Source: Alphaproteobacteria bacterium (GTDB lineage: Bacteria > Pseudomonadota > Alphaproteobacteria > UBA2966). Taken from it: a stretch of 64,000 nt of DNA. The position numbers were made by a program, and so were the translations under genes. Below the pieces are notes generated by a model, which was given only the letters and a program-made list of their open reading frames with translations, ran no database searches and had not been told where the DNA came from. Positions within the stretch are counted from its first letter, which is position 1. Each line of letters starts with the position of its first letter. This document shows positions 1-64,000 of the stretch, one piece after another. The stretch is from positions 6,107 through 70,106 of the forward strand of contig JABIFY010000104.1 of assembly GCA_018650465.1 (NCBI GenBank), given 5' to 3'.

Positions 1-1977
1 AAAAGTATCCTGGTCGCCAACCGTGGCGAAATCGCCGTCCGGGTCATGCGGACGGCCAAGGCGCTGGGATATCGTACAATCGCGGTCTATTCCGAAGCCG
101 ACGCAGGTGCACCACATGTACTGATGGCAGATGATGTCGCCTGTATAGGCCCGGCCCCGGTTGGTCAAAGCTATTTAGTCATTGATAAAATTCTGGAAGC
201 CGCCAGGCAGACCGGCGCTGAAGCCATTCATCCAGGCTATGGCTTTTTGTCGGAGAACGCAGACTTCGCCCGGGCCTGCGAAGCCGCCGGGTTGGTCTTC
301 ATCGGACCGGATGCTGAGTCCATCGATTTGATGGGTAACAAGGCGCAGGCCAAACGCCGAATGATCAATGCCAGTGTTCCCTGTGTGCCTGGATATGAAG
401 AGGAAGACCAGTCTGCGGACGTGATGATTGCCGCTGCCGGTGAAATCGGCTTTCCTTTGATGGTCAAGGCTGCTGCCGGTGGTGGAGGCCGGGGCATGCG
501 TCTGGTGCACAAGGTTGAAGATATGGCCGAGGCTTTGCGCTCGGCCGGATCCGAGGCGTTGAATGCCTTTGGGTCAGACGAATTGATCCTTGAGAAAGCC
601 ATCATTCAGCCGCGCCATGTTGAAATTCAGGTTTTTGCCGATACCCATGGCAATGTCATTCACTTGGGCGAGCGAGATTGTTCCGTCCAGCGACGCCATC
701 AGAAAGTTGTGGAAGAAGCGCCTTGCCCGGTGATGACGCCAGAGTTACGCACAGCGATGGGTGAAGCTGCGGTGGAAGCCGCCCGAACCATCAATTATCG
801 CGGCGCGGGGACGGTTGAATTTTTGCTGGACGGGGATGGGAAATTCTATTTTCTGGAAATGAATACCCGGCTCCAGGTCGAACACCCTGTTACTGAAATG
901 GTTACCGGGCTGGACCTTGTTGCCCTGCAAATAAAGGTGGCAGAAGGTAATCCACTGGGATTATCGCAGGATGACGTGCGCATGGATGGTCATGCTATGG
1001 AAGTTCGCCTCTATGCTGAAGACCCGGCAAACAACTTCATGCCGCGCACGGGTCAAATCGCCTTGTGGCAACCTGCAGTCGCCGAAGGCGTGCGATTTGA
1101 TGCGGGTGTTCAGAGCGGACAGGAAATATCACCTTTCTATGATCCCATGATCGCCAAGGTCATCGCCTGGGGCGAAGACCGTGAAACGGCACGCCACAGA
1201 CTGGTTGAGGCCCTGAAGGATTGTCTTCTGTTTGGCTCGACAACAAACCGGCGTTTCTTGATCGATGTCCTGCAAAGAGAAACCTTTGCACTGGGCAAGG
1301 CAACGACAGCTTTTATTGACGAAGAATTTTCCGAAGACGACCTGGCAGAAGATTTCGGTGGTTTCCGGGAAGCTGCGATCTCGGCTGTCATCATGTATAA
1401 CCTGGAACGTCATGTGGCTTTTGACGCAAGTGAAGGTGTCACCCCTGAGCTTCTGAACTGGTCCAGCGGAGGTGCGTTACTTTCGCGTTATATCCTGGAA
1501 GTTGGGGAAGAAAATATCGACCTGCTGGTTTCTCCCCGGGGAGACAACAAATATAACGTGCGTTCGGGTGATCAGTTCGTTGACCTGGAGGTCCTTTCTC
1601 TCGCTGATAACAAGGCTCGGGTATGGCTTGAAGACCGTCGCCAGCAGGTTGGGTATCTGATGCAGGAGCCGGGCGTGCTTCATGCGTCATTTGAGGGCAG
1701 AAACCTGATTTTCAGAAACCAAATCGCCTTTGCCGCAAGTGCTGCTGAACAGGCCGGAGGCGGGCGGGTTACGGCACCAATGCATGGTGCTGTTCTTGAA
1801 GTATTTGTTGCAACTGGTGATACAGTCAAACGCGGCGACAGGCTTGCAGTCGTCGAGGCCATGAAAATGCAGCATGATATTCTGGCGGAAATTGATGGCA
1901 TTGTGCAGGATGTGGCGACAAGTGTCGGTAGCCAGGTTGCAGCCGATGATCTGTTGGTCGAAATAGAAGCTGCCTGA
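1..1977 (+). CDS. Acyl-CoA carboxylase alpha subunit (biotin carboxylase plus C-terminal biotinyl/BCCP domain). It is 5'-partial: the gene starts upstream of the window. It resembles propionyl-, methylcrotonyl- and geranyl-CoA carboxylase alpha subunits.
   Basis: The ORF runs off the window start: frame 1 translates from nt 1 as KSILVANRGEIAVRVMRTAK. Biotin carboxylase ATP-grasp motifs are present (GGGGRGMR, EMNTRLQVEH). A C-terminal biotinylation motif is present (EAMKMQ). The track ORF is 46..1977. Confidence 0.88.
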   Translation, partial: KSILVANRGEIAVRVMRTAKALGYRTIAVYSEADAGAPHVLMADDVACIGPAPVGQSYLVIDKILEAARQTGAEAIHPGYGFLSENADFARACEAAGLVFIGPDAESIDLMGNKAQAKRRMINASVPCVPGYEEEDQSADVMIAAAGEIGFPLMVKAAAGGGGRGMRLVHKVEDMAEALRSAGSEALNAFGSDELILEKAIIQPRHVEIQVFADTHGNVIHLGERDCSVQRRHQKVVEEAPCPVMTPELRTAMGEAAVEAARTINYRGAGTVEFLLDGDGKFYFLEMNTRLQVEHPVTEMVTGLDLVALQIKVAEGNPLGLSQDDVRMDGHAMEVRLYAEDPANNFMPRTGQIALWQPAVAEGVRFDAGVQSGQEISPFYDPMIAKVIAWGEDRETARHRLVEALKDCLLFGSTTNRRFLIDVLQRETFALGKATTAFIDEEFSEDDLAEDFGGFREAAISAVIMYNLERHVAFDASEGVTPELLNWSSGGALLSRYILEVGEENIDLLVSPRGDNKYNVRSGDQFVDLEVLSLADNKARVWLEDRRQQVGYLMQEPGVLHASFEGRNLIFRNQIAFAASAAEQAGGGRVTAPMHGAVLEVFVATGDTVKRGDRLAVVEAMKMQHDILAEIDGIVQDVATSVGSQVAADDLLVEIEAA

Positions 1978-2025
1978 AACAGGTTGCCCGGACGATAAGA
2001 GCAGAGATGTAAATGAGGTATTTCA

Positions 2026-3627
2026 ATGGTTTATGATCCACGCATACCCGAACGACAAGACTGTGTTCAGGCATATCAAATCGAACGCTGGGCGGTTGAA
2101 AAAGCGGACGATGTCGCGATCATTTTTCATGGTGGCGAGACCTGGACCTGGAAGCAGACCCTGGAAATGACCCGGCGTGCGGCCAAGGGATTTGTGCAAA
2201 AGGGCGTAAAGAAGGGCGACCATGTCCTCTCCTGGCAGGCCAACAACAAAGAAGCCATCCTTACCTGGTTTGGACTGAATTACCTCGGCGCCGTCTATGT
2301 CCCGATCAACACGGCCTACAAGGGCAATTTGCTGCAACATGTCGTTCAGGTTTCGGATGCAAGTCTGATGGTGTGCCATGCCGATCTGGCACCAAGGTTG
2401 AACGATATTGATACCGGTATCCTGTCGGACGTCATTGTGACCCACGGGGAAGCTGAGTTTAAAAATTTGACAGCCCATCCGGCATCGGACCTGGTGCCGG
2501 AAACCGGACTTGAGGGCATGCTGGATGTGGTCGAGCCCTGGGATACCCAGTACATCATTTTTACGTCCGGTACGACCGGTCCATCCAAGGCCGTATTGTC
2601 ATCCTATCTCCAGGGTTACGCAATGGGACCAGAGGCTTGGCCCTATATCAATGCCGATGACCGGGCCTTGATCAACTTGCCTATGTTTCATGCCGGTGGC
2701 ACGGTTTATTTCAACATAACGCTGGGCTGTGGGGCGTCCAACTATCTGGATACCCATTTCAAGACAGACGAGTTCTGGACGACGGTGCGGGACTTCAAGA
2801 TTACGGCCTGCTGTTTATTGGCGGCCATGAATCCGTTTTTGCTAAAGCTGCCACCCAGTGACCAGGACAAAAAACACACATTGCGCAAGGTGATTTGCGT
2901 GCCCTGGAATGAGGATGCCATGGAAGTCGGCACCAGATACGGCTTCGATACCCGAACCTGCTTCAACATGACCGAAATCTCCAACCCCATGGTTTCAGAC
3001 TACCATCCCTCCAAAGTCGGCACGTGTGGCAAGGTGCGTGAGGGCGTTGAGGCGCGCGTGGTCGACGAGAACGATTGTGAGGTTGGTCCCGACGAAATTG
3101 GTGAACTGATTCTGCGCACCGACCGCCCGTGGGCCATGAACCATGGATATTACAAAAATCCGGAAGCAACCGCCGAAGCATGGCGCAACGGCTGGTTTCA
3201 TACAGGGGACGGCTTCAAATACGACGAAGACGGATATTTCTATTTTGTCGACCGGATCAAGGATGCCATTCGTCGCCGGGGTGAAAATATCTCCTCGTTC
3301 GAAGTTGAAAACGAAGTCACATCTTTTGAGGCTGTCCGCGAGGCTGCAGCTGTTCCTGTTCCCAGTGACCTGGGCGAAGACGATGTAATGGTCGTTGTGG
3401 CCGCGGTTGAAGGGATGGAAATCGTGCCCGAGGACCTGTACCGTTTTCTGGAACCCCGCATGGCCCATTTCATGTTGCCAAGATACATCCGGATCGTCGA
3501 TGAATTGCCCAAGACGCCGACCCAGAAAGTGCAAAAACATCTTCTCAAGGACGATGGTGTAACAGCTGATTCCTGGGATGTCGAAGTCGCCGGAATCAAA
3601 ACAAAGCGGCAGAAAATCGGCGTCTGA
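2026..3627 (+). CDS. AMP-dependent synthetase/ligase (acyl-CoA synthetase).
   Basis: AMP-binding signature FTSGTTGPSKAV. An acyl-CoA ligase C-terminal lysine region is present (PKTPTQKVQK). The protein is 533 aa. Confidence 0.85.
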   Translation: MVYDPRIPERQDCVQAYQIERWAVEKADDVAIIFHGGETWTWKQTLEMTRRAAKGFVQKGVKKGDHVLSWQANNKEAILTWFGLNYLGAVYVPINTAYKGNLLQHVVQVSDASLMVCHADLAPRLNDIDTGILSDVIVTHGEAEFKNLTAHPASDLVPETGLEGMLDVVEPWDTQYIIFTSGTTGPSKAVLSSYLQGYAMGPEAWPYINADDRALINLPMFHAGGTVYFNITLGCGASNYLDTHFKTDEFWTTVRDFKITACCLLAAMNPFLLKLPPSDQDKKHTLRKVICVPWNEDAMEVGTRYGFDTRTCFNMTEISNPMVSDYHPSKVGTCGKVREGVEARVVDENDCEVGPDEIGELILRTDRPWAMNHGYYKNPEATAEAWRNGWFHTGDGFKYDEDGYFYFVDRIKDAIRRRGENISSFEVENEVTSFEAVREAAAVPVPSDLGEDDVMVVVAAVEGMEIVPEDLYRFLEPRMAHFMLPRYIRIVDELPKTPTQKVQKHLLKDDGVTADSWDVEVAGIKTKRQKIGV

Positions 3628-3667
3628 GACACCAGGCACCCGATACTCTTCCAGGAGCAAACCAGAA

Positions 3668-5236
3668 ATGTCTGACCAGACATCCCGCGACAAGTTACAG
3701 GAAATTGAAGCTGCCAGAACCAGCGTGATGGATGAAGGCCGACCCGATGCCGTTGCCAAACGTCGGGCTCAAGGTATGGCAACAGCGCGCGAGCGCATTG
3801 AACAGTTTGTCGACAGGGACAGCTTTCGCGAAGTCGGCGCCCTGGTGGAACCCGACCGAAGCAACGAATTGAACCGCGATCTTGTGGCCCCTGCTGACGG
3901 TGTGATTACCGGCACGGGCAAAGTAGCAGGTCGGGAAGTCAGCATCATTGCCCAGGACTTTACGGTTTATGGCGGCAGCATAGGCACAGCCGCCGACCTC
4001 AAGGCCGGGCGTCTGGTCCAGCGCGGCCTGGAGCGTGGCTTGCCTATGGTCATGATGCTGGAAGGCGGTGGTCATCGTATTCAGGATGGTATGAACGCAG
4101 CCCATTTTGCTGCCGCCTCGCCGATCTTTCACACTATAAGCAAGATGTCTGGCTGGGTGCCCAATGTGGTGGCCATCATGGGCCAGGGATTTGCCGGTCC
4201 AACGGCTTATGCGTCGCTTGGTGACTTTGTCGTCATGATCCGGGGTAAATCTACAATGGGTATCGCCGGTCCGGCGTTGGTCAAGGCCGGGACCGGGCTG
4301 GACATCACCAAAGAAGAACTGGGCGGAGCCAAACGTCAGGCAGACGAGCAGGGGATTGCTGATCTGGCTGTCGATACCGAAGAAGAATGCCTCGAGGCCA
4401 TCCAGAAATTCCTGTCCTATTTGCCGCAAAATGCAGGGCAGCCTTTACCCATCATTCCTTGTGATGATCCGGTGGATCGGCAGGATGACAAGCTGCTTGA
4501 TCTGGTTACGGCCAACAGCCGCAAGGTCTATGACGTGCGCAAGGTGATCAAGTCTATTGCCGACGTTGACAGTATGTTCGAGCTTAAACCTGGTTTCGCA
4601 CGCAACATTGTAACCTGCTTTGCCCGCCTGAACGGTCGCCCCGTTGGATTTTTTGCCAACCAGCCCTTGCGCAAGGGCGGCATTCTGGATGTCCCGGCTT
4701 GTGAAAAGGCAGCACATTTCATCGCCCTGTGTGATGCATTTGGTCTGCCCCTGGTTTCCTTGATTGATATTCCCGGCATTTCCATTGGCCCAGCCGCAGA
4801 AGACACCGGTATTGGCAGGCGCAGTGGGCGGTTGTTTTTCGAAATGGGTATTGCCACGGTGCCCCGTGTTTCGGTGGTTCTGCGTAAAGGTTATGGCGGC
4901 GGTTATTATGCCATGGGGGGCGGTCGAGCATTTGACGCTGACGCGGCCTTCGCTTGGCCGACAGCCGAGATTTGTGCCATGTCGATCGAAGGTGCGGTAG
5001 ATGTCGCCTACAAAAAGAAGTATCTCGCGGCGGACGATCCCGATGCGGTGCGCACAGAAATGATCGACAATATCAAAAGTCAGACGGGCGCCCTGGATGC
5101 GGCCCGTGACTTTGGCATTGATGATGTCATTGATCCACGCGATACACGTCGGCGTCTGATTGAAACTTTCGCCTCCTGTCCGGCCAGACGACCTGACAAC
5201 AGCCCGCCCCGGGTTCGTCCAATTTCTCCAATCTAA
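3668..5236 (+). CDS. Acyl-CoA carboxylase beta subunit (carboxyltransferase; propionyl- or methylcrotonyl-CoA carboxylase beta-like).
   Basis: Carboxyltransferase N and C domains are recognisable (GGSIG...GPTAYA; GGGYYAMGG). I placed the start at ATG 3668, which follows an AGGAG ribosome-binding site. The 5' part of the track ORF (3578..) overlaps the upstream gene. Confidence 0.82.
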   Translation: MSDQTSRDKLQEIEAARTSVMDEGRPDAVAKRRAQGMATARERIEQFVDRDSFREVGALVEPDRSNELNRDLVAPADGVITGTGKVAGREVSIIAQDFTVYGGSIGTAADLKAGRLVQRGLERGLPMVMMLEGGGHRIQDGMNAAHFAAASPIFHTISKMSGWVPNVVAIMGQGFAGPTAYASLGDFVVMIRGKSTMGIAGPALVKAGTGLDITKEELGGAKRQADEQGIADLAVDTEEECLEAIQKFLSYLPQNAGQPLPIIPCDDPVDRQDDKLLDLVTANSRKVYDVRKVIKSIADVDSMFELKPGFARNIVTCFARLNGRPVGFFANQPLRKGGILDVPACEKAAHFIALCDAFGLPLVSLIDIPGISIGPAAEDTGIGRRSGRLFFEMGIATVPRVSVVLRKGYGGGYYAMGGGRAFDADAAFAWPTAEICAMSIEGAVDVAYKKKYLAADDPDAVRTEMIDNIKSQTGALDAARDFGIDDVIDPRDTRRRLIETFASCPARRPDNSPPRVRPISPI

Positions 5237-5251
5237 AGGGCTTTAATACCG

Positions 5252-6271
5252 ATGAAGGCAATTCATTTTTCAGTTTTTGGTCCGGCAAGTGATGCCGCGG
5301 AATGTGTCGACATTCCTGCGCCGGCAAAGGCCACTGGCAACAAAGTCACCGTCGAGATGCTTGTTATGCCGATCAACCCGGCAGATATCCTGACAATCGA
5401 AGGTGAATATGGCTACAAGCCAAAACTACCGGCTTGTCCAGGTGCCGAAGGTATTGGCCGGGTCATCGACATTGGCGAGGATGTTCAGCGTGTTGACGTA
5501 GGTGATTTGGTGATCCCGATTGGCGGCAGCACCTGGCAGGAGCAAATACAATGTTCGGAAAAACTGCTGATCCCTGTGCCCGGCGATGTGGATATTGAAC
5601 AGGCGTCCATGATCAAGGCCAATCCAGCGACCGCAGAAGCCATGTTGGCACTGGTCGACCTGAAGCCGGGTGACTGGGTTATACAGAATGCTGCCAATTC
5701 CGCCGTTGGTCGCTTTGTGATTTTGGCAGCGAAACAAAAGGGCTACAAAGTTGCAGCCATCGTGCGCCGACCGGACGTTGTCAAACAGCTTCAGGATGAT
5801 GGCGCGGACGTTGTCCTGGTGGCAGACGATGCAACGTCGCTCGATGATCTGCTCAAGGAACTTGCGACTGTTGCCGGTGACGATCGACCGAGGCTGGCAT
5901 TTGATGCCATCGGTGGGTATGCAACCAATCAGCTTGCGGCCTGCATGGCGCAAGGTGGCCTTATCGCAAATTACGGATTGCTGAGCGGAAAGCCTTGTGA
6001 AGTCGACGCCAATCACCTGGTATTCCGGCGCCTGACTCTGAGGGGATTTTGGCTGGCAGACTGGTTTGCCGATACATCACCAGATCAGGTTCAGCAGACT
6101 TATCGCGCGCTCACTTCCCTGATCCGGGAGGGGCGTATTTCAGCAAATATAGAGGCGAAGTATCCCCTCAGTGAAATCAAGGCGGCTCTTGCCCACGCTG
6201 CGAAACCGGGGCGAAATGGCAAGGTTCTCCTGGTCCCGGACGTTAAATATTCAGAAGTAGAGGACGTTTGA
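5252..6271 (+). CDS. MDR-superfamily NAD(P)H-dependent enoyl reductase (MECR/Etr1-like trans-2-enoyl-CoA reductase / quinone oxidoreductase).
   Basis: An N-terminal GroES-like fold is present, with INPADILTIEGEYGYKPKLPACPGAEGIGRV, which resembles mitochondrial enoyl-thioester reductase. There is no catalytic-zinc Cys/His pattern. The protein is 339 aa. Confidence 0.7.
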   Translation: MKAIHFSVFGPASDAAECVDIPAPAKATGNKVTVEMLVMPINPADILTIEGEYGYKPKLPACPGAEGIGRVIDIGEDVQRVDVGDLVIPIGGSTWQEQIQCSEKLLIPVPGDVDIEQASMIKANPATAEAMLALVDLKPGDWVIQNAANSAVGRFVILAAKQKGYKVAAIVRRPDVVKQLQDDGADVVLVADDATSLDDLLKELATVAGDDRPRLAFDAIGGYATNQLAACMAQGGLIANYGLLSGKPCEVDANHLVFRRLTLRGFWLADWFADTSPDQVQQTYRALTSLIREGRISANIEAKYPLSEIKAALAHAAKPGRNGKVLLVPDVKYSEVEDV

Positions 6272-7110
6272 TGCCAAGAATTATTATTGAACAGGATGGA
6301 AGCACCTGGATCGCGAAGTTCAGCAATCCTCCTGAAGGTTATATGGACAACCAGACAGTTGAGGAATTCAGTGCTCTGCTGGATGACGTCGATAAAAGCG
6401 AAACGGTTCGGGCTGTCATTCTGACAGGCAATGATCCAGACGTTTTTATTCGTCATTTTGACGTCAGTTCACTGCTGGCAACCAGCCAGAAGATGGCCGC
6501 ACGCGATCTGAAGTTCTCCATAGACCGGCCCGTGCCGGAAAACAATGTTCATGTTTGCTATCGGCGCATGGAAGAAATGTCCGTCATTTTTATTGCCGCG
6601 ATTAACGGCAGTGCCATGGGCGGCGGGTTCGAGATGGTTCTTGCCTGCGATTTTCGTCTGGTCAAACAAGGACCTTATGATCTCGGATTGCCGGAAATCA
6701 ACATCGGTATTCTTGCCGGGGCAGGTGGAACCCAAAGACTGACCCGTTTAATCGGCCAGGCCAAAGCCATGGAAATGGAACTTCTGGGTCGAACCATCTC
6801 TCCCGATGAAGCTGTCTCCTACGGCGTGGCCATGGAATGTGTTGATGGTAATGTGGTGGCTCGTGCCCTGCAAATCGCTTTGAAGCTGGCTGAAAAATCT
6901 CCGCGTGCCTCAGGTCACATCAAGAAGTTGATCAAGGGGGTTGGCGACTGGGGGTTTGAAGAGGGGCTGGCCAATGAAAGAACGCTTTTCTGTGATCTTA
7001 TGATTGATCCCCGCGGCTTGGCTGATATGGAAAAAATGCTGGAAGGGACCAATGACATTCGGGATCCGGAAGAATCAGCCGCTTCAAGGCGGCCTGGCGG
7101 CAGCAAATGA
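6268..7110 (+). CDS. Enoyl-CoA hydratase/isomerase family protein (crotonase fold).
   Basis: A crotonase oxyanion-hole region is present (AAINGSAMGGGFEMVLACDFR). The start overlaps the upstream stop (ATGA), which suggests translational coupling. Confidence 0.85.
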   Translation: MMPRIIIEQDGSTWIAKFSNPPEGYMDNQTVEEFSALLDDVDKSETVRAVILTGNDPDVFIRHFDVSSLLATSQKMAARDLKFSIDRPVPENNVHVCYRRMEEMSVIFIAAINGSAMGGGFEMVLACDFRLVKQGPYDLGLPEINIGILAGAGGTQRLTRLIGQAKAMEMELLGRTISPDEAVSYGVAMECVDGNVVARALQIALKLAEKSPRASGHIKKLIKGVGDWGFEEGLANERTLFCDLMIDPRGLADMEKMLEGTNDIRDPEESAASRRPGGSK

Positions 7111-7158
7111 AACTTCAGAATTTTAGAATAACAATCCGTATTGCTATGGAGAATAAAT

Positions 7159-7380
7159 GTGGCTGCAATTGAAGTCCGATCCGAAGTGGCTGGCAATGTC
7201 TGGCTGGTCGAAGCGAGCCCGGACACAAATCTTGAAGAAGACGATGTGATTGTCGTTCTCGAATCCATGAAGATGGAAATTCCCGTGACAGCCCCATCGA
7301 AGGGCAAACTTACACAGATACTCGTCAGCAAGGACGATATGATCGCGGAAGATCAGGTCATTGCATTGATGGAAATTTAA
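7159..7380 (+). CDS. Stand-alone biotin/lipoyl attachment domain protein (about 73 aa, BCCP-like).
   Basis: The conserved biotinylation motif VVLESMKMEIPV lies inside a hammerhead-like ~70-aa domain. The probable start is GTG 7159. The track ORF begins at TTG 7141. Confidence 0.65.
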   Translation: MAAIEVRSEVAGNVWLVEASPDTNLEEDDVIVVLESMKMEIPVTAPSKGKLTQILVSKDDMIAEDQVIALMEI

Positions 7381-7443
7381 TTGTGTGTGCCGGCCCGGTC
7401 GGCATCACCAGGATACTGAACAAACAACAGAAGGAAGAAAAAA

Positions 7444-8622
7444 ATGGCTGAAGCATATATCGTCGCAGCATCGCGGACCGCAGGCGGAAAACGCGGCGGA
7501 CAGCTGTCTGGCTGGCATCCGGTCGACATGGCCGCGTCCATCCTTGATGATCTTGTCACCAAAACAGGTGCAGATCCAGCGGTTGTTGAAGATGTGATCA
7601 TGGGCTGTGTCTCCCAGGTGGGTGAACAGTCAACGAACGTGGCCCGCAATTCAGTTTTGGCTTCCTGCTTGCCTGAATCTGTGCCCGGCACTTCTCTTGA
7701 TCGCCAGTGTGGATCATCCCAGCAAGCCGTGCATTTTGCATCTCAGGCTGTCATGTCCGGGACGATGGATATCGTTATTGCCTCGGGCGTTGAAAGTATG
7801 ACGCGGGTTCCCATGTTCACGCCGTCAATCTTGCCGCAGAAAAATAACCTTGGTTTTTATGTCAGTCCGGGTGTTGAAGAAAACTATCCGGATGTCGAGT
7901 TCAGCCAGTTCATCGGCGCTGAAATGATGGCGGAAAAATATGATCTGTCGAAAGAAGAGCTGGATGCCTTCTCTCTGGCAAGTCATCAAAAAGCCATGCA
8001 GGCAACAAACGAAGGCCAGTTTGCCAACGAGATTGTGGCCCTGGAAAAGCGTGACCTTGATGGTTTGCCGACCGGTGAACAATGCACAATTGATGAAGGC
8101 ATCCGGTTTGATGCGTCTCTCGAGGGCATCGCCGGAGTTAAATTATTGCAACAGGATGGCCGTATTTCAGCCGCTTCCGCCAGCCAGATCTGTGATGGCG
8201 CAACAGGTGTCATGATCGTCAACGAAAATGGCCTGAAAAAACTGGGTGTTGAACCCATCGCCCGCATCCATCACATGACCATGATCGGTCATGATCCGGT
8301 TATCATGCTGGAAGCGCCGATCCCGGCTACTGAAGCCGCCCTGAAAAAGGCTGGCATGAGCATTGATGACATTGACCTGTTCGAAGTGAATGAAGCGTTT
8401 GCTTCGGTTCCACTGGCCTGGTTGAAAGAAACCGGTGCTGATCCAGAGCGACTGAACGTCAATGGCGGCGCCATCGCACTTGGTCACCCGCTGGGCGTAT
8501 CAGGAACCAAGTTGATGACCACACTGGTTCACGCCCTGAAGAACCGGAACAAGCGTTATGGCCTTCAGACCATGTGCGAAGGCGGCGGCATGGCCAATGT
8601 CACAATTGTTGAACGTCTCTAA
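7444..8622 (+). CDS. Acetyl-CoA C-acyltransferase (thiolase).
   Basis: The thiolase active-site cysteine region (DRQCGSSQQAV) and the C-terminal NVNGGAIALGHPLG and CEGGGMA motifs are present. An AGGAAG ribosome-binding site lies upstream. Confidence 0.9.
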   Translation: MAEAYIVAASRTAGGKRGGQLSGWHPVDMAASILDDLVTKTGADPAVVEDVIMGCVSQVGEQSTNVARNSVLASCLPESVPGTSLDRQCGSSQQAVHFASQAVMSGTMDIVIASGVESMTRVPMFTPSILPQKNNLGFYVSPGVEENYPDVEFSQFIGAEMMAEKYDLSKEELDAFSLASHQKAMQATNEGQFANEIVALEKRDLDGLPTGEQCTIDEGIRFDASLEGIAGVKLLQQDGRISAASASQICDGATGVMIVNENGLKKLGVEPIARIHHMTMIGHDPVIMLEAPIPATEAALKKAGMSIDDIDLFEVNEAFASVPLAWLKETGADPERLNVNGGAIALGHPLGVSGTKLMTTLVHALKNRNKRYGLQTMCEGGGMANVTIVERL

Positions 8623-8676
8623 TGGGCTGAGTACCAATAGGCAAATTTGAGTATTCAAATAATATGTCTGTGGTGG

Positions 8677-8716
8677 GTGGTGCAGTTCGTGGTGAAAACC
8701 GATGACACTGCACCAC
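8677..8716. other. Perfect 10-bp inverted repeat (GTGGTGCAGT / ACTGCACCAC) with a 20-nt loop, 55 bp downstream of the thiolase stop. It is a possible transcript-end or REP-like structure and is not followed by a T-tract.
   Basis: Read directly from the sequence. Confidence 0.35.
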
Positions 8717-8889
8717 AAACCATGACAGTCGAATTAAGTTAAACTATTGATTTCATTGTAATTATTTGCACCTATGTGTCGTGGCCAAAGGCCATGAATA
8801 TCGCAAAGCAATGTGATGCCAGGGGTGCAGGTATGGGGCATTTCTGATTATGTCATATAATACGTTGTTTCATACCGGGATCAGGCAGA

Positions 8890-8920
8890 CCGTTTCTTCG
8901 CCAGTTTCCCGAAGAAACGG
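8890..8920. other. GC-rich hairpin: 11-bp perfect stem CCGTTTCTTCG / CGAAGAAACGG with a 9-nt loop. It lies about 80 bp upstream of the small membrane-protein gene.
   Basis: Read directly from the sequence. No T-tract lies on either side. Confidence 0.3.
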
Positions 8921-8997
8921 CCCTCAATCTTCCGGCACTGGCGCAACCCCGACGGAACGCTAAAATAGCCCCAGGGCTTAATTCCAGGAGGAAAAGC

Positions 8998-9372
8998 ATG
9001 CGGCCACTGTCGAAAAGTTATTTGCGGCTTTCGGTTCTCTATTCGATTATTGGTTTGGGCGTCGGCTTGATGATGGTCTCGGTGGATGATCACAGTCAGA
9101 TGCCTGCGCACGCGCATATCATGCTTATTGGTTTTGTGCTGATGTTTATGTTTGGTGTGTTCTACCGTTTGTGGCCGGAGGCCGAGGCCGGTTGGCTGCC
9201 GGTTCTGCATTTCGCTTTGACTCAAGCTTCCTTTATCGGATTTATGATCGGCTTCTGGCTCTATTACGGCGGCAATCCGGATATGGGAGAAACGCTCAGG
9301 GCGCCGTCAACGACTGTGTTTTTCTTTAACCAGTTCTTGTTTGGCTGGATTGTCTTCAAGGCAACGCGTTAA
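8998..9372 (+). CDS. Small hydrophobic membrane protein (3-4 predicted TM helices). Function unknown.
   Basis: A strong AGGAGG ribosome-binding site lies 8 nt upstream. The protein has hydrophobic segments IIGLGVGLMMV, IMLIGFVLMFMFGVF and FIGFMIGFWLYY. Confidence 0.5.
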   Translation: MRPLSKSYLRLSVLYSIIGLGVGLMMVSVDDHSQMPAHAHIMLIGFVLMFMFGVFYRLWPEAEAGWLPVLHFALTQASFIGFMIGFWLYYGGNPDMGETLRAPSTTVFFFNQFLFGWIVFKATR

Positions 9373-10708
9373 TTTGTATGCCGGCTTCGCGACCGGCGAT
9401 GCGGCCCAGGGTGACGGCTGACAGCAAACCATTGCACGACAAATAACCGCTGCCATCAGTCCCCGAAATACCGCGTGCCGCGCCGCCACCAGCGAACAGG
9501 TTTGGCAAGGTGCTGCCGTCCGGTCGCTGAACGCGGGCATTTGTGTCGACGGCCAAACCACCCTGTGTTTGCAGCAAGGCACCGGTGACCTTGATGGCAT
9601 GATAAGGCGCTGTCAGGGCAGGGGACTTTTCAAGTTTCGCCAGGGTTTCTTCCAGTGCCGGTACGGGCAACTTGCAGGCTTGTGCAAGTGCTGCAGCCGT
9701 CGCGCCGGATTTAATGGCCCTTAAGGTTTGCAGGTTTTTGAAATCTGGAAAACGCATGGCCCCGTCATACAGGCCTTGATCTATCACTGACCAGACGCTG
9801 CCGTCCTGTTGGCAAACGGTTGCCGCCAGTTCCGAGGCCCCCAGGCTTTCATCGCAAAAACGGATCCCCGTTTGGTTGACCAGGATGCCACCGTTATTCA
9901 GCAACGCCCAGGAAACCGTGATGGAGTGCGGCGTGGCAACAGATCCATGACCCTGGAACGCCCCCATGTCTTCACAGGCCGCACCCAAAGCCTGGCCCCA
10001 TAATATCGCTTCTCCCTGGTTGCCTTCATGACCAAAATATATCGATCCCGCCATGTCCGGCAGCCAGCTTTCCACCATGTCCGCGTTGCCACCAAAGCCG
10101 CTTGAGGCCAGCACCAGGGTCTCGCAGCCCAGGCGTTCTATGCTGCCATCGGGACGTGTGATCTGCACGCCCCGCACCCTGTCACCGTCGACAACCAGTT
10201 CTCTGACCGTCGCATTGCAGATGACATCAATGTGGGCGGCATCAACGGCGCGCAAAAGATCGGCCATCAAGTCCGCACCACTGTTCGTCGGTGGGGCATG
10301 GGTGCGCTGGCGACTGTGGCCGGGATAGGGTGGGCCGTCGACCAGCACAAGGTCCATGTTGTGGTGTTTGATCAACCAGTCGATCGTTGGCCCGGACTCT
10401 GTACAAATCGCCGCCAGCAAATCTGGATCAACCCGCCCCCCGGCTTTGGCCTGGATATCGCGGGCGAACAGTTCCGGTGTGTCATCGTGAATGTCTGCGG
10501 CTTTTTGCGGGGAACTGCCACAGGCCGTGATCATGCCTGATGACAAGGCCGTTGAGCCCCTGGGCACCGGGTCGCGTTCCAGCACGATAACTTCAGCGCC
10601 CATGGTATGGGCACTTAGGGCGGCGACCAGACCGCAGGCCCCGCCACCGATGACGACCACGGGAACGGTCAGATCGAATGTGCAGTCAGGATCGTCGATA
10701 ACGGACAT
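9356..10708 (-). CDS. FAD-binding dehydrogenase (fumarate reductase/succinate dehydrogenase flavoprotein-like or KstD-like family). It is the last gene of the minus-strand ebo operon.
   Basis: An N-terminal Rossmann dinucleotide motif is present (VVVIGGGACGLVAALSA). A C-terminal region typical of the FRD/SDH flavoprotein family is present. I placed the start at ATG 10708 (MSVIDDPD). The track ORF extends to 10747 and would overlap eboB. Confidence 0.75.
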   Translation of the reverse strand: MSVIDDPDCTFDLTVPVVVIGGGACGLVAALSAHTMGAEVIVLERDPVPRGSTALSSGMITACGSSPQKAADIHDDTPELFARDIQAKAGGRVDPDLLAAICTESGPTIDWLIKHHNMDLVLVDGPPYPGHSRQRTHAPPTNSGADLMADLLRAVDAAHIDVICNATVRELVVDGDRVRGVQITRPDGSIERLGCETLVLASSGFGGNADMVESWLPDMAGSIYFGHEGNQGEAILWGQALGAACEDMGAFQGHGSVATPHSITVSWALLNNGGILVNQTGIRFCDESLGASELAATVCQQDGSVWSVIDQGLYDGAMRFPDFKNLQTLRAIKSGATAAALAQACKLPVPALEETLAKLEKSPALTAPYHAIKVTGALLQTQGGLAVDTNARVQRPDGSTLPNLFAGGGAARGISGTDGSGYLSCNGLLSAVTLGRIAGREAGIQINALP

Positions 10709-10730
10709 CGGATGTTTGACCGCCAGGCGC

Positions 10731-11648
10731 TTAACCGACAGCGGCATCTTTCAAGGGCGCATCTGCTTCATCAATACGCGGGTTCTGGCCACGCAGGACG
10801 GAGTTATCATCGAACAATGTGCGTTGATCGATGGGCGCCGGGTTGAGCCAGTCTTCTTCGTTGAACTGACCACTTTGGCCATAGGCGTTGATGGCATTTT
10901 GATAGCAGGTCATGTGGATGTGGTGCTGATCAATGCCTTTGCTGGCCATCAGGTTCGCAACCTTGGGCACAGCTAGGGGGTCAGAGACACCCCAGTCGGC
11001 ACTGGAATCACAGATGATCCGTTCCGAACCATATTGGCGCACGACTTCGACCATGCGCTCGTTGCCCATCTTGGTTTGTGGGTACAAGGTGAAAGCGGCC
11101 CAGAATCCCCGGTCCAGTGTTTCCTTGACGGTCTCTTCAACGTTGTGATCAACGATGACCTTGTTGGGGGCCAGTCCGTGTTCCAGACAGACATCCATGG
11201 AACGGCTGGTGCCTTTTTTCTTGTCCCGGTGGGGCGTGTGGATCATGACCAGCATGTCGAGTTCTTTTGCCAGTTCCAACTGGGCCCGGAAATATTTGTC
11301 TTCCGCCGCGGACTGTTCGTCATAGCCGATCTCACCAATGGCGACGACGCCTTCCTTGGTGGCAAAGCGCGGCAAGATATCCATAACTTCTTCCGCCAGG
11401 GCTTCGTTGTTGGCTTCCTTGCTGTTGAGGCCAATGGTGCAATAATGGCTGATGCCAAACTGCGCCGCCCGGAAGCGTTCCCAACCAATCAGCGATGAAT
11501 AATAATCGATAAAGCTGCCGACATTTGTGCGGGTCTGACCCAGCCAGAAGGCGGGCTCGATTACGGCGACAACACCAGCAGCGGCCATGGCCTCATAATC
11601 GTCGGTGGTGCGGGCGCTCATGTGAATGTGCGGATCGATGGTTTTCAT
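10731..11648 (-). CDS. eboB: TatD-family metal-dependent hydrolase (EboB-type).
   Basis: TatD-like N-terminus IDPHIHM and TIM-barrel hydrolase His/Asp/Glu pattern. It sits between the eboA-like and FAD dehydrogenase genes. Confidence 0.7.
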   Translation of the reverse strand: MKTIDPHIHMSARTTDDYEAMAAAGVVAVIEPAFWLGQTRTNVGSFIDYYSSLIGWERFRAAQFGISHYCTIGLNSKEANNEALAEEVMDILPRFATKEGVVAIGEIGYDEQSAAEDKYFRAQLELAKELDMLVMIHTPHRDKKKGTSRSMDVCLEHGLAPNKVIVDHNVEETVKETLDRGFWAAFTLYPQTKMGNERMVEVVRQYGSERIICDSSADWGVSDPLAVPKVANLMASKGIDQHHIHMTCYQNAINAYGQSGQFNEEDWLNPAPIDQRTLFDDNSVLRGQNPRIDEADAPLKDAAVG

Positions 11649-11677
11649 TTTTGTATTCCCCTTAAACCCTTATGTTA

Positions 11678-12556
11678 CTAGGGTTTTGGTGCGTCATTAC
11701 AAACAGTTTCCCAAGAAACGCGTCCGGCTTCAATGTCTGATTTGATCTCTGGTACAGAATTAAGCATGGCTGTGGCTTTTTCGTGCGGGCTTTCCGATAA
11801 GGCCAAAGCCGCTGCCTGGCGCTCGACAATGAGTTCGCGACCCAATGGCCAGCCCAGATCATCAATCAGCTCATCGTTGGCAAAGGGGCCGATCATGCGC
11901 CAAAGTTCAGGCGTTATGGTGCGACTGGCGGCCTGACGTTCATGGGCATAATCAATCAATGTTGTTGCCAGGTCCCGATTGCGACGTCCATCCAGGCCCT
12001 GAATGGGATCAAGCTTGCTGCCGATAAAAATGGCTTTCAGCACCATCTGGTTCCAGGCATTTTCGCCAAAGTTTTCGACCGGGTAGGGATTGTTGTGGGC
12101 TACAGCTTCAAACACAGCCTTCATATTGGTGCGCAGACCCTCGCCCGCCCTGGCAACATAACGTTCCCCGTCGGGATAAAGTGGCAAGCCCTGATAAAAG
12201 GCAATGGATTCGCGAACATCTGCGGTAATGCAGAGTTGCTCCAGGCGGCGGGCAAATTCCGGTCCCTCCGGTGTTGCCGCAAGCATGATCACAAGTCTGG
12301 CTGCCTGATCCACACTCCAGTTCAAAGGGCACCAGCCAGATCGAGCTTCATCTGCGGCTTTCATGTCAGCCGCTGTTAAAATCAGATCAGCTTTGCCAAG
12401 CTTGCGCGGTACCAGACTAACGGCAAGATAGAGATCACGATCAGCCGCGCCATCCAAAGCAGCGGCGCTATCAGTCAGCCAATGGAAGGCCTCGTCGGGC
12501 AATTGCTTTTGCAGCCATTCTTGCATGAGTTCCAGGGGGCGTGTGGGATTGCTCAT
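11678..12556 (-). CDS. eboA: EboA-family protein (function unknown; conserved first gene of ebo clusters).
   Basis: A ~290-aa soluble protein with no other recognisable catalytic motif. It sits immediately between the EboE-like and TatD (EboB) genes, 6 bp after eboE, which matches the eboA position in the canonical cluster. The assignment is by context and overall resemblance, not by a run HMM. Confidence 0.55.
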   Translation of the reverse strand: MSNPTRPLELMQEWLQKQLPDEAFHWLTDSAAALDGAADRDLYLAVSLVPRKLGKADLILTAADMKAADEARSGWCPLNWSVDQAARLVIMLAATPEGPEFARRLEQLCITADVRESIAFYQGLPLYPDGERYVARAGEGLRTNMKAVFEAVAHNNPYPVENFGENAWNQMVLKAIFIGSKLDPIQGLDGRRNRDLATTLIDYAHERQAASRTITPELWRMIGPFANDELIDDLGWPLGRELIVERQAAALALSESPHEKATAMLNSVPEIKSDIEAGRVSWETVCNDAPKP

Positions 12557-12562
12557 ATTTGT

Positions 12563-13774
12563 TTACCCCTCAGCCTCTGGTGTCAGTTGCTGTCGAACCC
12601 AGTTCAACTCACGCACGATAGCGTCGACCACATCTACGTTGCGATATTCCGGCGGCAGGACATTCCAGGTGTAAGTTTCAACTTCAAGATGGCTGGAGAT
12701 TGGTTTTTTACGATGGATGGCCAGTATTTCCCGGATGAAGTTTTGGGTCGTGGCAAATTCACCAAGGTCATCAAGAAATATCGGCACATGAAAATGCACC
12801 CGCCACTCCTCTGCGCTGGCGCCAGCGGCGTGGGACTCAAAGGCCTGTTGCAGATCAATGTGGCGGGTCAGATTGCCGCTGGAATTGGCCACGGTCTGGT
12901 GCAGATAAATCGCATCATCAAAAGGTTTCAACAGCTCCAGCGTGCGATCTGTCACTGGCGCAAAACGCAATCCAGCGCTGATTTGCATTTTGCCGATATT
13001 GATGTTGGCGGCTTCCAGTTTGCGAACGACCTCGTCGGCCTCTTCAAATTCAACTGCCGCATGGCAAAGATCAAGGCAAAGGCCCAGATGACGGCGCAAG
13101 GCCGCTTCAGCGTCTGCCGCATCCAGCGACGTCAATCCCATCAACTGATCACGGGCTGCCGCCGAGAAGAGCCAGGTTTCAAAAAATTCGACGGATTCGT
13201 CTATGGTTTCGATGAAACAACAGGGCTCAGGCTCCAGCGTCAGCGAGATCAGCTTGCCCGTGCGCTGATGGATGTCGACCAGATGGGCCGCGTGCCGGAC
13301 CATGTTTTCCATAATTTCAGTGATATCACGGTCGGACATGATCAGGGTTTTGAACGCGCCAGGCACGGTACTGATACTGCCGTCCATACCATCCGGCAAT
13401 ATATCTGCCAGAATATCAGCCAGCTGGTTGGTGTATGTCAGACGGGCGTTGTCCCGCCAGTCCGGCAGATAAACATTTTCTTTGACCGGCGTGCCGTGAA
13501 AGTCGCCGTAGGGAAAACCGTTCAGGGTAAAGACATATAGATTCTGCTGTGCAAGAAAATCTTTGAATTCAGCCAGGGCTTCTGGCCGGGCCATGTCGTT
13601 GGCTGCAATGGCCGATAACCGTAAACCCATACCAAAGGCTTCATCCGGGACCAGTGCCGCCTTGGCCCGCGGTAAATAATTTTCCAGGCTGGCACGTACA
13701 TCAGGCCAGGTTTCCCCAGGGTGAATGTTGGTGCAATAGGTTAGATGACAATCACCGTCGGGATCGAGTTTCAT
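12563..13774 (-). CDS. eboE: Xylose-isomerase-like TIM-barrel protein, EboE-type ('metabolite traffic protein EboE').
   Basis: N-terminus CHLTYCTNIHPGE and sugar-phosphate isomerase/epimerase-like barrel signature. It is the first gene of the minus-strand operon and is followed by eboA and eboB. Confidence 0.7.
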   Translation of the reverse strand: MKLDPDGDCHLTYCTNIHPGETWPDVRASLENYLPRAKAALVPDEAFGMGLRLSAIAANDMARPEALAEFKDFLAQQNLYVFTLNGFPYGDFHGTPVKENVYLPDWRDNARLTYTNQLADILADILPDGMDGSISTVPGAFKTLIMSDRDITEIMENMVRHAAHLVDIHQRTGKLISLTLEPEPCCFIETIDESVEFFETWLFSAAARDQLMGLTSLDAADAEAALRRHLGLCLDLCHAAVEFEEADEVVRKLEAANINIGKMQISAGLRFAPVTDRTLELLKPFDDAIYLHQTVANSSGNLTRHIDLQQAFESHAAGASAEEWRVHFHVPIFLDDLGEFATTQNFIREILAIHRKKPISSHLEVETYTWNVLPPEYRNVDVVDAIVRELNWVRQQLTPEAEG

Positions 13775-13805
13775 ACGTGATCGTCCGTTTCAGGTTCCAG
13801 GTGAA

Positions 13806-13858
13806 AATTCATAGGTAAAACTTCATAGGTAAAATTTCATAGGCAAGATTTCATAATG
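13806..13858. promoter_or_regulatory. Array of four imperfect ~14-bp direct repeats (consensus wTTCATAGGyAArA), 32-85 bp upstream of the eboE start codon. It is a candidate operator/iteron for the minus-strand ebo operon.
   Basis: Read directly: ttcataggtaaaa at 13808-13820 and at 13822-13834, ttcataggcaaga at 13836-13848, and tttcataatg from 13849. Confidence 0.4.
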
Positions 13859-14062
13859 TCAAAAAGTCTGACGCCGCGGCCTAATTTATGGCCCTGCGGC
13901 TATTCATGACCTGCTTGTCCCGAAATCCACAAATTCGCCAGCCTGATCAAACTTCAATCCGGTTTAGTAAAGTTTATTAACGTACTCGCATTTTTGGTCC
14001 CTGTAACCTGACGTCTGGAAAATCTCTTGGCGTTTGCGCCAAGTGCGCCATTGAAGGCAGCG

Positions 14063-14100
14063 TCCAGCAGGAACTCAAGCGCCCAGCAGGAACTCAAGCG
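14063..14100. repeat. Perfect 19-bp tandem duplication (yCCAGCAGGAACTCAAGCG x2) in the eboE / PQQ-dehydrogenase intergenic region.
   Basis: Read directly from the sequence. Confidence 0.6.
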
Positions 14101-14464
14101 ACGCACCCACAAGGTTTGCATCTTTCCAACTATCGGATCTCTTGAACGCTTCGTCAGCGCAGTTCTCGTAGAAATTGACGGCAAAAGGGAAAACAGGACG
14201 GCTGATTACGGCAAAGTGAAATTTCAAAACATCTGGTTGCTTAATCCCTTTTTGTCAGTAAACTTGTTTGGCGGAGGGGTGTTGAAATAATCAATATTAT
14301 TTAATCTCATATCTATTTCACATCTTAAGACCCCTTTTTGGGCGTTTTTGAAACCCCTTTTGGGGAATTATGTGGTCTAACTTTAGCTTGTAAAATCAAT
14401 GTGTTGCTAAAGTTTCACTCTACCGATAACAACTAATAACAGTTAATACAGGAAGAGGTATATT

Positions 14465-15760
14465 GTGCACAAATTACAAAAATTAGCTGTATCTGCAGCT
14501 GTATCCTTGGCGTTTATTGGCAGTCCTGCCATGGCCTTGGATGTTAAAGTTGAGGCCTTTGCAACAGGACTTGAATCTCCTATTGACCTCAAGGAAGCAC
14601 CCGATGGTACCGGGCGAATTTTCATCATGGAGCAGACAGGCGCGATTGTCGTGGTCAATGCCGACGGTACGATGAGGGCAAAACCATTTCTTGACCTGAG
14701 TGCCAAGATCGTCAAGCAATATGTCCGCTTTGATGAGCGGGGCACGCTGGGGTTTGCATTCCATCCAGACTATAAGAATAATGGCAAATTTTATGTCTAT
14801 TCCAGTCGGGAAATTGTGCGTGAAGCAGAAGGTTTGACCCACGAGATTTTCGGCAACCACACCGCCTATCTTTCCGAGTACAAAGTATCCGATAACCCCA
14901 ATGTTGCTGATGCTGGTTCGGAACGTGTGCTGATGAAGATCGAACAGCCACAATTCAATCACAACGGCGGTACGATGGGATTTGGACCTGACGGCAAACT
15001 TTATCTCGGCCTTGGCGATGGTGGATTTGCCGATGACTGGGGTTGGGGCCATAATAAAGCGACAGGCAACGCGCAGGACTTAAGTAACCTTTTAGGCAAG
15101 ATTTTGCGGATCGATGTAGATTCAAAGTCTGAAGGTCTTGAGTACGGGATTCCAGCGGACAATCCCTTTGTTAATCAAAAGGGTGCCCGGGGCGAGATCT
15201 TCGCATATGGTTTCCGCAACCCTTGGCGGATGACCTTCGACACTGGCGGCACGAACGAACTCTTCGTGGCCGACGTTCAACAGAACAGTTACGAGGAAGT
15301 GGACATCGTTACCAGTGGCGGCAACTACGGCTGGCGCGTAATGGAAGGAACTCACTGCTTCGATTACCACAACCCGAATGACCACCTGAAGTCCTGTGAT
15401 TCCAAAAACATGATTGCTCCAATCATCGAGTACAATCACTGTGTCAAGTTCAAGGGCAAAAATTGCGATGGTGTGAACGTGATTGGTGGTTCTGTCTATC
15501 GCGGCAGCCACAAGGCGTGGCAGGGTAAATACATCTTTGGCGACTGGAGCATGACCTTCGGTGGCAGCAGTGGCAGGCTTTATGCTGCGACCAAAAGTGG
15601 TGGCAAATGGAGCTTCGAGCGTGCCAATGTGACCAATGATAAATTCAAAACTCATATCCTGGCCGTTTTACAAGACCTTAAAGGCAATGTTTACGCCTTA
15701 ACGTCGGGTTCTATGGGGCCATTCGGCTCTCGCGATACAGTCTATAAGATCGTACCGTAA
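14465..15760 (+). CDS. Periplasmic PQQ-dependent sugar dehydrogenase (soluble glucose/sorbosone dehydrogenase, SGDH beta-propeller family), paralogue 1.
   Basis: GTG start with an AGGAAGAGG ribosome-binding site. Signal peptide with the AMALD cleavage region. GSDH family motifs are present (RGTLGFAFHPDY; HNGGTMGFGPDGKLYLGLGDGG). Confidence 0.8.
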   Translation: MHKLQKLAVSAAVSLAFIGSPAMALDVKVEAFATGLESPIDLKEAPDGTGRIFIMEQTGAIVVVNADGTMRAKPFLDLSAKIVKQYVRFDERGTLGFAFHPDYKNNGKFYVYSSREIVREAEGLTHEIFGNHTAYLSEYKVSDNPNVADAGSERVLMKIEQPQFNHNGGTMGFGPDGKLYLGLGDGGFADDWGWGHNKATGNAQDLSNLLGKILRIDVDSKSEGLEYGIPADNPFVNQKGARGEIFAYGFRNPWRMTFDTGGTNELFVADVQQNSYEEVDIVTSGGNYGWRVMEGTHCFDYHNPNDHLKSCDSKNMIAPIIEYNHCVKFKGKNCDGVNVIGGSVYRGSHKAWQGKYIFGDWSMTFGGSSGRLYAATKSGGKWSFERANVTNDKFKTHILAVLQDLKGNVYALTSGSMGPFGSRDTVYKIVP

Positions 15761-15894
15761 GTCTGAATAAACCGGAAAGAAGCCTGGTCGTCCAAGGGCG
15801 GCCAGGCTTCTGCCGTTTACAGAACAATTTCCGCTGTTTGTATTGTTTGATTTCATTTCGAAAAGACGAATTTCTCAGATAGAAAAGACGAATA

Positions 15895-16332
15895 ATGACG
15901 AAGCTACTCCAGTTCACTTGTTTTGCTCTGACTTCAGGTCCCCGTCTCCAGCCAACCACTTTCTTTCCAGGATTGCGCAAGTCTCCCGCTTCCTTGGCTG
16001 GCATCGCGCTGGTGCTTTTTGTCTTTTGCATTGCTGGAGGTGCCCCAAGCGCAAACGCCTCGCCTGAGGCCAAAGCGCTCCTACTGGAAAAAGGGTGTGG
16101 TGGCTGCCACTATATTCCCGGAGTTGAAGACGCCTACGGCGATGCCGGGCCGTCCCTGAAGGGTATGAAAACGCGAAAACGCCTGCTTGGGGGGAAGCTG
16201 AAAAACACCCCGGAAAACATGAAGGCTTGGCTGATGAATCCTGGATCGGTAAAATCGGGCACTGTGATGCCCAATTTAGGTCTTACCAACGAAGACGCTG
16301 ATATCATGATCGAATATTTCAAAAAAATCTAA
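15895..16332 (+). CDS. Small c-type cytochrome (mono-haem, CxxCH), secreted.
   Basis: Haem-binding motif CGGCHYIP with a downstream Met ligand region (GTVMPN). A hydrophobic signal segment is present (IALVLFVFCIAGGAPSANA). The true start is probably internal to the track ORF, near 15960-15990. Confidence 0.65.
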   Translation: MTKLLQFTCFALTSGPRLQPTTFFPGLRKSPASLAGIALVLFVFCIAGGAPSANASPEAKALLLEKGCGGCHYIPGVEDAYGDAGPSLKGMKTRKRLLGGKLKNTPENMKAWLMNPGSVKSGTVMPNLGLTNEDADIMIEYFKKI

Positions 16333-16618
16333 GACCTCCAGGCAAACGTCCAAATGCTACACGCCCTCTTTCGTCTTCAAGCGTATTACCAATTGATTCC
16401 GGAAAATGCCGGCATGGGAAGAGGCTTATGACCGCGACGAACGTATTGCTGATGTCGCCTGGATCCTGCATTGCAAGTTCGCTCTGTAGATGTGAGTCGA
16501 ACGCCGGGGCATCTCTTCCGCTCCCGGCATTATCGAACTCGTTTGTGTCAATGCGCCACAAAACCCGTTTGACCCGTTCGGCGACAATCCGGGCCAACAG
16601 CAAAGGACGAGGTCGGGA

Positions 16619-17737
16619 ATGAGTGATCCTTCCATTCGTCAACGCAAACTGGATCATGTCGCGCTCGCCATGAGCGATGCGGCGGTCTCTGCCTGTGATC
16701 CAGGCTGGTCCGACGTAACCCTTGTGCCGGTCACCTTGCCAGAGACAAGCCCGGACGATGTTGATCTCGCGTTGAGCTTTCTGGGCTTTGATTTGCGGGC
16801 GCCCATTTTAATTGCGGGCATGACAGGTGGCCATCCGGACGTCGAAAAAATTAATGCCGCCCTCGCCACTGCCGCGCAGGCCCATGGCGTGGCCATGGGT
16901 GTGGGCAGCCAGCGTGCCGCTTTGCTCGACCCTGATCTGGTGCCGTCCTATGCCATTGTCCGCCAACATGCGCCCGATGCCTTTATTTGCGGCAATATCG
17001 GCATTTCGCAGGTTCTGGAAGGTGAGACCGGCACAGACATATTGGCCCGGCTGGTCGACATGGTCGAAGCCAACGCCCTGGCCGTCCATATCAATGTCCT
17101 GCAGGAACTGGTGCAGCCGGAAGGTGATATTAAACCCGGTGGTGCGTTTGAGGCCCTCGGCAACATGGTGGCCAAATCGCCGGTGCCGGTGATTGTCAAG
17201 GAAACCGGCTGTGGCTTTGATCAGGTTACCGCAAACCGGCTAAAGGATACCGGGATTGCGGCCATTGATGTCGGCGGCATGGGCGGGACCAGCTTTACCC
17301 TGATCGAAGGTATGCGTGCAGAAACAGCCAGGGACCGACGCGGTGCACGCCTGGCCCAAACCTTTTCCACTTGGGGTATTCCGACGGCCTGCAGTGTGTT
17401 GGAAGTTCGCGACACCGGTTTGCCGATTATTGCCACAGGCGGCATTTCAGATGGACTTCAGGCCGCAAAGGCCTTGTCGCTGGGCGCACATCTGGTTGGC
17501 ATTGGCCGCAAGATGTTGACCGCAGCCGTTGCGGGACCAGAGGCCGCTGTCGAAGAACTGGGGCTGATTATTGAAGAAATCAGAATCAGTCTGGCTTTAA
17601 GTGACTGCCGTAATCTGAAACAATTTGCGACACGTCAATCGGTGTTGTCCGGCAAGGTCGCTTTGTGGCAGGCCCACAAGCAACTCACGAAGAGCGCTGA
17701 CGGCAGCGACGAAAAAAATATCGGGGGAACAGACTGA
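16619..17737 (+). CDS. fni: Type 2 isopentenyl-diphosphate delta-isomerase (FMN-dependent IDI-2).
   Basis: IDI-2 hallmark motifs are present: RKLDHV (RKxxH), IAGMTGG, MGVGSQR, AVHINVLQELVQPEGD and VIVKETGCG. The protein is 372 aa. Confidence 0.85.
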   Translation: MSDPSIRQRKLDHVALAMSDAAVSACDPGWSDVTLVPVTLPETSPDDVDLALSFLGFDLRAPILIAGMTGGHPDVEKINAALATAAQAHGVAMGVGSQRAALLDPDLVPSYAIVRQHAPDAFICGNIGISQVLEGETGTDILARLVDMVEANALAVHINVLQELVQPEGDIKPGGAFEALGNMVAKSPVPVIVKETGCGFDQVTANRLKDTGIAAIDVGGMGGTSFTLIEGMRAETARDRRGARLAQTFSTWGIPTACSVLEVRDTGLPIIATGGISDGLQAAKALSLGAHLVGIGRKMLTAAVAGPEAAVEELGLIIEEIRISLALSDCRNLKQFATRQSVLSGKVALWQAHKQLTKSADGSDEKNIGGTD

Positions 17738-19114
17738 ATGCGCAAGACGGTTGTCATCAATGTGGTGGGGTTGTCGCCTTCGATGGTAGGGGCGAACACA
17801 CCGAACCTAAAAAAACTCAGCGATAAAGGCGGCATACGACCCCTGCACACGGTCACCCCGGCAGTGACCTGTGCCTCACAAGTCACCTATCTGACGGGCA
17901 CCTTGCCAAGTGAGCATGGCATTGTGGGCAACGGCTGGTTCTTCAAGGATTTGTCGGAAATCTGGTTTTGGCGCCAATCCAATAAACTGATCAAGGGCGA
18001 ATGGGTCTGGGAGACGGCCAAGGCGCGCGACAAGACATTCACCTGTGCCAATATGTTCTGGTGGTACAACATGTACCTCACGGCGGATATTGGCGTGACG
18101 CCGCGGCCCATGTATCCAGCCGACGGGCGCAAGTTGCCAGACTGTTATGCCAAGCCAGAAAGCTTGCGGGTTGAGTTGACCAAGAAACTTGGACGTTTTC
18201 CCCTGTTCCGGTTTTGGGGACCAGCTACGGACATCTCATCCAGTCAGTGGATTGGTGATGCGACCGTTCATGTGCGCGAAACCAGTGACCCGACCTTGAC
18301 CCTGGTCTACTTGCCGCACCTTGATTACAACCTGCAACGCCTTGGCCCCGACCATCCTGATATTGCCGTCGACCTGCGCGAAGTGGATGGGGTTTGTGGC
18401 CAGATTATCGACCAGGCCGAAGCCGATGATGCCCGGATCATTGTATTGTCGGAATATGGCATCACGCCCGTCAATCGTCCCGTCCATCTAAATCGTGTGT
18501 TGCGCCAGGCTGGCCTCATTCAGGTGCGCGAGGAAGAGCACGACAAAGAGATACTTGATCCCGGTGCCAGCGGGGCTTTCGCCGTGGCAGATCATCAGAT
18601 CGCCCATATATATGTCAACGACAAAAGCCGTCTGGCGGAAATCAAAAGCCTGATCGAAGCCCAGCCCGGCGTCGAGGAAGTGCTGGATGCCGCTGGCAAA
18701 GTGGAACGTGGCCTCGATCATGACCGGGCAGGGGATCTGGTGGCAATTTCAGATGCGGACAGCTGGTTTACTTATTATTATTGGCTTGACGATGCCAAAT
18801 GCCCGGACTTTGCCCCCACCGTCGAAATCCATCGCAAGCCGGGTTACGATCCGGTGGAACTGTTCATGGACCCGGCGATTACCTTCCCCAAGGTTGCGAT
18901 CATTTGGCGGCTGGTCAAAAAAATACTGGGCTTTCGTACCCTGATGGATGTCATTCCGCTGGATGCCAGCCTGGTCAAGGGATCGCATGGGCGACCCACA
19001 GACGACGATCAAGAAGGGGCTGTCTTCATGACCTCTGACGCCGCCTTCGCCGAAGAGGGGCCATTAGCCCCCACAGCCGTTAAGGACATGATCCTGCGTC
19101 ACGTGTTTGAATAA
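17738..19114 (+). CDS. eboF: Alkaline-phosphatase-superfamily nucleotide pyrophosphatase/phosphodiesterase (EboF-type).
   Basis: Type I phosphodiesterase/NPP family N-terminus (VVINVVGLSP...TPAVTCASQVTYLTGTLPSEHGIVGNGWF), with a Thr nucleophile context. The start codon abuts the fni stop, which suggests translational coupling. Confidence 0.72.
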   Translation: MRKTVVINVVGLSPSMVGANTPNLKKLSDKGGIRPLHTVTPAVTCASQVTYLTGTLPSEHGIVGNGWFFKDLSEIWFWRQSNKLIKGEWVWETAKARDKTFTCANMFWWYNMYLTADIGVTPRPMYPADGRKLPDCYAKPESLRVELTKKLGRFPLFRFWGPATDISSSQWIGDATVHVRETSDPTLTLVYLPHLDYNLQRLGPDHPDIAVDLREVDGVCGQIIDQAEADDARIIVLSEYGITPVNRPVHLNRVLRQAGLIQVREEEHDKEILDPGASGAFAVADHQIAHIYVNDKSRLAEIKSLIEAQPGVEEVLDAAGKVERGLDHDRAGDLVAISDADSWFTYYYWLDDAKCPDFAPTVEIHRKPGYDPVELFMDPAITFPKVAIIWRLVKKILGFRTLMDVIPLDASLVKGSHGRPTDDDQEGAVFMTSDAAFAEEGPLAPTAVKDMILRHVFE

Positions 19115-19225
19115 ATTATGTAATATGTCTAACGATGGACAAATAATCACATTTATGGCTAGGCTGACACTTGAGATTGATCATCGGGGGATGATTGGAG
19201 CCGATCATTTGGGGATGGCAAATTA

Positions 19226-20443
19226 ATGGCTGAGGCACGAGATATGGGTGATCTGGATACGGAACTGCAATCGGGCACGGATGTGTATATGCAGCAGTTT
19301 TCTGTGCCCTTCGCTTATCCCGTTTATTTTACCAAAAACATGTTCGCTGCGGACAACGAGGTTTTTATCAAGGCCTTGACCCGTCTGGAAAGCCACCGAC
19401 AGCATCGCTTTGTCACGTTCATTGACGCCGGTGTGGCTGATGCTCTGCCGAATTTGGCCGATGACATTACAAACTATGCTCAGGCCAATGCGGAAACCAT
19501 TGATCTGGTCGCAGCACCGGAAATTATTTCCGGCGGCGAAGGTGTCAAAAACGATCCGGACCTTATTGCCCGATTGCAAAAACAAATGCTGGATTTGCGT
19601 ATTGATCGACATTCCTTTGTCATGGCCATCGGTGGCGGGGCCTTTCTGGATATGATCGGCTATGTGGCGGCCACGACACACAGGGGCCTGCGTCTGATCC
19701 GGGTGCCGACAACTGTCCTGGCACAAAACGATTCCGGTGTTGGGGTCAAAACCGGGGTGAACGCCTGGGGCTCAAAAAATCTACTGGGCTCCTTCGCGCC
19801 GCCGTTTGCTGTGATCAATGATTCGACCTATTTGGCGAGCCTGAATGAACGGGACCGGCGGGCCGGTATGGCGGAAGCCGTCAAGGTGGCCCTGATCAGG
19901 GATGGCAGTTTTTTTGCCGCCCTAGAAGCCAATGCCGAAGCCCTGGCCCGGTTTGATCCCCCCGCAGTTAATCACCTGATCCGGCGCTGTGCTGAATTGC
20001 ACATGCATCAAATTGCCTTTGGTGGTGACCCGTTTGAAGCTGGCAGCGCCAGGCCACTGGATTATGGCCACTGGGCGGCGCACAAACTTGAGTCCATCAC
20101 CGACCATGCTGTGCGCCACGGTGAAGCCGTGGCCATCGGTCTGGCCCTGGATACCCGCTACAGTGTTGCCAAAGGCTTGTTGGCACCGGGCAATGAAGAC
20201 CGTGTGTGTGCCTTGCTGGACAAGCTGGGCTTTGATCTCTGGCATCCGGCGCTGGAGATGCGCAATGAGGATGGCATTCTGACAATTCTGGCGGGCTTGC
20301 GAGAGTTTCGCGAACATCTGGGTGGCGAATTGACCATTACCTTGTTGACCGGAATTGGCACCGGGCATGAAGTAAACGAAATGGACGAGGCTATTATTCT
20401 CGACAGTCTGGCCTGGCTCAAAAATCGTGCCTCAAACAAATAG
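19226..20443 (+). CDS. eboD: 3-dehydroquinate-synthase-family sugar-phosphate cyclase (EboD-type).
   Basis: DHQS fold motifs are present (AIGGGAFLDMIGYVAA; NDSGVGVKTGVN; metal-binding His context HGEAVAIGL). Confidence 0.8.
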   Translation: MAEARDMGDLDTELQSGTDVYMQQFSVPFAYPVYFTKNMFAADNEVFIKALTRLESHRQHRFVTFIDAGVADALPNLADDITNYAQANAETIDLVAAPEIISGGEGVKNDPDLIARLQKQMLDLRIDRHSFVMAIGGGAFLDMIGYVAATTHRGLRLIRVPTTVLAQNDSGVGVKTGVNAWGSKNLLGSFAPPFAVINDSTYLASLNERDRRAGMAEAVKVALIRDGSFFAALEANAEALARFDPPAVNHLIRRCAELHMHQIAFGGDPFEAGSARPLDYGHWAAHKLESITDHAVRHGEAVAIGLALDTRYSVAKGLLAPGNEDRVCALLDKLGFDLWHPALEMRNEDGILTILAGLREFREHLGGELTITLLTGIGTGHEVNEMDEAIILDSLAWLKNRASNK

Positions 20444-20461
20444 ATTCCGGAACAATATTTG

Positions 20462-21346
20462 ATGAATATTCAGATTGCCCTGCGTCTTGGAAGGGTCTCG
20501 AATTTACCCACTGTCTGGACCAATGTTCTGGCCGGACTGACGCTCGCCAGTGTAAGTGCTGGTACGAGCGCGAGCTCGGCACAAATCTGGGCCTTGATGA
20601 TTTCCATGACGTTTTTCTATCTCGGCGGTATGTATCTGAATGACGCCTTTGATGCGGAAATTGATGCGGCGGAGCGCCCGGAACGGCCCATTCCATCCGG
20701 TCAGGTGTCGGCCCGACTAATCTTCCACCTGGGCTTTGGCATGCTTTTACTGGGCATTGCCGGCTTGGCCTGGGCCGGAACGCAATTACCAAATGGCACG
20801 GGCTGGGGCCCGGCGATTGCCGGTCTGGCCTTGGCGGCCTGTATCACATTTTATAACTGGAACCATAAAAATAACCCGTTGAGTCCCCTGGTCATGGGCG
20901 CTTGTCGCATGCTGATTTATGTGGCCGCAGGACTGGTGCTGACGACGTCATTGCCGAACGGACTGTATTTCGGGGCAGGTGTATTGCTGTGTTATTTGAT
21001 CGGTTTGACCTTTGCTGCCAAGCAGGAAAACCTCAATCAAATCACTAATCTTTGGCCCCTGATCTTTCTGGGCATTCCCTTTGCTTATGCAGCGGGCATG
21101 CTGGAAATCGATCAGACAAGTCTGGTTATTCTGGCGGTCTTTTTGCTCTGGGTTTTGTACGCCCTGTCCTTTTTGGTCTTCCCGTCCCGGATCAATGTGC
21201 CGCGGGCTGTGGTTTCCCTACTGGCGGGGATATGCCTTCTGGATGCCTTGCTGATCGCCGCCAGTGGCGAGACAAACCTCGCTCTGTTTGCCCTGGTTGG
21301 ATTTCCACTGACCCTGGCCTTCCAGCGCTGGATACCAGGAACCTGA
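20462..21346 (+). CDS. eboC: UbiA-family aromatic/polyprenyl prenyltransferase (EboC-type), integral membrane.
   Basis: UbiA Asp-rich motif NDAFDAEIDAAERPERPIP. Eight or nine hydrophobic helices. I placed the start at ATG 20462. TTG 20459 is also in frame. Confidence 0.8.
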   Translation: MNIQIALRLGRVSNLPTVWTNVLAGLTLASVSAGTSASSAQIWALMISMTFFYLGGMYLNDAFDAEIDAAERPERPIPSGQVSARLIFHLGFGMLLLGIAGLAWAGTQLPNGTGWGPAIAGLALAACITFYNWNHKNNPLSPLVMGACRMLIYVAAGLVLTTSLPNGLYFGAGVLLCYLIGLTFAAKQENLNQITNLWPLIFLGIPFAYAAGMLEIDQTSLVILAVFLLWVLYALSFLVFPSRINVPRAVVSLLAGICLLDALLIAASGETNLALFALVGFPLTLAFQRWIPGT

Positions 21347-21375
21347 CTATTTAAAAAGATTTTGATGCGACAGAT

Positions 21376-22815
21376 TTGAAAATTGGGGACACCATGAAAA
21401 AAACCTGTCTGGCAATCGCGATAACCTTTTCTCTTGGCGGTGCTGCGATGGCGGCTGAAGCCCTGCCGAAGGTTACGCTTGAACTTGTGGCGGAAGGTTT
21501 GTCCGCCCCGCTCTTGCTTGTGGCGCCGCCGGATACCAGCGGTCGGAAATTTATTGGCGATCAGCTCGGTGTGATTTATGTGCTGGAGGCAAACGGCAAT
21601 AAACTTGCCGCACCGTTTCTCGACTTGCGGGATAAACTGACGCCACTGAAACAAGCCTTTGATGAACGCGGTTTGCTGGCCCTGGCCTTCCATCCGCAAT
21701 TTGCCAAAAACGGCAGGTTCTACGTCAACTACAGTGCCAAAAGACGGCCAAATTCCCCCTTTACCGGCAAGACAGCCTACACCTGGCGAACCTCGGAGTT
21801 TAAAGTTTCGGCCAGTAATCCAAACCGTGCTGACCCGGCCTCCGAACGGGTTTTGCTGGAATTTGACTGGGTCAATCGCAAACATAATGGCGGTGGCCTG
21901 GCCTTTGGCCCCGATGGCTATTTATATGTCGGTGTTGGTGATGGCGGCGGGGCCCATGGTGTGCCTGATGTCTACGTACCGCCGAAACGGGACGAGGGCG
22001 ACGCCTATCGTCATGCAGACGAAATCGACGAAGACCCGTTCAAAATACCGAAACGTTTTCATAAATATGATCGCTATGCCCAGGATACCCAGCGCCTGAA
22101 GGGCAAAATCTTGCGTCTTGATATAAATCCCGAAAATACTGACAAGGGCCACCCAGGTTACGCCATTCCCCTGACCAATATTTTTCGTGGTAAATCAGAA
22201 GGTCGTGACGAGATTTACGCTTGGGGTTTCCGCAACCCTTTCCGTTTGTCCTTTGACCGCAGTGGCAACGGTGACATGTTTGTCAGTGGGGTCGCTGAAT
22301 CGTTTTGGGAAACGGTTTACCTGGTCGATAAACAGGGGAACTATGGCTGGTCAGTGCGGGAGGGGCGGCATTGTTATGAGCGCGCCCGTGCCTTCAATCC
22401 ACCAAAAGACTGCCCGAAAACCGGCCTGCTGGGTGAGCCTATCCGCGATCCCGTGATCGAATATGCAAATTGGTCCGTCAAACGGAAATGGTCGAAGGTT
22501 GATGCTGACCCCATGGGCACTGCTAATATTGGCGGCTTCCTCTATCGCGGAAAAGCCCTGCCATCGCTCTATGGCAAGTTTGTTTTTGGCGATTTCAGTT
22601 CGGTCATTCAACGGCCTTCGGGGCAGATATTTGTGGCCACCCCGCAAGCCGTCTGGAAGTCTCTGTGGAGAATCGAAAAACTGCATCAAATGAATGTGCG
22701 GCTGCACAGCCTGGGCGAAGACAATGAAGGCGAGCTATATTTGATGACAACGGCCCAGGGCATCCCGGTGGGGAATTCCGGCAAGGTATGGAAACTGGTG
22801 CCTGCGTCGCAATGA
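21376..22815 (+). CDS. Periplasmic PQQ-dependent sugar dehydrogenase (SGDH family), paralogue 2.
   Basis: Signal peptide (MKKTCLAIAITFSLGGAAMAAEA). Motifs RGLLALAFHPQF and HNGGGLAFGPDGYLYVGVGDGG are present. It is paralogous to 14465..15760. Confidence 0.8.
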   Translation: MKIGDTMKKTCLAIAITFSLGGAAMAAEALPKVTLELVAEGLSAPLLLVAPPDTSGRKFIGDQLGVIYVLEANGNKLAAPFLDLRDKLTPLKQAFDERGLLALAFHPQFAKNGRFYVNYSAKRRPNSPFTGKTAYTWRTSEFKVSASNPNRADPASERVLLEFDWVNRKHNGGGLAFGPDGYLYVGVGDGGGAHGVPDVYVPPKRDEGDAYRHADEIDEDPFKIPKRFHKYDRYAQDTQRLKGKILRLDINPENTDKGHPGYAIPLTNIFRGKSEGRDEIYAWGFRNPFRLSFDRSGNGDMFVSGVAESFWETVYLVDKQGNYGWSVREGRHCYERARAFNPPKDCPKTGLLGEPIRDPVIEYANWSVKRKWSKVDADPMGTANIGGFLYRGKALPSLYGKFVFGDFSSVIQRPSGQIFVATPQAVWKSLWRIEKLHQMNVRLHSLGEDNEGELYLMTTAQGIPVGNSGKVWKLVPASQ

Positions 22816-22846
22816 TGCAGGCCATCAGCAACCGGATTTAATCCGC

Positions 22847-24367
22847 ATGACGTTGCCAACGCCGCTTACAAAAGGACAGGAAAAAAAGGTCCTGATGACA
22901 ACAGCGATTGTCAGCGGCATGGGCTTTGCTGACATGATGGCTGTTAATACAGCTCTGCCGGTTATGCAGGCTCAGCTGGGCATGGATGCGGCCAGCGCTT
23001 TGTGGGTGGCTGAAATTTATCTTCTGTTTGTGGCTTCGTTGATGATGATGGGCGGGGCTCTTGGTGACCGGTTTGGTTATCGCCGGGTTTTGCGCTATGG
23101 CATTATTGCCTTTGCAGCATCGTCCCTGTTCTGTGCGGCGTCGACGTCAGGTGACATGTTGATTTTTGCCCGCGCGACCCAGGGTCTGGCAGCGGCCATT
23201 GTTCTGCCCTCCAGCCTGGCCCTGCTAAATGCCTGTTTTCCAGCGGCTCAACGCGGCATGGCGATTGGCAGCTGGACGGCCATTAGCTCCATGATGATAC
23301 CGCTCGGACCACTTGCCGGTGGGGCGGCGGTTGATCTTCTGTCCTGGCACTGGATCTTTATTATCAATCTGCCGCTATGTGCCGCTGCATATTTCTTTCT
23401 GCGTGGTGTGCCAAGACCACCTTTTGGGCAGACGGCAACGGCTCGCCTGGACATTATTGGCATCATCGGAATTACCAGCGGCTTGGGCGCTCTGGTCTTT
23501 GGTTTACTGGAAGGCGCGCGGCGTGGTTTTGCTGATGATCTGGTGATTGTTTCTCTCATCGCTGCCGCAATTTTGCTGCCGCTTTTGATTGTTTATGAAG
23601 CAATTTGCAAGTCTCCCATGCTGCCCTTGTGGATGTTTCGGCGGCGTGTTTTTGTCTTGGTGAACATGCAAACTTTTCTGTTTTTTTCCGGCTTCCAGGG
23701 TGCGTTGTTCTTGCTGCCCTTCTTTCATATTCAGGTCTATGGCCTCACAGCCCTTCAGGCCGGTGCCGCCGGTTTGCCCATATCTATCGCCATGGTGTTA
23801 TTGTCTCGTGCCGTGGGAAAGTTAATGGACAAACACGGTGCCGGGCCTTTGTTGGCCAGTGCCCCGTTTCTGATTGCAGGTGGATTATTCTGGCTGGCCC
23901 AGGTGCCAGCCGACGGGACCTATTTTCGCCACGTCTTGCCACCTCTTGTCATATTGTCCACAGGGATGGGATTTTTTATTGCGCCACTGACAACGGTGGC
24001 CCTGAACGCCGCGGGAGAAGGGCGCAGTGGCTTGGCCTCGGCTGTAAATAACACCATGTCCAGGGTCGCGGGTTTGGTTTCCGTCGCCATGATGGGCGTC
24101 TTGCTGACCAACGGCTTTACAAAAAGCCTTGCCGCAAATCTGGCTGCTTTGGGCCTTGATGCAGAACAGTTGTCGTTAATTAATGGCCAGGTTCAACGCT
24201 TGGCTGCCCTGGTGCCACCTGCCTCCCTCAGTCAGGACCAGGTGGATGCCCTGGACATGACCGTTCGCACAGCCTTTACTGTCGGTTTCAGCGATGCTGT
24301 ATTGGTTGCCTCGGCTTCAATGGCGCTGGCGGGCGTTGTCGGCGTGATTGGTTTGAAGAAGTTTTAA
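22847..24367 (+). CDS. MFS transporter (14-TMS drug:H+ antiporter DHA2-like).
   Basis: The protein is about 506 aa with many hydrophobic helices. MFS motif A-like sequences GDRFGYRR and LGPLAGG are present. Confidence 0.8.
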   Translation: MTLPTPLTKGQEKKVLMTTAIVSGMGFADMMAVNTALPVMQAQLGMDAASALWVAEIYLLFVASLMMMGGALGDRFGYRRVLRYGIIAFAASSLFCAASTSGDMLIFARATQGLAAAIVLPSSLALLNACFPAAQRGMAIGSWTAISSMMIPLGPLAGGAAVDLLSWHWIFIINLPLCAAAYFFLRGVPRPPFGQTATARLDIIGIIGITSGLGALVFGLLEGARRGFADDLVIVSLIAAAILLPLLIVYEAICKSPMLPLWMFRRRVFVLVNMQTFLFFSGFQGALFLLPFFHIQVYGLTALQAGAAGLPISIAMVLLSRAVGKLMDKHGAGPLLASAPFLIAGGLFWLAQVPADGTYFRHVLPPLVILSTGMGFFIAPLTTVALNAAGEGRSGLASAVNNTMSRVAGLVSVAMMGVLLTNGFTKSLAANLAALGLDAEQLSLINGQVQRLAALVPPASLSQDQVDALDMTVRTAFTVGFSDAVLVASASMALAGVVGVIGLKKF

Positions 24368-24398
24368 CGTGCGCGCAATCGAGTGAAAGAGGGCTGTC

Positions 24399-25397
24399 AT
24401 GAACAAAGATCTTTTATTTGGTATTCAGACCAATGGCATTCGACATACAGAGGCCGATGGCATGCCTGATATCGACACCCGCTTCGCCATGGTGCGCGAC
24501 GCCGGTGTGTTTGACTATGTGGACAAAACACCAGATCCCCACGAAATAGAAGATTTCCGGGCGGCCTCAAAAAAATATGGCTTGCCGGTGCGCGGCAGTG
24601 GCTGGTTTTATGCCGTTGGTCGCGACGAAGACTTGTTGGCCAACAATCTGGCCATTGCCGGTGACCTGGGATCAACCGTGCACAATGTTCAGGTCCTGGC
24701 CAAGCGCGCCGATGGTGAACTTGCCAGCAACGAAGACGTCGTCAATTTCTATGAAACATCGCTGGAACTGGGTGACAAACAGGGTGTCATGCCCTGCCTG
24801 GAAGTTCATGTGAATATGTGGTCCGAGGATTTCCGCCGGGTCACCCCTGTAGCACATCTCGCAGAATCGCGCGGGTTGCCCTTTCGCATGACCCTGGATC
24901 ACAGCCACGTCATTTTCAAAATGGATAATCCACGGGAACAACAGGTCTTTGATATCAGTAGCGATGTGGCGTCAGGCAAACTGGTGCTGGACCCCTTTGT
25001 GGATGGTGATGTGTGCAGTGAATGGATCGACAACAATTGGATCGGCCATTGTCATGCCCGCGCTGCGGTACCGAATAATCCCTTGAATACTCAAGCCAGC
25101 GATGAAAACGGCAATCCGGGTCGTGGCATTCAGTATCCCTTTGCCGAACCTGCCCCTGGCACCTGGCATGCAGACTGGGATTTGGCGGCCCTGGAGCCCT
25201 GGAAAGAAGTTGTGCGGAAATTATTGCGTCATCACGCCCAAACTGACGACAGCCCGCTGGGTCAGATATCAACCGAATTTATTCCCAACCTGGATTACGG
25301 CGAGGGCTGTCGTTATTCCCTGTTTGATCAGGCCATTGCCTGCGTTGAATGGATGCGGGTGGAATGGGATACAGCGCAGTCGTTGGCATCCTCCTAA
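24399..25397 (+). CDS. Hypothetical protein. Possibly a xylose-isomerase-like TIM-barrel (sugar-phosphate isomerase/epimerase-like) or a metal-dependent enzyme.
   Basis: I recognise no clear family. His/Glu/Asp-rich segments are present (HVNMWSED, LDHSHVIFK, GHCHAR). It is tightly linked to the downstream reductase, 6 bp away. Confidence 0.4.
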   Translation: MNKDLLFGIQTNGIRHTEADGMPDIDTRFAMVRDAGVFDYVDKTPDPHEIEDFRAASKKYGLPVRGSGWFYAVGRDEDLLANNLAIAGDLGSTVHNVQVLAKRADGELASNEDVVNFYETSLELGDKQGVMPCLEVHVNMWSEDFRRVTPVAHLAESRGLPFRMTLDHSHVIFKMDNPREQQVFDISSDVASGKLVLDPFVDGDVCSEWIDNNWIGHCHARAAVPNNPLNTQASDENGNPGRGIQYPFAEPAPGTWHADWDLAALEPWKEVVRKLLRHHAQTDDSPLGQISTEFIPNLDYGEGCRYSLFDQAIACVEWMRVEWDTAQSLASS

Positions 25398-25403
25398 AGA
25401 ACC

Positions 25404-26483
25404 ATGGAAAAACGCATATCCATCCTGCCAAGCGGGCACAGCTTTTGGGCGGAAGAAAATGAGTCGATCCTTCAGGCCGGGCTGAAGGCAGGCTTTGCCA
25501 TGCCCTATGGTTGTTCCAACGGCACCTGTGGTTTGTGCCGGGCGCGGCTCATCGAGGGCGAGATCGAGACCATCAAACATACGGACTACCCTTTTAATGA
25601 GCGGGAAAGGTCCCAGGGATTTATACTGACCTGTGCCTGTTCTGCTGTGTCAGATGGCGTGGTTCTTGATGTTGCCGAAGCCGGAAGCGTCGATGATATT
25701 GCCCATCAGGAAATCATGGTCAGGGTTCGGTCGATTGTGCCCGCGGCAGAAGACTTGTTGATCGTGCGCGTGCAAACCCCGCGCAGCCAGCGCTTTCGTT
25801 TTCTGGCCGGACAAAATGCGGCCCTTGTCGTGATGCGCGATGACGATGTCATTGCCACCCGGACCTTGCCGGTTGCCAGCTGCCCCTGCGATGACCGGAA
25901 CCTGGAATTTCATGTTGTACGCCAGGATGATGATCGTTTGTTCGAGGAACTGTCAGGTCAAAATGGCAAGGTCAGGGAATTAACATTAACCGGTCCGACC
26001 GGGAATTTTGTCTTGAACCACTCGGCCGGCCGTCAATATGTTTTTGTGGCGCAGGATACGGGTTTTGCACCTGTGCGCAGCCTCATCGAACATGCCATGT
26101 CCCTGGACGAAGATGCACACATGCAATTGTTCTGGCTGGCCAGCGCAACAAGCGGACATTACCTGGAAAACCTTTGCCGGTCATGGGCCGATGCCCTCGA
26201 CAATTTCAATTTTGAGTTACTGGACGGTATGCAGGAAATTGACCTGGTGCAAAAGGTGCTTGCAGAAGATGGCGCGAACCCGGACAGGGAAATCTTCATC
26301 GCCGGAACGGACGAATTTGTTTCCACCCTTGAGCGCGATCTTTCAGCCGTTGGTATTACCGGACAGCTGCCTCACCTCAATCGGCTGCAAGATCAGTCCG
26401 GGTCAGCCCAGACCAGCGATGGCGAAGGTGCGGGACGTGGAAGCCAGAACGTGAAAGTCACGACATCCTGCGTCTCAAACTGA
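25404..26483 (+). CDS. Ferredoxin-NAD(P)+ reductase-type oxidoreductase with an N-terminal plant-type [2Fe-2S] ferredoxin domain (oxygenase reductase component-like).
   Basis: [2Fe-2S] cysteine motif CSNGTCGLCRARLIEG...C. A C-terminal FAD/NAD-binding FNR-like fold is present. Confidence 0.78.
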   Translation: MEKRISILPSGHSFWAEENESILQAGLKAGFAMPYGCSNGTCGLCRARLIEGEIETIKHTDYPFNERERSQGFILTCACSAVSDGVVLDVAEAGSVDDIAHQEIMVRVRSIVPAAEDLLIVRVQTPRSQRFRFLAGQNAALVVMRDDDVIATRTLPVASCPCDDRNLEFHVVRQDDDRLFEELSGQNGKVRELTLTGPTGNFVLNHSAGRQYVFVAQDTGFAPVRSLIEHAMSLDEDAHMQLFWLASATSGHYLENLCRSWADALDNFNFELLDGMQEIDLVQKVLAEDGANPDREIFIAGTDEFVSTLERDLSAVGITGQLPHLNRLQDQSGSAQTSDGEGAGRGSQNVKVTTSCVSN

Positions 26484-26502
26484 ACCAAGCCGCTTCAGTT
26501 TT
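26478..26502. terminator. Short hairpin (AACTGAA / TTCAGTT, 9-nt loop) followed by TTTT, lying between convergent genes. It is a possible bidirectional terminator.
   Basis: Read directly from the sequence. It overlaps the stop codons of both convergent genes. Confidence 0.3.
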
Positions 26503-27421
26503 CCACAGGGGTTCCACCTGCTGCCAGGGTCAGCGCCTTTTCAATCGTCGCCGGGCATTCCAGGATGCTCATGAAGCTGTTTGATCCCATCATGGATAGA
26601 TCCGGAAAACTGATGGCAATACGAAAGCGGGCATACAGCGCATAAACCTTGTTGCCGCTGACCAGAATTTCGTAAGGAAGATGGGCCGCAGACTTGATGT
26701 CCGAAAAATCAATCTGGCTCATTATATATTCATCATCCTGCATGGTGCCGCCTGGACCTGATCCAACCATGCCGACGCCAAAAACACTTTCTTTCTTGCC
26801 TGTTACGTCAACACGGTAAACCTTGCTGACGCCGCTTGTTTTGGCTGCAAGACCTTTTTCCAGAGCTGCAATGGCTTCTTCGTGGCTGTCATATTCCGCC
26901 AATTCACTGGGCTCATCAAAATATTCCATGCCAAACATGTAATGGTATCCCCGGAGATCGTCTTCTGTCATGCCGACGGCCATACCATAAGCCTCGCCGG
27001 TGCCCAAAGCCTTGCCGAGAGCCGCGCGAATGTCAGACAGGTCAACCGCCATGCGATAAGCTGCGGCCAGATATTCCGGGTTGGTATAAGAAATCTGAAC
27101 CTTGTCGCCAACGAGACTAAGAGAGACACGTTGTGCCGCAGCATAGCCGCCGAAATCTGACTTCGCAGCAGCAGCTTTCAAAACGTCGTTTGTGACGATC
27201 AGCAATAATGTGTTTTCGTAAGGGCTATGTTCCCCGACCACTTCAAAACCACCCAAAGTGAGTTTGTTTTTGGTTTCCGTTGCCGTGGCACTCAGGCTTT
27301 TGCTGCTTTCGCCTGCCAGAAAGAAAGGTTTCAGCAATTCATCAGCGCCAACACCCTGTCCGGCCTGAATTCCAAAGAATACCGCAATTGCGGCCACGGC
27401 TATCACTATACGACTTCTCAT
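26495..27421 (-). CDS. Secreted or periplasmic hypothetical protein.
   Basis: Signal peptide MRSRIVIAVAAIAVFFGIQAGQGVGA. I recognise no catalytic motif. I placed the start at ATG 27421. Confidence 0.5.
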   Translation of the reverse strand: MRSRIVIAVAAIAVFFGIQAGQGVGADELLKPFFLAGESSKSLSATATETKNKLTLGGFEVVGEHSPYENTLLLIVTNDVLKAAAAKSDFGGYAAAQRVSLSLVGDKVQISYTNPEYLAAAYRMAVDLSDIRAALGKALGTGEAYGMAVGMTEDDLRGYHYMFGMEYFDEPSELAEYDSHEEAIAALEKGLAAKTSGVSKVYRVDVTGKKESVFGVGMVGSGPGGTMQDDEYIMSQIDFSDIKSAAHLPYEILVSGNKVYALYARFRIAISFPDLSMMGSNSFMSILECPATIEKALTLAAGGTPVEN

Positions 27422-27540
27422 GACGTTCCTCCCCAGGCGAGTCATTTACATTAGAGCTGTCTTATATAATGGCCTGAGTGTTGCCCGGTTGTACACAGAA
27501 AAATTAAGCTGCCGCCCGTGATTGCGATTACAGAAGATTG

Positions 27541-28794
27541 CTAGCTCGCAATGTCTTTCATGGCGGCGAGGAAGTCAGCGACTTCTTCTTCCGTATTGTA
27601 GTGGCACATGCTTACCCGCACGCAATCTTCACGGCCCAGAGGCCCCAGGATATTGCCAGAGAAATGATCATTTTTGCGAGCGTGGGTACGAATGCCTTTT
27701 TCACGCAAGGCGCTGACAACGTCGACGGCTGACTTGCCTTCAACGGCCAGGGACACCAAGCCTTCGCGCAGGGGATTGTCGATGCCGCCAATGATGAAGA
27801 CATTGGACATGGACGCCAGTCCTTCCTGGCCACCGGCCCCATACAACATGGCATCGGTCAGGGCTTTTTCATGGGCATGGATGGCTTTGCCCGCTGCGTT
27901 AATACGGGTGCGGCGATCTTCAGAGTCTGTAAAATGCGCCCCCAGCCAATCAAAATAATTTACCACATCGGAAAACGTCGCATAGGATGCTGTATCGCGT
28001 GTGCCAAGGTCCCATTGATCTGCGGGTGCACCAATCAAGCTGTTGTGTGGCAGGTTGCCCAAGCGTTCAGACACCCAGGCAATGCCATAGCCATGTCGGG
28101 AAAATACCTTGTAGGGGGAGATGGCATAACCGTCGATGTCGTAGCTATCGATATCCAGGCCACCATGGGCGGCGTGCTGGATACCATCGATGATGATGTA
28201 ACAGTCTGGCGATACCTCGCGGATCAGTTTGGCGATGCTGGCCACATCCACGGCCATGCCGGTGACGGGTGAGGTGTGCAAAATGGTGGCCACGCGGGTG
28301 TCGGCATTTACATAAGCGCGATAGTCTTCCGCCGAAACCGATCCGGTTTCATCATTGTGCGGCACGCGGATAAATTCGCGGTTGGCAATTTTGGACCAGC
28401 GGGCACAGGCACTGACTGAGGCCGGATGTTCCAGCGTACTGCCGACAACATTACCGCCTTCGGGGGCTTCGATGATGGCCGTACTGATCAGGCGGAACAG
28501 CAATTCGGTGCCGCTTTCGCCGACAAAGACCGGACCTTTGGCTGCACCCAAAAAGCTGCGGATATCTTCTTTGGCCTGATTGATCAAGCGCACCAGTTCG
28601 TACGATGCCGGATTGTCGCGGCCCTGGTTGTCCGGGATTTTCGCAAGTTCCGTGGATCGTTCCACCACTGACTTCAAGGTCAGGGCACCACCGGCATTTT
28701 CAAAAAAGATGCGTTTGCCCTGGACGGGGCAGGTGTCCACATGCTCGAAGCGATCCCGGATTTCTTCCATTAACCCGTCTTTGTTTGCAAACAT
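27541..28794 (-). CDS. Class V aminotransferase (cysteine desulfurase / isopenicillin-N-epimerase-like, PLP-dependent).
   Basis: PLP fold type I class V pattern. A Lys-containing segment is present (GYAISPYKVF), and HTSPVTG. I placed the start at ATG 28794 (MFANKDG). The 5' extension of the track ORF has no ribosome-binding-site support. Confidence 0.72.
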   Translation of the reverse strand: MFANKDGLMEEIRDRFEHVDTCPVQGKRIFFENAGGALTLKSVVERSTELAKIPDNQGRDNPASYELVRLINQAKEDIRSFLGAAKGPVFVGESGTELLFRLISTAIIEAPEGGNVVGSTLEHPASVSACARWSKIANREFIRVPHNDETGSVSAEDYRAYVNADTRVATILHTSPVTGMAVDVASIAKLIREVSPDCYIIIDGIQHAAHGGLDIDSYDIDGYAISPYKVFSRHGYGIAWVSERLGNLPHNSLIGAPADQWDLGTRDTASYATFSDVVNYFDWLGAHFTDSEDRRTRINAAGKAIHAHEKALTDAMLYGAGGQEGLASMSNVFIIGGIDNPLREGLVSLAVEGKSAVDVVSALREKGIRTHARKNDHFSGNILGPLGREDCVRVSMCHYNTEEEVADFLAAMKDIAS

Positions 28795-28929
28795 GCTGCC
28801 TGGTCCCTTATTTGATCTTGGCTGAATATCAGGTGCGGTGGTGGTTCCGCCATCCTGTTCGGTCCCGGTTATAGCGTTGTTGCGCCGGGCTGAAAACGAT
28901 ATCGTCACATTTTTTGGAGGAATATTGCC

Positions 28930-29712
28930 ATGAGCCTGCTGGGTCAGAAGTTGTTTGAGGGTGAAATTGCGCTGGTAACTGGCGCTGCGTCCAATATTGG
29001 CCGTGCCGTCGCTGTTCGGTTGGCGGGCGAGGGGGCTCAGCTTGTACTGACGGATGTGGATGATGGGCGCCTGAAAGCTGTTGCTGCGGAAATCGCGGAA
29101 ACCGGCGGCACTGCCCGTTCGATTGTGGCTGACTTGTCCGTTAAAGATGGCTGGCATACAGTTCGGGACAGCGTTGCCGATACCCCACCAGCCATTTTTG
29201 TGCATTCCGCTTGCCCCAAACGTCACGAAGTTGATACCGCCCTGAACGTGTCAGAGGAAACCTTTGACGCCATGCTGACCACCAATTTACGCTCCGGCTT
29301 CATGCTGGGTCGGGATGTTGCACGGAACATGGTGCGGGACAAACTGGCCGGGCGGCTGTTGTTCATGACCTCCCTGCATGCTTTTACACCGCGCAACCTG
29401 CCGCATTATTCAGCCTCGAAGGCTGGCATGACCATGATGATGAAGGAGCTGGCCCGCGATCTGGGACCTGCAGGTATTCGCGTGAACGGCATCGCACCAG
29501 GGGCGATTCCCGGCGGTGGTTTTGCCACCAGTGATGATGAATTCCAGCCCAAACGCAAAATCCCCATGGGCCGGTTTGGCGAGGCTGATGATATAGCACG
29601 GGCGGCTGTGGGCCTGTTGTGTAATGAGTTAAATGGTTACGTCACCGGCACAACGCTGGATGTGGACGGTGGCCTGCAATTGTTCAACTGGATTGATTTT
29701 CCGCAAAATTGA
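28930..29712 (+). CDS. SDR-family oxidoreductase (short-chain dehydrogenase).
   Basis: TGAASNIGRAV Rossmann motif and the YSASK catalytic motif are present. Confidence 0.85.
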   Translation: MSLLGQKLFEGEIALVTGAASNIGRAVAVRLAGEGAQLVLTDVDDGRLKAVAAEIAETGGTARSIVADLSVKDGWHTVRDSVADTPPAIFVHSACPKRHEVDTALNVSEETFDAMLTTNLRSGFMLGRDVARNMVRDKLAGRLLFMTSLHAFTPRNLPHYSASKAGMTMMMKELARDLGPAGIRVNGIAPGAIPGGGFATSDDEFQPKRKIPMGRFGEADDIARAAVGLLCNELNGYVTGTTLDVDGGLQLFNWIDFPQN

Positions 29713-29805
29713 TTACTTTTCCTCAGAAACATCCTGGAAACCTTCTGCCTGAGAGATCGGTGCATAGTCCTGTCAACAGAGAATCATTCAACAAAGGACA
29801 GGACG

Positions 29806-30033
29806 ATGACAAACAACACAGAAATGACAACCGGCAACCCTCTTCTCGATCTGGCGATCCGCCTGGCGTCCGTCGTCAGCTTGTTGGGCATTGCTGCCAT
29901 ATTCTATCAAGAAGTCGCAACTACCAGCGCAACTTCACCCTGGCCCCTGTTTTTTGCCCTTGCCTCAGTCGCTTTGTTGGCAATCAGTGCCCTGGTTCAG
30001 AAATTTCGCATTCAACGGGCAGAGGCAGTGTGA
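29806..30033 (+). CDS. Small membrane protein (2 TM), hypothetical.
   Basis: Two hydrophobic helices. There is no homology evidence, and the call is weak. Confidence 0.3.
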   Translation: MTNNTEMTTGNPLLDLAIRLASVVSLLGIAAIFYQEVATTSATSPWPLFFALASVALLAISALVQKFRIQRAEAV

Positions 30034-30090
30034 TGTTGTTGATCAGCATTCTGATAATAGCTAAAGGTCGGGGCCAAACAGCGACTGGTC

Positions 30091-30777
30091 TTATTTCAAA
30101 AATTCGATGCTACTGCCGGACATCTGCAACATCTTCATGATGCGCTCTCTCGGCCAGGTGCGCGGGGCCGAGGGCGGCGTATTGGCCCCGGTGACGTCCG
30201 TGCCCCAACCAGGCTTGTCGATCACCACAGATTTCCCGTTTGCCGTCACCGTGATGGAACTGGGCTGGCCTTGTGCTCCCGGTGTCGGCAGCAAGACAAT
30301 ACAGCCCGCATAGTTTTTATCGACAATCGCCAGCACATGGGTGCCGCGAATACCGATGGTCGCCAACGGTGTTTTCAGGGTCACCATGGGCCCGTTCAGT
30401 TTGGCGATCTTGCCCGACAAATAGCGAAAAGCCCCACTGACCACACTGACCTGGAACTGATTTGCCATAGACATATGCGGTGAATAGACCAGATCATCCA
30501 GCGTGATATTGGCTTCCGGCCCGATGGAGATTTCACTGTCATCAATGAACGTGATTTTCATGCGGCCAAATGGGCCGGTAATCAATTGTTCTCCCTTACG
30601 GACGGGAACGTTCTTCATGACATCCAGCGCCACACCCGCCCCTGGCGATGCCGCCGCTTGTCGGGCTGTCGTAATTGTCCCGATTTCAGGATTGGGCTGC
30701 TCGGCTGCAAAGGCGAAATTGGCCAGGAAGCCGGTGAGGCACAGACTTGCGCCAAAGACTAAATCTGTGAACTTCAC
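30091..30777 (-). CDS. Secreted hypothetical protein (FecR-like domain possible).
   Basis: Signal peptide MKFTDLVFGASLCLTGFLANFAFA. The start overlaps the upstream ligase stop. Confidence 0.5.
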   Translation of the reverse strand: MKFTDLVFGASLCLTGFLANFAFAAEQPNPEIGTITTARQAAASPGAGVALDVMKNVPVRKGEQLITGPFGRMKITFIDDSEISIGPEANITLDDLVYSPHMSMANQFQVSVVSGAFRYLSGKIAKLNGPMVTLKTPLATIGIRGTHVLAIVDKNYAGCIVLLPTPGAQGQPSSITVTANGKSVVIDKPGWGTDVTGANTPPSAPRTWPRERIMKMLQMSGSSIEFLK

Positions 30778-32297
30778 TCTATCTGCTCCCTCAACACGCG
30801 TTTTAAAACCTTGCCGGTGGCATTCCTTGGCAATTCATCAATGAATTCGACGCGGGCCGGAATTTTGAATTTGGCGAGTTTGTCGCGGCAGTAATCGATC
30901 ACATCATCCGGTTCCAGTGATGCATCCGGGGCTTTGACGACGACAGCGCAGCCGATTTCGCCCCAGCGCTCGTCGGGTAAGCCGATGACAGCTACGTCGG
31001 CGAGGCCCTCCAGCTTAAACAAGGTGCTTTCGACTTCTGCCGGATACACATTTTCGCCGCCGGAAATGTACATGTCCTTCCAGCGGTCGACGATGAAGTA
31101 ATGCCCCTGGTCATCGACCCGGCAGGCATCGCCGGTGCGCAGCCAACCGTCCGTAATGGCCTCGGCGGTGGCTTCCGGGCGGTTCCAGTAACCTGGCGTG
31201 ATATTCGGTCCCTTGACCCACAATTCGCCAGTCACACCGACAGCTGCATCCTGGCCATCCTCGCCCACGACCCGGACCTGAGTATGCAGGCCCGGTTTGC
31301 CGGTGGAACCTGGATTGGCAAGCGCCATTTCTGCATTCTGAACCAGGACCAGAGGGCTGGTTTCCGTCATGCCATAACCCTGTTGCAAAGCAATGCCGAT
31401 CTCGCCGTAGGTTTCCAGCAAGGGCACGGGCGTTGGTGCGCCGCCGATCCCGGCGCAAACAAGGCGGGAGAAATCCGTCGTGGCAAATTCCGGGTGCTGG
31501 CTCATAAACAGATAATTCGCCGGCACGCCAAAAAAATGTGTGACGCCAAGGTCTGCATCGCCGATCAGGCGCAGGACTTCGCCAGGCTCAAAAGCCCGCA
31601 TGATCAGGGATGTCCCGCCTGTGTGCAGGCAGACCGAGGTATAACAATTCAGGCCGCCCGTATGGAACAGGGGCAGGATCGTCAGGGTCACACTGTCGGG
31701 TGTGATTCGCGCCGGAGCGCCCAAATTGACCGCATTATAAAAGCCCATGCCATAGGTGTTCATGGCCCCCTTGGGCAGGCCCGTCGTGCCTGAGGTATAC
31801 ATAACGGTCCAGACATCGTCCTGAGTGAGGTCGGCGAGATCGGGGGTTGTTTCTGCACCGGCAATGGCTGCTTCAAAGTCGGTATCCCCGCCACCGCCGG
31901 TGGTCTCAATGAAATGCTCAATGGTGGTGCTTTTCTTCAGGGCGGCGGCCTCATCGGCGAAGGCGAGGTCGTGGATCAGTACTTTTGGTTCGGCATCCTT
32001 GATGATGAAGTCCAGCTCATGCACCGTCAATCGCCAGTTCAAGGGCAGGAAAATGGCCCCGATTTTGGCGCAGGCGCTTTGAATTTCCATCATGTCGGTG
32101 GAGTTCATGGCCAGCACACCGACCCGGTCCCCTTTGGCGATGTCACAGTTCTTTTGCAAATGCCAGGCAAGGCGGCAGCAACGCTCTTCTGCCTGAAGGT
32201 AAGTGAAGCTGCGCCCCGAATGCAGATCGACCCAGACGGTTTTGTCGGGCGTAAAGTTGGCGTGGTGGGCCAGCCAGTCATAATGGCGAACGGTCAT
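30774..32297 (-). CDS. AMP-dependent acyl-CoA synthetase (fatty-acid-CoA ligase).
   Basis: AMP-binding motif YTSGTTGLPKGA. The C-terminal GKVLKRVLRE motif is present. Confidence 0.85.
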   Translation of the reverse strand: MTVRHYDWLAHHANFTPDKTVWVDLHSGRSFTYLQAEERCCRLAWHLQKNCDIAKGDRVGVLAMNSTDMMEIQSACAKIGAIFLPLNWRLTVHELDFIIKDAEPKVLIHDLAFADEAAALKKSTTIEHFIETTGGGGDTDFEAAIAGAETTPDLADLTQDDVWTVMYTSGTTGLPKGAMNTYGMGFYNAVNLGAPARITPDSVTLTILPLFHTGGLNCYTSVCLHTGGTSLIMRAFEPGEVLRLIGDADLGVTHFFGVPANYLFMSQHPEFATTDFSRLVCAGIGGAPTPVPLLETYGEIGIALQQGYGMTETSPLVLVQNAEMALANPGSTGKPGLHTQVRVVGEDGQDAAVGVTGELWVKGPNITPGYWNRPEATAEAITDGWLRTGDACRVDDQGHYFIVDRWKDMYISGGENVYPAEVESTLFKLEGLADVAVIGLPDERWGEIGCAVVVKAPDASLEPDDVIDYCRDKLAKFKIPARVEFIDELPRNATGKVLKRVLREQIE

Positions 32298-32348
32298 AAT
32301 TTTCTCCCCGAACCTTTATCGTTTCTCTTGTGCTGTCATGCAGGCTGG

Positions 32349-33540
32349 TCAGATCCCCATCTGACGGGCGACAAGATCACGCATGATTTCTTCCGATCCA
32401 CCGCCGATGGCCATGACCCGGACTTCACGATAAATCCGCTCCACCCGGCAGCCGCGCATATAACCGGCCCCGCCAAGAATTTGCATGGCTTCGCGGGCGC
32501 AGAACTCCATGGTCAGGGTCGACTGAACTTTCAACATGGACAAGTCCGCCACCGGTCGCTCACCTTCAGCCACCCGCTGGGCGCATTGTTCCAGATAAGC
32601 TTGCGTTGCGTTGATCTTGCGGGCCATCTCGGCAAATTTGTGGCGGATAACCTGATGGTCGGCCAGGCGCTGGCCAAAGGTCTGGCGGTCACGGGCCCAG
32701 GCCAGGGCATCCTCCAGGCAGACCCGCGCCAGGGCATTGGCACTGGCCGACATCCACAGGCGTTCGTTATTGAAATTCTTCATGATTCCGGCGAAGCCCT
32801 TGTTTTCTTCACCGATCAGATTTTCCACAGGCACGCGCACATCATCGAAATAAAGCGCCGCGGTGTCCGATGCCCACCAGCCCTGCTTTTTCAGTTCCGT
32901 CCGGGTAAAGCCCTCACGGTCTCGTTCGATCAGCAGCAGAGATATACCAGCATTACCGTCACCGCCCGTGCGTACAGCGACGGAATAATAATCAGCCCGC
33001 ATACCGCCCGTGATGAACATTTTCGATCCGTTGACCACATAATGATCACCGTCCAGCACAGCGCGTGTCTTCAGATTGGCAACGTCTGATCCACCTGAAG
33101 GTTCGGTGATAGCCAGGGCATGGATTTTATCCCCGGAGAGAACCTGGGGGGCGATCCGTTGTTTTAATTCATCCGAGCCCACGGCCATAACCGGCGGCAG
33201 GCCGATATTATGGACCAGCAAACTGGCATTGATACCGCCCGCACTACAGCGCGCCATTTCTTCTGCGGTGACCAACAGGAAAAAAGGGTCATCGACCGGC
33301 GTGCCGCCATATTCTTCCGGATAGCCAACACCCAGCAAACCAACGTCAGCCGCCTTTTTGTACAGCCCACGCGGAAAGCCACCGGCTTCGTCCCATTCAT
33401 CCACATGGGGCATGATTTCCTGATCAACAAAGGCCCGCAAAGTGGCCCGCCAGGCGTGGTGGTCATCAGTATAGGCGGGGCCCTGGTAGCGATGATCAAA
33501 ATCAAAAGGGCTTTCGCCGCCGTGATAATCTGCTGGCATG
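32349..33540 (-). CDS. Acyl-CoA dehydrogenase.
   Basis: ACAD fold is present, with a C-terminal catalytic Glu region (YREVRVMAIGGGSEEIMRDLVARQMGI). I placed the start at ATG 33540 (MPADYHG). Confidence 0.85.
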
Positions 33541-33699
33541 TTTTGTTTCCCGGAAGTTGTCGCAATGCTTGCCGGGAAGTGTGCCACGCCTGAAACTGAA
33601 ATCAAGTCGTGACAGTGCCTGCGGAAATATAACTTACTATTAAGTGTTTGATATGGCACTATTTCCAGATTGTGCAGGGGCACATGAATTGGGGATCAA

Positions 33700-34131
33700 A
33701 TGACAAGGTCAGGTGCTGAGCGCCCATCCGATGTTCGCCGCGAGGAATTCCAAAAGGGAAAAGTCATCTTCGAAGATGGTGACCTGGGCGGTCGTGTCTT
33801 TGTCGTGGAAAAAGGTTGTGTCGAGCTTTCCAAGAGGGTGGGTGCTGAAAAACGTGTTCTGGGCACGCTGGGCGAAAATGAAATATTTGGCGAATTGTCC
33901 GTACTGACAAATGAGCCCCGTTCGGCGACGGCGACAGCCCTTGAATATACGGTTTGTCTGACGGTTTCAGACTCTGAAATCAAGGAACGCATGAAGTCAG
34001 CCGACCTGTTCGTTCAGGCCCTGATCCGCATCTTGATCAATAACCTGAGAGAAACGACCAACCGATTTGTGATTGGTGACTCTGAGAAAGATGGTGACGT
34101 TGAGAAAGATGGGGACGCGGCTGAAAACTGA
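33700..34131 (+). CDS. Stand-alone cyclic-nucleotide-binding (cNMP, CAP-effector-type) domain protein with no DNA-binding domain.
   Basis: cNMP-binding beta-roll signature IFEDGDLGGRVFVVEKGCVEL...GENEIFGELSVLTNEPRSATATA. The protein is 143 aa. Confidence 0.6.
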   Translation: MTRSGAERPSDVRREEFQKGKVIFEDGDLGGRVFVVEKGCVELSKRVGAEKRVLGTLGENEIFGELSVLTNEPRSATATALEYTVCLTVSDSEIKERMKSADLFVQALIRILINNLRETTNRFVIGDSEKDGDVEKDGDAAEN

Positions 34132-34153
34132 CTGCCGCATCCCCTTCGCAAAG

Positions 34154-34858
34154 TTAAGCCAGCAACCAACCACCATCCACATCGACAGTTGTGCCGGTGA
34201 CAAAATCATTTTCGATCAGGAACATAATACCTTTGGCTGCTTCTTCCGCTGTACCGGCACGTTTGACGGCATGACTTGCGGTAATGTTGCTGTAAAGGTC
34301 TTCGCGATCCTTGCCTTTCAGATCGACGATGGGTGTGTCGATAAATCCGGGCGACATGACATTGATACGGCGTGGCGCGATTTCGTTGGCAAGACCACGG
34401 ACCAGGGCTTCGACGGCAGAGCCAACGGCGGACAGGGAAATCTGACCGGGTTTGGGGTTGCGGGCGGGCGTGCCGCTGACCACAACGATGGCACCGTTTT
34501 CGGTCAGATGTTCGGCGCCGAAACGAATGATGTTGGCATAGCCCCACAGTTTGTCGAACGATGACTGGAAGGCGTCCATATCCATATCAAGGAACGGTCC
34601 GGCTGAGCGAGAGCCGCCTGTGGCGGAACTGACCAGAATATCAAAAGGCGCACATTCTGCGAACAATTTTTCCAGGGCGGCTTTATCCCGCACGTCGCAT
34701 GCTTTCAGAGTGATACCAGCCGGCACGTCGCCAGCCTTGTCAGGGTTGCGGCTGATGGCGATAACCTCGGCCCCCTGGGCGGCCAGTTGTTTGGCTGTGG
34801 CCAGACCAATGCCTGAGGTGCCGCCAAAGACGATGGCTTTTTTGCCTGCGATATCCAT
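34154..34858 (-). CDS. SDR-family oxidoreductase.
   Basis: KKAIVFGGTSGIGLATA Rossmann motif. I placed the start at ATG 34858. The 461-aa track ORF is an antisense read-through into the divergent gene. Confidence 0.8.
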   Translation of the reverse strand: MDIAGKKAIVFGGTSGIGLATAKQLAAQGAEVIAISRNPDKAGDVPAGITLKACDVRDKAALEKLFAECAPFDILVSSATGGSRSAGPFLDMDMDAFQSSFDKLWGYANIIRFGAEHLTENGAIVVVSGTPARNPKPGQISLSAVGSAVEALVRGLANEIAPRRINVMSPGFIDTPIVDLKGKDREDLYSNITASHAVKRAGTAEEAAKGIMFLIENDFVTGTTVDVDGGWLLA

Positions 34859-34965
34859 GTGTGAAGTCTTTCGTTTGGGTTGTTGATTCGGCGGCAGTAT
34901 ATCGAAATGCAAGCGCAATCCAATGAAGTGCTTCAACAATGTCTTGATTTTTGCCAGGATAATCA

Positions 34966-36168
34966 TTGAAATCAGGTGACAGGGCCGCAGTGGAAGGGAC
35001 GTTGGTGATGAGTATTCAGGAAAAGTCAGAAGATAAGGCCGATGTATATGGCGCTGAAATGCAGGCTTATTTACGCGCAGGCGAAGAAAAGGCAATGGCT
35101 CTCGGCAATCGCGGGCCGATCCGGTTCGATGCGGAAGGCAAGTTGGCGGCGGATATTCTGGATGCTTATTGGCGTTGTGGATTTTATGTCTTTGAAGGTG
35201 TTTATGACGCAACCGAACTGGCCGAACTGGAAGCCGACCTGAAAGCAGAAGTGCTGGACCGCCTGCCAGTTGAGGAAGGCGCTTTTCTTGACGCCAAAAG
35301 CCGCCCGGCGATCGGAGTGGACTGCGAAGCCCCAACCTTGTTCTGGGCCAAACCGCTGGGCGATCCCTTTGGCGGCTCCGATCTTGCCAACGGGCGGCAC
35401 CCTGTAAAAATGGCCGAACCCGTGCCCGACCAGTCTGCGCCAAAGGATATTGTCTATCTGATATTGGGATCCTTGCAATTTTCCGAAGCCTGTTTGCGGG
35501 CCTATGGCCATCCGGATTTACTGGCCGTTGCTGCCGCAATCAATGGCGAGGATTTTGTGCCTTTCACGGATGCCTTGTTCATCAAGGAGCCGGGACTTGG
35601 GGCGTCCGTCGCCTGGCACCAGGATGGCACCACCTTGTGGGATGATGATGACTGGGACGAAGGCAGCCACGGATTCAATTTCATGGGCCAGCTTTATGGC
35701 TGCACCGCGGCCAACGGTGTCTGGGTGTTGCCCGGATCGCATAAGCTGGGCCGGGTTGATATCAAGGCACTTGTGGCGCAAGCCGGGTCCGAGCGCCTGC
35801 CCGATGCCGTACCGATCATCTGCGCGCCGGGCGATGTGGCCATCACCAATCGTCAGGCCCTGCATGGCTCCTTCGCCAACACCAGCAAGGACTGGCGCAT
35901 CACCATCAATATGGGCTTTCATCGCCGCGCGTCGGTGCTGGGTGTCCTCGGCGGTGGTGTGCATGCAGCTCCGGCTGTTTATGACGAAAAACATATCAAG
36001 GAACGCGCTCGAATGATCGACCTTGCCATCGATGCCCGCCGCCAGCATTTCCCGTCTGAAATACCTTTCGACTATGCACCGTCACGTGAAAGCAACGAGG
36101 TCATTTCATGGCAGCCCGGATCGAAGGAAACCCTGAAGGATTACAATTTGCGGGATATGAGCATCTAG
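34966..36168 (+). CDS. Phytanoyl-CoA dioxygenase (PhyH)-family Fe(II)/2-oxoglutarate-dependent oxygenase.
   Basis: PhyH-like HxD...H facial triad context (VAWHQDG...HGS). The track start is TTG 34966. ATG 35008 is an alternative start. Confidence 0.6.
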   Translation: MKSGDRAAVEGTLVMSIQEKSEDKADVYGAEMQAYLRAGEEKAMALGNRGPIRFDAEGKLAADILDAYWRCGFYVFEGVYDATELAELEADLKAEVLDRLPVEEGAFLDAKSRPAIGVDCEAPTLFWAKPLGDPFGGSDLANGRHPVKMAEPVPDQSAPKDIVYLILGSLQFSEACLRAYGHPDLLAVAAAINGEDFVPFTDALFIKEPGLGASVAWHQDGTTLWDDDDWDEGSHGFNFMGQLYGCTAANGVWVLPGSHKLGRVDIKALVAQAGSERLPDAVPIICAPGDVAITNRQALHGSFANTSKDWRITINMGFHRRASVLGVLGGGVHAAPAVYDEKHIKERARMIDLAIDARRQHFPSEIPFDYAPSRESNEVISWQPGSKETLKDYNLRDMSI

Positions 36169-36187
36169 ATTTTGATTGTGGTGAAAT

Positions 36188-36610
36188 CTAACGCCGGGTC
36201 TGAAAAACCAGTAGATAGGGTATCGCCGGATTGTTCGATGTATCGCGGAAGGCGATATGCTTGCCATTGGGTGAGTTGAACCAGATGGCATAGGCCTTGC
36301 CCGGTTCCAGTCGCACAGGTGCCGCATTGGTGCGGGCATTGATATAACGAACTTCCCCCGCGATTTCCGGGAAGGTCTCGCTTGTATGGATCACCCAGGA
36401 CCACATTTTTTCCGTCATCATGTCTTTGCTGAAGGTCACCTGGATTTCCGTCAACAAGGGATCGACGTTGGTGTCTCCCGCCCGGGGAATGGTTTCGACG
36501 ACAACGGGCGGTGAATTGGCGACGGACACAGTTTGTTGAGCGACAGCGTCAGAAGTTGGCGTGGCGATTAACATCAAAATGACAACAGATAGTCGCAGCA
36601 TTGGTATCAT
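36188..36610 (-). CDS. Secreted hypothetical protein.
   Basis: Signal peptide MIPMLRLSVVILMLIATPTSDAVAQ. The gene is translationally coupled to the upstream kinase gene: the stop and start overlap (ATGA). Confidence 0.45.
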   Translation of the reverse strand: MIPMLRLSVVILMLIATPTSDAVAQQTVSVANSPPVVVETIPRAGDTNVDPLLTEIQVTFSKDMMTEKMWSWVIHTSETFPEIAGEVRYINARTNAAPVRLEPGKAYAIWFNSPNGKHIAFRDTSNNPAIPYLLVFQTRR

Positions 36611-39600
36611 GGCGAAATGCTCCTTTCGCCCGATGAAAGGCTGAGGATGTATGTGGTCACTTCAGTAAAGCTCGGCTTGATCAGGTCTTCAAGTTTTGCA
36701 ATCTCTTGCCAATCATTGGCCCTGGCGGCAAATTCCAGATTTTTCATCAAGTCAGAGAGATCAATGGCGGCAGCATAAAGGGCGGCACCCTTGGTTTCGT
36801 GGGCGGCTTCACATAAGGCCTTGGCGTCTTTGTTCCGGATTAGTTGGGCCAGGCGATCTGGTGTATCGGCAATCATCTCGCGGAAAAATTCCAGAGTTTC
36901 GATCAGGAATTCCGTATCATCTTCACCGGAAATTTCGCGCAAGCGGGCAAAGTTAATGGGGGTTGAATTTGCGGCCTCAAGGGCACCAGAATATGTGTCA
37001 CCCTCAACGGGCAGGGACACAGTCGGTACCGCATCTGGCAGCCACTTTTGCACCACGGCCTGCAATTGTTTTAGCTCAACCGGTTTGGCAACAAAGTCAT
37101 CCATGCCCGCAGCCAAACAGCGTTCGGCTTCGCCTTGCAGGGCGTTGGCGGTAATGGCAACAATCGGCAGGCGCACATCCTGGCCTTTCTCTGTCGCCCG
37201 GATGGCGGCGCATAACTCGAAGCCATCCATCTCCGGCATATGGCAATCGGTCAGCAACAAACCATATTTGTGCAGGGAAAATTTCTCCATGGCTTCGCGA
37301 CCGTCTTCAGCCATGATCGCTGTATACCCCAAACGATTAAGCTGACGCAGGATGACGCGCTGGTTTACCAGATTATCTTCCGCAACCAATACCAGGCTGC
37401 CGGTCTGTTCGGCGTCTTCGATGGACAAAGGCTCAATTTCATCGTGGTATTCCAGCTCTTCAATGTGGCGAACTTCAGGGCTGATCCGGCCCGCAGCAAC
37501 AGCTACGGCGGTCAGAAAATCAGCCCGGTGAAGGGGGGCCACGCTCACCACAACGGTGTCATCCATACCGGTGTCGCCGGACCACATGCGATCAAAAGTG
37601 AACAGCACAAAACGGGTGCCAGCCAGTTCAGGCATCGCCCTGATCTGGTCGCAGATTTCATATTGATAGGTCATCGACCAATGGGCGCCCAACACAACAA
37701 TGTCGTATTTCCGGCCCGACTTCGCCTTCGCCAGCGCTGTTTCCGTTGCCTTTCCGATGTCGCAGATTGTGTCGACGTCGGCCTTCCAGTGCTGCAAATA
37801 ATGACTGAGGTTAACATTGTTGGTTTCCAGCCACATCACCAACAAGACGTTCAGGTCGGCAAGATCGTTGTCCGCAATATCACGCAGGGGTTTTTCATCC
37901 GCTGCCAGGTCATAGGCCAGGTTAAAGATAAAGTTGGAGCCCTTGCCCGGTTGGCTGATCACATCAATCTTGCCGCCTTGCAATTCGATCAGATGGGCAC
38001 AGATTGAAAGCCCGAGTCCGGTGCCGCCAAAGCGTCTGTTGGTCGAGCTTTCTGCCTGGACAAAGGCGTCGAACAGACCCTCCTGGGCATGTTGCGGAAT
38101 GCCGATGCCAGAATCTTCAACCGAAAAATTGATGTTCTGGCGACGGCTGGTACTTGAGCCTTCCGGCTGTTTTTGTAATTCCGCCCGCACTGTGACGAAG
38201 CCGGACTTTGTGAATTTGATGGCATTTCCGATCAGATTGAACAGAACCTGGCGCAAACGCACGGGGTCACCCAGCAGGGGTTCGGGGATGGCCGGATCAA
38301 TAAACAGGGAGATGGCCAGGCCTTTTTCGCGGGCACCTGGTACCAGGGTTTCGCCAACGGCCTCGACCGCCTGACAAAGTGAAAAAGGATATCGTTCAAA
38401 CTTGAGTTGCCCGGCTTCAATCTTGGAAAAATCAAGAATGTCATCGATGATCCGCAGCAGGGAAAAGGCTGACGTGCGAACGGTTTCTGCCATTTCTCTT
38501 TGCGAGCGATCAAGTTTTGATCGGGTTAACAGGTCCAACATACCGATGACACCGTTCATGGGTGTGCGAATTTCGTGGCTCATGGTTGCCAGAAAAGATG
38601 ATTTGGCAATGGCGGCGGCCTGGGCCTGATCGCGGGCTTCCAGGGCTTCGCGTTCCGCAGTTTTTTGCGGCGTAACATCAACATAGGCGTTGACGTAACC
38701 GCCAGTGGGCAGCGGTGCCGCATAATGTTGCAAATCGTAATAGGGTTCGGTGAAAATCTGATCTGTCATTCGGCGCTGATCAGGTAGGGCATTTTTGACC
38801 CAGTTTTCACAAAATACGTCGAATGTGTCTTCCTGATAACCGACAAAATTGTCGTAAATGTAATGGGCCAATTCCAGGTAGTCTGAATTGTCATTCAGGA
38901 CTTCAATGCTGAGGCCTGTAATATCCAGAAAGGCCTGATTCCAAAAACGGATTTGCTTGTCTGAATCAAATTCAAGAACCCCGATGGGCAGGGCTTCCAG
39001 AATATCACGCAACCGGGCTTCAGCTGTCGCTGCCGCCAAACGCGCATTTTCCGCGTCTGTTTCCGCTTGTTTTCGCTCGGTAATATCCTGAATGGTGCCG
39101 ATCGACTGGATCAGGTGGCCGTTGTCATCGACGACAGGATTACCGATTTCGCGCACATATCTTGTTTCGCCGTTGCGACTAATGATGCGATAAGTGTGAT
39201 CCCAAGCCGTTCCATTGTGGTTTGCCTCAAGGACAATTTCCAGATGCAGGTCTTTGTCGTCCGGATGGGCATTGAGATAATCAAGATCTCCGGAAGACAG
39301 TCTGTTGAGATATTCCTCAGTCGAATAACCGTAAATTCTGGCATATTCTTCGGAACAGTATGTGCATTTGTCGAGAAGCAGATCCCAGGTCCAGTGTCCC
39401 AGATTGGCGATCTTTACGGCTTCGTTGATGATCTCCTGTCTTGACCGCAATTCCTCCTCGACCAGTTTTCGTTCGCTGATATCCACATGCCAGATAATCC
39501 CGGCATCCTGCCCTTCAAAGATAACGGGTTGGGTATTCATTAAAACCCACCAACGACTGCCGTCGATGCGGGTGCGCTCGGCTTCAAAATTGTTCAAAAC

Positions 39601-39834
39601 TTCTTTGTTGCGAAAAACAGCCATGGCTTTTTCAAGCTCATGCTTATCGACCCAGCTATTGCCAATGTCATGACCAATCAGGTCGTCCAGACTGGCCGCA
39701 CCAAACATGCGGGCCAGGGCGGAATTCACAAACAGACGTTCACCCGTTTCCGGATCCAGCACCGCAACGCCGATGGGACTGGCTTCAAGCAAGTCACGTA
39801 ATATGGCGTCAGCGGAAATTTCAGATGTGCTCAT
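36607..39834 (-). CDS. Multi-PAS hybrid sensor histidine kinase with receiver and C-terminal Hpt domains (unorthodox kinase).
   Basis: Several PAS/PAC segments are present. HisKA H-box SHEIRTPMNGVIGMLDLL. HATPase_c N, G1 and G2 boxes (NLIGNAIKFT, DSGIGI, GGTGLGLSI). Receiver motif LVLVAEDNLVNQR...DCHMPEMDG. Hpt region HETKGAALYAAA. I placed the start at ATG 39834. Confidence 0.85.
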   Translation of the reverse strand: MSTSEISADAILRDLLEASPIGVAVLDPETGERLFVNSALARMFGAASLDDLIGHDIGNSWVDKHELEKAMAVFRNKEVLNNFEAERTRIDGSRWWVLMNTQPVIFEGQDAGIIWHVDISERKLVEEELRSRQEIINEAVKIANLGHWTWDLLLDKCTYCSEEYARIYGYSTEEYLNRLSSGDLDYLNAHPDDKDLHLEIVLEANHNGTAWDHTYRIISRNGETRYVREIGNPVVDDNGHLIQSIGTIQDITERKQAETDAENARLAAATAEARLRDILEALPIGVLEFDSDKQIRFWNQAFLDITGLSIEVLNDNSDYLELAHYIYDNFVGYQEDTFDVFCENWVKNALPDQRRMTDQIFTEPYYDLQHYAAPLPTGGYVNAYVDVTPQKTAEREALEARDQAQAAAIAKSSFLATMSHEIRTPMNGVIGMLDLLTRSKLDRSQREMAETVRTSAFSLLRIIDDILDFSKIEAGQLKFERYPFSLCQAVEAVGETLVPGAREKGLAISLFIDPAIPEPLLGDPVRLRQVLFNLIGNAIKFTKSGFVTVRAELQKQPEGSSTSRRQNINFSVEDSGIGIPQHAQEGLFDAFVQAESSTNRRFGGTGLGLSICAHLIELQGGKIDVISQPGKGSNFIFNLAYDLAADEKPLRDIADNDLADLNVLLVMWLETNNVNLSHYLQHWKADVDTICDIGKATETALAKAKSGRKYDIVVLGAHWSMTYQYEICDQIRAMPELAGTRFVLFTFDRMWSGDTGMDDTVVVSVAPLHRADFLTAVAVAAGRISPEVRHIEELEYHDEIEPLSIEDAEQTGSLVLVAEDNLVNQRVILRQLNRLGYTAIMAEDGREAMEKFSLHKYGLLLTDCHMPEMDGFELCAAIRATEKGQDVRLPIVAITANALQGEAERCLAAGMDDFVAKPVELKQLQAVVQKWLPDAVPTVSLPVEGDTYSGALEAANSTPINFARLREISGEDDTEFLIETLEFFREMIADTPDRLAQLIRNKDAKALCEAAHETKGAALYAAAIDLSDLMKNLEFAARANDWQEIAKLEDLIKPSFTEVTTYILSLSSGERSISP

Positions 39835-39962
39835 GATCTTTCGGCGTTGTTCCTGAAGGCTGGTGCCGAGTATGCGGTTGCCCCGACAGAACAGCAACCA
39901 TTACCCGTCTGTCATGATGCTTCAGGTAGCTGAATTTCGTCCCGGTCAGACCGCAAGGCAGG

Positions 39963-40394
39963 CTATCTTATGAAATATCCCGCAACGCGCCATTTTCCAT
40001 CCTTGTCCAGCACAGGCGTAACAGTCTCCGTGCTGTTTTGTTTGTTCTCAAAACTGGTGGCGAATTTGATGATTACATAATGTCCATCAGGTGCACCGGG
40101 GACTTCCGTTTTGTAGTCGGCGGACATGAGAACGCGGGATTTGATCTGACCCAATGGGGTGCGCACCCTTTGCAAGGCATTGACCCATTTGTCTTTACTC
40201 ACCAATGTTTTGAAAAAGTCGGCGCTTTGTTGCCAGCTTTGACTGTAGTTTCCCTGGTCGACCGGGTTCAACCAGGTTTGTGCGGCGTTAACGGCTTTGT
40301 CCTCCCTGTCATCTGCATGGACGGCGCCCGGCAAGATCACGGTCATCAAGGCAAAGGCAAGTCCGGCAAACAGTTTAGTCATTTTATTGTTCAT
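39963..40394 (-). CDS. Secreted DUF4019-like (NTF2-like fold) hypothetical protein.
   Basis: Signal peptide MTKLFAGLAFALMTVILPGAVHA. The AAQTWLNPVDQGNYSQSWQ pattern is typical of DUF4019. Confidence 0.45.
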   Translation of the reverse strand: MNNKMTKLFAGLAFALMTVILPGAVHADDREDKAVNAAQTWLNPVDQGNYSQSWQQSADFFKTLVSKDKWVNALQRVRTPLGQIKSRVLMSADYKTEVPGAPDGHYVIIKFATSFENKQNSTETVTPVLDKDGKWRVAGYFIR

Positions 40395-40551
40395 TTAGTT
40401 CTCCTTCTTTCCAGGTTATGCAGGGACCAGGGCGCTTTTTGCGGCGTGTCGTTTTCGGCGTGCCGATTTCTTGTGGCGGCTTTCCTGATCCTGGTAACCT
40501 GATTAAGATGCAGTCAAACTGTACCTCGACTGACACAAACAGGATATTGAA

Positions 40552-41310
40552 ATGACCGGACAAAATAAAATCGCCATCGTCACTGGTGCAGGCTCAGGCG
40601 TCGGGCGGGCTTGTGCCGTCGCTTTGTTGCAGGCCGGATACTCAGTTGTTTTGGCCGGGCGCCGGGAAGAGCCTTTGGCAGAAACTGCCCGGATGGCAGG
40701 CGATGCCGCCAGTCGTGCGCTGGTGGTGCCAACGGATGTCAGCAAGCCAGGCGATGTGGCAGCCCTTTTTGCCAAAACAAAAGAGGCCTTTGGCCGACTG
40801 GACGTGCTGTTTAACAATGCGGGTATAAATGCACCCGGTATTCCCATGGATGAATTAAGCTATGAGCAGTGGCAATCGGTTGTTGATATCAATCTGACCG
40901 GGCCGTTTTTGTGCACCCAGGAAGCCTTCCGGCTGATGAAATCACAGACCCCCAAAGGTGGGCGTATCATCAATAATGGTTCGATTTCAGCCCATTCTCC
41001 GCGGCCTTTTTCAGCCCCCTACACAGCCACAAAACACGCCATTTCCGGTCTCACCAAAACCACTATTCTGGACGGCCGTGTCCACGACATCGTTTGTTGT
41101 CAAATTGATATTGGCAATGCCGAAACTGAAATGGCCAAGCGCATGGCCGATGGCGTGCCGCAGGCTGATGGCTCGATCAAGGCGGAACCCCTGATGCATC
41201 TGGATCACGTGGCCAATGCGGTGGTTCACATGGCGAACTTGCCGCTGGAAGCAAACGTGCAAAATCTGACGGTGATGGCGACCAAAATGCCATTTGTTGG
41301 CAGGGGCTGA
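40552..41310 (+). CDS. SDR-family oxidoreductase.
   Basis: [14 protein letters not shown] Rossmann motif. The NNAG motif and the YTATK catalytic motif are present. Confidence 0.85.
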
Positions 41311-41360
41311 ATTCAGTTCGGAATTTCCCCTGTCGTCTTATGTCTTTCATGACTTGTCAG

Positions 41361-42137
41361 TCAGGATTTGGGCCGGGGTAAATCCTGCATTTGATATCGT
41401 GCCAGAAAGTCCTTGTAGGTGCCGTCCTTCGTCATGTCGCGCATCTTCTTTTGCAACGTCTTTATTTTGTATGACGGCACGTCAGTGGACATAGCCAACC
41501 AGACATCAACGGATAAAATTGACTTGCTCTTTTGCAAGTTTTTTATCGGCAACTTCAATGCCTGAAATTCATGCAGTGTTGTGTGCCAACCGCCAAAAAT
41601 GGCATCTACTTTTTTGCCTTCAAGCAAGCGGGCGCAGGACGAATTATCGGGTGCCTTGATCAGGCGTCGATAACCCTTGCGTTTTAAATGCCCCAGCATG
41701 GCCGATCGGGCGAGCACGCAAATACGGGTCGTATCCTTTTTGAATTTGGGTTTTTTGTTCCTGTTCTTGATACTGATGAAATAGGTGTTCGCGCGAAGCA
41801 GGGGATAGACCCACTGGAACAGTTTTTCGCTGCGGTCGGTTCTGGCGGTACCCATTAACGCGACCTGGCCTCCTTTCAAGGCACGTTGATAGGCCTGCGC
41901 CCAGGGCTGTACCTTGACAACATGTTTGACCTTCGCGCGCCGCATGGCCTCTTGCAAAAGATCTGGAATGAAGCCAGTGATCTTGCCGCCCTTTTTGACG
42001 ACAAAGGGGGGCATAACACTGCCAATCAGGGTGATTTTTTCATCGCTTGCGGCCTGCACCAATGATGCGGGCGTCAACAGGCAATACAGGGCAAGGGCAG
42101 CAAGGAGAGTTCTCAAGGTAAATTCCTCGTTCGACAA
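41361..42137 (-). CDS. Periplasmic solute-binding protein (SBP family 3, amino-acid ABC type).
   Basis: A signal peptide is present. An SBP_bac_3-like fold is present (GFIPDLLQEAMRRAK...). Confidence 0.7.
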   Translation of the reverse strand: MSNEEFTLRTLLAALALYCLLTPASLVQAASDEKITLIGSVMPPFVVKKGGKITGFIPDLLQEAMRRAKVKHVVKVQPWAQAYQRALKGGQVALMGTARTDRSEKLFQWVYPLLRANTYFISIKNRNKKPKFKKDTTRICVLARSAMLGHLKRKGYRRLIKAPDNSSCARLLEGKKVDAIFGGWHTTLHEFQALKLPIKNLQKSKSILSVDVWLAMSTDVPSYKIKTLQKKMRDMTKDGTYKDFLARYQMQDLPRPKS

Positions 42138-42210
42138 GTTGATTTTGCAAAACTTTTACTGACAAACAATGCTTTACTGACGAACGGTAACTAATGATAT
42201 GCAACGTCGT

Positions 42211-42453
42211 TCAGGTTTGTCCAGGATTGCCGGACTGAACCAGCGTATAAGGTGCAATCTGTTCGATCTGACCGATCTTTTGCAGCCACAGGTCTATGAA
42301 AGCATTTACCTTGCGGCTGCCGTGACGGTGTTTGGGGTACAGGGCAAACACCGCCACCGGATCTGATTTCCACTCTGGCAATACGGGTGCCAGGGTCTTC
42401 ATGCGACTTCCGTGTTCACAAAAAAATCCGATCGATGCCAATAGCCAGAACAT
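42211..42453 (-). pseudogene. Remnant of a LysR-family regulator: C-terminal substrate-binding-domain fragment only.
   Basis: Typical LysR C-terminus (VAVFALYPKHRHGSRKVNAFIDLWLQKI) with no upstream HTH or N-terminal domain. Confidence 0.45.
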
Positions 42454-42479
42454 CCGCGCGGCTTGAAGGAAGCAATCAA

Positions 42480-42656
42480 ATGATCAAATTGTATGACTAT
42501 CCAGCTTCCGGTAATTGTTGCAAAATTCGCATGTTCCTGAATATTCTGGGTCTGGACTACGAAACGGTGCCGGTTGATTTCTACCCTGGCGTTGAACACA
42601 GAGGTCCTGTCATCAGGGCAGTCAATCCCCAGGTTGACCAAAAGGCTGCCGAATAG
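42480..42656 (+). pseudogene. Remnant of a glutathione S-transferase: N-terminal thioredoxin-like domain fragment of about 58 aa.
   Basis: MIKLYDYPASGNCCKIRMFLNILGLDYE matches a GST N-terminal domain. The ORF terminates after about 58 codons. Confidence 0.4.
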
Positions 42657-42686
42657 CGTTGTCGAACAAGCAACCGAATAAGGCCG

Positions 42687-43553
42687 CTACTCAACAATAT
42701 GCAGGATGCCGAAGTCTTCGCCCATGTCGTTGATGTGGTGCAGTTTGTCGAGGATACGTTCGTTCAACCGGGTGCCGGCAGCCAGCACAAGGTTGCCTTC
42801 CTTGGTACGCACGTCAGTTGCCAGTTTTGAGCCTTCCGGTACCGTATCAAGCGTGACGGCAACAGCGGTAACCTTCGCCTTTTCATAGGCCGCCGGGGAT
42901 TGCGCTTCAGGCCCGTCTTCATTTTCTTGCATTGCCGCCTGGCTGGCCGGTTCAGGCGCTTCGGCGGGGCCTGTCGGTTTTGTGGTCCAGACCGCTGCCC
43001 GTGCCGCCTTGTCCGGGTCTGGCTGCAGTTGGTCCACCTTGACATATTCCCGGATAATTTTTTCCAGCATGGCGACGCGGTTTTCCAGGTCATTAACCGT
43101 TTCCGACAGCCCCAGTTTGGCATAATTTTTAGCCGGCAAAAGTTCCTGGCGATCACCCGTCAACAAAGGCGCGATCCTGGATAACAGCATTGTTTTTGAT
43201 ACCGGCTTGGCGATAAAGGCGTCGACATCCAGGGCCATGGCCAAGCCAAGGACAAACTTGTCTGAATAGCCGGTCAACATGGCAAAGGGCAGGTCACGAT
43301 CAACATGGGCTGTTCCGGCGCGCACAGCCTGCAACAGCTCCACCCCGGTCATGTTGGGCATTTTGAAGTCGGAAATGATGCAGTCGATGCCCTCGCCCCT
43401 TTGCGTAAGGACATCAATGGCCTTCTGGCCGTCCTCGGCAATCAGGACCTCTTTGGCACCCATTTCAATCAGCAACTGCTTCACGAGTGAGCGGATGAAT
43501 TCCTCGTCGTCAACGACAAGAAAAATACCGTCCTTGATATCTTTGCCGTTCAT
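42687..43553 (-). CDS. Response regulator: an N-terminal receiver domain plus an uncharacterised C-terminal domain.
   Basis: Receiver motifs FLVVDDEEF...ISDFKMPNMTG...KP are present. The C-terminal ~120 aa are not recognised. Confidence 0.72.
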   Translation of the reverse strand: MNGKDIKDGIFLVVDDEEFIRSLVKQLLIEMGAKEVLIAEDGQKAIDVLTQRGEGIDCIISDFKMPNMTGVELLQAVRAGTAHVDRDLPFAMLTGYSDKFVLGLAMALDVDAFIAKPVSKTMLLSRIAPLLTGDRQELLPAKNYAKLGLSETVNDLENRVAMLEKIIREYVKVDQLQPDPDKAARAAVWTTKPTGPAEAPEPASQAAMQENEDGPEAQSPAAYEKAKVTAVAVTLDTVPEGSKLATDVRTKEGNLVLAAGTRLNERILDKLHHINDMGEDFGILHIVE

Positions 43554-44938
43554 TTGATTACCCCATCCCTTCTTAATGTTGATACGTACAAGACTATACG
43601 TTGAAACTCTGCCTGCATATCACCCACCAGCGATTTCGTAACTGCCGGATCAACATAAGACGCGCCGGCTTCAAGTTTCGCCGCCAATTTGGCCAAACCC
43701 AAAGCACCTGCATTGGCTGCGACGCCCTTGGCGGCATGAGCAGCATCTTCAATTTCTGTCAAATCATTCTCATCAACCTGTTCCACTGCCGATACCAGAC
43801 GGTTCAGGTTAGCGGGAAAAATGGCTTCGAAGCGTGCCAGCAACTGATCTCGCGCGACATCACTTTTATCGCCCAAAATATCTGCAATTTTTTCCAGATT
43901 GACCGGGGACGATATGCCGGACGGCAGTTTGTTCTGGTCGCCGCCATTGGTGGTCAATTGTTTGAAAGTAATATCGCGACCGTCCAGTTTCTCATCCAGC
44001 ATGCGGGCCAGACCAGCCAGAACCAATGGTTTGAACAACACGCCATCCATACCGGCGTCCATGCAGGTTTCCAGGATGGTCGATGTTTCACGAGCCGTCC
44101 AGCCGATGACCGGCAATCGTGTCAGGCTCTGACTTTCTTGTTCGCGAAGCTGCCGGGTAAAGTCGAAACCGTCCATGCCCGGCATCAGACAATCCACAAG
44201 GGCCAGATCCCAGTCCGAGTTTGCCTTGTTGACCTGGTTCAGGGCGTCTTGTCCGTCTGTTGCTATGCCACAATAAACTCCCAGTTTGGCCAACTGCCTG
44301 GCAGCCAGTTCCCGGTTCATGAGGTTGTCATCAACGACCAGGACGCGGACCTGAGAGGATGACGCGTCCGGATTTTGGCCGGTTTCAAGTCGTTGAGCCA
44401 GAAGGTCAATGACATCTTTGAAATCTTCCCGTGTGTCGGTTCGCATTTCGCAAATCACAACCATTTCAGCACCAGAGTCTTTCAGGCCCTGGATCACTTC
44501 ATCTTCAATACGCTCGTTACCGGCGGGCATATGGATGATGACCTTCAGTGCCGTGGATAGACCGTATTCTTGCTCAACAAGCGCCCCGGCGGAAGACAAA
44601 TTAAGCGCCGCCGCTGTGTGGGCGCCGCTGGCAGCAAGACTGTCGATCAGAGCTTGGCGGGCAAATTTGTTTCGGCTGGAGACAATCGCCAGGACTTCTG
44701 CCGATAACATGACCTCCTCCAATAACACCTTTGGCCCGGAAAGATCCGGGATCGCTTTTGCGCCGTTCCGATAATGGCAAGAGACAGACAAAGAGGTTAA
44801 ATCGAAGACAACAATCTTCGCGCGCAGTTCAGCCTCACCATATACAGGTGTCTCGCCGTGCCGATTTTGATTGTTCAAATTATGCGTTGTCTTTTTCATC
44901 GTGAGTTCTTTTGGAGTAAGTTCTTTTGGGCTGAGCAT
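43550..44938 (-). CDS. Phosphorelay protein with receiver domain(s) and a C-terminal Hpt domain.
   Basis: Receiver motifs VLVVDDNLMNRE...DCLMPGMDG are present. Hpt region HAAKGVAANAGALGLAKLA. The start is uncertain: ATG 44938 or ATG 44899. Confidence 0.65.
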   Translation of the reverse strand: MLSPKELTPKELTMKKTTHNLNNQNRHGETPVYGEAELRAKIVVFDLTSLSVSCHYRNGAKAIPDLSGPKVLLEEVMLSAEVLAIVSSRNKFARQALIDSLAASGAHTAAALNLSSAGALVEQEYGLSTALKVIIHMPAGNERIEDEVIQGLKDSGAEMVVICEMRTDTREDFKDVIDLLAQRLETGQNPDASSSQVRVLVVDDNLMNRELAARQLAKLGVYCGIATDGQDALNQVNKANSDWDLALVDCLMPGMDGFDFTRQLREQESQSLTRLPVIGWTARETSTILETCMDAGMDGVLFKPLVLAGLARMLDEKLDGRDITFKQLTTNGGDQNKLPSGISSPVNLEKIADILGDKSDVARDQLLARFEAIFPANLNRLVSAVEQVDENDLTEIEDAAHAAKGVAANAGALGLAKLAAKLEAGASYVDPAVTKSLVGDMQAEFQRIVLYVSTLRRDGVIK

Positions 44939-45144
44939 TTTTGGGAACTTGCAGACACAACATGCCGCCGGACCATCGGTTTCGTCAACATTCAGAATGT
45001 TTCCGAAATGTGTCTGACCCAATCCAGGGTTAGGCAATGGCGCTGGAATGACGCAGTATGGCACTCAGCAAATGTGCGCACCGGATTGAACGGCGCGTTG
45101 TGAAAAATTTCCCGAACGGGTTTTAATATATTGAGGACGCTCTG

Positions 45145-48100
45145 GTGCGATATCTGAATAACATAAAGCGCGGTATTTTCCTGGGGCTTATGATTATCGT
45201 TATGTCAGCTGTGACAGTTTCTGCCTCAGCTGCTGACAGCACGATCTCACTCACAGATGCCGAACGCGCCTGGATCAAAGCCAATCCGCGCATTCGTGTC
45301 CACAACGAGATGGATTGGCCGCCCTTTAATTTCGCCAGAGAGGACCAGGCCCAGGGTTATTCTATTGATTTCATGAATCTTGTGGCCAGCAGCACCGGAC
45401 TACAGGTCGATTATGTAACCGGCCCCACATGGGGTGAGTTTCTGGAATTGATGAAAAGCGGCAAGCTGGATGTCATGCTGAACATCGTCAAAACGCCAGC
45501 ACGCCAGAAGTACCTTTTATATACCCGTCCCTATGCCGATAATCCCAACACCATTCTCAGTCGTCGCGATGCGCCCTATGACAGTCTTGAACAATTGTTT
45601 GGTAAAACCATTTCCGTGCCCAAGGGGTTTTTCTATGAAGAAATCCTCAAACGCGAATATCCCAAAATAAAACTTCATCTGGTCAAGGACACGCTGGAGA
45701 CCATGAAGGCTGTGACTTTCGGTAAGGCGGATGCGGCTTTGGGAGAACTGGCTGTATTCAATCACTTGCTGGGTGCCCATTTAATGACCGGTCTTGGCGT
45801 TTCCGGCGAAGTGAAAATGGGCAACCCCGAATATGCCTTGCTGAATATGGCCACCCGGACAGACACGCCATTGTTGGCGTCCATTCTGGACAAGGGTATC
45901 AAATCCATCACGATCGAACAGATCAGGGCCATCCAGCGCAAATGGCTGGGTGAGACACGTGTCAGTCAAGACCCTGCGCGGTCCATGGCGTTGACCAGTG
46001 CGCAAAAGGACTGGCTGGTGCAGCATCCGGTTATTCGTCTTGGCATTGATCCCGATTACCCACCCTTCGAGTTTGAATCCGAAGATGGCAAATTGTCGGG
46101 TATTTCCGCCGACTATCTCAGGCTGATCAACAAACGTTTGGGTACAGATATCAAGGTCGTACCTGGTCTGAAATGGCCGGAAGTTATCGCCGGTGTTGAG
46201 GCAGGGTCAGTGGATATATTGTCGGCGGCTCTGCGGTCCCCTGTGCGCGAAAAGTTTCTGTTGTTCAGCAAGCCACATCTTGAATTTCCTGTCGTCATCC
46301 TGACCCGCGATGATTATCCCTTTGTGGCGAACCTGGATGATCTCACGGGTAAAAAAATTGCCCTGGTGCGCGATTTTTCCGTCACCGATCTGATCCGCAA
46401 GAACTTCCCGCAAGTGGTTCCACACATGGTCGATACCCCCTTGGCTGCGCTTCAGGCTGTGTCCGTTGGGGATGCCGAGGCCGCTGTGATCAATCTGGCA
46501 GTAGCGACAAACTTTATCCGCACAAACAATCTGATCAACATCAAGGTTGCAGCCCCTGCCGGGTTGGATATCAAGGGTCTGGCCTTTGCTGTGCGCAAGG
46601 ACTGGCCAGAATTGGTGGGAATTCTCAACAAGGCCCTGGCATCGATTACGCCGGAAGAGGAAGCCCAAATTCGCAACCGGTGGATTTCGGTTCGCTATGA
46701 ACATGTCGCGGACACAGAAGCGTTGGTCAAGGTTGCCTTGCAGGTCGGTGCCGTTGCCGTTGTTATCTTGCTGCTGATCGTGTTCTGGAACCGGCGATTA
46801 CGACAGGAAATTGGCCGTCGCGAAGCCACGGAAACTGAGTTGACCGAAAAGGAAGCTTTGCTGCGACTGGCATTGGCGCAGATGTCGGACGGCATTTATC
46901 AACTGGATAACCAGTTGCGCTATACCTTGTTTAATGATCGATACGTGGAGTTGGTTGATGTGCCACAAAACCTTGTGCAGGTTGGCATGCCGGTCGAGCG
47001 TGTCGTGCGTCACCTGGCCCAGCGTGGAGATTATGGTGAGGGTGAAATCGAAACTCTGGTGCAAAAACGCCTGAGAGAATTCATCTTGCCTGATCCGATC
47101 AGCGTCGAAGTCACGACACCTGACAAAATACTGGAATTTCGCCAGACCCCGGCGGCTGATGGTGGCATGGTTGCTGTTGCCTCGGATATTACCGAGCGCA
47201 AGCAATATGAAGAAATCCTGCGCAAGGCCAAAGACGATGCCGAAGCCTCTGCCCAGGCCAAATCTGATTTTATCGCGGTTGTCAGTCACGAAGTTCGCAC
47301 CCCCATGAACGGGGTGCTGGGTATGGCCCGCCTGATGCTGGAAACGCCGCTTATCGGTGAACAGGTTGAATATGCCCAGACGATAGTGGATTCCGGAGAG
47401 GCCTTGCTGACGATTCTCAATGATCTGTTGGATATCTCGAAACTGGAAGCCGGGAAACTTGAGATCGAAGCCTTTGCTTTTGCGCCACGTCGCTTGATTG
47501 CAGATACAGGTAATGTCATGCGACCGAGGGCCGTTGAAAAGGGATTGAAAACACAGTTCCGCGTTGGAGATAATGTTCCCCTTGCCGTCATCGGTGATGC
47601 CAACCGGTTGCGCCAGATCGTGTTTAATTTGCTCAGCAATGCCATCAAGTTTACGGACCGGGGCGAAGTTGAAATCGCCGTGGAGGCACAGGAAACCGGC
47701 GAGGATACCGTTGAATTGATTGTCAGTGTAACAGACACTGGCGCCGGTATTGATCCTGAGTCGGCGGACAAATTGTTTGCACCTTATGTTCAGGCCAATG
47801 TTGATATTGCCCGCAGGTATGGTGGTACAGGCCTTGGTCTGTCGATCAGCCGTCGCCTTGCCGGCTTGATGGGTGGTTATCTCACGCTGCAAAGCGAAGT
47901 TGGCAAGGGGAGCACCTTTACCTTGACCGTTCCCTTTGAAACCACTGAATCCATACCCACAGAGGCACGAGACAACACGCACTGGACGGACAAAAGTTTT
48001 GGTCGGGGTTTGCGGATCTTGCTGGTGGAAGACAACCGCATTAACCGCAAAGTCGCCGAAGGCATGATCGGCAAACTGGGCCACAAACTTGTTGCGGCGG

Positions 48101-49491
48101 AAAACGGCCAGGAGGCGTTGGAAAAAATTGCCACGGAAGATCCCTTTGATGTGGTCCTTATGGACCGACACATGCCGGTTATGGATGGCATTGAGGCCAC
48201 ACGGCGGATCCGTGCCATGGAGGGCATTGAAGGGACTATACCTATTATTGCCGTGACGGCAGCGGCAACCCAGCGCGAGGTCGAAACCTGTCTTGAAGCC
48301 GGTATGAATGATGTTGTGACCAAGCCCATTGATCCCAGACTGCTGGATATCGCCCTGAAGCGGATATCCTTGTCAGATGAACATGTGCCGGACCAGGATG
48401 TGTTGACGGACGACACCCACAGCGCGGATGCAGCGGTACTGGACCTTGGCGTCATCGATGCCCTGAACAAGGATTATGGTGAAGATTCAGCCGCGGAGTT
48501 TTTTGATATGTTCCGGGAAATTGCCCCCGAAGCCATAAGTGGTTTTCAGGCAGCGGTTGTGGCCGGGGACGTCGGTCAGATGACACATTTTTCTCACGAC
48601 CTGAAAAGTAGCGCTGCCAATGTTGGCCTGATGCGTTTGTCTGGCTTGTGTCGTGATATTGAAATGGCATCAGATGATGGCCGGATGGAAGAGGCCTGCA
48701 AAATGGGCGAGGCCTTGCCCGTGGCGCTGGCGCAAGCTTTGCGCGCACTGGTAACGCTTGAGCGTGACGATGTTATGGGCACCGAACCGGCTGATGCACA
48801 AGCCTTGTTCCTGGCGAAAATGGGTCATGATTTGCGAAATGTCATGAACAATGTGACGGGCTATGTTGCCTTGCTGCAAGAGGACAGGGACGCCAACCAT
48901 TCACCGGAAACGGTGGCGGGGTATGCCGCGGAAATTCGCCGCGGTGGTGACCGCATGCAGGGCATGAGCGAATGTATGTTTGACCTGATCCAGCTGCAGG
49001 CGGGAACGTGGCCCTACAAGGCGCAATCATTTGATTTGAACCATGCCGTGCAGGATTGTATTGCGGTATCGGACAGCCAGGGCAACGAAGATGCCCAAGC
49101 GGCAGATCAAATCCGGATTGATTTTCAGCCGCTGGCAGACTCTGTACAGGCTTATGGCGATCCGGCGGCCTTTCGAAAGATGCTGACTCTTTTGCTTCTC
49201 AATGCGACGTCCACCAGTGCCGCAGCAAGCGAAGTCAGGGTCCATCTGGATACTGCTGGCCCGGAAACCGTTCTGGTCGTCAGCGATCAAGGATCCGGAA
49301 TTGGACTGGAAGTCGCGGCCCAGATTAACGATCCCTATGGCAGCGTGTGGCAAGGGTCGGATGGGACATCTGTGCAAAACCTGCGCTTTGCCGTGGCCGC
49401 CGGTCTGGCTGCTTTGGCTGGCAGCAGCCTGGGCCTTGCCGACAGTCCTGAAGGAGGGACACGGGCCTCGGTTTCCCTGAAGGGAAACTGA
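45145..49491 (+). CDS. BvgS-like hybrid sensor kinase. It has a signal peptide, two periplasmic SBP family 3 (Venus-flytrap) domains, TM, PAS, HisKA, HATPase, receiver and Hpt, plus an additional C-terminal HisKA/HATPase-like module.
   Basis: GTG start with a GAGGA ribosome-binding site. H-box VSHEVRTPMNGVLGMARLM. N/G boxes NLLSNAIKFT, DTGAGI, GGTGLGLSI. Receiver ILLVEDNRINRK...DRHMPVMDG. Hpt HFSHDLKSSAANVGL. A second H-box-like segment (MGHDLRNVMNNVTGYVALL) and N/G-like boxes (LLLNATSTS; VSDQGSGIGLE) lie at the C-terminus. Confidence 0.85.
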   Translation: MRYLNNIKRGIFLGLMIIVMSAVTVSASAADSTISLTDAERAWIKANPRIRVHNEMDWPPFNFAREDQAQGYSIDFMNLVASSTGLQVDYVTGPTWGEFLELMKSGKLDVMLNIVKTPARQKYLLYTRPYADNPNTILSRRDAPYDSLEQLFGKTISVPKGFFYEEILKREYPKIKLHLVKDTLETMKAVTFGKADAALGELAVFNHLLGAHLMTGLGVSGEVKMGNPEYALLNMATRTDTPLLASILDKGIKSITIEQIRAIQRKWLGETRVSQDPARSMALTSAQKDWLVQHPVIRLGIDPDYPPFEFESEDGKLSGISADYLRLINKRLGTDIKVVPGLKWPEVIAGVEAGSVDILSAALRSPVREKFLLFSKPHLEFPVVILTRDDYPFVANLDDLTGKKIALVRDFSVTDLIRKNFPQVVPHMVDTPLAALQAVSVGDAEAAVINLAVATNFIRTNNLINIKVAAPAGLDIKGLAFAVRKDWPELVGILNKALASITPEEEAQIRNRWISVRYEHVADTEALVKVALQVGAVAVVILLLIVFWNRRLRQEIGRREATETELTEKEALLRLALAQMSDGIYQLDNQLRYTLFNDRYVELVDVPQNLVQVGMPVERVVRHLAQRGDYGEGEIETLVQKRLREFILPDPISVEVTTPDKILEFRQTPAADGGMVAVASDITERKQYEEILRKAKDDAEASAQAKSDFIAVVSHEVRTPMNGVLGMARLMLETPLIGEQVEYAQTIVDSGEALLTILNDLLDISKLEAGKLEIEAFAFAPRRLIADTGNVMRPRAVEKGLKTQFRVGDNVPLAVIGDANRLRQIVFNLLSNAIKFTDRGEVEIAVEAQETGEDTVELIVSVTDTGAGIDPESADKLFAPYVQANVDIARRYGGTGLGLSISRRLAGLMGGYLTLQSEVGKGSTFTLTVPFETTESIPTEARDNTHWTDKSFGRGLRILLVEDNRINRKVAEGMIGKLGHKLVAAENGQEALEKIATEDPFDVVLMDRHMPVMDGIEATRRIRAMEGIEGTIPIIAVTAAATQREVETCLEAGMNDVVTKPIDPRLLDIALKRISLSDEHVPDQDVLTDDTHSADAAVLDLGVIDALNKDYGEDSAAEFFDMFREIAPEAISGFQAAVVAGDVGQMTHFSHDLKSSAANVGLMRLSGLCRDIEMASDDGRMEEACKMGEALPVALAQALRALVTLERDDVMGTEPADAQALFLAKMGHDLRNVMNNVTGYVALLQEDRDANHSPETVAGYAAEIRRGGDRMQGMSECMFDLIQLQAGTWPYKAQSFDLNHAVQDCIAVSDSQGNEDAQAADQIRIDFQPLADSVQAYGDPAAFRKMLTLLLLNATSTSAAASEVRVHLDTAGPETVLVVSDQGSGIGLEVAAQINDPYGSVWQGSDGTSVQNLRFAVAAGLAALAGSSLGLADSPEGGTRASVSLKGN

Positions 49492-49603
49492 AAGCTTTAA
49501 GCCGACCCCGCTGGCGAATAAAAGGCGCCTTAAATCGCGCGACCGTTGACCTGCTTCTTCTGATGGCTGACTATGGCATGGTTGAACAGGGGAGATCGTA
49601 GGC

Positions 49604-50305
49604 GTGAGTCAAATGGCCGAACAAAGTGGGGTCCTGGGGCCGGAAAGCATTCTCGTTATTGAGGATGATCTTGCCTTTGCCAGGCTATTGGTCACTTTTC
49701 TGAAGAAACAGGGGTACGATGCCGAAACAGTACCTACCGCGGCAGAAATGTTTCAGAAACTGGAAGACAAAACCTACGATTGTCTGATCGTTGACTTAAC
49801 CTTGCCGGATGAAGACGGCATTGTTCTGGTGCGCAAACTTCGGGCCCGCGCCATTGGCCCCTTGATCGTCCTGACCGGGCGCGACGGGATTGATGACAAG
49901 CTGGCCAGTTTTGAAGTTGGTGCGGATGATTATGTCACCAAGCCCGTTGACCCCCGCGAAATTGTGATGCGCATCAAAGCTGTGCGCAGCCGATCAACAA
50001 CTTACGGCGCGGACGCGGCCGACAAGATCAAGCTGGGCTCATATTTACTGGACCATGAAAAACGGGAAGTCAGCCGCGAAGATCAAACACTGGTGGACGT
50101 GACCCCCGCCGAATTCAATCTCATGTGGGTTTTGGCCCAGGCTGAGGGTAAAGTCCTTAGCCGCGATATCCTGGTGGACGCGGTTTCAACAGGTGATGGC
50201 CCGGCATCCTTTCGTGCCGTTGATATTCTGGTCAGCCGGGTGCGCAAGAAACTCGACAAGGAAGCCATTCTGACTGTACCCAACAGCGGCTACAAATGTG
50301 GCTGA
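49604..50305 (+). CDS. OmpR-family response regulator (receiver plus winged-helix DNA-binding domain).
   Basis: Receiver ILVIEDDLAFARLL...DLTLPDEDG. OmpR C-terminal trans_reg_C pattern LTPAEFNLMWVLA...VSRVRKKL. Confidence 0.85.
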   Translation: MSQMAEQSGVLGPESILVIEDDLAFARLLVTFLKKQGYDAETVPTAAEMFQKLEDKTYDCLIVDLTLPDEDGIVLVRKLRARAIGPLIVLTGRDGIDDKLASFEVGADDYVTKPVDPREIVMRIKAVRSRSTTYGADAADKIKLGSYLLDHEKREVSREDQTLVDVTPAEFNLMWVLAQAEGKVLSRDILVDAVSTGDGPASFRAVDILVSRVRKKLDKEAILTVPNSGYKCG

Positions 50306-50477
50306 CCTGTCAGTCAAGCTTGATGTTTTGGGTTAATATACAACAATATCAATAGCTTAGATTTTTTTCAATCAGACACATTTCAGAAACCTTTTTCCTG
50401 AAGCTTTGGCCTAAAAGTAGTTCATCCAATGACGGAACATACACTTAACCAAACTTCAGTAAGCAAGGAAAAAGACA

Positions 50478-50750
50478 ATGGCGAATATCGGAAATCATAC
50501 TTTTGTTGACGGCGTCGGTGACATTCGGTTGCGCGATGGCGTGGTACGCATGGACCTGCTGGCCCTGTCACCAACCCGCCGTGACCAGGAAGGCAGCCCA
50601 GTTCCGCAGTTTGTTGATCAGCTGGTGATGTCACCTCGTGCATTTCTGCGCATGGTTTCTGCCCTTGGCGATACCGTTCGCCAGATGCAGGAAAAAGGCA
50701 TGCTTGGCAGCGCCGCTGAAGCTGGCGAAGAAGCTGCAGCAGAAGCCTGA
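50478..50750 (+). CDS. Small protein, paralogue A (90 aa). It has a conserved ~65-aa N-terminal domain and an Ala/Glu-rich tail. Function unknown.
   Basis: The GGAAAAAG ribosome-binding site is 5 nt upstream. Residues 8-68 are nearly identical to those of the ORF at 50840. A rho-independent terminator follows. Confidence 0.55.
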   Translation: MANIGNHTFVDGVGDIRLRDGVVRMDLLALSPTRRDQEGSPVPQFVDQLVMSPRAFLRMVSALGDTVRQMQEKGMLGSAAEAGEEAAAEA

Positions 50751-50758
50751 ATGAAAAT

Positions 50759-50799
50759 GGTGGGGACAGGCGATCAGGCCGCCCCACCTTCTTTTCTCT
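50759..50799 (+). terminator. Rho-independent terminator-like hairpin (GGTGGGG...CCCCACC followed by TTCTTTTCTCT) immediately after paralogue A.
   Basis: Read directly: a 7-bp GC stem with a T-rich tract. Confidence 0.5.
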
Positions 50800-50839
50800 A
50801 ATCAATAATCAATAATTCAGCCCAACAGGGAATAACAAA

Positions 50840-51169
50840 ATGCCCAGTATTTCAGAACAATCATTTATCGATGGCGTTGGCGATATCCGTTTGCGTGACG
50901 GCATCATCCGCATGGATTTGTTGGCCTTGTCACCAACACGCCGTGACCAGGAAGGTAATCCTGTCCCACAGTTTGTTGATCAACTGGTCATGTCACCAGC
51001 CGCCTTTTTGCGCATGGTTTCGGCCCTGGGTGACACTGTCAAACAGATGCATGACAAGGGCTTGCTGACTAGTCCCGCATCTGACCAGCCTGAAGCAGCC
51101 GCTGAACAGCCATCGGTCACAAGCTCTGGCAAGAAGAAAAAGGAAAAAAAGGTATCGCCGAATTTTTGA
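50840..51169 (+). CDS. Small protein, paralogue B (109 aa). It has the same N-terminal domain and a divergent Ser/Thr/Lys-rich tail.
   Basis: Core FIDGVGDIRLRDGIIRMDLLALSPTRRDQEGNPVPQFVDQLVMSPAAFLRMVSALGDTV, closely matching paralogue A. Confidence 0.55.
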   Translation: MPSISEQSFIDGVGDIRLRDGIIRMDLLALSPTRRDQEGNPVPQFVDQLVMSPAAFLRMVSALGDTVKQMHDKGLLTSPASDQPEAAAEQPSVTSSGKKKKEKKVSPNF

Positions 51170-51239
51170 TGTTATTGCATGATCAATCGTTGCGTTATCA
51201 CACGGAACGATATTCAGCAAAACAGCAAATGCAGGTTAT

Positions 51240-52076
51240 TTGAAAATGACAGACCAAACCACAGATACGAACGGCGCATTCCGCGCTCTGGTTGTTGATG
51301 ACAACGCCATGTCCCGCAAGATGCTGGAACATCGCCTGGTCAAGGATGGCCATCAGGTAACCTGCGTTACCAGTGGTGAAGAAGCCCTCGACTATGTAGT
51401 TAATCATCCTGTTGACGTCATGTTCCTGGATTTGCATCTGACAGGTATCGATGGGATTGAAGTCCTCAAAGCGCTGAAGGCCGACGAGAAGACAAGCGAT
51501 ATTAACGTTGTCATGGTTTCAGGCAGTGACCGGGAAGAAGCTGTGATTGAAAGCCTGCGGGCCGGTGCCAAAGTCTTTTTGCATAAACCTGTCGCCGCCC
51601 AGGACTTGCGTGATGCCATGCACAAACTGTCGGGTTCATCCATCCGCGAGAATCATAATGGCACCCCGCCTTCGATTTCGCCGAACACATCTGCCGAACC
51701 AGTTATATCGATCGAAGATTCCCCTGTTCTCAATCCAGCGCAGCTCCAGCAATTGTTACGGGATTATGGTGCGACGGAGACAACAGGGTTCATCAATCGC
51801 TTCGCTGAACTGGCGCCAGGTCAGTGTGAATATGTTCAGGACCGTGCCGCGACAGGTGATGTGAATGAATGGCGTTTCGCGGTTCATGACCTGAAGGGCA
51901 GTGCCCGGTCGGTAGGCCTGGTACGTCTGGGCACCATTTGCCGCGACATTGAACGGGCCTTTGACGAAGACCGCATTGAAGACGCGGCCTCATTGACGGC
52001 CTTGTTGCCGGATCAACTTGAACACGCGCTGGCAACACTTCGCCAACAAGGCGCCCAGATTACCGGGGAGACGTGA
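51240..52076 (+). CDS. Response-regulator receiver protein with a C-terminal Hpt-like domain.
   Basis: Receiver ALVVDDNAMSRK...DLHLTGIDG...KP. Hpt-like HDLKGSARSVGL. Confidence 0.72.
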   Translation: MKMTDQTTDTNGAFRALVVDDNAMSRKMLEHRLVKDGHQVTCVTSGEEALDYVVNHPVDVMFLDLHLTGIDGIEVLKALKADEKTSDINVVMVSGSDREEAVIESLRAGAKVFLHKPVAAQDLRDAMHKLSGSSIRENHNGTPPSISPNTSAEPVISIEDSPVLNPAQLQQLLRDYGATETTGFINRFAELAPGQCEYVQDRAATGDVNEWRFAVHDLKGSARSVGLVRLGTICRDIERAFDEDRIEDAASLTALLPDQLEHALATLRQQGAQITGET

Positions 52077-52077
52077 C

Positions 52078-52842
52078 GTGGCGCGCCTAGTTTTCGACTT
52101 TAGTGTTTTGCGGGTCTTGTTGGTAGAAGACGACACCTTCGCCCGCGAAATGGAATTGACAGCCTTGCAGCATCTTGGCATTTCACGCATCACCATTGCC
52201 AGCGATGGCACGGATGCGCTGGATATTCTGGAGCGCAACAAAACCTTTGATCTGATCATTTCTGACTGGAATATGCGGCCCCTGGATGGCATTGGCCTGG
52301 TCACATCGGTGCGCCGTCACTGGCCCTCAATTGCCTTTGTTATGATCACCAACAATGAAACCGTTGAGCGGGTTCACCAGGCAACAGATGCGGGGGTCGA
52401 TGGTTATCTGATTAAACCTTTTTCCCTGAACAAACTGCGTGAAGTTATTCAACTTGCCTTGATGTCCCGGGTGGAAAGTGCAGAAGGGCTGTTCTTCGAT
52501 CAATCGAAACAGCGCCCCGCCAATCCCGAACTGGACGAGGTTTCGAACTGGCTGCACGGTGTTCTTGCCCAGCCGGTGGACCAGGCGGGTGGTGTTGAAC
52601 AAAAAAATGATGAGGCCATCACGGTTCTGGAAAACCGGAACCTGGCCGCGAAAGTCTCTAATCAATTGACCGGTTTCATAAGCCTGCTGGATGCCTCTGA
52701 CCCCGCCCAGCTTTCAGTCATTCGCCTGCATGTCGATTGCATCCGGGCCATTTTATCCGGCCGCAATGATTTACTGGAGCACGAAACACGCAACGCAATA
52801 CTCGACGGCCTGACACTCGCAGCCGACCTTGTGACAGATTAG
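52078..52842 (+). CDS. Response regulator: a receiver domain plus an uncharacterised C-terminal domain.
   Basis: Receiver VLLVEDDTFAREME...SDWNMRPLDG...KP. The probable start is GTG 52078, directly after the upstream stop. The track ORF begins at 52018. Confidence 0.6.
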   Translation: MARLVFDFSVLRVLLVEDDTFAREMELTALQHLGISRITIASDGTDALDILERNKTFDLIISDWNMRPLDGIGLVTSVRRHWPSIAFVMITNNETVERVHQATDAGVDGYLIKPFSLNKLREVIQLALMSRVESAEGLFFDQSKQRPANPELDEVSNWLHGVLAQPVDQAGGVEQKNDEAITVLENRNLAAKVSNQLTGFISLLDASDPAQLSVIRLHVDCIRAILSGRNDLLEHETRNAILDGLTLAADLVTD

Positions 52843-52851
52843 GAAAAGACC

Positions 52852-54996
52852 ATGCATACCGCCATCACCTGTTTTGTCCTGACGGCCCGCCGACACGGTG
52901 TGCATACGACTGTCGAACGTGTTGTTCATGATTATGCCATCCAGGATGAACCCACTGCAGCCCGCGTTGTTCGCATTGCCCAGGATCTGGGCCTGAAGGG
53001 TCGTTCGCGCAAAATCAAATGGGAAACATTAGCCCGCGTCGGCAAAGCCTTCCCATTGTTGTGCCCCCTGAAAAATGGCAACTGGGTGGTTCTGGCGTCG
53101 TTGGATGCGGGGACCGCAGACCAGGCTCCGGCAGCCCTGATCCTGGATCCCATGAGCGAGGGTGGCGGCCTGATCCGGGTTGACCAGGAGATGCTTGAAA
53201 AAGCCTGGACAGGTGAAGTGGTTTTCCTCAAGCGGGCCAGTCAGATCACGGACGAAGATCAACCTTTTGGTTTTCGCTGGTTTGTGCCGGAAATCTTGCG
53301 CCACAAATCCCTCTTTGTCGAAATCGGCATTGCAGCCCTGTTCATGCATGTCCTGGCCCTGGCCTCACCTGTGTTCTTTCAGATCACGCTGGATAAAGTC
53401 ATTGGCAATCAGGCCATCGATACCTTGTATGTGTTGGCAGGTGGCGTTTTTGTCGCTTTCACTTTCAATGCCATCCTGGAATACCTCAGAAGTCTTTTGC
53501 TGCTGCACGCCACCGGCAAAATGGATGTACGGGTGGCGACGCGCACTTTTGGCAAGCTCATGAGTTTGCCCATCGATTTTTTCCGCGGCACCTCGGCCGG
53601 TACCCTGACCAAACATATGCAGCAGACCGGCAGTGTGCGCGAATTTCTCACCGGGCGCTTGTTCCTGACATTCCTCGATATGACAGCCGTTTTTGTCTAT
53701 CTGCCGATCCTGTTCTTTTATTCATCTGCGTTGACCTGGGTTGTCCTGGGCTTTACCGGTGCGATCTCCGCCATCAGCTTTGTCATCAAGGGACCTTATC
53801 GCCGTCGTCTGTTGGCCCTCTATCGGGCAGAAGGTGCGCGCCAATCCATGCTGGTAGAAACCATCGGCGGCATGGAAACGGTCAAGGCCCTGGCGATTGA
53901 ACCCATCAAGGAAAAAGTCTGGGCCGATACATCTGCTCAGGCCGTTGCCATGCAATTGTCGGTCGGCAAAATCTCTCATCTGGTCAAGGGCCTGACAAAG
54001 TATCTCGGCCAGTTGATGACCATGATGATCATCTTTGTTGGTGCCCAGATGGTATTCTCTGGCGACGTCAGCGTTGGCGCCTTGATTGCCTTTAATATGC
54101 TGGCCGGTCGGGTCAGCGGCCCTTTGATCCAGGCCGTTGGTTTGATCAACGAATTCGAACAGTCTTCGCTCTCGGTCAAGATGCTGGGCGAAGTCATGAA
54201 CCAAAAACCCGAGCGTGCCTCTACCGGTGGTCTGACACCAAAAATTCGCGGCGATATTGAATTTGATAACGTCACCTTTCGTTATGGCAAGGATGGCCCG
54301 CCCGCGTTGAGCAACATGTCTTTCAAAATTGACGCCGGTCAGGTGGTTGGCATCGTCGGGCGCTCTGGTTCCGGAAAGAGTTCCGTGCTGCGCATCTTTC
54401 AGGGACTGTATCGCCCAACTTCAGGTCTGATCCGCATTGATGGTGTGGATGTGCGGGAAATTGATCTGGCACATTTACGCATGAATACGGGTGTGGTCTT
54501 GCAGGAAAGCTTTTTGTTCCGGGGCACCGTACGAGATAACATCGCGGTTACCCGTCCGGAATCAGCCTTCGCTGATATCGTGGCGGCGGCAAAAATGGCT
54601 GGTGCCGACGAGTTCATCCAACGATTACCACAAGGGTATGACACGGTACTTGAAGAAGGGGCTTCGAACCTATCCGGTGGGCAGAAGCAGCGCCTCGCTA
54701 TTGCCCGCTCGCTGATGCGCCAGCCCCGGTTCCTGGTTCTGGATGAAGCGACCAGCGCCCTGGATCCGGAAAGTGAAGCAATTGTCCAGGCCAACCTGCA
54801 ACAGATTGCCGCCGGGCGGACCGTACTGATCGTCTCGCACCGCCTGTCGACCCTGGTTGATGCCGATACCATCATGGTGGTTGAAGAAGGCCGGATCGCC
54901 GAGCAAGGCAGCCATAGCGAACTTCTGAACAACAGTGAAATTTATCGCCAACTTTGGTATACCCAGAACCCGGAGCAGAACCGTGCAGCAGAATAG
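52852..54996 (+). CDS. Type I secretion ABC transporter (HlyB/bacteriocin-exporter family) with an N-terminal C39-like domain, a 6-TM domain and a C-terminal NBD.
   Basis: Walker A GRSGSGKSS. ABC signature LSGGQKQRLAIAR. Walker B FLVLDEATSALD. An N-terminal ~130-aa C39-like segment is present (AITCFVLTARRHG...). By eye the peptidase catalytic Cys position appears to be substituted. Confidence 0.82.
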   Translation: MHTAITCFVLTARRHGVHTTVERVVHDYAIQDEPTAARVVRIAQDLGLKGRSRKIKWETLARVGKAFPLLCPLKNGNWVVLASLDAGTADQAPAALILDPMSEGGGLIRVDQEMLEKAWTGEVVFLKRASQITDEDQPFGFRWFVPEILRHKSLFVEIGIAALFMHVLALASPVFFQITLDKVIGNQAIDTLYVLAGGVFVAFTFNAILEYLRSLLLLHATGKMDVRVATRTFGKLMSLPIDFFRGTSAGTLTKHMQQTGSVREFLTGRLFLTFLDMTAVFVYLPILFFYSSALTWVVLGFTGAISAISFVIKGPYRRRLLALYRAEGARQSMLVETIGGMETVKALAIEPIKEKVWADTSAQAVAMQLSVGKISHLVKGLTKYLGQLMTMMIIFVGAQMVFSGDVSVGALIAFNMLAGRVSGPLIQAVGLINEFEQSSLSVKMLGEVMNQKPERASTGGLTPKIRGDIEFDNVTFRYGKDGPPALSNMSFKIDAGQVVGIVGRSGSGKSSVLRIFQGLYRPTSGLIRIDGVDVREIDLAHLRMNTGVVLQESFLFRGTVRDNIAVTRPESAFADIVAAAKMAGADEFIQRLPQGYDTVLEEGASNLSGGQKQRLAIARSLMRQPRFLVLDEATSALDPESEAIVQANLQQIAAGRTVLIVSHRLSTLVDADTIMVVEEGRIAEQGSHSELLNNSEIYRQLWYTQNPEQNRAAE

Positions 54997-56839
54997 TTCC
55001 GGGGACTTGACGACAGAGCCCCAAGCCTCAAGCCAGCCTGGCGACCTCACGACAACGGCAGATGTACCTGCCTATGCCCTGACCACAGCCGGCGAAACCC
55101 TGACCTTTGAAACCGATACCGAGATCTTCAAAGAAGGCGCTGCCAGTGATTATGCCTATATCGTCGTTGAAGGCGGGATCGAGCTGACCAAGGATATGAG
55201 TGGCTCGGAAGTTTTCCTGGCCGAAATTGGGCCGGGTGATCTGTTCGGTGAAATGGGTTTGATCGATGGCAGCCTGCGCAGTGCCACGGCGACGAGCCTG
55301 GGCAATACCGTGCTGATGAGAATCGACCGCGAAGAATTGATGCGCAAACTTGGTCAGGAGGGCGACTTCGCTGCGCCCGTACTGGGGCAACTTGTTGCCC
55401 AATTGCGCAATACAAGTGACCGCCTGGCCCACGAGCGCCATTTGACTTTGCAGCGTGCCGCCGAGACGGCGGAATATATAGAGCCCGTCAGCATGGGGCC
55501 TCTTTCCAGGTTGCGCTATTTCTTTGATGCTGAACAGGACTTGATTGAATTCCAGCCGGATGCTGTGGAAATCGACCGCCAGAAATTTCCGGCGGTGGCC
55601 AAGGTCATGCTCTATGTGATTATTTTCTTCATTACCGGCCTGTTTGTCTGGGCGAATTATTCGACCATCGATACGGCTGTGGCTGCTTTCGGCCGTATGA
55701 CGACCAAGGTGCCGAACATCATTGTGCAGCCGTCCGAGACGGCGAAAATCATGACGATCCATGTGCGGGCCGGTGACATTGTCAAAAAAGGCCAGTTGCT
55801 GGCGACACTTGATGCCACAAATGCCCAGTCTGACGCCAATGTCAGCCGAACATCATTATTGCAGATCCGTGCCCAGGAACGTCGATTGGTGGCTGAGAAC
55901 AGCGGCATTGTTATGCCGGGCGGCTTTTCCAAAGATGCCGCCGTAAACAGTTTGCAGCAGGAAATTTTTGATCGCCGTAGAACCCGCCTCGAACAACAGC
56001 AAGCTTCATACGTTGAGCAAATTGAGCAGATCAAATCTGATATCTCGTCGAATGTCCAGGACGCAAAGGATCTGGGTGAACAGGCAGATGTGTTGAAAGA
56101 AATTGAAGCCATGCGGGCGGGTTTGATGAAAAAGGGTGTGGGCAGCCGGGTGAATTACCTCAGCTCAAAACACCAGCGCTTGGCCGTTGACCGCGAGAAG
56201 CGTCGCTTGCTGAGTACGCGCAGAAGTATGGAACATCAACTGAAAGGTCTGCAGGCCGATCGCCAGGCTGCGTTGGCTGAATCGCAATCCAGGGTCGCCC
56301 AGGAACTGGTCGATACCCGCCGCGAACGCGAACGCCTGAGCGAGCAATTGATCAAAAGCGACTATCGGGAAGCTTTGGTCAAACTGACCGCCCCGGCACC
56401 CGGTGTTGTGCTTAAAGTAGCGGAACGCTCTGTCGGCTCCGTTATCCAGCAGGCCGAAATGATGTTTACCATTGTACCGGCAAATGTGCCCGTGGAAATG
56501 GAAGTCGATGTGCAGCCCAAAGACATTGGCTTGATCCAGGTCGGTGATGTTGTGCGTGTCAAACTGGATGCCCTGCCGTTTCAAAAACATGGCATTATCA
56601 AGGGCCGGGTCCGTTTCATAAGTGAAGACGCTGTTCAGACCGAAGGCCGTGAGGCTCGCAGTGTCTATCGTGCCCGTGTGGAACTTTTGAACCGTGATCT
56701 GCGTGAAGTGCCGGACAGTTTCCGACTGACACCGGGTCTGACGGGCAGTGCTGATATCACCGTCGGCAAACGCCGGATCATCACCTACTTTATCTATCCA
56801 CTGGTGCGGGCCTTTGATTCAAGCTTCAAGGAGCCCTGA
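54935..56839 (+). CDS. HlyD-family membrane-fusion (periplasmic adaptor) protein fused to an N-terminal cyclic-nucleotide-binding domain.
   Basis: N-terminal cNMP motif IFKEGAASDYAYIVVEGGIEL...GPGDLFGEMGLIDGSLRSATATS. A single TM is present (VMLYVIIFFITGLFVWA). A long coiled-coil and the HlyD C-terminal beta-domain are present. The start is uncertain: ATG 54935 overlaps the ABC gene by 62 bp, and GTG 54983 is an alternative. Confidence 0.8.
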   Translation: MKFIANFGIPRTRSRTVQQNSSGDLTTEPQASSQPGDLTTTADVPAYALTTAGETLTFETDTEIFKEGAASDYAYIVVEGGIELTKDMSGSEVFLAEIGPGDLFGEMGLIDGSLRSATATSLGNTVLMRIDREELMRKLGQEGDFAAPVLGQLVAQLRNTSDRLAHERHLTLQRAAETAEYIEPVSMGPLSRLRYFFDAEQDLIEFQPDAVEIDRQKFPAVAKVMLYVIIFFITGLFVWANYSTIDTAVAAFGRMTTKVPNIIVQPSETAKIMTIHVRAGDIVKKGQLLATLDATNAQSDANVSRTSLLQIRAQERRLVAENSGIVMPGGFSKDAAVNSLQQEIFDRRRTRLEQQQASYVEQIEQIKSDISSNVQDAKDLGEQADVLKEIEAMRAGLMKKGVGSRVNYLSSKHQRLAVDREKRRLLSTRRSMEHQLKGLQADRQAALAESQSRVAQELVDTRRERERLSEQLIKSDYREALVKLTAPAPGVVLKVAERSVGSVIQQAEMMFTIVPANVPVEMEVDVQPKDIGLIQVGDVVRVKLDALPFQKHGIIKGRVRFISEDAVQTEGREARSVYRARVELLNRDLREVPDSFRLTPGLTGSADITVGKRRIITYFIYPLVRAFDSSFKEP

Positions 56840-57178
56840 ACAATTGACTTGACTTCTCAGGCTTTGGCAGGCTTATAGCGGCCAGCGACACTCCCTTCAG
56901 TTAGATTTCTGATCGCTTGTCAGCCTCGTTGTTCTGAAAAAAACAGAATGATCAAAGGCCAGACGCCGTTTCCTTTTGACATATTTGGGTGTTTCGACAG
57001 ACCAGTTCCGCAACTGCCTGGCCTTGCCAGTCGAACTGAGTCGATTTCTGCGCACCGTGTGCTTGTTGCAGGTCCCTTACCGGACTGGCCGCTCACGAAG
57101 ACAATGACGGGTTGCTGCCATAAATGGCAGGCCGGTTGTAACGCGCATCATGAAATGAATTGAAAGAATTAAGACAAC

Positions 57179-58561
57179 ATGACTGATTTTACGGGCCTTG
57201 AACTGGCCCAACCCCTGCTTCGTGCCATAGAGGGCGAAGGTTATACAACACCCAGCCCCATCCAGGGCAAAGCTATTCCACCCCTGATGTTGGGGCGTGA
57301 TTTGTTGGGCGTTGCCCAGACCGGTACCGGCAAAACCGCCGCTTTTTCCTTACCCTTGTTGCATCGCCTGTGTGGCGGTGACGAAGGCGATGCAGGCCGC
57401 CCGCTGTCGCGCCAGCCCCGGGCGCTGATCCTGGCTCCCACGCGCGAGCTGGCCGGTCAGATCGTTGACAGCCTGAAAACCTACAGTCGCCACATGCAAA
57501 TTCGTACGGCAGTGATTTTTGGTGGTGTTTCCGCCAAACCACAAATCAAGACCATGAATTCCGGTGTGCATATTCTGGTGGCGACACCGGGTCGTTTGCT
57601 TGATCTGATGAACCAGGGTTTTGTGCAACTGGACAAGGTCGAATATTTCATTCTCGATGAAGCCGACCGTATGCTCGACATGGGCTTCCAGCACGACGTC
57701 AAGAAAATCGCTGCCAAGGTACCAGCGCGTCGCCAGACCATGCTGTTTTCGGCCACCATGCCAAAATTAGTTCAGGGCCTGGCCAATAACCTGCTTGATG
57801 ATCCCGTTCGGGTTGAAGCGGCTCCGGCTGCGACGACAGCCGAAAAAGTTGAACAGCAGGTTTTGTTTGTGGCCAGCGACAACAAGCGAAACTTGCTAAG
57901 TCATTTGCTGAAAGATCAAAGCGTTGAACGTGTGCTGGTTTTTACCCGCACCAAACACCGTGCCAACCGGGTTGCCAAACATCTGGTAGATTCAGGCATC
58001 TCGGCAGACGCGATCCACGGCAACAAGGCTCAGAATGCCCGTCAAAGGGCACTTGATGGCTTTAAAAAGGGTAGCATCCGGGTGCTGGTTGCTACAGATA
58101 TTGCCGCCCGTGGCATTGATGTTGATGGCGTGACCCACGTGATTAACTTCGAATTGCCGAATGAACCTGAAAGCTACGTGCATCGTATTGGCCGCACGGC
58201 CCGTGCCGGCGCGGACGGCATCGCCATCTCGTTTTGTGATCACGAAGAACGTGGTTATTTGCGCGACATCGAAAAAACCATCCGCCAGACCGTGACCCTG
58301 GTCGAAGATCACCCTTGGCATGCAGCGGACGTTGCGACCTCTACCGCCAAGCCGCCTGCACCAGGCGGTCGTGGTGGTCGCGGCGGTCGGGGGGGCCAGC
58401 CCAAAAGGCAGGGGCAACCGAAGAAGCATACCGGTCAGGCCCAAAATAATAATTCCGGCCAAAAGCCTGGAAACAGCCCTGGAAATAGTCAGGGTCAAAA
58501 GCCGGGTCAGCGTCGTCGTCGCCCACAAAGGGGTCGCCGACCAACGGGAATGGCGGCCTGA
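57179..58561 (+). CDS. DEAD-box ATP-dependent RNA helicase (RhlE-like) with a Gly/Arg-rich basic C-terminal tail.
   Basis: Q-motif, AQTGTGKT (motif I), DEAD, SAT and HRIGRTAR motifs are present. The tail contains [14 protein letters not shown]. Confidence 0.9.
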
Positions 58562-58756
58562 CAAGCGCTCAAGGCAACAAAATAAATAATTTGTTAACCC
58601 TGTTAAGGCCATATTCGTCAGATATTTCTTTATAGAACTCGCAGTTGGGGGCTATATTTAAAGCTTATTCCTGGTGACCTCACAGGCTGGATGCCATGCT
58701 GTGACGTTGCCGGAAACGCTTGTTGTTCCAACCTGATCTGGCAGGATTGAAGACTT

Positions 58757-59782
58757 ATGGCTAAAGCGCCTGGCAAAGACGCCCTGAATAATATCTCCGG
58801 TCCACAAAAGGCCGCCATCATGATGTTGGCGATCGGTGAGGATCGTTCTGCGCGCATGTTTGGCATGATGGACGAGGAAGAGATCAAAGAACTTTCTCAA
58901 GCCATGGCCAATCTGGGTGCCATTGATGCCAATGTCGTTGAGCGTTTGTTCCAGGATTTTGCGGCGCAATTGTCGGGGACAGGTTCATTAGTGGGCTCCC
59001 TGCAAAGTACAGAACGCCTGTTGAGCAAAACTTTGACCAAGGAACAGGTCTCGTCGATCATGGAAGATATCCGTGGTCCGGCTGGTCGAACCATGTGGGA
59101 CAAGCTGGGCAATGTGAACGAAGACGTTCTCGCCAGTTATCTGAAAAACGAATATCCACAAACCGTTGCCGTGGTGTTGGGCAAGCTGAAGGCCGAACAG
59201 GCTGCTTCCGTTTTGGTGGCCTTGCCGGATGAATTTTCGGCTGAAGTTATTATGCGCATGCTGAGCATGGAGGTTGTGCGCAAGGAAATCCTCGAAGGTG
59301 TTGAGCAAACCCTGCGACAGGAATTCATGAGCAACCTGGCCCGCACCAACCAGCGCGACAGTCATGAAGTCATGGCGGACATTTTCAACAACCTGGATCG
59401 CGCTTCGGAAGAGCGCTTTATGAATTCGCTGGAAGAACGCAGCCGGGATTCAGCGGAAAAAATTCGCTCGCTGATGTTCACCTTTGATGACCTCGCCAAG
59501 CTGGATGCCAACGGTGTTCAGACCTTGCTGCGCCACATCGAAAAAGCCAAGCTGGCGATCGCCCTGAAGGGGGCCGGGGACGAAATCAAGGATATGTTCT
59601 TCAGCAATATGTCGGAACGTCAGGGCAAGATCCTGCGCGAAGATATGGAGAACATGGGCCCTGTACGCCTCTCGGAAGTCGACGAAGCCCAGATGGGCAT
59701 GGTCACAAAGGCCAAAGAACTGGCCACCAGCGGCGAAATCGTCATTGCCGACGCCAAGGGCGAAGACGAGATGATTTATTAG
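58757..59782 (+). CDS. fliG: Flagellar motor switch protein FliG.
   Basis: The protein is 341 aa. FliG middle and C domains are recognisable (VAVVLGKLKAEQAASVL; MFTFDDLAKLDANGVQTLLR; EDMENMGPVRLSEVDEAQ). Confidence 0.78.
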   Translation: MAKAPGKDALNNISGPQKAAIMMLAIGEDRSARMFGMMDEEEIKELSQAMANLGAIDANVVERLFQDFAAQLSGTGSLVGSLQSTERLLSKTLTKEQVSSIMEDIRGPAGRTMWDKLGNVNEDVLASYLKNEYPQTVAVVLGKLKAEQAASVLVALPDEFSAEVIMRMLSMEVVRKEILEGVEQTLRQEFMSNLARTNQRDSHEVMADIFNNLDRASEERFMNSLEERSRDSAEKIRSLMFTFDDLAKLDANGVQTLLRHIEKAKLAIALKGAGDEIKDMFFSNMSERQGKILREDMENMGPVRLSEVDEAQMGMVTKAKELATSGEIVIADAKGEDEMIY

Positions 59783-59795
59783 AGCCAGCGTTGTC

Positions 59796-60698
59796 TCAGA
59801 AATTTATCGTCGCGTCTGCCCGCAGTCTTTCGACCATATAGTCCACAAAAGACCGGATTTTTGCCGATACCCGGCGGCCTTGTCCGTGCAGGACGTGGAT
59901 CGGCAGCGGTTCGGTCTCAAATTCTTCCAACACTGTTTGTAATTGCCCTTCGGCCAGATGGGCCGCGACTTGATAAGACATCAGGCGCGACAAGCCCCAT
60001 CCACGTAAAGCCAGTTCTATAACCGCATCATTGGTATTCATGCGCAAGCGCTGATCAATCTTGACGGACAGCGGTTTGCCCTTGTCCTGGAATGCCCAGT
60101 CGCCACCTGCACCGATGGCCAGGGAATGGATCAGGCGATGGTCCGTCAGGTCGCGGGGCCGTTGCGGGATTCCATAACGTGCCAGGTATTCGGGCGCCGC
60201 AAACATCACCCGTCGGACAACACCGACCCGAATGGCAGACAGGGATGAGTCCGGTAAATCGCCAATGCGAATGGCCACATCCAGGCCTTCGTCCATCAAG
60301 TTGACCACCCGATCTACAAACATGGTTTCAGCGTTCACCTGGGCATACTGATTCAGATAATCACCAAGGATCGGCGTCACATATAGTCGCCCGAACAGGA
60401 CCGGTGCGGTGATACGCAACTCTCCGCGCGGTGCCGCGTGCGATCCGACGGCTGCCTCTTCGGCTTCCGCCAGGTCCGTCAAGATGCGCTTTGCATCACC
60501 CAGGAAACGCATCCCCGTTTCGGTTAACCTGACCGACCGGGTCGTGCGTACAAACAGGCGTGCACCCAAGCGGTCTTCCAACCCGGCAATGGCCCGCGTG
60601 ACACCAGGGGGTGACAGGCCCAGGTCGCGTGAAGCGGCCGCAAATCCGCCCAGTTCAGCGACTTTGACAAATATTTGAAGGGCCTGAAAGCGATCCAT
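59796..60698 (-). CDS. LysR-family transcriptional regulator.
   Basis: N-terminal HTH (MDRFQALQIFVKVAELGGFAAASRDLGLSPPGVTRAIAGLE) and a LysR substrate-binding domain are present. Confidence 0.85.
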   Translation of the reverse strand: MDRFQALQIFVKVAELGGFAAASRDLGLSPPGVTRAIAGLEDRLGARLFVRTTRSVRLTETGMRFLGDAKRILTDLAEAEEAAVGSHAAPRGELRITAPVLFGRLYVTPILGDYLNQYAQVNAETMFVDRVVNLMDEGLDVAIRIGDLPDSSLSAIRVGVVRRVMFAAPEYLARYGIPQRPRDLTDHRLIHSLAIGAGGDWAFQDKGKPLSVKIDQRLRMNTNDAVIELALRGWGLSRLMSYQVAAHLAEGQLQTVLEEFETEPLPIHVLHGQGRRVSAKIRSFVDYMVERLRADATINF

Positions 60699-60703
60699 AT
60701 TAT

Positions 60704-60758
60704 TTCATATATGATAATAGTAAGTTGTAAAAATATCATATTCATAAAAATTATGAAA
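60704..60758. promoter_or_regulatory. AT-rich divergent promoter region carrying dyad-symmetric elements. ATGATA-N17-TATCAT lies at 60711-60739. TTCATA and TATGAA half-sites also occur. These are candidate LysR operator sites.
   Basis: Read directly. The region lies between the LysR gene (-) and the PNPOx-like gene (+). Confidence 0.4.
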
Positions 60759-60805
60759 CAAACTATTTTTTGTCCAACGCCACGCTAATCAGGACAGGAA
60801 AGATC

Positions 60806-61384
60806 ATGGCTCGACGATTTGCAGAGATTACCTTCACGCCGTCAGTTGTTGCGGCTCAAACCCTTTATGGCAGCCGGACTTCAAACCAGCGGTTTGAAGT
60901 CATTGAAGAAGATGGCGACCCCCTGGGCGAAGCTGAAGCCCGGTTCATTGAAGCACGGGATGGCTTTTATCAGGCCACGGTCAATGAAGAAGGCTGGCCC
61001 TATGTTCAGTTTCGCGGTGGACCAGCCGGGTTTTTGAAGGTTTTGGATGCAAAGACCATTGGCTATGCCGATTTTCGCGGCAACATTCAGTATCTCAGCG
61101 TCGGCAACATGAACGCCAATGACCGGGTTTCCCTGATCCTGATGGATTACGCCAATCGCCGACGGCTGAAAATCTGGGCCCGTGCCCGTATCGTACACAC
61201 GCAGCAAAACCCGGAGCTGTTGGCGCAATTGGAAGTGCCGGACTACAAGGCTCGTGTCGAGCGGGCCGTGGTTTTGACCGTCGAAGCTGCGGACTGGAAC
61301 TGCCCGCAACATATCACGCCGCGCTTTACCATGGCTGAGATCGAAGCTATCGCCGCCTCGCAGGACCCGCCCGAGAGAATCTAA
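60806..61384 (+). CDS. Pyridoxamine 5'-phosphate oxidase-like FMN-binding split-barrel protein.
   Basis: PNPOx-like fold pattern. I placed the start at ATG 60806 after an AGGAAAG ribosome-binding site. The track ORF begins at TTG 60770. Confidence 0.65.
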   Translation: MARRFAEITFTPSVVAAQTLYGSRTSNQRFEVIEEDGDPLGEAEARFIEARDGFYQATVNEEGWPYVQFRGGPAGFLKVLDAKTIGYADFRGNIQYLSVGNMNANDRVSLILMDYANRRRLKIWARARIVHTQQNPELLAQLEVPDYKARVERAVVLTVEAADWNCPQHITPRFTMAEIEAIAASQDPPERI

Positions 61385-61414
61385 CTAGCGAGAGAATCTA
61401 ACTAGCGAGAGAAT
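61372..61414. repeat. 17-bp tandem repeat (GAGAGAATCTAACTAGC x2 plus a 9-bp partial third copy). The first copy contains the last codons and the TAA stop of the upstream gene.
   Basis: Read directly from the sequence. Confidence 0.7.
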
Positions 61415-61479
61415 TTGACGGACGGGATATCCTTGCGGCGGTCGCTGGATTATTCTTTGCCCCAAGGGATAAGCAAAAG

Positions 61480-62667
61480 GTGGCATCAACAATGGTCGAC
61501 GATAATCAAGCAGCGGACTTTTTGTCCATAGATGAATTGCCGCTGAAGGGCGTGCGGGTGCTGGAATTTTGCCATATCGCAGCCGGTCCCTTTGCCGCCA
61601 TGACCCTGGCAGATCTCGGGGCTGAGGTCATCAAGATCGAAAGTCCCGGCGGTGATGGCATGCGTCAATGGCCGCCCATTAACGAAGGTTTCAGCGAAAA
61701 CTTCGCTTCCATTAACCGCAATAAATATTCGATCTCGGCCAATCTGAAAGACCCGGGCGAGCGTGACAAGGTGCTGGACATGATTGAGAGCGCCGACATT
61801 TTGCTGGAAAACAATCGCCCTGGTGTCATGAACCGGCTGGGCCTTGGACCGGACCAAGCCATGGCCCGCAATCCGGCCCTGGTCTATTGCTCCATTTCAG
61901 CCTTCGGCCAAAGTGGTCCTCGTGCTACCCAGGGGGGCTTTGATGTCACCATTCAGGCGGTATCCGGCATCATGAGCGTGACGGGCGAGCCCGATGGTGC
62001 ACCGGTCAAGGCGGGCGTGCCCATGTCAGATATGGCGTCGGGCCTCTATGCCACAACGGCTTGTCTTGCTGCCCTGATGAAAGCACGGGCGACCGGCGTG
62101 GGCAGTGTCGTGGATATTTCCATGTTGGCGTCGTCTCTTGGTGTTGCGGCCCTGCAGACCAGCGAGTGGTTTGGATCGGGCAAATTGCCCAAGGCCCTGG
62201 GGTCGGCCCATCCGCGTAATGCCCCTTATCAAGGCTTTGAGTCTGCCGACCGGCCTTTTGTCATGGCGGCAGGCAATGACAATCTTTGGCAAAAAGTTTG
62301 TGGCGTTGTCGATTTGCCTGGCCTGTTAGAAGAACCGATGTTCAAAACCAACAGTGATCGGGCGACAAATCAGGTGGCCCTGAAGGCACAGCTGGAAGCC
62401 GTTTTTGTCTCCCAGCCAGCCGCCCATTGGGTCGCGGCCTTCAGCGCGGAAGGTGTGCCCGCCGTGCTGATCAATAATTATCAGGAAGCCCTGGAAGATG
62501 AGCAAACACAGGCCATGAACCTGGTGCAACCGCTTACCCTGGGTAACGGGCAGGAGACTTTGACCGTGGGGCCAACCATTCGTCTTGGCAACAAGGCCTT
62601 GCCGATCCGGCGTGGACCGCCGGCACTTGGTCAGGATAACGACCTGCTGACGGGGCCAAAAAAATGA
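61480..62667 (+). CDS. Family III CoA-transferase (CaiB/BaiF, formyl-CoA-transferase-like).
   Basis: An N-terminal LEFCHIAAGPFAAMTLADLGAEVIKIE pattern is present. The catalytic Asp region is recognisable. Confidence 0.85.
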   Translation: MASTMVDDNQAADFLSIDELPLKGVRVLEFCHIAAGPFAAMTLADLGAEVIKIESPGGDGMRQWPPINEGFSENFASINRNKYSISANLKDPGERDKVLDMIESADILLENNRPGVMNRLGLGPDQAMARNPALVYCSISAFGQSGPRATQGGFDVTIQAVSGIMSVTGEPDGAPVKAGVPMSDMASGLYATTACLAALMKARATGVGSVVDISMLASSLGVAALQTSEWFGSGKLPKALGSAHPRNAPYQGFESADRPFVMAAGNDNLWQKVCGVVDLPGLLEEPMFKTNSDRATNQVALKAQLEAVFVSQPAAHWVAAFSAEGVPAVLINNYQEALEDEQTQAMNLVQPLTLGNGQETLTVGPTIRLGNKALPIRRGPPALGQDNDLLTGPKK

Positions 62668-63221
62668 ATAACGTTTTCACAGACTATGTCGCCGCTTGTC
62701 ATTCAGCCCTGGAATTGACGACGGAAGGACAGGTAATTGACGCCGTTCAACAGGCCCTGATCCCTTTGTTGGCCTCGGATAGCTGGCTGCCAGCCAGTCA
62801 TGCGACACCCAAGCCAGATGGCTATGGCCAGTTTCCCTTATACATCGACCCGGATGATCGCCTGAGCATCGTGAGCTTCGTCTGGGGGCCATTGCAGAAC
62901 ACACCGGTGCACGACCATTGTGTTTGGGGCGTGGTCGGTGTTCTGCGCGGCGAGGAAACATCCAAAGATTTTGTTCAGGGGGATACCGGGCTTGTGGAAT
63001 CCCGTCGTTCTGTTTGTTTGCCAGGTGATATTCTTGCCGTATCGCCCTCAATCGGTGATATTCATTGGGTCGGTAACGAATCTGCCGATGACTATGCCAT
63101 CAGCATCCATACCTATGGCGGCAACATCGGCAAAGTGCAGCGCCATGTTTTTGATCCTGATACAGGTATGGCGCGCGATTTTGTTTCAGGGTATGAACCT
63201 GTGGCACCGATCCTGACCTGA
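62664..63221 (+). CDS. Cupin-fold protein, cysteine-dioxygenase type I-like (thiol dioxygenase family).
   Basis: Three-His cupin pattern HDH...H (TPVHDHCVWGVVGVL...IHTYG). The start overlaps the upstream stop. Confidence 0.6.
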   Translation: MNNVFTDYVAACHSALELTTEGQVIDAVQQALIPLLASDSWLPASHATPKPDGYGQFPLYIDPDDRLSIVSFVWGPLQNTPVHDHCVWGVVGVLRGEETSKDFVQGDTGLVESRRSVCLPGDILAVSPSIGDIHWVGNESADDYAISIHTYGGNIGKVQRHVFDPDTGMARDFVSGYEPVAPILT

Positions 63222-63247
63222 CCCCTACTTGCGCTAACGGACCTCAG

Positions 63248-63988
63248 ATGAACGCCATCGAAGTTTCCCGAAAGTCATCCGTGATGACGATCACCCTGAA
63301 CAACCCGGACCGGGGCAATGCCTTGTCGCCGAGCATGGTTCAGGAAATAAATCAGGCCTTGGACAGGGCCGAGGCCAAAAGCCAGGCGCTGGTTGTCTTC
63401 CAGGGTGCGGGCAAACATTTTTGCACTGGGTTCGACCTTTCTGACCTGGCGGATGTGGATGACGATATCTTGTTGTCGCGCATCATCCAGATTGAACTGC
63501 TGTTGGCGCGCATCTGGTCGGCACCTTTTTTGACATTGGCCCTTGCGAAGGGCCGGACGTTCGGGGCCGGGGCTGATCTTGTTGCTTCCTGTGACCGGCG
63601 CTTTGCACAAACCGGTGCCAGTTTCAGTTTCCCGGGTGCCGCTTTTGGCCTGGTGCTTGGCACCCGACGTCTGGGGGAACGGATTGGCCGCGATACCGCC
63701 CAAAATCTGATCCTGTCCGGCGGTTTCCTGTCGGACATAGACAGTTTGAAAGCGGGATTACTGCATGATCTTGTCAGCCTCCCTGACGAAATCGAAGCCC
63801 TGATCGAGACCGAGACGGTCACAGCCAGACGTCTGAACGAAGTCACACGCCGGCAAATCAGTCAGGCTTTGAATCCGGACATTGCGGCTTTGGACAATGA
63901 CCTTGCCAACCTTGTCCGTTCAGCCAGCGTACCTGGCCTCAAAAAACGTATCGAGGATTATCGCGCGAGTGTGATGGCGGCTCGATGA
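63248..63988 (+). CDS. Enoyl-CoA hydratase/isomerase family protein.
   Basis: Crotonase fold. GAGKHFCTGFDL and FGAGADL oxyanion-hole segments are present. Confidence 0.75.
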   Translation: MNAIEVSRKSSVMTITLNNPDRGNALSPSMVQEINQALDRAEAKSQALVVFQGAGKHFCTGFDLSDLADVDDDILLSRIIQIELLLARIWSAPFLTLALAKGRTFGAGADLVASCDRRFAQTGASFSFPGAAFGLVLGTRRLGERIGRDTAQNLILSGGFLSDIDSLKAGLLHDLVSLPDEIEALIETETVTARRLNEVTRRQISQALNPDIAALDNDLANLVRSASVPGLKKRIEDYRASVMAAR

Positions 63989-64000
63989 CGACTAACGCCA

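Follow-up and report, generated by a model that had tools for sequence, protein, structure and literature searches.

A two-strand ebo gene cluster with dehydrogenase and cytochrome companions in an uncultured marine alphaproteobacterium

We analysed a 64,000-nt stretch of DNA (the window) from contig JABIFY010000104.1, belonging to an uncultured marine alphaproteobacterium (Alphaproteobacteria bacterium, UBA2966). It carries a proteobacterial-type ebo biosynthetic cluster that most likely directs synthesis of a saccharoquinoline/thallusin-type meroterpenoid, with a late oxidation that may take place in the periplasm. We hold this reading with moderate confidence, on the basis of homology to experimentally studied ebo genes. 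Most of the helper genes that an earlier note on this DNA had called unusual are common companions of ebo clusters in Proteobacteria.

Composition and layout of the locus

All six ebo gene types were found in the window, at the positions and on the two strands that the earlier note had proposed (Table 1). The accessory genes it claimed are also present, but its span of 9356–22815 stops just short of the MFS transporter gene that it counted in. At least 24 independent contigs, from metagenomes or MAGs, share this gene order, and a 350-base stretch of the window was 100% identical to locus L081; the layout is therefore not an assembly artefact.

Table 1. Features of the ebo locus (bit scores are given against model cut-offs where available)
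Feature	Position	Strand	Evidence or length
FAD_binding_2 flavoprotein	9356..10747	-	PF00890 169.6 bits
eboB, TatD-family metal-dependent hydrolase	10731..11648	-	PF01026 64.7 vs 27
eboA	11678..12556	-	NF035938 EboA_domain 159.4 vs 50
eboE, xylose-isomerase-like TIM barrel	12563..13774	-	NF035939 equivalog 473.5 vs 250
Divergent intergenic region eboE/GSDH1	13775..14464		690 bp
GSDH1, glucose/sorbosone dehydrogenase family	14465..15760	+	PF07995 134.7 vs 25
Monohaem c-type cytochrome	15895..16332	+	PF00034 27.7 vs 21.3; CGGCH
Cytochrome c pseudogene relic	16358..16483	+	tblastn
fni, type-2 (FMN) isopentenyl-diphosphate isomerase	16619..17737	+	TIGR02151 equivalog 351.9 vs 281.3
eboF, alkaline-phosphatase-superfamily phosphodiesterase/pyrophosphatase	17738..19114	+	PF01663 (Phosphodiest) 216.3 vs 23
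EboD-type cyclase, DHQS-like	19226..20443	+	NF004852/PRK06203 570.1 vs 333
eboC, UbiA-superfamily membrane prenyltransferase	20459..21346	+	PF01040 53.6 vs 34.2
GSDH2, GSDH-family beta-propeller	21376/21394..22815	+	PF07995 75.7 vs 25
DHA2-type (EmrB-like) MFS transporter	22847..24367	+	PF07690 160.4 vs 33.4

Curated models were passed by EboE, the EboA domain, the EboD-type cyclase and the type-2 isomerase (IDI). The EboA and EboE identities that the earlier note had proposed for two of the minus-strand genes were supported by the NCBIfam models; a local Pfam copy gave no match for either protein, a precomputed Pfam table lists PF28008:EboA, and the full-length EboA model NF035937 was not reached (269 vs. 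320). Every related locus has a TatD gene in its ebo cluster that shares 52%–99% identity with EboB; EboF shares 49%–98% with its counterparts in related and distant ebo clusters. The EboD-type cyclase has 365 relatives in GTDB species genomes; public gene calls put its start at 19244. Compared with the canonical eboABCDEF cluster of Aureibacter (Bacteroidota), the window proteins showed 29%–73% identity.

Comparisons drew on 53 species-level related loci (labelled L###), 42 complete proteobacterial loci and 27 loci with full flanks. The six ebo genes were co-conserved in the 42 complete loci, from species-level genomes, an outcome that favours the earlier note's reading. These loci displayed ten different gene orders, none of them ABCDEF, and 26 used both strands. 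Two-strand split layouts are normal in Proteobacteria, and the split is not the special feature it had been taken for.

The canonical operon is known from Bacteroidota, cyanobacteria and eustigmatophyte plastids (Yurchenko 2016, PMC5133447). The window has the same six protein families in a cluster, including an EboD-type cyclase and a UbiA-type prenyltransferase, but differs in gene order (B'A'E' on one strand and F D C on the other), in a divergent EboC that falls below its curated cut-off, and in the five or six extras interleaved with the core (fni, GSDH1, cytochrome c, GSDH2, the flavoprotein and possibly the MFS gene). It resembles the "Pseudomonadota-type" arrangement (Tranquillimonas alkanivorans; plasmid-borne in Roseivivax, Salipiger and Ketogulonicigenium), which comes from the same phylum and is rearranged, often with eboF on the opposite strand. 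Unlike the window, annotated Roseobacteraceae clusters (D E C, F', A B) lack GSDH, cytochrome c, IDI and flavoprotein genes, and those of K. vulgare and Roseivivax are flanked by TctABC transporters. In Pseudomonas fluorescens NZI7, the EDB cluster for nematode repellence is described as six ebo homologues with three uncharacterised extra genes, some with signal peptides (PMC12904256, PMC6282210); compared by description, these extras share with the window the idea of ebo plus periplasmic companions.

Within the 53 related loci, a GSDH gene was present in 32 and a cytochrome c gene in 33 (about 60%), and an IPP isomerase gene of either type in 20 (38%). The accessory set, earlier described as unusually rich, is therefore typical in these three respects and uncommon in its flavoprotein and MFS genes. 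The isomerase was type 2 in seven loci and type 1 in 13 (curated models for both), indicating that two unrelated enzymes with the same activity have been recruited. In the window, eboF begins on the base right after the end of fni; the same succession was seen in L001, L003, L005, L179 and L180, and in the Burkholderiales loci L017, L020, L028 and L059.

The predicted product and its tailoring

The earlier note regarded the ebo product as chemically undefined, which is now outdated: ebo genes have been linked to thallusin and saccharoquinoline (bioRxiv 10.64898/2026.05.21.724671, May 2026). Thallusin is a seaweed growth signal, a farnesylated hydroxyquinoline formed from a cyclitol and aspartate, and the same preprint presents eboB, C, E and F deletions, isotope tracing and EboC assays. 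Other cited work covers the enzyme activity of EboD-type cyclase homologues (PMC12904256; also in the preprint) and the farnesylation of 8-hydroxyquinaldic acid by Ubi-297/EboC (PMC9235831). On the other hand, the thallusin link comes from a single unreviewed preprint whose authors did not find a conserved ring-cleavage enzyme when they mined genomes, and other studies tied ebo/EDB genes to scytonemin-monomer export and indole production (PMC12904256, PMC6282210).

By analogy, the product of a first step, shown for homologues, would be combined with L-aspartate by EboA, EboB, EboE and EboF to give a polyhydroxy-quinaldic acid, following the preprint's model. The type-2 isomerase would balance IPP and DMAPP for farnesyl diphosphate, and the membrane enzyme EboC would farnesylate, and possibly cyclise, the aromatic head, as shown for EboC of three other phyla. 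The clade-specific flavoprotein may carry out redox tailoring on a non-dicarboxylate substrate. The lipid-like product would then arrive at the periplasmic face or be released into the medium, perhaps with the MFS pump as its exit route, and the secreted GSDH-family dehydrogenases would oxidise it in the periplasm, passing electrons to the c-type cytochrome.

The least conserved component is EboC, with 29% identity to its Aureibacter counterpart compared with 73% for EboB. Its best-matching model is the EboC model NF035940, at 126.2 bits against a curated cut-off of 250; seven other proteobacterial eboC genes scored 107–128 bits, and PGAP labels proteobacterial EboCs only as "UbiA family prenyltransferase." The window EboC is part of a divergent proteobacterial clade. 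Because the tested proteobacterial EboCs all fall far under the cut-off, their acceptor or prenyl donor could differ.

The minus-strand operon finishes with the flavoprotein gene, which shares 17 nt with the end of eboB. The flavoprotein lies downstream of eboB in five lineages (59%–100% identity; 89% in L001, 75% in L003, 69% in L180 and 59% in L179) and is conserved only in this marine clade. An FAD-dependent oxidoreductase, it shares its FAD-binding fold with flavocytochrome c3 fumarate reductase, urocanate reductase and 3-ketosteroid dehydrogenase (KstD), and its best solved structure is the flavin domain of Shewanella Fcc3 (1D4C; E 3e-43, whole length). Unlike flavocytochrome c3, it has neither a haem domain nor a signal peptide, and in the alignment His365 is the only Fcc3 catalytic or substrate residue retained (Arg402->Ala, Glu378->Trp, Arg381->Leu, His504->Gln, Arg545->Tyr). 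With the catalytic Arg, the proton-relay and the dicarboxylate-binding residues replaced, it does not belong with the fumarate, succinate or aspartate enzymes.

The divergent EboC and the clade-specific flavoprotein raise the possibility, which we consider real but rather unlikely, that the pathway is redirected to another prenylated cyclitol- or quinoline-derived compound, either a congener or a membrane-bound redox lipid, and not thallusin. Sample and isolate names (e.g., "BS150m") fit such a diversion, suggesting that the source organisms are pelagic MAGs and not seaweed associates. However, the remaining five ebo proteins are well conserved, and Tranquillimonas, also in Pseudomonadota and with a rearranged ebo cluster, is reported to make thallusin (bioRxiv 10.64898/2026.05.21.724671).

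The dehydrogenase and cytochrome module

Both GSDHs seem to be secreted: GSDH1 has a signal-peptide-like N-terminus ending AMA|LD, GSDH2 a signal peptide ending AMA|AE, and such N-termini were found in 46 of 50 GSDHs. The cytochrome c, presumed to be the electron acceptor of GSDH1, also starts with a hydrophobic, signal-peptide-like segment, so the periplasmic oxidation suggested earlier is plausible. The label "PQQ-type" describes membership of the family PF07995 and no more: against the curated PQQ-dehydrogenase model the two proteins scored 91 and 41 bits (cut-off 434), and there were no PQQ synthesis genes among the annotated window ORFs. Like soluble PQQ-dependent sugar dehydrogenases (Acinetobacter sGDH 1C9U, E. 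coli YliI 2G8S, 3A9G, 2ISM, 3DAS), the window GSDHs are secreted six-bladed propellers of PF07995 with HxGG-like and RNP-like motifs; unlike them, their best solved-structure match is the PQQ-free propeller of Hedgehog-interacting protein. If the ebo link is functional, a free aldose is an unlikely substrate.

Of the 27 loci with full flanks, 18 contained both a GSDH and a cytochrome c gene, at positions that vary among differing ebo gene orders. Four GSDH clades (A to D) were each found beside ebo genes; types A and B stand in tandem within one cluster (L087), and a Methylomirabilia MAG likewise has type A linked with eboA, eboB and eboF. GSDH1 belongs to type B, sister to the ebo-linked type A in a neighbor-joining tree, and its GSDH-then-cytochrome arrangement recurs in L001, L004, L087 and the contexts of P0035 and P0043. 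GSDH2 is of type D and lacks a dedicated partner cytochrome gene. We found no homologue in the closest relative, L001; one of 73% identity adjoins the ebo cluster in L097, and others (43%–48%) lie between eboA and eboF in L106, L111, L112, L122 and L135. Across Proteobacteria, and in at least one further phylum, ebo clusters repeatedly carry the GSDH and cytochrome c pair as an add-on module.

The module is absent from ∼40% of proteobacterial loci, which counts against its place in the proposed pathway, and was not found in the plasmid-borne clusters of cultured Ketogulonicigenium, Roseivivax, Salipiger, Azospirillum, Mycetohabitans and Aureibacter. If part of the pathway, it must be dispensable or encoded elsewhere in those genomes. 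These absences would also suit ordinary periplasmic sugar dehydrogenases, for energy or scavenging, that neighbour ebo genes through shared island history and not function. Members of both window clades occur far from any ebo gene, as does one type A-level homologue: the close relatives of GSDH1 include, besides the one in L087, stand-alone GSDH and cytochrome c pairs in unrelated contexts (73% and 72% identity), and GSDH2 homologues of 71%–73% have no ebo gene within 10 kb (L096, L100, L101, L114). Next to GSDH1, whose GC is slightly lower, positions 14027–14287 resemble the end of Transposase_mut (PF00872; E 0.0019, 17.6 bits vs. a cut-off of 21, profile positions 342–373 of 379), a probable C-terminal relic of an IS256-family transposase. 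We nevertheless judge the neighbourhood unlikely to be a mere accident of history, since the association with ebo genes reappears across Alpha-, Beta- and Gammaproteobacteria as well as the Methylomirabilia MAG and persists through ten gene orders and all four GSDH clades. In L179 and L180, moreover, GSDH and cytochrome c lie head-to-tail with short gaps just upstream of eboE-eboA-eboB.

The pseudogene behind the window cytochrome bears on the same question. What survives is the C-terminal 42 codons of a type A ebo-linked cytochrome c, interrupted by an in-frame stop; the haem-binding part is gone (tblastn E 2.5e-8 and 1.1e-8 against family-7 and family-16 cytochromes). The same sequence is present in L081, a weaker remnant in L004, and it is mostly deleted in L001. 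Lying directly behind a type B pair, the relic suggests that an older type A GSDH/cytochrome cassette was replaced by a like module at the same position, which argues against proximity through shared island history alone.

[quoted passage not shown]

Flanking features

The MFS transporter falls just short of the TIGR00711 cut-off (228.4 vs. 230.2). Its position after eboC is conserved only in L001 (88% identity), a 61% homologue adjoins eboA in L045, and an MFS gene occurs in two of the 53 loci; it might be an exporter belonging to the cluster. The divergent intergenic region is AT-rich (GC 0.42) and contains a 19-bp repeat (2.2 copies, 14059–14100) and a 14-bp tandem repeat (4.1 copies, 13799–13855), the unit of which is present as a single copy in L001.

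The ebo cluster, its layout and its extent

The open reading frames listed in an earlier note on this DNA were recovered with their positions and strands, and its central claim of a complete ebo cluster stood: all six gene types were identified, with EboE, the EboA domain and EboD above curated cut-offs and EboC below its own (see table). The ebo cluster of the window is thus genuine and complete, and it is of the proteobacterial type. EboA scored below the cut-off of a stricter full-length model (NF035937; 269 vs. 320). Judged by its sequence, the window EboD is a DHQS-like cyclase of the EboD type. EboC reached 126.2 bits against the cut-off of 250 for the equivalog NF035940. Seven other proteobacterial ebo-cluster prenyltransferases scored 107–128 bits, and because the window protein and these seven all lie far under the cut-off, the proteobacterial EboC clade as a whole falls outside this model; in cultured strains, PGAP names the proteobacterial EboC only "UbiA family prenyltransferase." Cluster position supports the orthology of the window gene to eboC. 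EboB and EboF, for which no family-specific curated model exists, were 49%–99% identical to their counterparts in other ebo clusters.

Features of the window at and around the ebo cluster (scores are given against model cut-offs)
Feature	Position	Strand	Evidence or remark
liu/atu-like acyl-CoA carboxylase/beta-oxidation-like set	46-8622	+	co-directional
FAD_binding_2 flavoprotein	9356-10747	-	17-nt overlap with eboB
eboB, TatD hydrolase	10731-11648	-	PF01026 above cut-off
eboA	11678-12556	-	domain model NF035938, 159.4 vs. 50; PF28008 on record
eboE, TIM-barrel	12563-13774	-	NCBIfam equivalog NF035939, 473.5 bits vs. 250
14-bp tandem repeat	13799-13855		4.1 copies, 25-80 bp upstream of eboE start
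87-codon ORF, probable IS remnant	14027-14287	+	weak match to last 30 residues of IS256/Mutator-family transposases, E 0.0019, sub-threshold
19-bp repeat	14059-14100		2.2 copies
GSDH1 propeller	14465-15760	+	PF07995, 134.7 vs. 25
Small c-type cytochrome	15895-16332	+	CGGCH haem motif
Cytochrome c pseudogene relic	16358-16483	+	tblastn, last 42 codons of type A (CBB3-type) cytochrome c, E 2.5e-8
fni, type-2 IPP isomerase	16619-17737	+	equivalog TIGR02151, 351.9 vs. 281.3
eboF, Phosphodiest-family (alkaline-phosphatase-family)	17738-19114	+	PF01663 above cut-off
eboD, DHQS-like sugar phosphate cyclase	19226-20443	+	PRK06203, 570.1 vs. 333; both DHQS Pfam domains
eboC, UbiA prenyltransferase	20459-21346	+	best-scoring family NF035940 (EboC)
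GSDH2 propeller	21394-22815	+	PF07995, 75.7 vs. 25
MFS transporter, probably DHA2-type (EmrB-type)	22847-24367	+	PF07690, 160.4 vs. 33.4
TIM-barrel hypothetical	24399-25397	+	weak AP_endonuc_2 match
2Fe-2S/FNR-type (ferredoxin) reductase	25404-26483	+	6 nt after TIM-barrel gene
Secreted protein, 316 aa	26495-27445	-	clear signal peptide; no Pfam/NCBIfam match
Two very large multi-PAS hybrid sensor kinases and an Hpt-containing response regulator	36607-39897; 43550-45064; 45145-49491	-; -; +	sizeable phosphorelay neighbourhood

We scanned for EboD with one genome per GTDB species, which gave 365 relatives, and compared the best 80 loci of these 365 by tblastn with all window proteins. All six ebo genes were present in 42 of the 80 loci and at least five gene kinds in 53, bearing out that related genomes keep the six genes together. 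The 42 complete loci had ten distinct gene orders, with ABCDEF in none, and 26 of them used both strands. A split, divergent arrangement, singled out in the earlier note as a special feature, is therefore the norm in Proteobacteria, and the locus, less exceptional than had been supposed, is an ordinary example of a common kind of cluster. The window order (B'A'E' / F D C) was shared only with two of the complete loci (L001 and L003). The minus-strand genes eboE-eboA-eboB and the flavoprotein gene lie close together, separated by 6 and 29 nt and overlapping at the last junction, and an AT-rich gap of 690 bp lies between the gene sets of the two strands.

The exact GSDH2 protein was found in an identical gene order on at least 24 contigs, including JABJHX010000068.1 (GCA_018661565.1) and contigs of JGI 3300022912, 3300024299 and 3300024252; a 350-base stretch compared with one JGI contig (L081) was 100% identical. 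At species level, the closest genomes are MAGs that carry the label Alphaproteobacteria or Rhodospirillaceae; their samples have names such as SI054, SI074 and BS150m, the prefix "SI" presumably standing for Saanich Inlet. The locus is genuine, and its host is an uncultured marine alphaproteobacterium.

With confidence, the cluster extends over 9356-22815, and possibly onward to 24367. Genes of the left flank were not shared with related ebo loci. The MFS gene was found after the cluster only in L001, the closest relative, and a 61% homologue adjoins eboA in L045; the protein fell just short of the more specific model TIGR00711 (228.4 vs. 230.2). We rejected the TIM-barrel and ferredoxin-reductase genes that follow as cluster members, since both were absent from all 80 related loci by tblastn; the two contexts inspected for homologues of the TIM-barrel gene were also free of ebo genes. 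No riboswitch or other known RNA was detected in the region at E ≤ 0.1, and promoter and terminator consensus scans were uninformative, with counts barely exceeding those of shuffled sequence.

A recurrent dehydrogenase and cytochrome c module

The two propellers had been described as periplasmic PQQ-type dehydrogenases. Their membership in the glucose/sorbosone dehydrogenase (GSDH) family holds, but the curated model for non-repeat PQQ dehydrogenases (TIGR03606, cut-off 434.55) was far from reached by either GSDH1 (91.0) or GSDH2 (40.6). By sequence, the best match of known structure is the PQQ-free Hedgehog-interacting protein. The motifs NHNGG/KHNGG and FRNPWR/FRNPFR are visible in the window proteins and may correspond to the catalytic His and Arg-Asn of sGDH. 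There were no pqq genes among the annotated ORFs of the window. A signal-peptide-like hydrophobic N-terminus was present in 46 of 50 GSDH sequences.

For the 53 loci that have five or six kinds of ebo gene, we counted accessory genes within 3 kb of the cluster. GSDH-family genes occurred in 32 loci and small c-type cytochromes in 33, nearly always immediately 3' of the GSDH gene, and both were present in 18 of the 27 loci with full flanks. Type-2 IPP isomerases were confirmed in seven loci (340–346 bits vs. 281) and type-1 Nudix IPP isomerases in 13 (158 vs. 127). Contrary to the earlier claim, the accessory set is thus not unusually rich; of the genes whose co-occurrence was in question, fni, GSDH and cytochrome c do recur at ebo loci, but the MFS gene was found in only two of the 53. 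The use of two unrelated isomerase families suggests selection on the activity itself, in keeping with the farnesyl donor that the pathway needs; judged by its gene context, the in-cluster IPP isomerase probably serves prenyl-donor supply.

The module is not universal. GSDH and cytochrome c were absent from ∼40% of the MAG loci, and the annotations of plasmid-borne ebo clusters in cultured strains of Ketogulonicigenium, Roseivivax, Salipiger, Azospirillum, Mycetohabitans and Aureibacter show neither these nor an IPP isomerase. If active in the pathway, the module would be optional, or encoded elsewhere in genomes that lack a clustered copy. The ebo literature that we searched names no cluster partner of the GSDH/PQQ dehydrogenase, cytochrome c or IPP isomerase families and describes no recurrent, replaceable module of this kind. 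The repeated recruitment of a secreted dehydrogenase with a cytochrome c, and of an IPP isomerase, to ebo clusters provides concrete candidate genes.

A neighbour-joining tree divided the GSDH proteins into four clades. Type A (∼50% identity to GSDH1) is the common ebo-linked form, and its partner is a monohaem cytochrome of the Cytochrome_CBB3 type (dihaem in Granulosicoccaceae). The three contexts inspected for homologues at this level were a complete ebo cluster, an eboA-eboB-eboF set in a Methylomirabilia MAG, and one with no ebo genes. Type B includes GSDH1; its relatives at 72%–76% identity occur within an ebo cluster beside a type A pair (L087) and as stand-alone GSDH and cytochrome c pairs elsewhere. 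Type C (∼30% identity) adjoins some clusters, together with a further, different cytochrome. GSDH2 represents the fourth lineage, type D, and is absent from L001, where the MFS gene lies directly 3' of eboC. A 73% homologue of GSDH2 flanks the ebo cluster in L097, homologues at 43%–48% are embedded between eboA and eboF in five loci (L106, L111, L112, L122 and L135), and four homologues at 71%–73% had no ebo gene within 10 kb.

The strongest single argument for the relevance of the module to the cluster is the apparent replacement of like by like at one position. A relic of a type A cytochrome, with one in-frame stop and without its haem-binding half, separates the functional cytochrome gene from fni. 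L081 has an identical relic; in L004 it has decayed further, and in L001 most of it is deleted. In the sister lineages L003, L179 and L180, the type A GSDH and cytochrome genes are still intact and lie head-to-tail a short way upstream of eboE-eboA-eboB and the gene for the flavoprotein. The most economical interpretation is that a type A cassette was swapped for a type B cassette in the lineage of the window.

The interval between eboE and GSDH1 holds a weak IS256-type match, in a region conserved in L001, and the GC content at GSDH1 is slightly lower (0.495 vs. 0.53–0.58); both are compatible with an insertion but hardly amount to strong evidence for one. The difference in GC is small, and we rejected base composition as proof of horizontal acquisition of GSDH1. 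The 14-bp repeat was likewise rejected as a conserved operator: the close relative L001 has a single unit, which points to a recent expansion in copy number.

Candidate product, a possible late oxidation and the flavoprotein

Thousands of genomes contain an ebo cluster, but work on the chemistry behind it has only recently begun to give answers. Thallusin is an iron-binding tricarboxylic acid. The earlier view that the ebo product is undefined has been overtaken by a preprint of 22 May 2026, in which ebo genes determine the production of thallusin, a morphogen of Ulva (bioRxiv 10.64898/2026.05.21.724671). Deletion of eboB, C, E or F in Stieleria abolished production; the nitrogen and all four carbons of L-aspartate were incorporated into the quinoline part; a 6,7,8-trihydroxyquinaldic acid ester was farnesylated by EboC of three phyla; and Tranquillimonas, a member of the Pseudomonadota with a rearranged cluster, was a producer (bioRxiv 10.64898/2026.05.21.724671). 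Borrowing the thallusin link from this one preprint, we consider a farnesylated quinoline of the saccharoquinoline/thallusin type the likeliest product of the window cluster. To judge by sample names (e.g., BS150m), such gene sets are carried by MAGs whose apparent origin is the water column of the sea rather than the surface of seaweeds, which bears on where the thallusin signal is made.

Two questions are left open by the preprint: what carries out the oxidative conversion of saccharoquinoline to thallusin, and why earlier work had tied ebo to the periplasm. The enzyme for this oxidative ring opening is explicitly called unknown by its authors (bioRxiv 10.64898/2026.05.21.724671). The EDB nematode-repellence locus of Pseudomonas fluorescens, to which ebo genes have also been tied, is described as the six ebo genes with three further ones that have no assigned function and in part encode signal peptides (PMC12904256). 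The searches establish the gene identifications, while the roles proposed for the accessory genes are inferred from their context. On that basis, the periplasmic GSDH and cytochrome c are the strongest candidates for an oxidation late in the pathway, and the module offers a testable lead on a recognised gap there. At the periplasmic face, they might oxidise the catechol/hydroquinone ring of an intermediate of the saccharoquinoline type, and this oxidation could lead to ring opening and thallusin. Lineages might differ in the add-on that they use for this oxidation, either GSDH proteins of clades A–D or the Ferritin-like PF12902 pair of Mycetohabitans and Aureibacter, and in the marine clade a KstD-like step of the flavoprotein could yield a new congener. 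We regard the full proposal, that the secreted propeller with its cytochrome is the missing late ebo oxidase and that the flavoprotein of the marine clade adds a new congener step, as speculative and rather unlikely to be right as a whole. A producer-specific fusion of cytochrome c and GSDH in Maribacter (gene 788; Table S3 of the preprint) was set aside as independent support: it does not adjoin the ebo operon (which includes genes 2608–2612) and, as one of 91 genes remaining after subtraction of a single non-producer genome, it carries little weight.

Along its whole length, the flavoprotein matches the flavin domain of Shewanella flavocytochrome c3 (Fcc3; E 3e-43); it also matches urocanate reductase and KstD enzymes. 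Fcc3 is a fumarate reductase with a catalytic Arg402, a Glu378/Arg381 proton relay, a His504/Arg545 substrate clamp and an N-terminal tetrahaem domain, all of which the window protein lacks. In the alignment, Arg402 is replaced by Ala, Glu378 by Trp, Arg381 by Leu, His504 by Gln and Arg545 by Tyr; the protein starts with the FAD domain and lacks a CxxCH motif, a haem domain and a signal peptide. An L-aspartate oxidase (NadB-like) making iminoaspartate would be attractive because aspartate is the labelled precursor. We rejected it because the catalytic Arg and the dicarboxylate-binding residues are replaced, and nadB models gave ∼68 bits against cut-offs above 450. With only His365 of the Fcc3 site retained, the protein is neither a fumarate reductase nor an aspartate oxidase. 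Its gene was found in two of the 53 loci within 3 kb. It directly follows eboB in five lineages (59%–100% identity), which marks it as a genuine, clade-specific member of the cluster. Judged by this context, the protein probably performs a redox tailoring step.

Neighbouring genes and other ebo loci

The set upstream of the cluster encodes a biotin carboxylase/BCCP, an acyl-CoA synthetase, a carboxyltransferase, a Zn-dependent alcohol dehydrogenase, an enoyl-CoA hydratase and a thiolase, and looks like an acyl-CoA carboxylase pathway for leucine or acyclic terpenes (liu/atu-like). Downstream, the TIM-barrel protein had no solved relative by sequence and had 1290 homologues at E ≤ 1e-5, the best 120 of which were 62%–100% identical; in another genome, a homologue lies head-to-head with a Rieske ring-hydroxylating oxygenase gene. 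One hybrid sensor kinase of the phosphorelay neighbourhood is 1448 aa long and has two periplasmic SBP_bac_3 domains.

A TMEM220-family membrane protein (PF15071; ∼120 aa) adjoins eboD, usually divergently, in 15 of the 53 proteobacterial loci (among them L034, L038, L041, L045 and L048, and also L087 and L089); the window has no copy. On another contig (L096), from the same sample as a window-identical contig, homologues of GSDH2 (72%) and of the flavoprotein (52%), at 10001-11404 and 18480-19877, lie 7 kb apart, and the visible part of the contig is free of ebo genes.

In the betaproteobacterium Mycetohabitans endofungorum (L173, 4897-7979) and in Aureibacter tunicatorum of the Bacteroidota (L175, 3064-6124), the ebo cluster is immediately preceded by a pair of genes that are homologous between the two. 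The first encodes a ∼600-aa protein without a Pfam domain and the second a Ferritin-like PF12902 protein (the organisms share 34% and 40% identity). The pair is absent from the window and the 80 MAG loci, and may be an alternative oxidative add-on. On the Roseobacteraceae plasmids of Ketogulonicigenium vulgare (L171, 16184-20240) and Roseivivax marinus (L172, 15176-19177), a tripartite tricarboxylate transporter (TctABC) and a GntR regulator flank the ebo genes. In K. vulgare WSH-001, the annotation splits eboC (L171, 11176-12023) into two overlapping CDS of 363 and 528 nt, so the gene is probably frameshifted or inactivated in this industrial strain.

Follow-up and report, generated by a model that had tools for sequence, protein, structure and literature searches.

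A secreted GSDH-family dehydrogenase and cytochrome c module linked to an alphaproteobacterial ebo gene cluster and its possible role in tailoring of the exported product

Introduction

In the window analyzed here (the whole 64-kb stretch of alphaproteobacterial DNA), genes for two GSDH-family proteins, GSDH-1 and GSDH-2, and for a small c-type cytochrome lie among the ebo genes. The question is whether these proteins act on the ebo product or are there as passengers. We think it somewhat probable that the locus represents the ebo cluster in an alphaproteobacterial form, extended by an acquired periplasmic redox module, and that this module oxidatively tailors the exported ebo product. A 2026 preprint assigns ebo to the biosynthesis of thallusin, a meroterpenoid of the drimane-quinoline type; the framing of our preliminary description (delivery of a metabolite to the periplasm, with a cyclitol or sugar as substrate) is older than this assignment and was abandoned. 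No discussion of a GSDH or a cytochrome as an accessory of ebo was found in the ebo literature searched.

Organization of the cluster

The window contains all six ebo genes (Table 1), with eboE, eboA and eboB in a divergent unit and idi, eboF, eboD and eboC between the two GSDH genes. The ORF positions given in the preliminary description matched the ORFs of the window exactly, and its statement that the GSDHs bracket the ebo genes is correct for idi-eboF-eboD-eboC but not for eboE, eboA and eboB, which lie upstream of GSDH-1. The genes from idi to the ferredoxin reductase gene are tightly spaced (gaps of -1 to 111 nt from the coordinates), the eboF start abutting the idi stop and GSDH-2 lying 47 nt past eboC and 31 nt ahead of the MFS gene, and they probably form an operon. 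The first 17 nt of the FAD oxidoreductase gene are shared with the end of eboB, and this gene is kept beside eboB in loci L083 and L088-L091; EboB copies in related ebo loci are 69-99% identical. The idi2 gene was found in L088 and is absent from L083, while the xylose-isomerase-like gene is also located 3' of the MFS gene in the contig of P0001.

Table 1. Features of the ebo cluster and its flanks, in window coordinates
Feature	Position	Strand	Evidence and remarks
FAD_binding_2 oxidoreductase (flavocytochrome-c / KstD-like)	9356..10747	-	PF00890 E=1.7e-49; TIGR01813 212 bits, sub-cut-off
EboB, TatD-family hydrolase	10731..11648	-	PF01026 E=1.1e-17; synteny with eboA, eboE
EboA	11678..12556	-	NF035938 EboA_domain 159 bits (cut-off 50); NF035937 269 bits (cut-off 320)
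EboE, TIM-barrel	12563..13774	-	NF035939 473.5 bits (cut-off 250)
Divergent intergenic region	13775..14464	.	GC 0.42
GSDH-1	14465..15760	+	431 aa; secreted six-bladed beta-propeller dehydrogenase, GSDH/HHIP superfamily, 'HNGG' subclade; cytochrome c partner
Hairpin	15778..15811	+	directly 3' of GSDH-1 stop; 15-bp stem, weak U tract
Small class-I c-type cytochrome	15895..16332	+	CGGCH, distal Met in VMPN, signal sequence; PF00034 27.7 bits (cut-off 21.3)
idi2, type-2 isopentenyl-diphosphate isomerase	16619..17737	+	TIGR02151 351.9 bits (cut-off 281.3)
EboF, type I phosphodiesterase / alkaline-phosphatase superfamily	17738..19114	+	PF01663 E=1.2e-63
Gene between eboF and eboC (eboD in idi-eboF-eboD-eboC order)	19226..20443	+	NF004852 570 bits
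EboC-like UbiA prenyltransferase	20459..21346	+	PF01040 53.6 bits; NF035940 EboC 126 bits, under cut-off of 250; assigned by synteny
GSDH-2	21394..22815	+	second secreted GSDH-family propeller, no own cytochrome; PF07995 E=5.4e-21
DHA2/EmrB-type MFS efflux permease, candidate exporter	22847..24367	+	PF07690 E=7.4e-47; TIGR00711 228.4 bits (cut-off 230.2)
Xylose-isomerase-like TIM-barrel protein (weak match)	24399..25397	+	PF01261 22.7 bits, sub-cut-off
2Fe-2S ferredoxin + FAD/NAD reductase (BenC-like)	25404..26483	+	PF00111 E=5e-12; NF040810 99 bits, sub-cut-off

Two secreted GSDH-family propellers

The results of our profile searches showed that both proteins belong to the GSDH family (PF07995), GSDH-1 with 134.7 bits (E=5.8e-39, profile positions 1-328 of 332) and GSDH-2 with 75.7 bits. 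They share the motif HNGG...FGPDG..Y...GDGG and have Sec-like N-termini, recognized by eye, with evident hydrophobic cores (VHKLQKLAVSAAVSLAFIGSPAMA followed by LD and MKKTCLAIAITFSLGGAAMA followed by AE); the ORF of GSDH-2 spans 21376-22815 and its likely start is the ATG at 21394, after GGGGA. The AF2 model of GSDH-1 (pLDDT 87.5) has an N-terminal helix (residues 2-19) ahead of the propeller, and its Foldseek matches were, in decreasing order, HHIP (3e-29), sGDH (2e-22) and Asd (4e-19). Both proteins are secreted propellers of the GSDH family, as first described.

Comparison of GSDH-1 with GSDH-2 showed 36% identity over the full length (E=4e-79), and the two fell into separate old clades in neighbour-joining trees, which are rough. 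They are ancient paralogues with different histories and not products of the local duplication that had been proposed.

The cytochrome c partner

The small CxxCH cytochrome reported after the first GSDH was found again, with its heme motif at nt 16096-16110 and a signal formed by a hydrophobic segment that ends in ...PSANA ahead of SPEAK; in profile searches it matched only generic class-I models. A small cytochrome c gene lay directly 3' of the GSDH gene in eight of nine context look-ups of GSDH-1 relatives, and the cytochromes that follow the GSDH-1 orthologues in L083, L084, L085 and L088 are 37-91% identical to that of the window. The cytochrome is thus a conserved partner of GSDH-1, and would be its electron acceptor. 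Nearly all ebo-linked GSDHs also have a cytochrome c downstream, each of three GSDH clades has its own cytochrome family, and GSDH::cytochrome c fusions are present in related loci. The ebo-linked cytochrome of clade III matched the MoxG model (98.8 bits) and resembles cytochrome cL (MoxG) and PedF, which are known acceptors of PQQ dehydrogenases.

A strong hairpin follows GSDH-1 (region 15761-15830: MFE -37.7 kcal/mol, z=-7.55, none of 200 shuffles equally stable) and may serve to end transcription, to attenuate it or to stabilize the mRNA. Because of this hairpin and the distances from GSDH-1 to the cytochrome gene (134 nt) and from the latter to idi (286 nt), it is uncertain whether GSDH-1 shares a transcript with the ebo genes.

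Recurrence beside ebo genes

Five of the nine look-ups of GSDH-1 relatives fell inside ebo clusters (P0123, P0149, P0186, P0221 and P0181), and ebo genes were present in 13 of the 80 GTDB loci anchored on GSDH-2 (L003-L082). When loci were anchored on EboE, in a metagenome sample limited to relatives with 46% or more identity to the EboE of the window, 23 of 80 carried at least one GSDH (27 genes in 0.88 Mb), as did 12 of the 19 that were well flanked (at least 20 kb). Overall, the GSDHs found within ebo clusters belonged to three or more clades, each having a cytochrome c type of its own, and occurred in at least five different ebo gene orders, and the linkage extended to Methylomirabilia and to gammaproteobacterial MAGs. 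Among the ebo-carrying loci anchored on GSDH-2 is a conserved Rhodobacterales layout (GSDH1-like, dihaem cytochrome c, DedA, eboB, eboA; GSDH2-like, eboF; eboC, eboE, eboD). Because just 3,304 genomes of the 124,295 in the 2026 preprint had ebo clusters, we estimate the probability of chance adjacency at far below 1%. The link between GSDHs and ebo is not due to chance, and the redox module first described beside the cluster is a recurrent neighbour of ebo genes across lineages and gene orders.

Such recurrence bears on an alternative, that the GSDHs serve as aldose or sugar dehydrogenases of general use in the periplasm, comparable to Asd/YliI of E. coli and sGDH of Acinetobacter, which feed respiration with electrons from environmental sugars and lie beside ebo by hitch-hiking on an island. 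Known substrates of the family are aldoses and sorbosone. A homologue 92% identical to GSDH-2 occupies the same gene context. In favour of the alternative, the nearest relatives of GSDH-2 (67-78% identity) are mostly located away from ebo genes in unrelated, variable housekeeping neighbourhoods, and the gene is precisely deleted in the close relative L088 (about 85% nucleotide identity), where the RBS and about 25 codons remain. The claim that both GSDHs are tied to ebo was therefore overstated for GSDH-2. GSDH-1-type pairs with a cytochrome were found without ebo neighbours too (P0155, P0163, P0212 and P0217), with examples at 72-73% identity. In addition, the GSDH-1/cytochrome block shares 87% identity with its counterpart in L083, versus 73-77% for the flanking ebo genes, and adjoins transposase remnants, so that it behaves like a mobile cassette; these remnants comprise a weak Mutator/IS256-type transposase C-terminus at 14027-14290 (PF00872 E=0.0019, sub-cut-off) and, at the matching position of L083, an rve-type fragment. 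The upstream region of eboE also holds a 14-nt tandem repeat (4.1 copies, 13799-13855). Against hitch-hiking stand the number of clades and gene orders in which the adjacency recurs, the GSDH2-like gene found between eboA and eboF in every Rhodobacterales locus seen, and the scores of the two GSDHs with the curated sugar-dehydrogenase model TIGR03606 (91 and 40.6 bits), both far under its cut-off of 434.55. We consider this alternative unlikely.

Proposed role of the module

The reading that we prefer is oxidative tailoring of the ebo product after export. The cytoplasmic and membrane Ebo enzymes would build a prenylated product, the prenyl donor being supplied by Idi2, and this product would cross the inner membrane through the MFS pump, or elsewhere perhaps through a DedA-family protein. 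The GSDHs, whose substrate would be ebo-derived, would then oxidize the exported compound in the periplasm, with GSDH-2 presumably co-transcribed with idi-eboF-eboD-eboC and the DHA2-type exporter gene. GSDH-1 still has the catalytic His together with the Arg-Asn pair by which sGDH polarizes its quinone cofactor. Its electrons may go to the small class-I cytochrome whose gene lies just downstream, which would hand them on to the respiratory chain. The dehydrogenase-cytochrome pair is a candidate for an oxidative step of the ebo pathway to which no enzyme is assigned, because the pairing recurs beside ebo in many unrelated bacteria. Of the preliminary description, this reading keeps the secreted propellers, the cytochrome partner and the ebo link, treats PQQ as a presumed cofactor, and gives up local duplication and the older ebo framing.

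A more specific proposal, which we regard as distinctly doubtful, is that the module performs the oxidative catechol ring opening of saccharoquinoline to thallusin in the periplasm, by dehydrogenase steps with water-derived oxygen and with electrons passed to cytochrome c, in place of an O2-dependent intradiol dioxygenase. The 2026 preprint found no ring-cleavage enzyme for this step, thallusin equals saccharoquinoline plus two O (our arithmetic from published masses), and the cluster encodes two different secreted dehydrogenases and an exporter. One of the genes that the preprint gives as unique to thallusin-producing Maribacter encodes a cytochrome c-GSDH fusion (COG2010+COG2133), but this is only one of 91 genes, defined against a single non-producer. 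Moreover, thallusin is also made by Actinomycetota, which have no periplasm, and by Planctomycetota, Bacteroidota and Nostoc, with clusters described without the module (six-gene or GSDH-free in the Bacteroidota, cyanobacterial and actinobacterial producers of the preprint); several well-flanked ebo loci are devoid of it (L093, L104, L109 and L158), as are some ebo loci of proteobacterial type, and oxidation of catechols or quinolines by characterized GSDH-family enzymes was not found in the literature searched.

The module might instead handle the ebo product after secretion, for example by redox reactions in the periplasm that process or recycle a thallusin-like chelator carrying bound metal (ferric iron) and taken in by a TonB-dependent receptor. 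Thallusin chelates metals according to the preprint, and one GSDH-cytochrome pair of the 'HNGH' clade is flanked on one side by genes for ExbB, ExbD, ExbD and DedA and on the other by a gene for a TonB-dependent receptor, with no ebo genes within 9 kb; however, this is a single locus, no TonB receptor was found in the cluster of the window, and the literature searched held no precedent. We regard this role as very improbable.

Cofactor and catalysis

The label "PQQ-dependent" given to both proteins at first reflects family membership: they score under the TIGR03606 cut-off, their nearest structure is HHIP, and neither the C-terminal PQQ-carboxylate ligands Lys377 / Arg406 / Arg408 nor the Gln246-Gly247-Pro248 region of sGDH could be recognized in them. 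No pqq genes were found by profile searches within the window. Equivalents of His144, Arg228 and Asn229, whose roles in sGDH are described in PMC6881810, are kept in GSDH-1 and GSDH-2 and are invariant across the ebo-linked GSDH clades, and PQQ is a plausible cofactor of both proteins.

A non-catalytic role of the GSDHs as binding proteins like HHIP, for instance in carrying the lipophilic product through the periplasm, would agree with their best matches, with the unrecognizable carboxylate ligands and with a cytochrome c-fused GSDH found elsewhere that lacks the catalytic His (TNAG) in tandem with an intact copy, but it is hardly credible given the three conserved residues, the ability of AA12 enzymes without canonical ligands to use PQQ, and the dedicated, co-evolving cytochrome c, which implies electron transfer.

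Comparison with known systems

The GSDHs of the window share the Pfam family, the six-bladed fold, the periplasmic location and the His144 and Arg228-Asn229 residues of sGDH/GdhB (PDB 1C9U), Asd/YliI (2G8S), 3A9G, 2ISM and 3DAS, and dye- or cytochrome-linked two-electron oxidation would be expected of them. They are only 19-23% identical to these enzymes, differ from them in the TIGR03606 score and in the Gln246-Gly247-Pro248 and Lys377 / Arg-x-Arg ligands, and are not standalone, being located in a secondary-metabolite cluster in which GSDH-1 has a class-I cytochrome c of its own. HHIP is the top match both in sequence (E ~1e-38) and in structure (TM ~0.7) and has the FGD and ...H-[IS]-L...ED motifs of the C-terminal blades in common with them; it is, however, a ligand-binding domain of eukaryotes for which no catalysis is known, with His-Asp in place of Arg-Asn, whereas the bacterial proteins have cytochrome partners.

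The same logic of a secreted or periplasmic PQQ-type dehydrogenase with a linked cytochrome is seen in methanol dehydrogenase with cytochrome cL/MoxG, in PedE/PedH with PedF and in PQQ-propeller/cytochrome fusions (fungal AA12-AA8 CcPDH). The propellers of methanol dehydrogenase and of the Ped enzymes have eight blades and belong to a different family, while AA12, in which PQQ can be bound without the canonical ligands, has a b-type cytochrome.

The cluster of the window has the six ebo genes and the prenyltransferase and cyclitol logic of the published ebo (eustigmatophyte-bacterial operon)/EDB clusters. Unlike them, it is split into two divergent units and includes idi2, the FAD oxidoreductase, the two GSDHs, the cytochrome c, the MFS pump, the TIM-barrel protein and the ferredoxin reductase.

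Organization of the ebo locus

Open reading frames were called mechanically in the window and annotated with Pfam and NCBIfam. All six ebo genes (eboA-F) were found clustered in one compact locus made of two divergent units (see the table). The EboC-like protein scored 126 bits against the NF035940 equivalog threshold of 250, and its assignment comes from the synteny that it shows with eboD and eboE across many loci.

Genes of the ebo locus and the adjoining dehydrogenase and cytochrome genes (window positions)
Feature	Position	Strand	Basis or remark
FAD_binding_2 oxidoreductase	9356-10747	-	gene start overlaps eboB stop
eboB/TatD	10731-11648	-	TatD Pfam match
eboA	11678-12556	-	EboA domain model, 159 bits (cut-off 50)
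eboE	12563-13774	-	NF035939, 473 bits (cut-off 250)
AT-rich spacer, 690 nt	between eboE and GSDH-1		separates the divergent units
GSDH-1	14465-15760	+	PF07995
Cytochrome c, 145 aa	15895-16332	+	PF00034
Type-2 IPP isomerase (idi2)	16619-17737	+
eboF	17738-19114	+	Phosphodiest Pfam match
eboD	19226-20443	+	NF004852, 570 bits (cut-off 333)
EboC-like UbiA prenyltransferase	20459-21346	+	UbiA Pfam match; synteny
GSDH-2	21394-22815	+	PF07995
DHA2/EmrB-type MFS pump	22847-24367	+
Xylose-isomerase-like TIM barrel	24399-25397	+	weak match
2Fe-2S/FAD reductase	25404-26483	+

The gaps from idi2 through the 2Fe-2S/FAD reductase gene are only -1 to 111 nt, so these genes likely form a single operon; gaps of 134 and 286 nt set GSDH-1 and the cytochrome gene off from it. 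A very stable 15-bp hairpin with a weak U tract (15778-15811; -37.7 kcal/mol, z=-7.55) lies directly 3' of the GSDH-1 stop, between the dehydrogenase and the cytochrome; it might act in termination, in attenuation or in mRNA stabilisation. Scanning for promoter and terminator consensus gave a signal no higher than that of shuffles, and the Rfam scan of positions 9000-30000 (E<=0.1) gave no match. The 14-nt unit AGGTAAAATTTCAT, repeated 4.1 times (13799-13855) in the divergent promoter region 25-80 nt ahead of the eboE start, may form a binding array for a regulator; the stretch is unaligned in L088, a relative with 87% identity.

The FAD_binding_2 protein resembles flavocytochrome c and 3-ketosteroid dehydrogenase, and its gene is translationally coupled to eboB and kept in homologous loci L083 and L088-L091; in this ebo variant the protein is a candidate for a cytoplasmic step of desaturation or aromatisation. 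The idi2 gene belongs to the cluster in both the window and L088 and is cleanly missing from L083, so it is accessory content that varies among close relatives. Upstream of ebo, the genes at 46-8622 (an acyl-CoA carboxylase with biotin carboxylase and carboxyltransferase, an AMP-dependent ligase, a Zn-dependent dehydrogenase, an enoyl-CoA hydratase and a thiolase) are a leucine- or acyclic-terpene-type (liu/atu-like) catabolic set. Farther downstream, hybrid histidine kinases are densely packed with Hpt and receiver proteins (36607-52842); next come a C39-peptidase ABC exporter and a cNMP-binding HlyD-type protein (52852-56839).

Identity of the two dehydrogenases and the cytochrome

Assignment of both ORFs to the GSDH family, made in the preliminary description from the sequence alone, was borne out with exact coordinates by PF07995 matches far beyond chance (134.7 bits, E=5.8e-39 for GSDH-1 and 75.7 bits, E=5.4e-21 for GSDH-2; cut-off 25). 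By eye, the N-termini of GSDH-1 (ending AMA/L) and GSDH-2 (AMA/A) resemble the Sec signal peptides that it had proposed. The small cytochrome c downstream of GSDH-1 was confirmed as well; it has a CGGCH motif, a distal VMPN Met and a PF00034 score of 27.7 bits against a cut-off of 21.3. Its signal segment ends in ANA/SPEAK, and the mature part is kept in close and distant homologues. The claim that the two GSDH genes bracket the ebo genes was correct for idi-eboF-D-C and wrong for eboE-A-B, which lie across the other side of GSDH-1.

The AF2 model of GSDH-1 (pLDDT 87.5, pTM 0.88) is a six-bladed beta-propeller, and a Foldseek search with it ranked the hedgehog-interacting protein HHIP (3e-29) before the soluble glucose dehydrogenase sGDH (2e-22) and the aldose sugar dehydrogenase Asd (4e-19). 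The best solved relative of both GSDHs was the HHIP propeller (E about 1e-38), followed by the PQQ enzymes 3A9G, 1C9U, 2ISM and 2G8S. A recent tandem duplication was rejected as the origin of the pair, since GSDH-1 and GSDH-2 are only 36% identical and belong to separate clades. Tandem GSDH pairs were seen outside ebo contexts in Saccharospirillum, Natronospirillum and Trueperaceae (L032, L033, L035/L036, L042), where the first member of each pair is an intact GSDH (HDGG) and the second is a GSDH with a cytochrome c domain fused at its C-terminus. This second copy has lost the catalytic His (TNAG), reads RNH in place of RNP and may serve as a non-catalytic subunit for electron transfer.

Candidate residues for PQQ binding

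Alignment to sGDH, using a reference sequence identical to 1C9U, showed that the catalytic His144 (HNGG) and the Arg228-Asn229 pair ((F)RNP) are present in both GSDH-1 and GSDH-2, and their equivalents were invariant across 39 homologues. His144 is the catalytic base and Arg228/Asn229 lie next to the PQQ C5/C4 carbonyls (PMC6881810), while the carboxylate ligands are Lys377, Arg406 and Arg408 (PMC6881789). The Gln246-Gly247-Pro248 segment of the Ca2+/PQQ loop was not recognisably conserved (VQQ in GSDH-1, VAE in GSDH-2). Global hhalign of the family profile to sGDH aligned blades 1-4 well and misaligned the C-terminal blades, and MAFFT L-INS-i left the Lys377/Arg406/Arg408 region ambiguous, so we make no firm claim on these three ligands; by eye, in blades that do not align reliably, the R-x-R position reads K-T-H / R-L-H, like S-G-H of HHIP. 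Scores against the curated NCBIfam model TIGR03606 (non_repeat_PQQ) were far under the cut-off of 434.55, at 91 bits for GSDH-1, 40.6 bits for GSDH-2 and 60-75 bits for related ebo-linked GSDHs. A search for pqq genes within the 64-kb window found none. Fungal AA12 enzymes are without the canonical ligands, yet are PQQ-dependent (PMC4133262, PMC6881789), which makes PQQ use by GSDH-1 and GSDH-2 plausible but unproven.

Linkage of GSDH genes to ebo clusters

Three independent samples of relatives were compared. In the first, GSDH-2 was used as query against GTDB species representatives, and all window proteins were searched by tblastn against the resulting 80 loci. The closest relatives of GSDH-2 (67-78% identity; marine Rhodospirillaceae and other alphaproteobacterial MAGs) were mostly away from ebo, in variable, housekeeping-like neighbourhoods, except for P0001 (92%), with the same context as the window, and L017 (DedA-eboB-eboA / GSDH). 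Nine Rhodobacterales loci, including that of the cultured Marimonas arenosa, had a common layout (GntR / GSDH1-like, dihaem cytochrome c / DedA, eboB, eboA / GSDH2-like, eboF / eboC, eboE, eboD), and thus both paralogue types and a cytochrome are kept with ebo in a second alphaproteobacterial order.

The second sample consisted of the contexts of nine GSDH-1 relatives, picked only by extent of contig and identity. Five were inside ebo clusters: P0123 (88% identity to GSDH-1), P0149 (76%, with two tandem GSDH-cytochrome pairs), P0186 (53%), P0221 (52%) and P0181 (56%), the last in a Methylomirabilia MAG (the taxonomy labels of MAG relatives may be wrong). The other four (P0155, P0163, P0212, P0217) were outside ebo clusters, and a small cytochrome c gene lay 3' of the GSDH gene in 8/9 contexts. 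The third sample, from an EboE query of metagenome contigs, was limited to relatives at least 46% identical to the window EboE; at least one GSDH gene was present in 23/80 loci and in 12 of the 19 loci of at least 20 kb. These loci held 27 GSDH genes in 0.88 Mb, almost every one with a cytochrome c gene immediately downstream. Since ebo clusters occur in only 3,304 of 124,295 genomes (preprint 10.64898/2026.05.21.724671) and GSDH genes are few per genome, chance GSDH-ebo adjacency should, by our estimate, be well under 1%.

Rough neighbour-joining trees on trimmed MAFFT alignments, with motif mapping, separated an 'HNGH' clade, linked to ebo in 3/4 unbiased look-ups, from the GSDH-1 'HNGG' subclade, with mixed linkage, a Rhodobacterales GSDH2-like clade located between eboA and eboF, a third clade located between eboF and eboD, and the clade holding GSDH-2, mostly unlinked to ebo. 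Each cytochrome-bearing GSDH clade has its own cytochrome family, that of clade III resembling cytochrome cL (MoxG) and PedF, acceptors of other PQQ dehydrogenases. This co-evolution argues for the cytochromes as dedicated redox partners of the GSDHs.

In one MAG (GCA_049680625.1; L085 and L019), one contig has an ebo cluster that includes two tandem GSDH-cytochrome pairs and another has an unlinked GSDH-2 orthologue (73% identity), so that GSDH-2-type genes can co-occur with ebo without adjacency. Genes for DedA/VTT-domain proteins with weak similarity to UptA (polyprenyl-phosphate transporter family) and small TMEM220 genes are found repeatedly next to ebo genes and next to GSDH-cytochrome pairs (L017, L044, L085, L086, L168), a hint that a prenylated intermediate may be flipped across the membrane.

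History of the locus

The metagenome contig L088 is colinear with window positions 9001-24359 at 83-88% nucleotide identity and is without GSDH-2, of which it keeps the ribosome-binding site and the first ~25 codons. A recent insertion of GSDH-2 in the window was therefore rejected; the remnant indicates that GSDH-2 was ancestral at the locus and was deleted in the L088 lineage, showing that it is dispensable. Comparison of L083 with the window showed 87% identity in the GSDH-1/cytochrome block against 73-77% in the flanking ebo genes. An rve transposase fragment lies upstream of the GSDH gene in L083 (8918-9580), and the same place in the window (14027-14290) holds a weak C-terminal remnant of a Mutator/IS256-type transposase (PF00872, E=0.0019), with a 19-nt repeat of 2.2 copies at 14059-14100. 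The spacer between eboE and GSDH-1 seems to be a recurrent insertion site. Given the identity contrast, the absence of idi2 from L083 and the two transposase traces, the GSDH-1/cytochrome pair acts like an exchangeable cassette with a set position in the ebo locus. Most of the fall in GC at 14-16 kb comes from intergenic DNA; the drop in GSDH-1 is modest (0.495, compared with about 0.54), so that base composition by itself is only weak evidence for transfer.

Discussion

The periplasmic framing of the preliminary description goes back to a 2018 hypothesis in which ebo carries a scytonemin precursor into the periplasm (PMC6282210). According to a preprint of May 2026 (10.64898/2026.05.21.724671), the ebo genes determine the biosynthesis of thallusin, a picomolar morphogen of the seaweed Ulva: the quinoline core is built from an EboD-made cyclitol and aspartate, and 6,7,8-trihydroxyquinaldic acid is farnesylated by EboC. 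For the oxidative rearrangement of saccharoquinoline to thallusin its authors identified no enzyme. Neither the preprint main text nor the ebo literature searched mentions a GSDH, PQQ or cytochrome accessory. Table S3 of the preprint lists a COG2010+COG2133 fusion (cytochrome c and GSDH; locus 788 of Maribacter sp. UH1) among 91 genes present in all eight thallusin-producing Maribacter and missing from the one non-producer; it lies far from, and unlinked to, the ebo operon (loci 2608-2612), is left without discussion by the authors, and is weak independent support for the module of GSDH and small cytochrome c.

We lean towards the module carrying out periplasmic oxidative tailoring of an exported ebo product. 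GSDH-1 would pass electrons to its cytochrome c. GSDH-2, which would share a transcript with eboF-D-C and the MFS exporter gene, would be an additional enzyme that is dispensable; the presence of idi2 in this operon fits a prenylated product. The module is not universal among ebo clusters and there are thallusin producers without it, so it cannot be an obligatory core step of the pathway. Such a secreted dehydrogenase with a dedicated cytochrome c recurs in ebo clusters of Alpha- and Gammaproteobacteria and of at least one Methylomirabilia MAG, which suggests that part of the ebo pathway runs outside the cytoplasm. The ebo genes occur in thousands of genomes. The module is a concrete and cheap-to-test candidate for periplasmic tailoring, and it would lend physiological context to the very large, uncharacterised HHIP-like GSDH branch (thousands of homologues).

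It is unlikely overall, and less so for GSDH-2 alone, with its mostly unlinked clade, that the GSDHs are generic sugar dehydrogenases hitch-hiking beside ebo. Were the link mere genomic hitch-hiking, the finding would shrink to two ordinary periplasmic dehydrogenase genes. More doubtful is that, in the Gram-negatives carrying it, the module acts as the late-stage oxidase that is missing from the thallusin pathway; the Maribacter fusion speaks for this reading and the producers without the module speak against it. After export, the two secreted propellers would turn the catechol ring of a saccharoquinoline-type intermediate into a ring-opened tricarboxylate, by dehydrogenation coupled to the respiratory chain and with water-derived oxygen, so that no oxygenase would be needed. 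If true, this would amount to 'intradiol-type' ring cleavage without an oxygenase, and the GSDH/HHIP propeller superfamily would gain a new class of substrate.

There is little to recommend handling of a metal chelate by the module after secretion, for which one locus speaks: in a Chromatiales MAG (GCA_024234915.1, L168), an 'HNGH'-clade GSDH and a cytochrome c lie between ExbB-ExbD-ExbD-(unknown)-DedA and a TonB-dependent receptor, with no ebo genes within 9 kb of the pair. Least credible of all, despite HHIP being the best solved relative, is that the GSDHs are non-catalytic HHIP-like binders, because HHIP has His-Asp (aligned 'glhdp') at the position where both window proteins keep the R-N-P pair.

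Follow-up and report, generated by a model that had tools for sequence, protein, structure and literature searches.

A type 2 isopentenyl-diphosphate isomerase gene at the head of the eboF arm of an alphaproteobacterial ebo cluster

Few conserved bacterial gene sets of long-unknown function are as widespread as the ebo cluster. The stretch of DNA analyzed here (64,000 nt of contig JABIFY010000104.1, assembly GCA_018650465.1; "the window") holds all six ebo genes (eboA-F) within positions 10731–21346, as identified by profile searches and by comparison with other loci (Table 1). It holds a complete ebo gene cluster, probably for a thallusin-type meroterpenoid, from an uncultured marine alphaproteobacterium. 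The genes form two divergently oriented arms (minus strand, E-A-B; plus strand, F-D-C) rather than one eboABCDEF operon; phylum-specific ebo gene orders are already described in the literature, so a single co-directional order is not decisive for ebo membership. An earlier note on this DNA, made from the sequence alone, placed the four open reading frames from fni to eboC as in Table 1. Its assignment of eboF, eboD, and eboC stands, but the cluster is not limited to these, since 9356–13774 holds eboE, eboA, eboB, and a flavoprotein gene in divergent orientation. Past eboC, the plus arm also takes in another GSDH-like gene and one for an MFS exporter. Apart from fni and the UbiA gene, no isoprenoid genes (FPP or polyprenyl synthase, MEP or MVA pathway) were found in the 64-kb window.

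Table 1. Features of the ebo region, with positions counted from the first nucleotide of the window.
Feature	Position	Strand	Evidence
FAD-dependent oxidoreductase, fumarate-reductase/TcuA superfamily	9356..10747	-	PF00890 169.6 bits; TIGR01813 212 bits, below cutoff
eboB, TatD-family hydrolase	10731..11648	-	PF01026 64.7 bits
eboA, C-terminal extension of ~70 aa	11678..12556	-	NF035938 EboA domain 159 bits (cutoff 50)
eboE, TIM-barrel protein, first ebo gene of divergent arm	12563..13774	-	NF035939 473.5 bits (cutoff 250)
Possible IS256/Mutator transposase C-terminus remnant, rearrangement junction	14027..14290	+	PF00872 E=0.0019, profile positions 342-373/379, below gathering score
GSDH-type (PQQ-dependent-like) dehydrogenase, signal peptide	14465..15760	+	PF07995 134.7 bits
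c-type cytochrome, CGGCH motif, paired with GSDH gene	15895..16332	+	PF00034 27.7 bits; heme motif read
Conserved 5' region upstream of fni, likely promoter/leader	16495..16618	+	~90% identity to L008
fni, type-2 (FMN-dependent) isopentenyl-diphosphate isomerase, 372 aa	16619..17737	+	TIGR02151 351.9 bits
eboF, alkaline-phosphatase-superfamily (NPP-type) hydrolase, 458 aa	17738..19114	+	PF01663 Phosphodiest 216 bits
eboD, DHQS-like sugar-phosphate cyclase, 405 aa	19226..20443	+	NF004852 570 bits; also PF01761, PF24621
eboC, UbiA-family prenyltransferase, proteobacterial type, 295/294 aa	20459/20462..21346	+	PF01040 53.6 bits
Second GSDH-like gene	21395..22815	+	PF07995 75.7 bits
DHA2-family MFS efflux transporter, likely product exporter	22847..24367	+	PF07690 160 bits; TIGR00711 228 bits

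The fni stop codon (TGA, 17735–17737) directly abuts the eboF start (ATG, 17738), as had been noted earlier, giving the junction TGAATG (read as ...CAGACTGAATGCGC...); a Shine-Dalgarno-like GGGGGA run, the likely eboF ribosome-binding site, lies within the 3' end of fni. Translation of eboF is probably coupled to that of fni. A fused fni-eboF protein was considered and rejected, since the fni stop codon is present. The eboF-eboD gap is 111 nt, and the eboD-eboC gap 15–18 nt, depending on whether eboC starts at TTG or ATG. In a scan for consensus promoters and terminators, hits were about as many as in shuffled sequence; none fell in the gaps of interest, and there was no terminator-like site between fni, eboF, eboD, and eboC. 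The cytochrome c-fni and eboF-eboD spacers have no significant fold (z −0.39 and −0.45) and no riboswitch or structured element in an Rfam scan, whose one sub-threshold match was elsewhere. The shared strand, gaps of 0–111 nt, and lack of a predicted terminator or stable fold suggest that fni, eboF, eboD, and eboC may be co-transcribed.

The region just upstream of fni (16495–16618) matches that of the related locus L008 over ~125 nt, while coding dS is already 0.4–0.8; immediately upstream of it, the window has a 140-nt insertion relative to L008. The region has no significant fold and no Rfam match, and an alignment of seven relatives revealed no shared operator upstream of fni, conservation being confined to near neighbors.

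By sequence, fni encodes a bona fide IDI-2, as the earlier note had supposed: residues 8–344 align to positions 1–337 of the 338 in the TIGR02151 equivalog model, with a score above its cutoff of 281.3 bits, and the substrate-, Mg-, and FMN-site residues are intact. The protein aligns full length to the IDI-2 structures 1P0K and 2ZRU (E ~1e-59). In the 2ZRU alignment, R9/K10/H13, S97/R99, H157/N159/Q162/E163, and K194 are the counterparts of R7/K8/H11, S96/R98, H155/N157/Q160/E161, and the catalytic-site lysine K193 of the Sulfolobus shibatae (S. shibatae) enzyme, and all ebo-linked fni homologues have these same residues. The gene is under purifying selection (dN/dS 0.09–0.16), and a 100% identical protein from an Alphaproteobacteria MAG is annotated as type 2 IDI; isomerase activity would be expected of the window gene.

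The ebo genes themselves have many counterparts: eboF is 59–98% identical to the eboF of 60+ ebo loci (dN/dS 0.014–0.06), eboD and eboB are 51–95% and 51–99% identical to theirs in other loci, and EboE shares 60% identity with its counterpart in Granulosicoccus antarcticus. Compared with the canonical families, EboA and EboC fall below NCBIfam cutoffs: EboA scores 269 bits against NF035937 (cutoff 320), and EboC 126.2 bits against NF035940 (cutoff 250) and 94 bits against NF045897 (SCO3242). The eboC product is 43–93% identical to the UbiA protein adjoining eboE in 60+ proteobacterial ebo clusters, the range being 43–62% for UbiA genes that come after eboE, and has the UbiA Asp-rich motif (N60-D61-x-x-D64-x-x-x-D68). 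The UbiA adjoining eboE in the gammaproteobacterial locus L078 likewise falls short of NF035940 (106.6 bits), and PGAP names plasmid-borne eboC counterparts merely "UbiA family prenyltransferase"; the model is thus narrower than the EboC ortholog group. That this UbiA might not be EboC was considered and rejected, a sub-threshold NCBIfam score being a general property of proteobacterial EboC. Searches of PDB sequences with EboF (phosphonoacetate hydrolase, NPPs) and EboC returned distant matches only, uninformative about substrate.

Several further genes accompany the core set. The FAD oxidoreductase gene, which overlaps the 3' end of eboB, is a clade-specific accessory: it occurs in nine of 80 ebo loci, every one from the alphaproteobacterial clade. 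GSDH genes are a common accessory (33 of 80), and the GSDH-cytochrome c pair recurs both in the relatives' loci and in the ebo loci L055 and L088. The window GSDH has an N-terminal signal peptide, with a hairpin after its stop codon at about 15780–15811. Relative to loci L001, L003, L005, and L006, the GSDH-cytochrome c pair is inverted or replaced in the window, near the possible IS256/Mutator remnant. The second GSDH-like gene was seen in this window only, being absent from L008 and other relatives, and in both L008 and the P0003 contig an MFS gene comes right after eboC.

The linkage of fni to eboF is conserved. The order fni-eboF, with gaps of 0–36 nt, is found in all relatives examined (87, 84, 80, 71, 68, 62, and 61% fni identity), and three loci (the window, L008, and L078) have abutting or overlapping codons at this junction. 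Because this linkage has been kept despite saturated synonymous sites (dS 1.4–5) and differing outer flanks, it is more than chance. The ebo-linked alphaproteobacterial fni genes form one clade, sister to stand-alone fni genes outside ebo clusters (P0024, P0038). In two sister ebo loci (L016, L018) eboF is directly divergent from GSDH and fni is lacking, so fni is an accessory gain. A conserved placement of fni unrelated to ebo, which the earlier note had named as a possible refutation, is thereby ruled out: the linkage is kept in relatives and absent from sister lineages. The proposal of one unit from fni to EboC fares less evenly. The genes are co-oriented in the window, but in relatives with 61–71% fni identity eboD-eboC lies elsewhere, often on the other strand; the clade-wide conserved unit is the fni-eboF pair, not fni through eboC, and the fni-F-D-C arrangement is derived. 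Among 80 proteobacterial species-level ebo loci, seven have fni; of the 43 in which the six core genes are all present, five do. Six annotated ebo clusters on plasmids, spread over four phyla, all lack it. Since most ebo loci lack it, fni is dispensable for the pathway.

On sequence grounds, a second fni lineage has been recruited into ebo clusters separately, at three different positions. Its members, in beta- and gammaproteobacterial clusters, are 36–37% identical to the window fni and 61% identical among themselves, and all three pass TIGR02151. In L078 (a Gammaproteobacteria MAG) fni heads the order eboF-A-B-D-E-C, overlapping eboF by ATGA; in L055 (a Burkholderiales MAG) it follows eboC-GSDH-cytochrome c; and in L088 the order is GSDH-cytochrome c-fni-eboD. 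The non-ebo relatives of these genes follow bchG (UbiA)-bchP in photosynthesis gene clusters, and one recruited lineage has barely diverged from them. That other ebo clusters acquired fni independently, and from a different lineage, speaks for a functional link between the two.

The nature of the ebo product bears on what that link could be. Its prenylation, which the earlier note gave as still only a hypothesis, is no longer just that: EboC homologues farnesylate hydroxyquinaldic acids in vitro with FPP, as reported in 2022 (PMC9235831), and a 2026 preprint ties ebo to the farnesyl-derived meroterpenoid thallusin, with Tranquillimonas as an alphaproteobacterial producer that has ebo genes (10.64898/2026.05.21.724671). 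By analogy with the taxa of that preprint, thallusin or saccharoquinoline could be the product of the window cluster as well. The EboC donor in these studies is FPP, which would place fni two steps before the donor. IPP isomerase (idi/fni) is mentioned neither in the thallusin preprint and its supplement nor in Yurchenko et al. (2016), and the sole mention of isopentenyl in Yurchenko et al. (2018) concerns Phycorickettsia importing IPP.

Compared with the canonical ebo operon (eboABCDEF, the proposed thallusin-saccharoquinoline genes), the window has all six families and the UbiA NDxxDxxxD motif, but its genes are split between the arms E-A-B-FAD and fni-F-D-C-..., with fni, the FAD oxidoreductase, GSDH and cytochrome c, and the MFS transporter added. 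Purple-bacterial photosynthesis clusters (bchG-bchP-...-fni) likewise have a type-2 IDI co-directional beside a UbiA-family enzyme that consumes a long prenyl diphosphate; the pathway there, however, is bacteriochlorophyll esterification, and the window fni is of the other lineage (36% identity). Mevalonate-pathway/fni cassettes are attached to actinomycete meroterpenoid clusters (furaquinocin, naphterpin, BE-40644). These too place precursor supply within a prenylated-aromatic cluster, raising or balancing IPP/DMAPP for its prenyltransferase, whereas here the isomerase alone has been recruited rather than the whole mevalonate pathway, and the host is a proteobacterium, presumably with the MEP pathway. 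The BE-40644 cluster is mentioned in the preprint (10.64898/2026.05.21.724671). The EDB ("edible") cluster of Pseudomonas fluorescens NZI7 is likewise a proteobacterial ebo cluster. Three further genes belong to it, and signal peptides are present in some of them (PMC6282210, PMC12904256). It has as many genes as L055, where GSDH, cytochrome c, and fni join the six ebo genes; no Pseudomonas protein is among the best 120 fni homologues.

The explanation we favor, and consider probable, is that fni is expressed together with the ebo genes and assists them by adjusting the balance of IPP and DMAPP for FPP supply, an ordinary precursor-supply addition to an ebo cluster. Proteobacteria normally make both IPP and DMAPP through IspH, with IPP in excess. 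A type-2 isomerase gene that entered the eboF-led arm at its promoter-proximal end would be co-expressed with eboF and, in this sub-lineage, with eboD, eboC, and the MFS exporter too. By interconverting IPP and DMAPP it could let the housekeeping FPP synthase supply enough farnesyl diphosphate once the cluster is switched on, and EboC would then move the farnesyl group onto a cyclitol/aspartate-derived quinoline acid. Both FPP as the donor in this lineage and the flux-balancing role of fni are extrapolated here; fni may also serve general isoprenoid metabolism. Several observations count against this explanation: fni is dispensable for the pathway, no FPP synthase or other isoprenoid gene accompanies it in the window, the conserved neighbor is eboF rather than the prenyltransferase, and in several relatives eboC is on another transcript.

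The conserved neighborhood with eboF rather than eboC could be explained if fni and EboF were a functional pair on the isoprenoid branch, with EboF (essential for thallusin production) processing a prenyl diphosphate, for example to the monophosphate, or acting in the phosphate chemistry of a prenylated intermediate. Within the clade, eboD-eboC moves around, and the fni-eboF bicistron is both the ancestral unit and the one best conserved. L078 arrived at the same order independently, there with an ATGA overlap, and Yurchenko et al. (2016) had already speculated that EboF is a prenyl-diphosphate phosphatase (PMC5133447). On the other hand, eboF comes first in the operon in both lineages, so any gene added promoter-proximally would adjoin it by default; fni adjoins cytochrome c in L055 and eboD in L088 instead; EboC homologues use FPP itself in vitro; and the distant structural matches of EboF do not indicate a substrate. 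Such a two-enzyme module seems improbable.

Somewhat less doubtful, but still unlikely, is that fni is a general, non-essential IDI that settled beside ebo and has simply been inherited there, serving no function specific to the pathway. MEP-pathway bacteria can do without IDI, and such a gene would agree with the scarcity of fni among ebo clusters and with its close stand-alone relatives, the genome being viewed here through a 64-kb window; against this, adjacency, orientation, and tight spacing to eboF have outlasted saturated synonymous divergence and the turnover of all outer flanks, the codons abut or overlap in three loci, and an unrelated fni lineage joined ebo at three positions. A new function for the homologue, as an FMN-dependent redox or isomerization step on an ebo cyclitol or quinoline intermediate, is very improbable. 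IDI-2 does share the FMN-dependent alpha-hydroxy-acid oxidase TIM-barrel fold (PF01070 match), and several ebo steps have no assigned enzyme, including aromatization and oxidative ring opening (10.64898/2026.05.21.724671), but the diphosphate-, Mg-, and substrate-contacting residues are all identical to those of characterized IDI-2 and non-ebo relatives, both recruited lineages score above the equivalog cutoff, and one has barely changed relative to photosynthesis-cluster fni.

A connection of the ebo cluster to thallusin, an algal morphogen active at picomolar levels, is only just emerging. Precursor-supply genes in isoprenoid-consuming clusters are well known, so the picture of how such clusters work is unchanged, and fni in an ebo cluster is a modest new variation on a known theme. 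If fni and EboF did form a module, the linkage would point to the missing EboF function. The GSDH-cytochrome c pair and the FAD oxidoreductase are further candidate enzymes for the steps listed as unassigned in the literature. Repeated independent capture of an IPP isomerase is comparative-genomic evidence, apart from the biochemistry, that ebo taps the isoprenoid pool. It also suggests that flux in proteobacterial producers is limited by the DMAPP/IPP balance, which could be of practical use in heterologous production.

The ebo genes of the window make up a complete cluster, split and decorated, rather than an F-D-C fragment, since an eboE-eboA-eboB arm and extra genes are present. The earlier note placed the ORFs of fni (the type-2 IPP isomerase, or IDI-2, gene), eboF, eboD, and eboC exactly, and its F-D-C arm stands, but it did not mention eboE, eboA, and eboB, which lie on the opposite strand just upstream. 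On the plus strand, eboC is followed by another gene of GSDH (PQQ-dependent-like dehydrogenase) type and then by genes for a DHA2 MFS efflux pump, a TIM-barrel protein, and a ferredoxin reductase. A MAG recorded as “Alphaproteobacteria bacterium” encodes proteins with 100% identity to EboE and the fni product of the window, and the closest genomes come from marine MAGs that bear the label Alphaproteobacteria or Rhodospirillaceae. MAGs of relatives stem from Saanich Inlet, the Black Sea, and the ETNP; examples of related genomes are GCA_016776605.1 and JABILA01. The arrangement is a lineage-specific, decorated variant of the known ebo cluster, and an embedded precursor-supply gene is a familiar strategy.

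Genes of the two ebo arms and the region between them (window coordinates)
Gene	Position	Strand	Description
FAD-dependent oxidoreductase	9356-10747	-	overlaps 3' end of eboB
eboB	10731-11648	-	TatD-family
eboA	11678-12556	-	ebo gene of opposite-strand arm
eboE	12563-13774	-	NF035939, 473 bits (cutoff 250)
GSDH-type dehydrogenase	14465-15760	+	signal peptide; between the two arms
c-type cytochrome	15895-16332	+	between the two arms
fni	16619-17737	+	372 aa, TIGR02151
eboF	17738-19114	+	Phosphodiest/alkaline-phosphatase-superfamily protein
eboD	19226-20443	+	PRK06203-type dehydroquinate-synthase-like cyclase, 570 bits
eboC	20462-21346	+	UbiA-family prenyltransferase

The UbiA gene is treated here as the proteobacterial eboC ortholog because of its position beside eboE across loci: in more than 60 proteobacterial ebo loci, the UbiA protein encoded there is 43-93% identical to that of the window. 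The window protein does not reach the cutoff of the curated NCBIfam EboC model (126 bits; cutoff 250), and scores 94 bits on the actinobacterial SCO3242 model; its counterpart in a gammaproteobacterial locus (L078, 11161-12054) also falls below the NF035940 cutoff, at 106.6 bits, and PGAP labels the plasmid-borne counterparts (L093-L098) “UbiA family prenyltransferase.” The first Asp-rich motif (N60-D61-x-x-D64-x-x-x-D68) is intact. More generally, NF035940 fails to recognize EboC orthologs from proteobacteria and Deinococcus, which score 106-126 bits where 250 is required, and the Streptomyces ortholog, designated “SCO3242 family prenyltransferase,” adjoins an inositol-3-phosphate synthase.

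The fni product scores 351.9 bits on the type-2 IDI equivalog model TIGR02151 (cutoff 281.3), and aligns over its full length to structures 2ZRU (from Sulfolobus shibatae) and 1P0K (from Bacillus subtilis) with E-values of about 1e-59. Residues R9/K10/H13, S97/R99, H157/N159/Q162/E163, and K194 are kept in this alignment. Ratios of dN/dS against three relatives (0.09, 0.10, and 0.16) are close to those for eboA, eboE, and the FAD gene, and show fni to be under purifying selection.

Contexts of fni homologues were examined at falling identity, and 80 species-level proteobacterial ebo loci were fetched via EboE. At 87, 84, 80, 71, 68, 62, and 61% identity, every fni examined is directly 5' of eboF, with gaps of 0-36 nt and in divergent orientation to a GSDH-cytochrome c-eboE-eboA-eboB-FAD arm; beyond the two arms, the flanking genes differ in every case. 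Stand-alone copies without ebo linkage appear at 60% (P0024) and 53% (P0038). In a neighbor-joining tree, the ebo-linked alphaproteobacterial sequences form a single clade and these two fall in its sister clade; in sister alphaproteobacterial loci (L016, L018), eboF and GSDH are immediate divergent neighbors, leaving no space for fni. The simplest history is a single acquisition of fni in front of eboF, after which the gene was inherited vertically along with the cluster. The order fni-F-D-C(-MFS) is confined to a sub-clade with at least 80% fni identity, the window included. At 61-71% (L003, L005, L006/L012), eboC is several kb from fni, and both it and eboD, where seen (L005, L006/L012), are on the opposite strand; in another locus (L013), eboD and eboC are both missing from the stretch compared. 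Of the single transcript from fni to eboC that the earlier note proposed, fni-eboF is therefore the conserved unit, but the extension feeding EboC is a derived arrangement.

Within the window, the fni stop codon (TGA, 17735-17737) does abut the eboF ATG, whose purine-rich ribosome-binding site lies within the 3' end of fni; the gaps are 0 nt here, 111 nt for eboF-eboD, and 15-18 nt for eboD-eboC. A consensus scan of all plus-strand intergenic gaps between fni and the MFS gene found no terminator-like sites; overall counts were about those of shuffled sequences. Neither the 111-nt spacer (z -0.45) nor the 286 nt upstream of fni (z -0.39) shows an unusual fold, and no Rfam match was found in the spacer or the region upstream of fni. 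The ~125 nt directly before fni are ~90% identical to a related locus (L008), as against coding dS of 0.4-0.8, and this conservation suggests a promoter or leader there; a 140-nt insertion lies just upstream of it in the window. There is also a GC-rich hairpin 3' of the first GSDH gene. It is likely that fni and eboF are co-transcribed, and plausible that the transcript would extend to eboD and eboC.

A minority of clusters have an isomerase gene: seven of the 80 ebo loci, five of the 43 loci in which the six core genes are all present, and none of six annotated plasmid-borne clusters (Rhodobacterales, Azospirillum, Mycetohabitans, Deinococcus, Streptomyces). Two of the 80 are loci from other classes whose type-2 IDI passes TIGR02151 (353 and 346 bits): in a Gammaproteobacteria MAG (L078), fni overlaps eboF by ATGA and heads eboF-A-B-D-E-C; in a Burkholderiales MAG (L055), it comes after eboC-GSDH-cytochrome c, and a 78% relative of that gene (L088) has the order GSDH-cytochrome c-fni-eboD. 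These sequences are 61% identical to one another but only 36-37% to the window fni, and so were recruited separately. Their relatives without ebo linkage, at 66-70% identity, follow bchG (UbiA)-bchP in photosynthesis clusters of a Gammaproteobacteria MAG and Ectothiorhodospira lacustris; this combination of an IDI and a UbiA enzyme that consumes prenyl units is a classic one.

The earlier note treated prenylation of the ebo product as still hypothetical, which is out of date given published EboC farnesylation and the link to thallusin. A prenylated cyclitol was predicted by Yurchenko et al. 2016 (PMC5133447); farnesyl transfer to 8-hydroxyquinaldic acid by EboC homologues (Ubi-297) has been shown in vitro (PMC9235831); and according to a May 2026 preprint (10.64898/2026.05.21.724671), whether the meroterpenoid thallusin is produced depends on ebo genes, with eboB, C, E, and F each essential, aspartate incorporated, FPP the donor, and the alphaproteobacterium Tranquillimonas alkanivorans among the producers. 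Roughly 3,400 ebo clusters have been reported. In these papers and the supplement of the preprint, there is no mention of ebo clusters with an IPP isomerase, and the association appears to be undescribed in the literature searched.

GSDH (with signal peptide) and a small c-type cytochrome are paired in 33 of the 80 loci (e.g., L001, L003, L005, L006, L055, L088), and could, speculatively, act in the periplasm to carry out the oxidation that turns saccharoquinoline into thallusin. In the window, L008, and the P0003 contig, the pair is oriented opposite to that in other relatives; it is only ~51% identical to theirs, against 70-95% for neighboring genes, and at the junction lie a 14-nt x 4 tandem repeat (13799-13855) and a weak C-terminal remnant of a Mutator/IS256 transposase (14027-14290, E=0.0019), together suggesting mobile-element replacement or inversion at 13775-16332. 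The FAD_binding_2 flavoprotein gene (fumarate-reductase/TcuA/NadB superfamily), which overlaps eboB by 17 nt, occurs in nine of the 80 loci, all in the alphaproteobacterial ebo clade; since aspartate is a reported thallusin precursor, its product is a candidate to oxidize or desaturate the aspartate-derived part. TonB-dependent receptor or TonB genes flank the beta- and gammaproteobacterial ebo+fni clusters (L078 2010-4386, as two ORFs and possibly frameshifted; L055 15706-16638; L088 690-3155), which fits the reported metal-chelating thallusin and a siderophore-like uptake route. The EDB cluster of P. fluorescens NZI7 has three extra genes. EboA (292 aa) matches its 219-position family model only at residues 9-222, and relatives, at 293-296 aa, share its C-terminal extension of ~70 aa. 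The second GSDH-like gene (21395-22815) and those for the weak xylose-isomerase-like TIM-barrel protein and 2Fe-2S/FAD ferredoxin reductase (24399-26483) are in the window only, and look like recent additions because L008 and other relatives lack them.

Elsewhere in the window, genes for biotin carboxylase/BCCP, acyl-CoA synthetase, carboxyltransferase, Zn-dependent alcohol dehydrogenase, enoyl-CoA hydratase, and thiolase (46-8622) resemble a leucine/acyclic-terpene (liu/atu-type) catabolic cluster; L005 also has a carboxyltransferase gene near ebo. Positions 36607-52842 are unusually dense in two-component signaling genes, which encode five response-regulator/Hpt proteins and two very large hybrid histidine kinases (1096 and 1448 aa), of which one carries periplasmic solute-binding domains.

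The observation in the earlier note holds, and its interpretation is supported in part: from sequence comparison, fni is best read as, and probably is, a precursor-balancing gene embedded in the cluster. In bacteria using the MEP pathway, IPP and DMAPP arise together and IPP is the more abundant, and each FPP takes one DMAPP and two IPP; if expressed along with the cluster, an isomerase would stop FPP from becoming the bottleneck for EboC. It is unlikely, though conceivable, that fni is instead a housekeeping IDI carried along by inheritance; the note had raised a placement in relatives unrelated to ebo, and there fni is placed with ebo, not independently.

Somewhat less probable again is that fni and EboF form a module of their own in the prenyl branch. 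This would echo the 2016 speculation that EboF is a possible prenyl-diphosphate phosphatase, but position counts against it: fni precedes eboF in two lineages, and in both of them eboF leads its operon, while in other loci fni adjoins cytochrome c or eboD. A new function for the homologue seems very improbable: structure alignment and residue comparison of both lineages gave no sign of one, the catalytic-site residues of ebo-linked copies being identical to those of non-ebo relatives. What this cluster variant chiefly offers is independent comparative evidence that ebo is tied to isoprenoids, along with a pointer for engineering the pathway.
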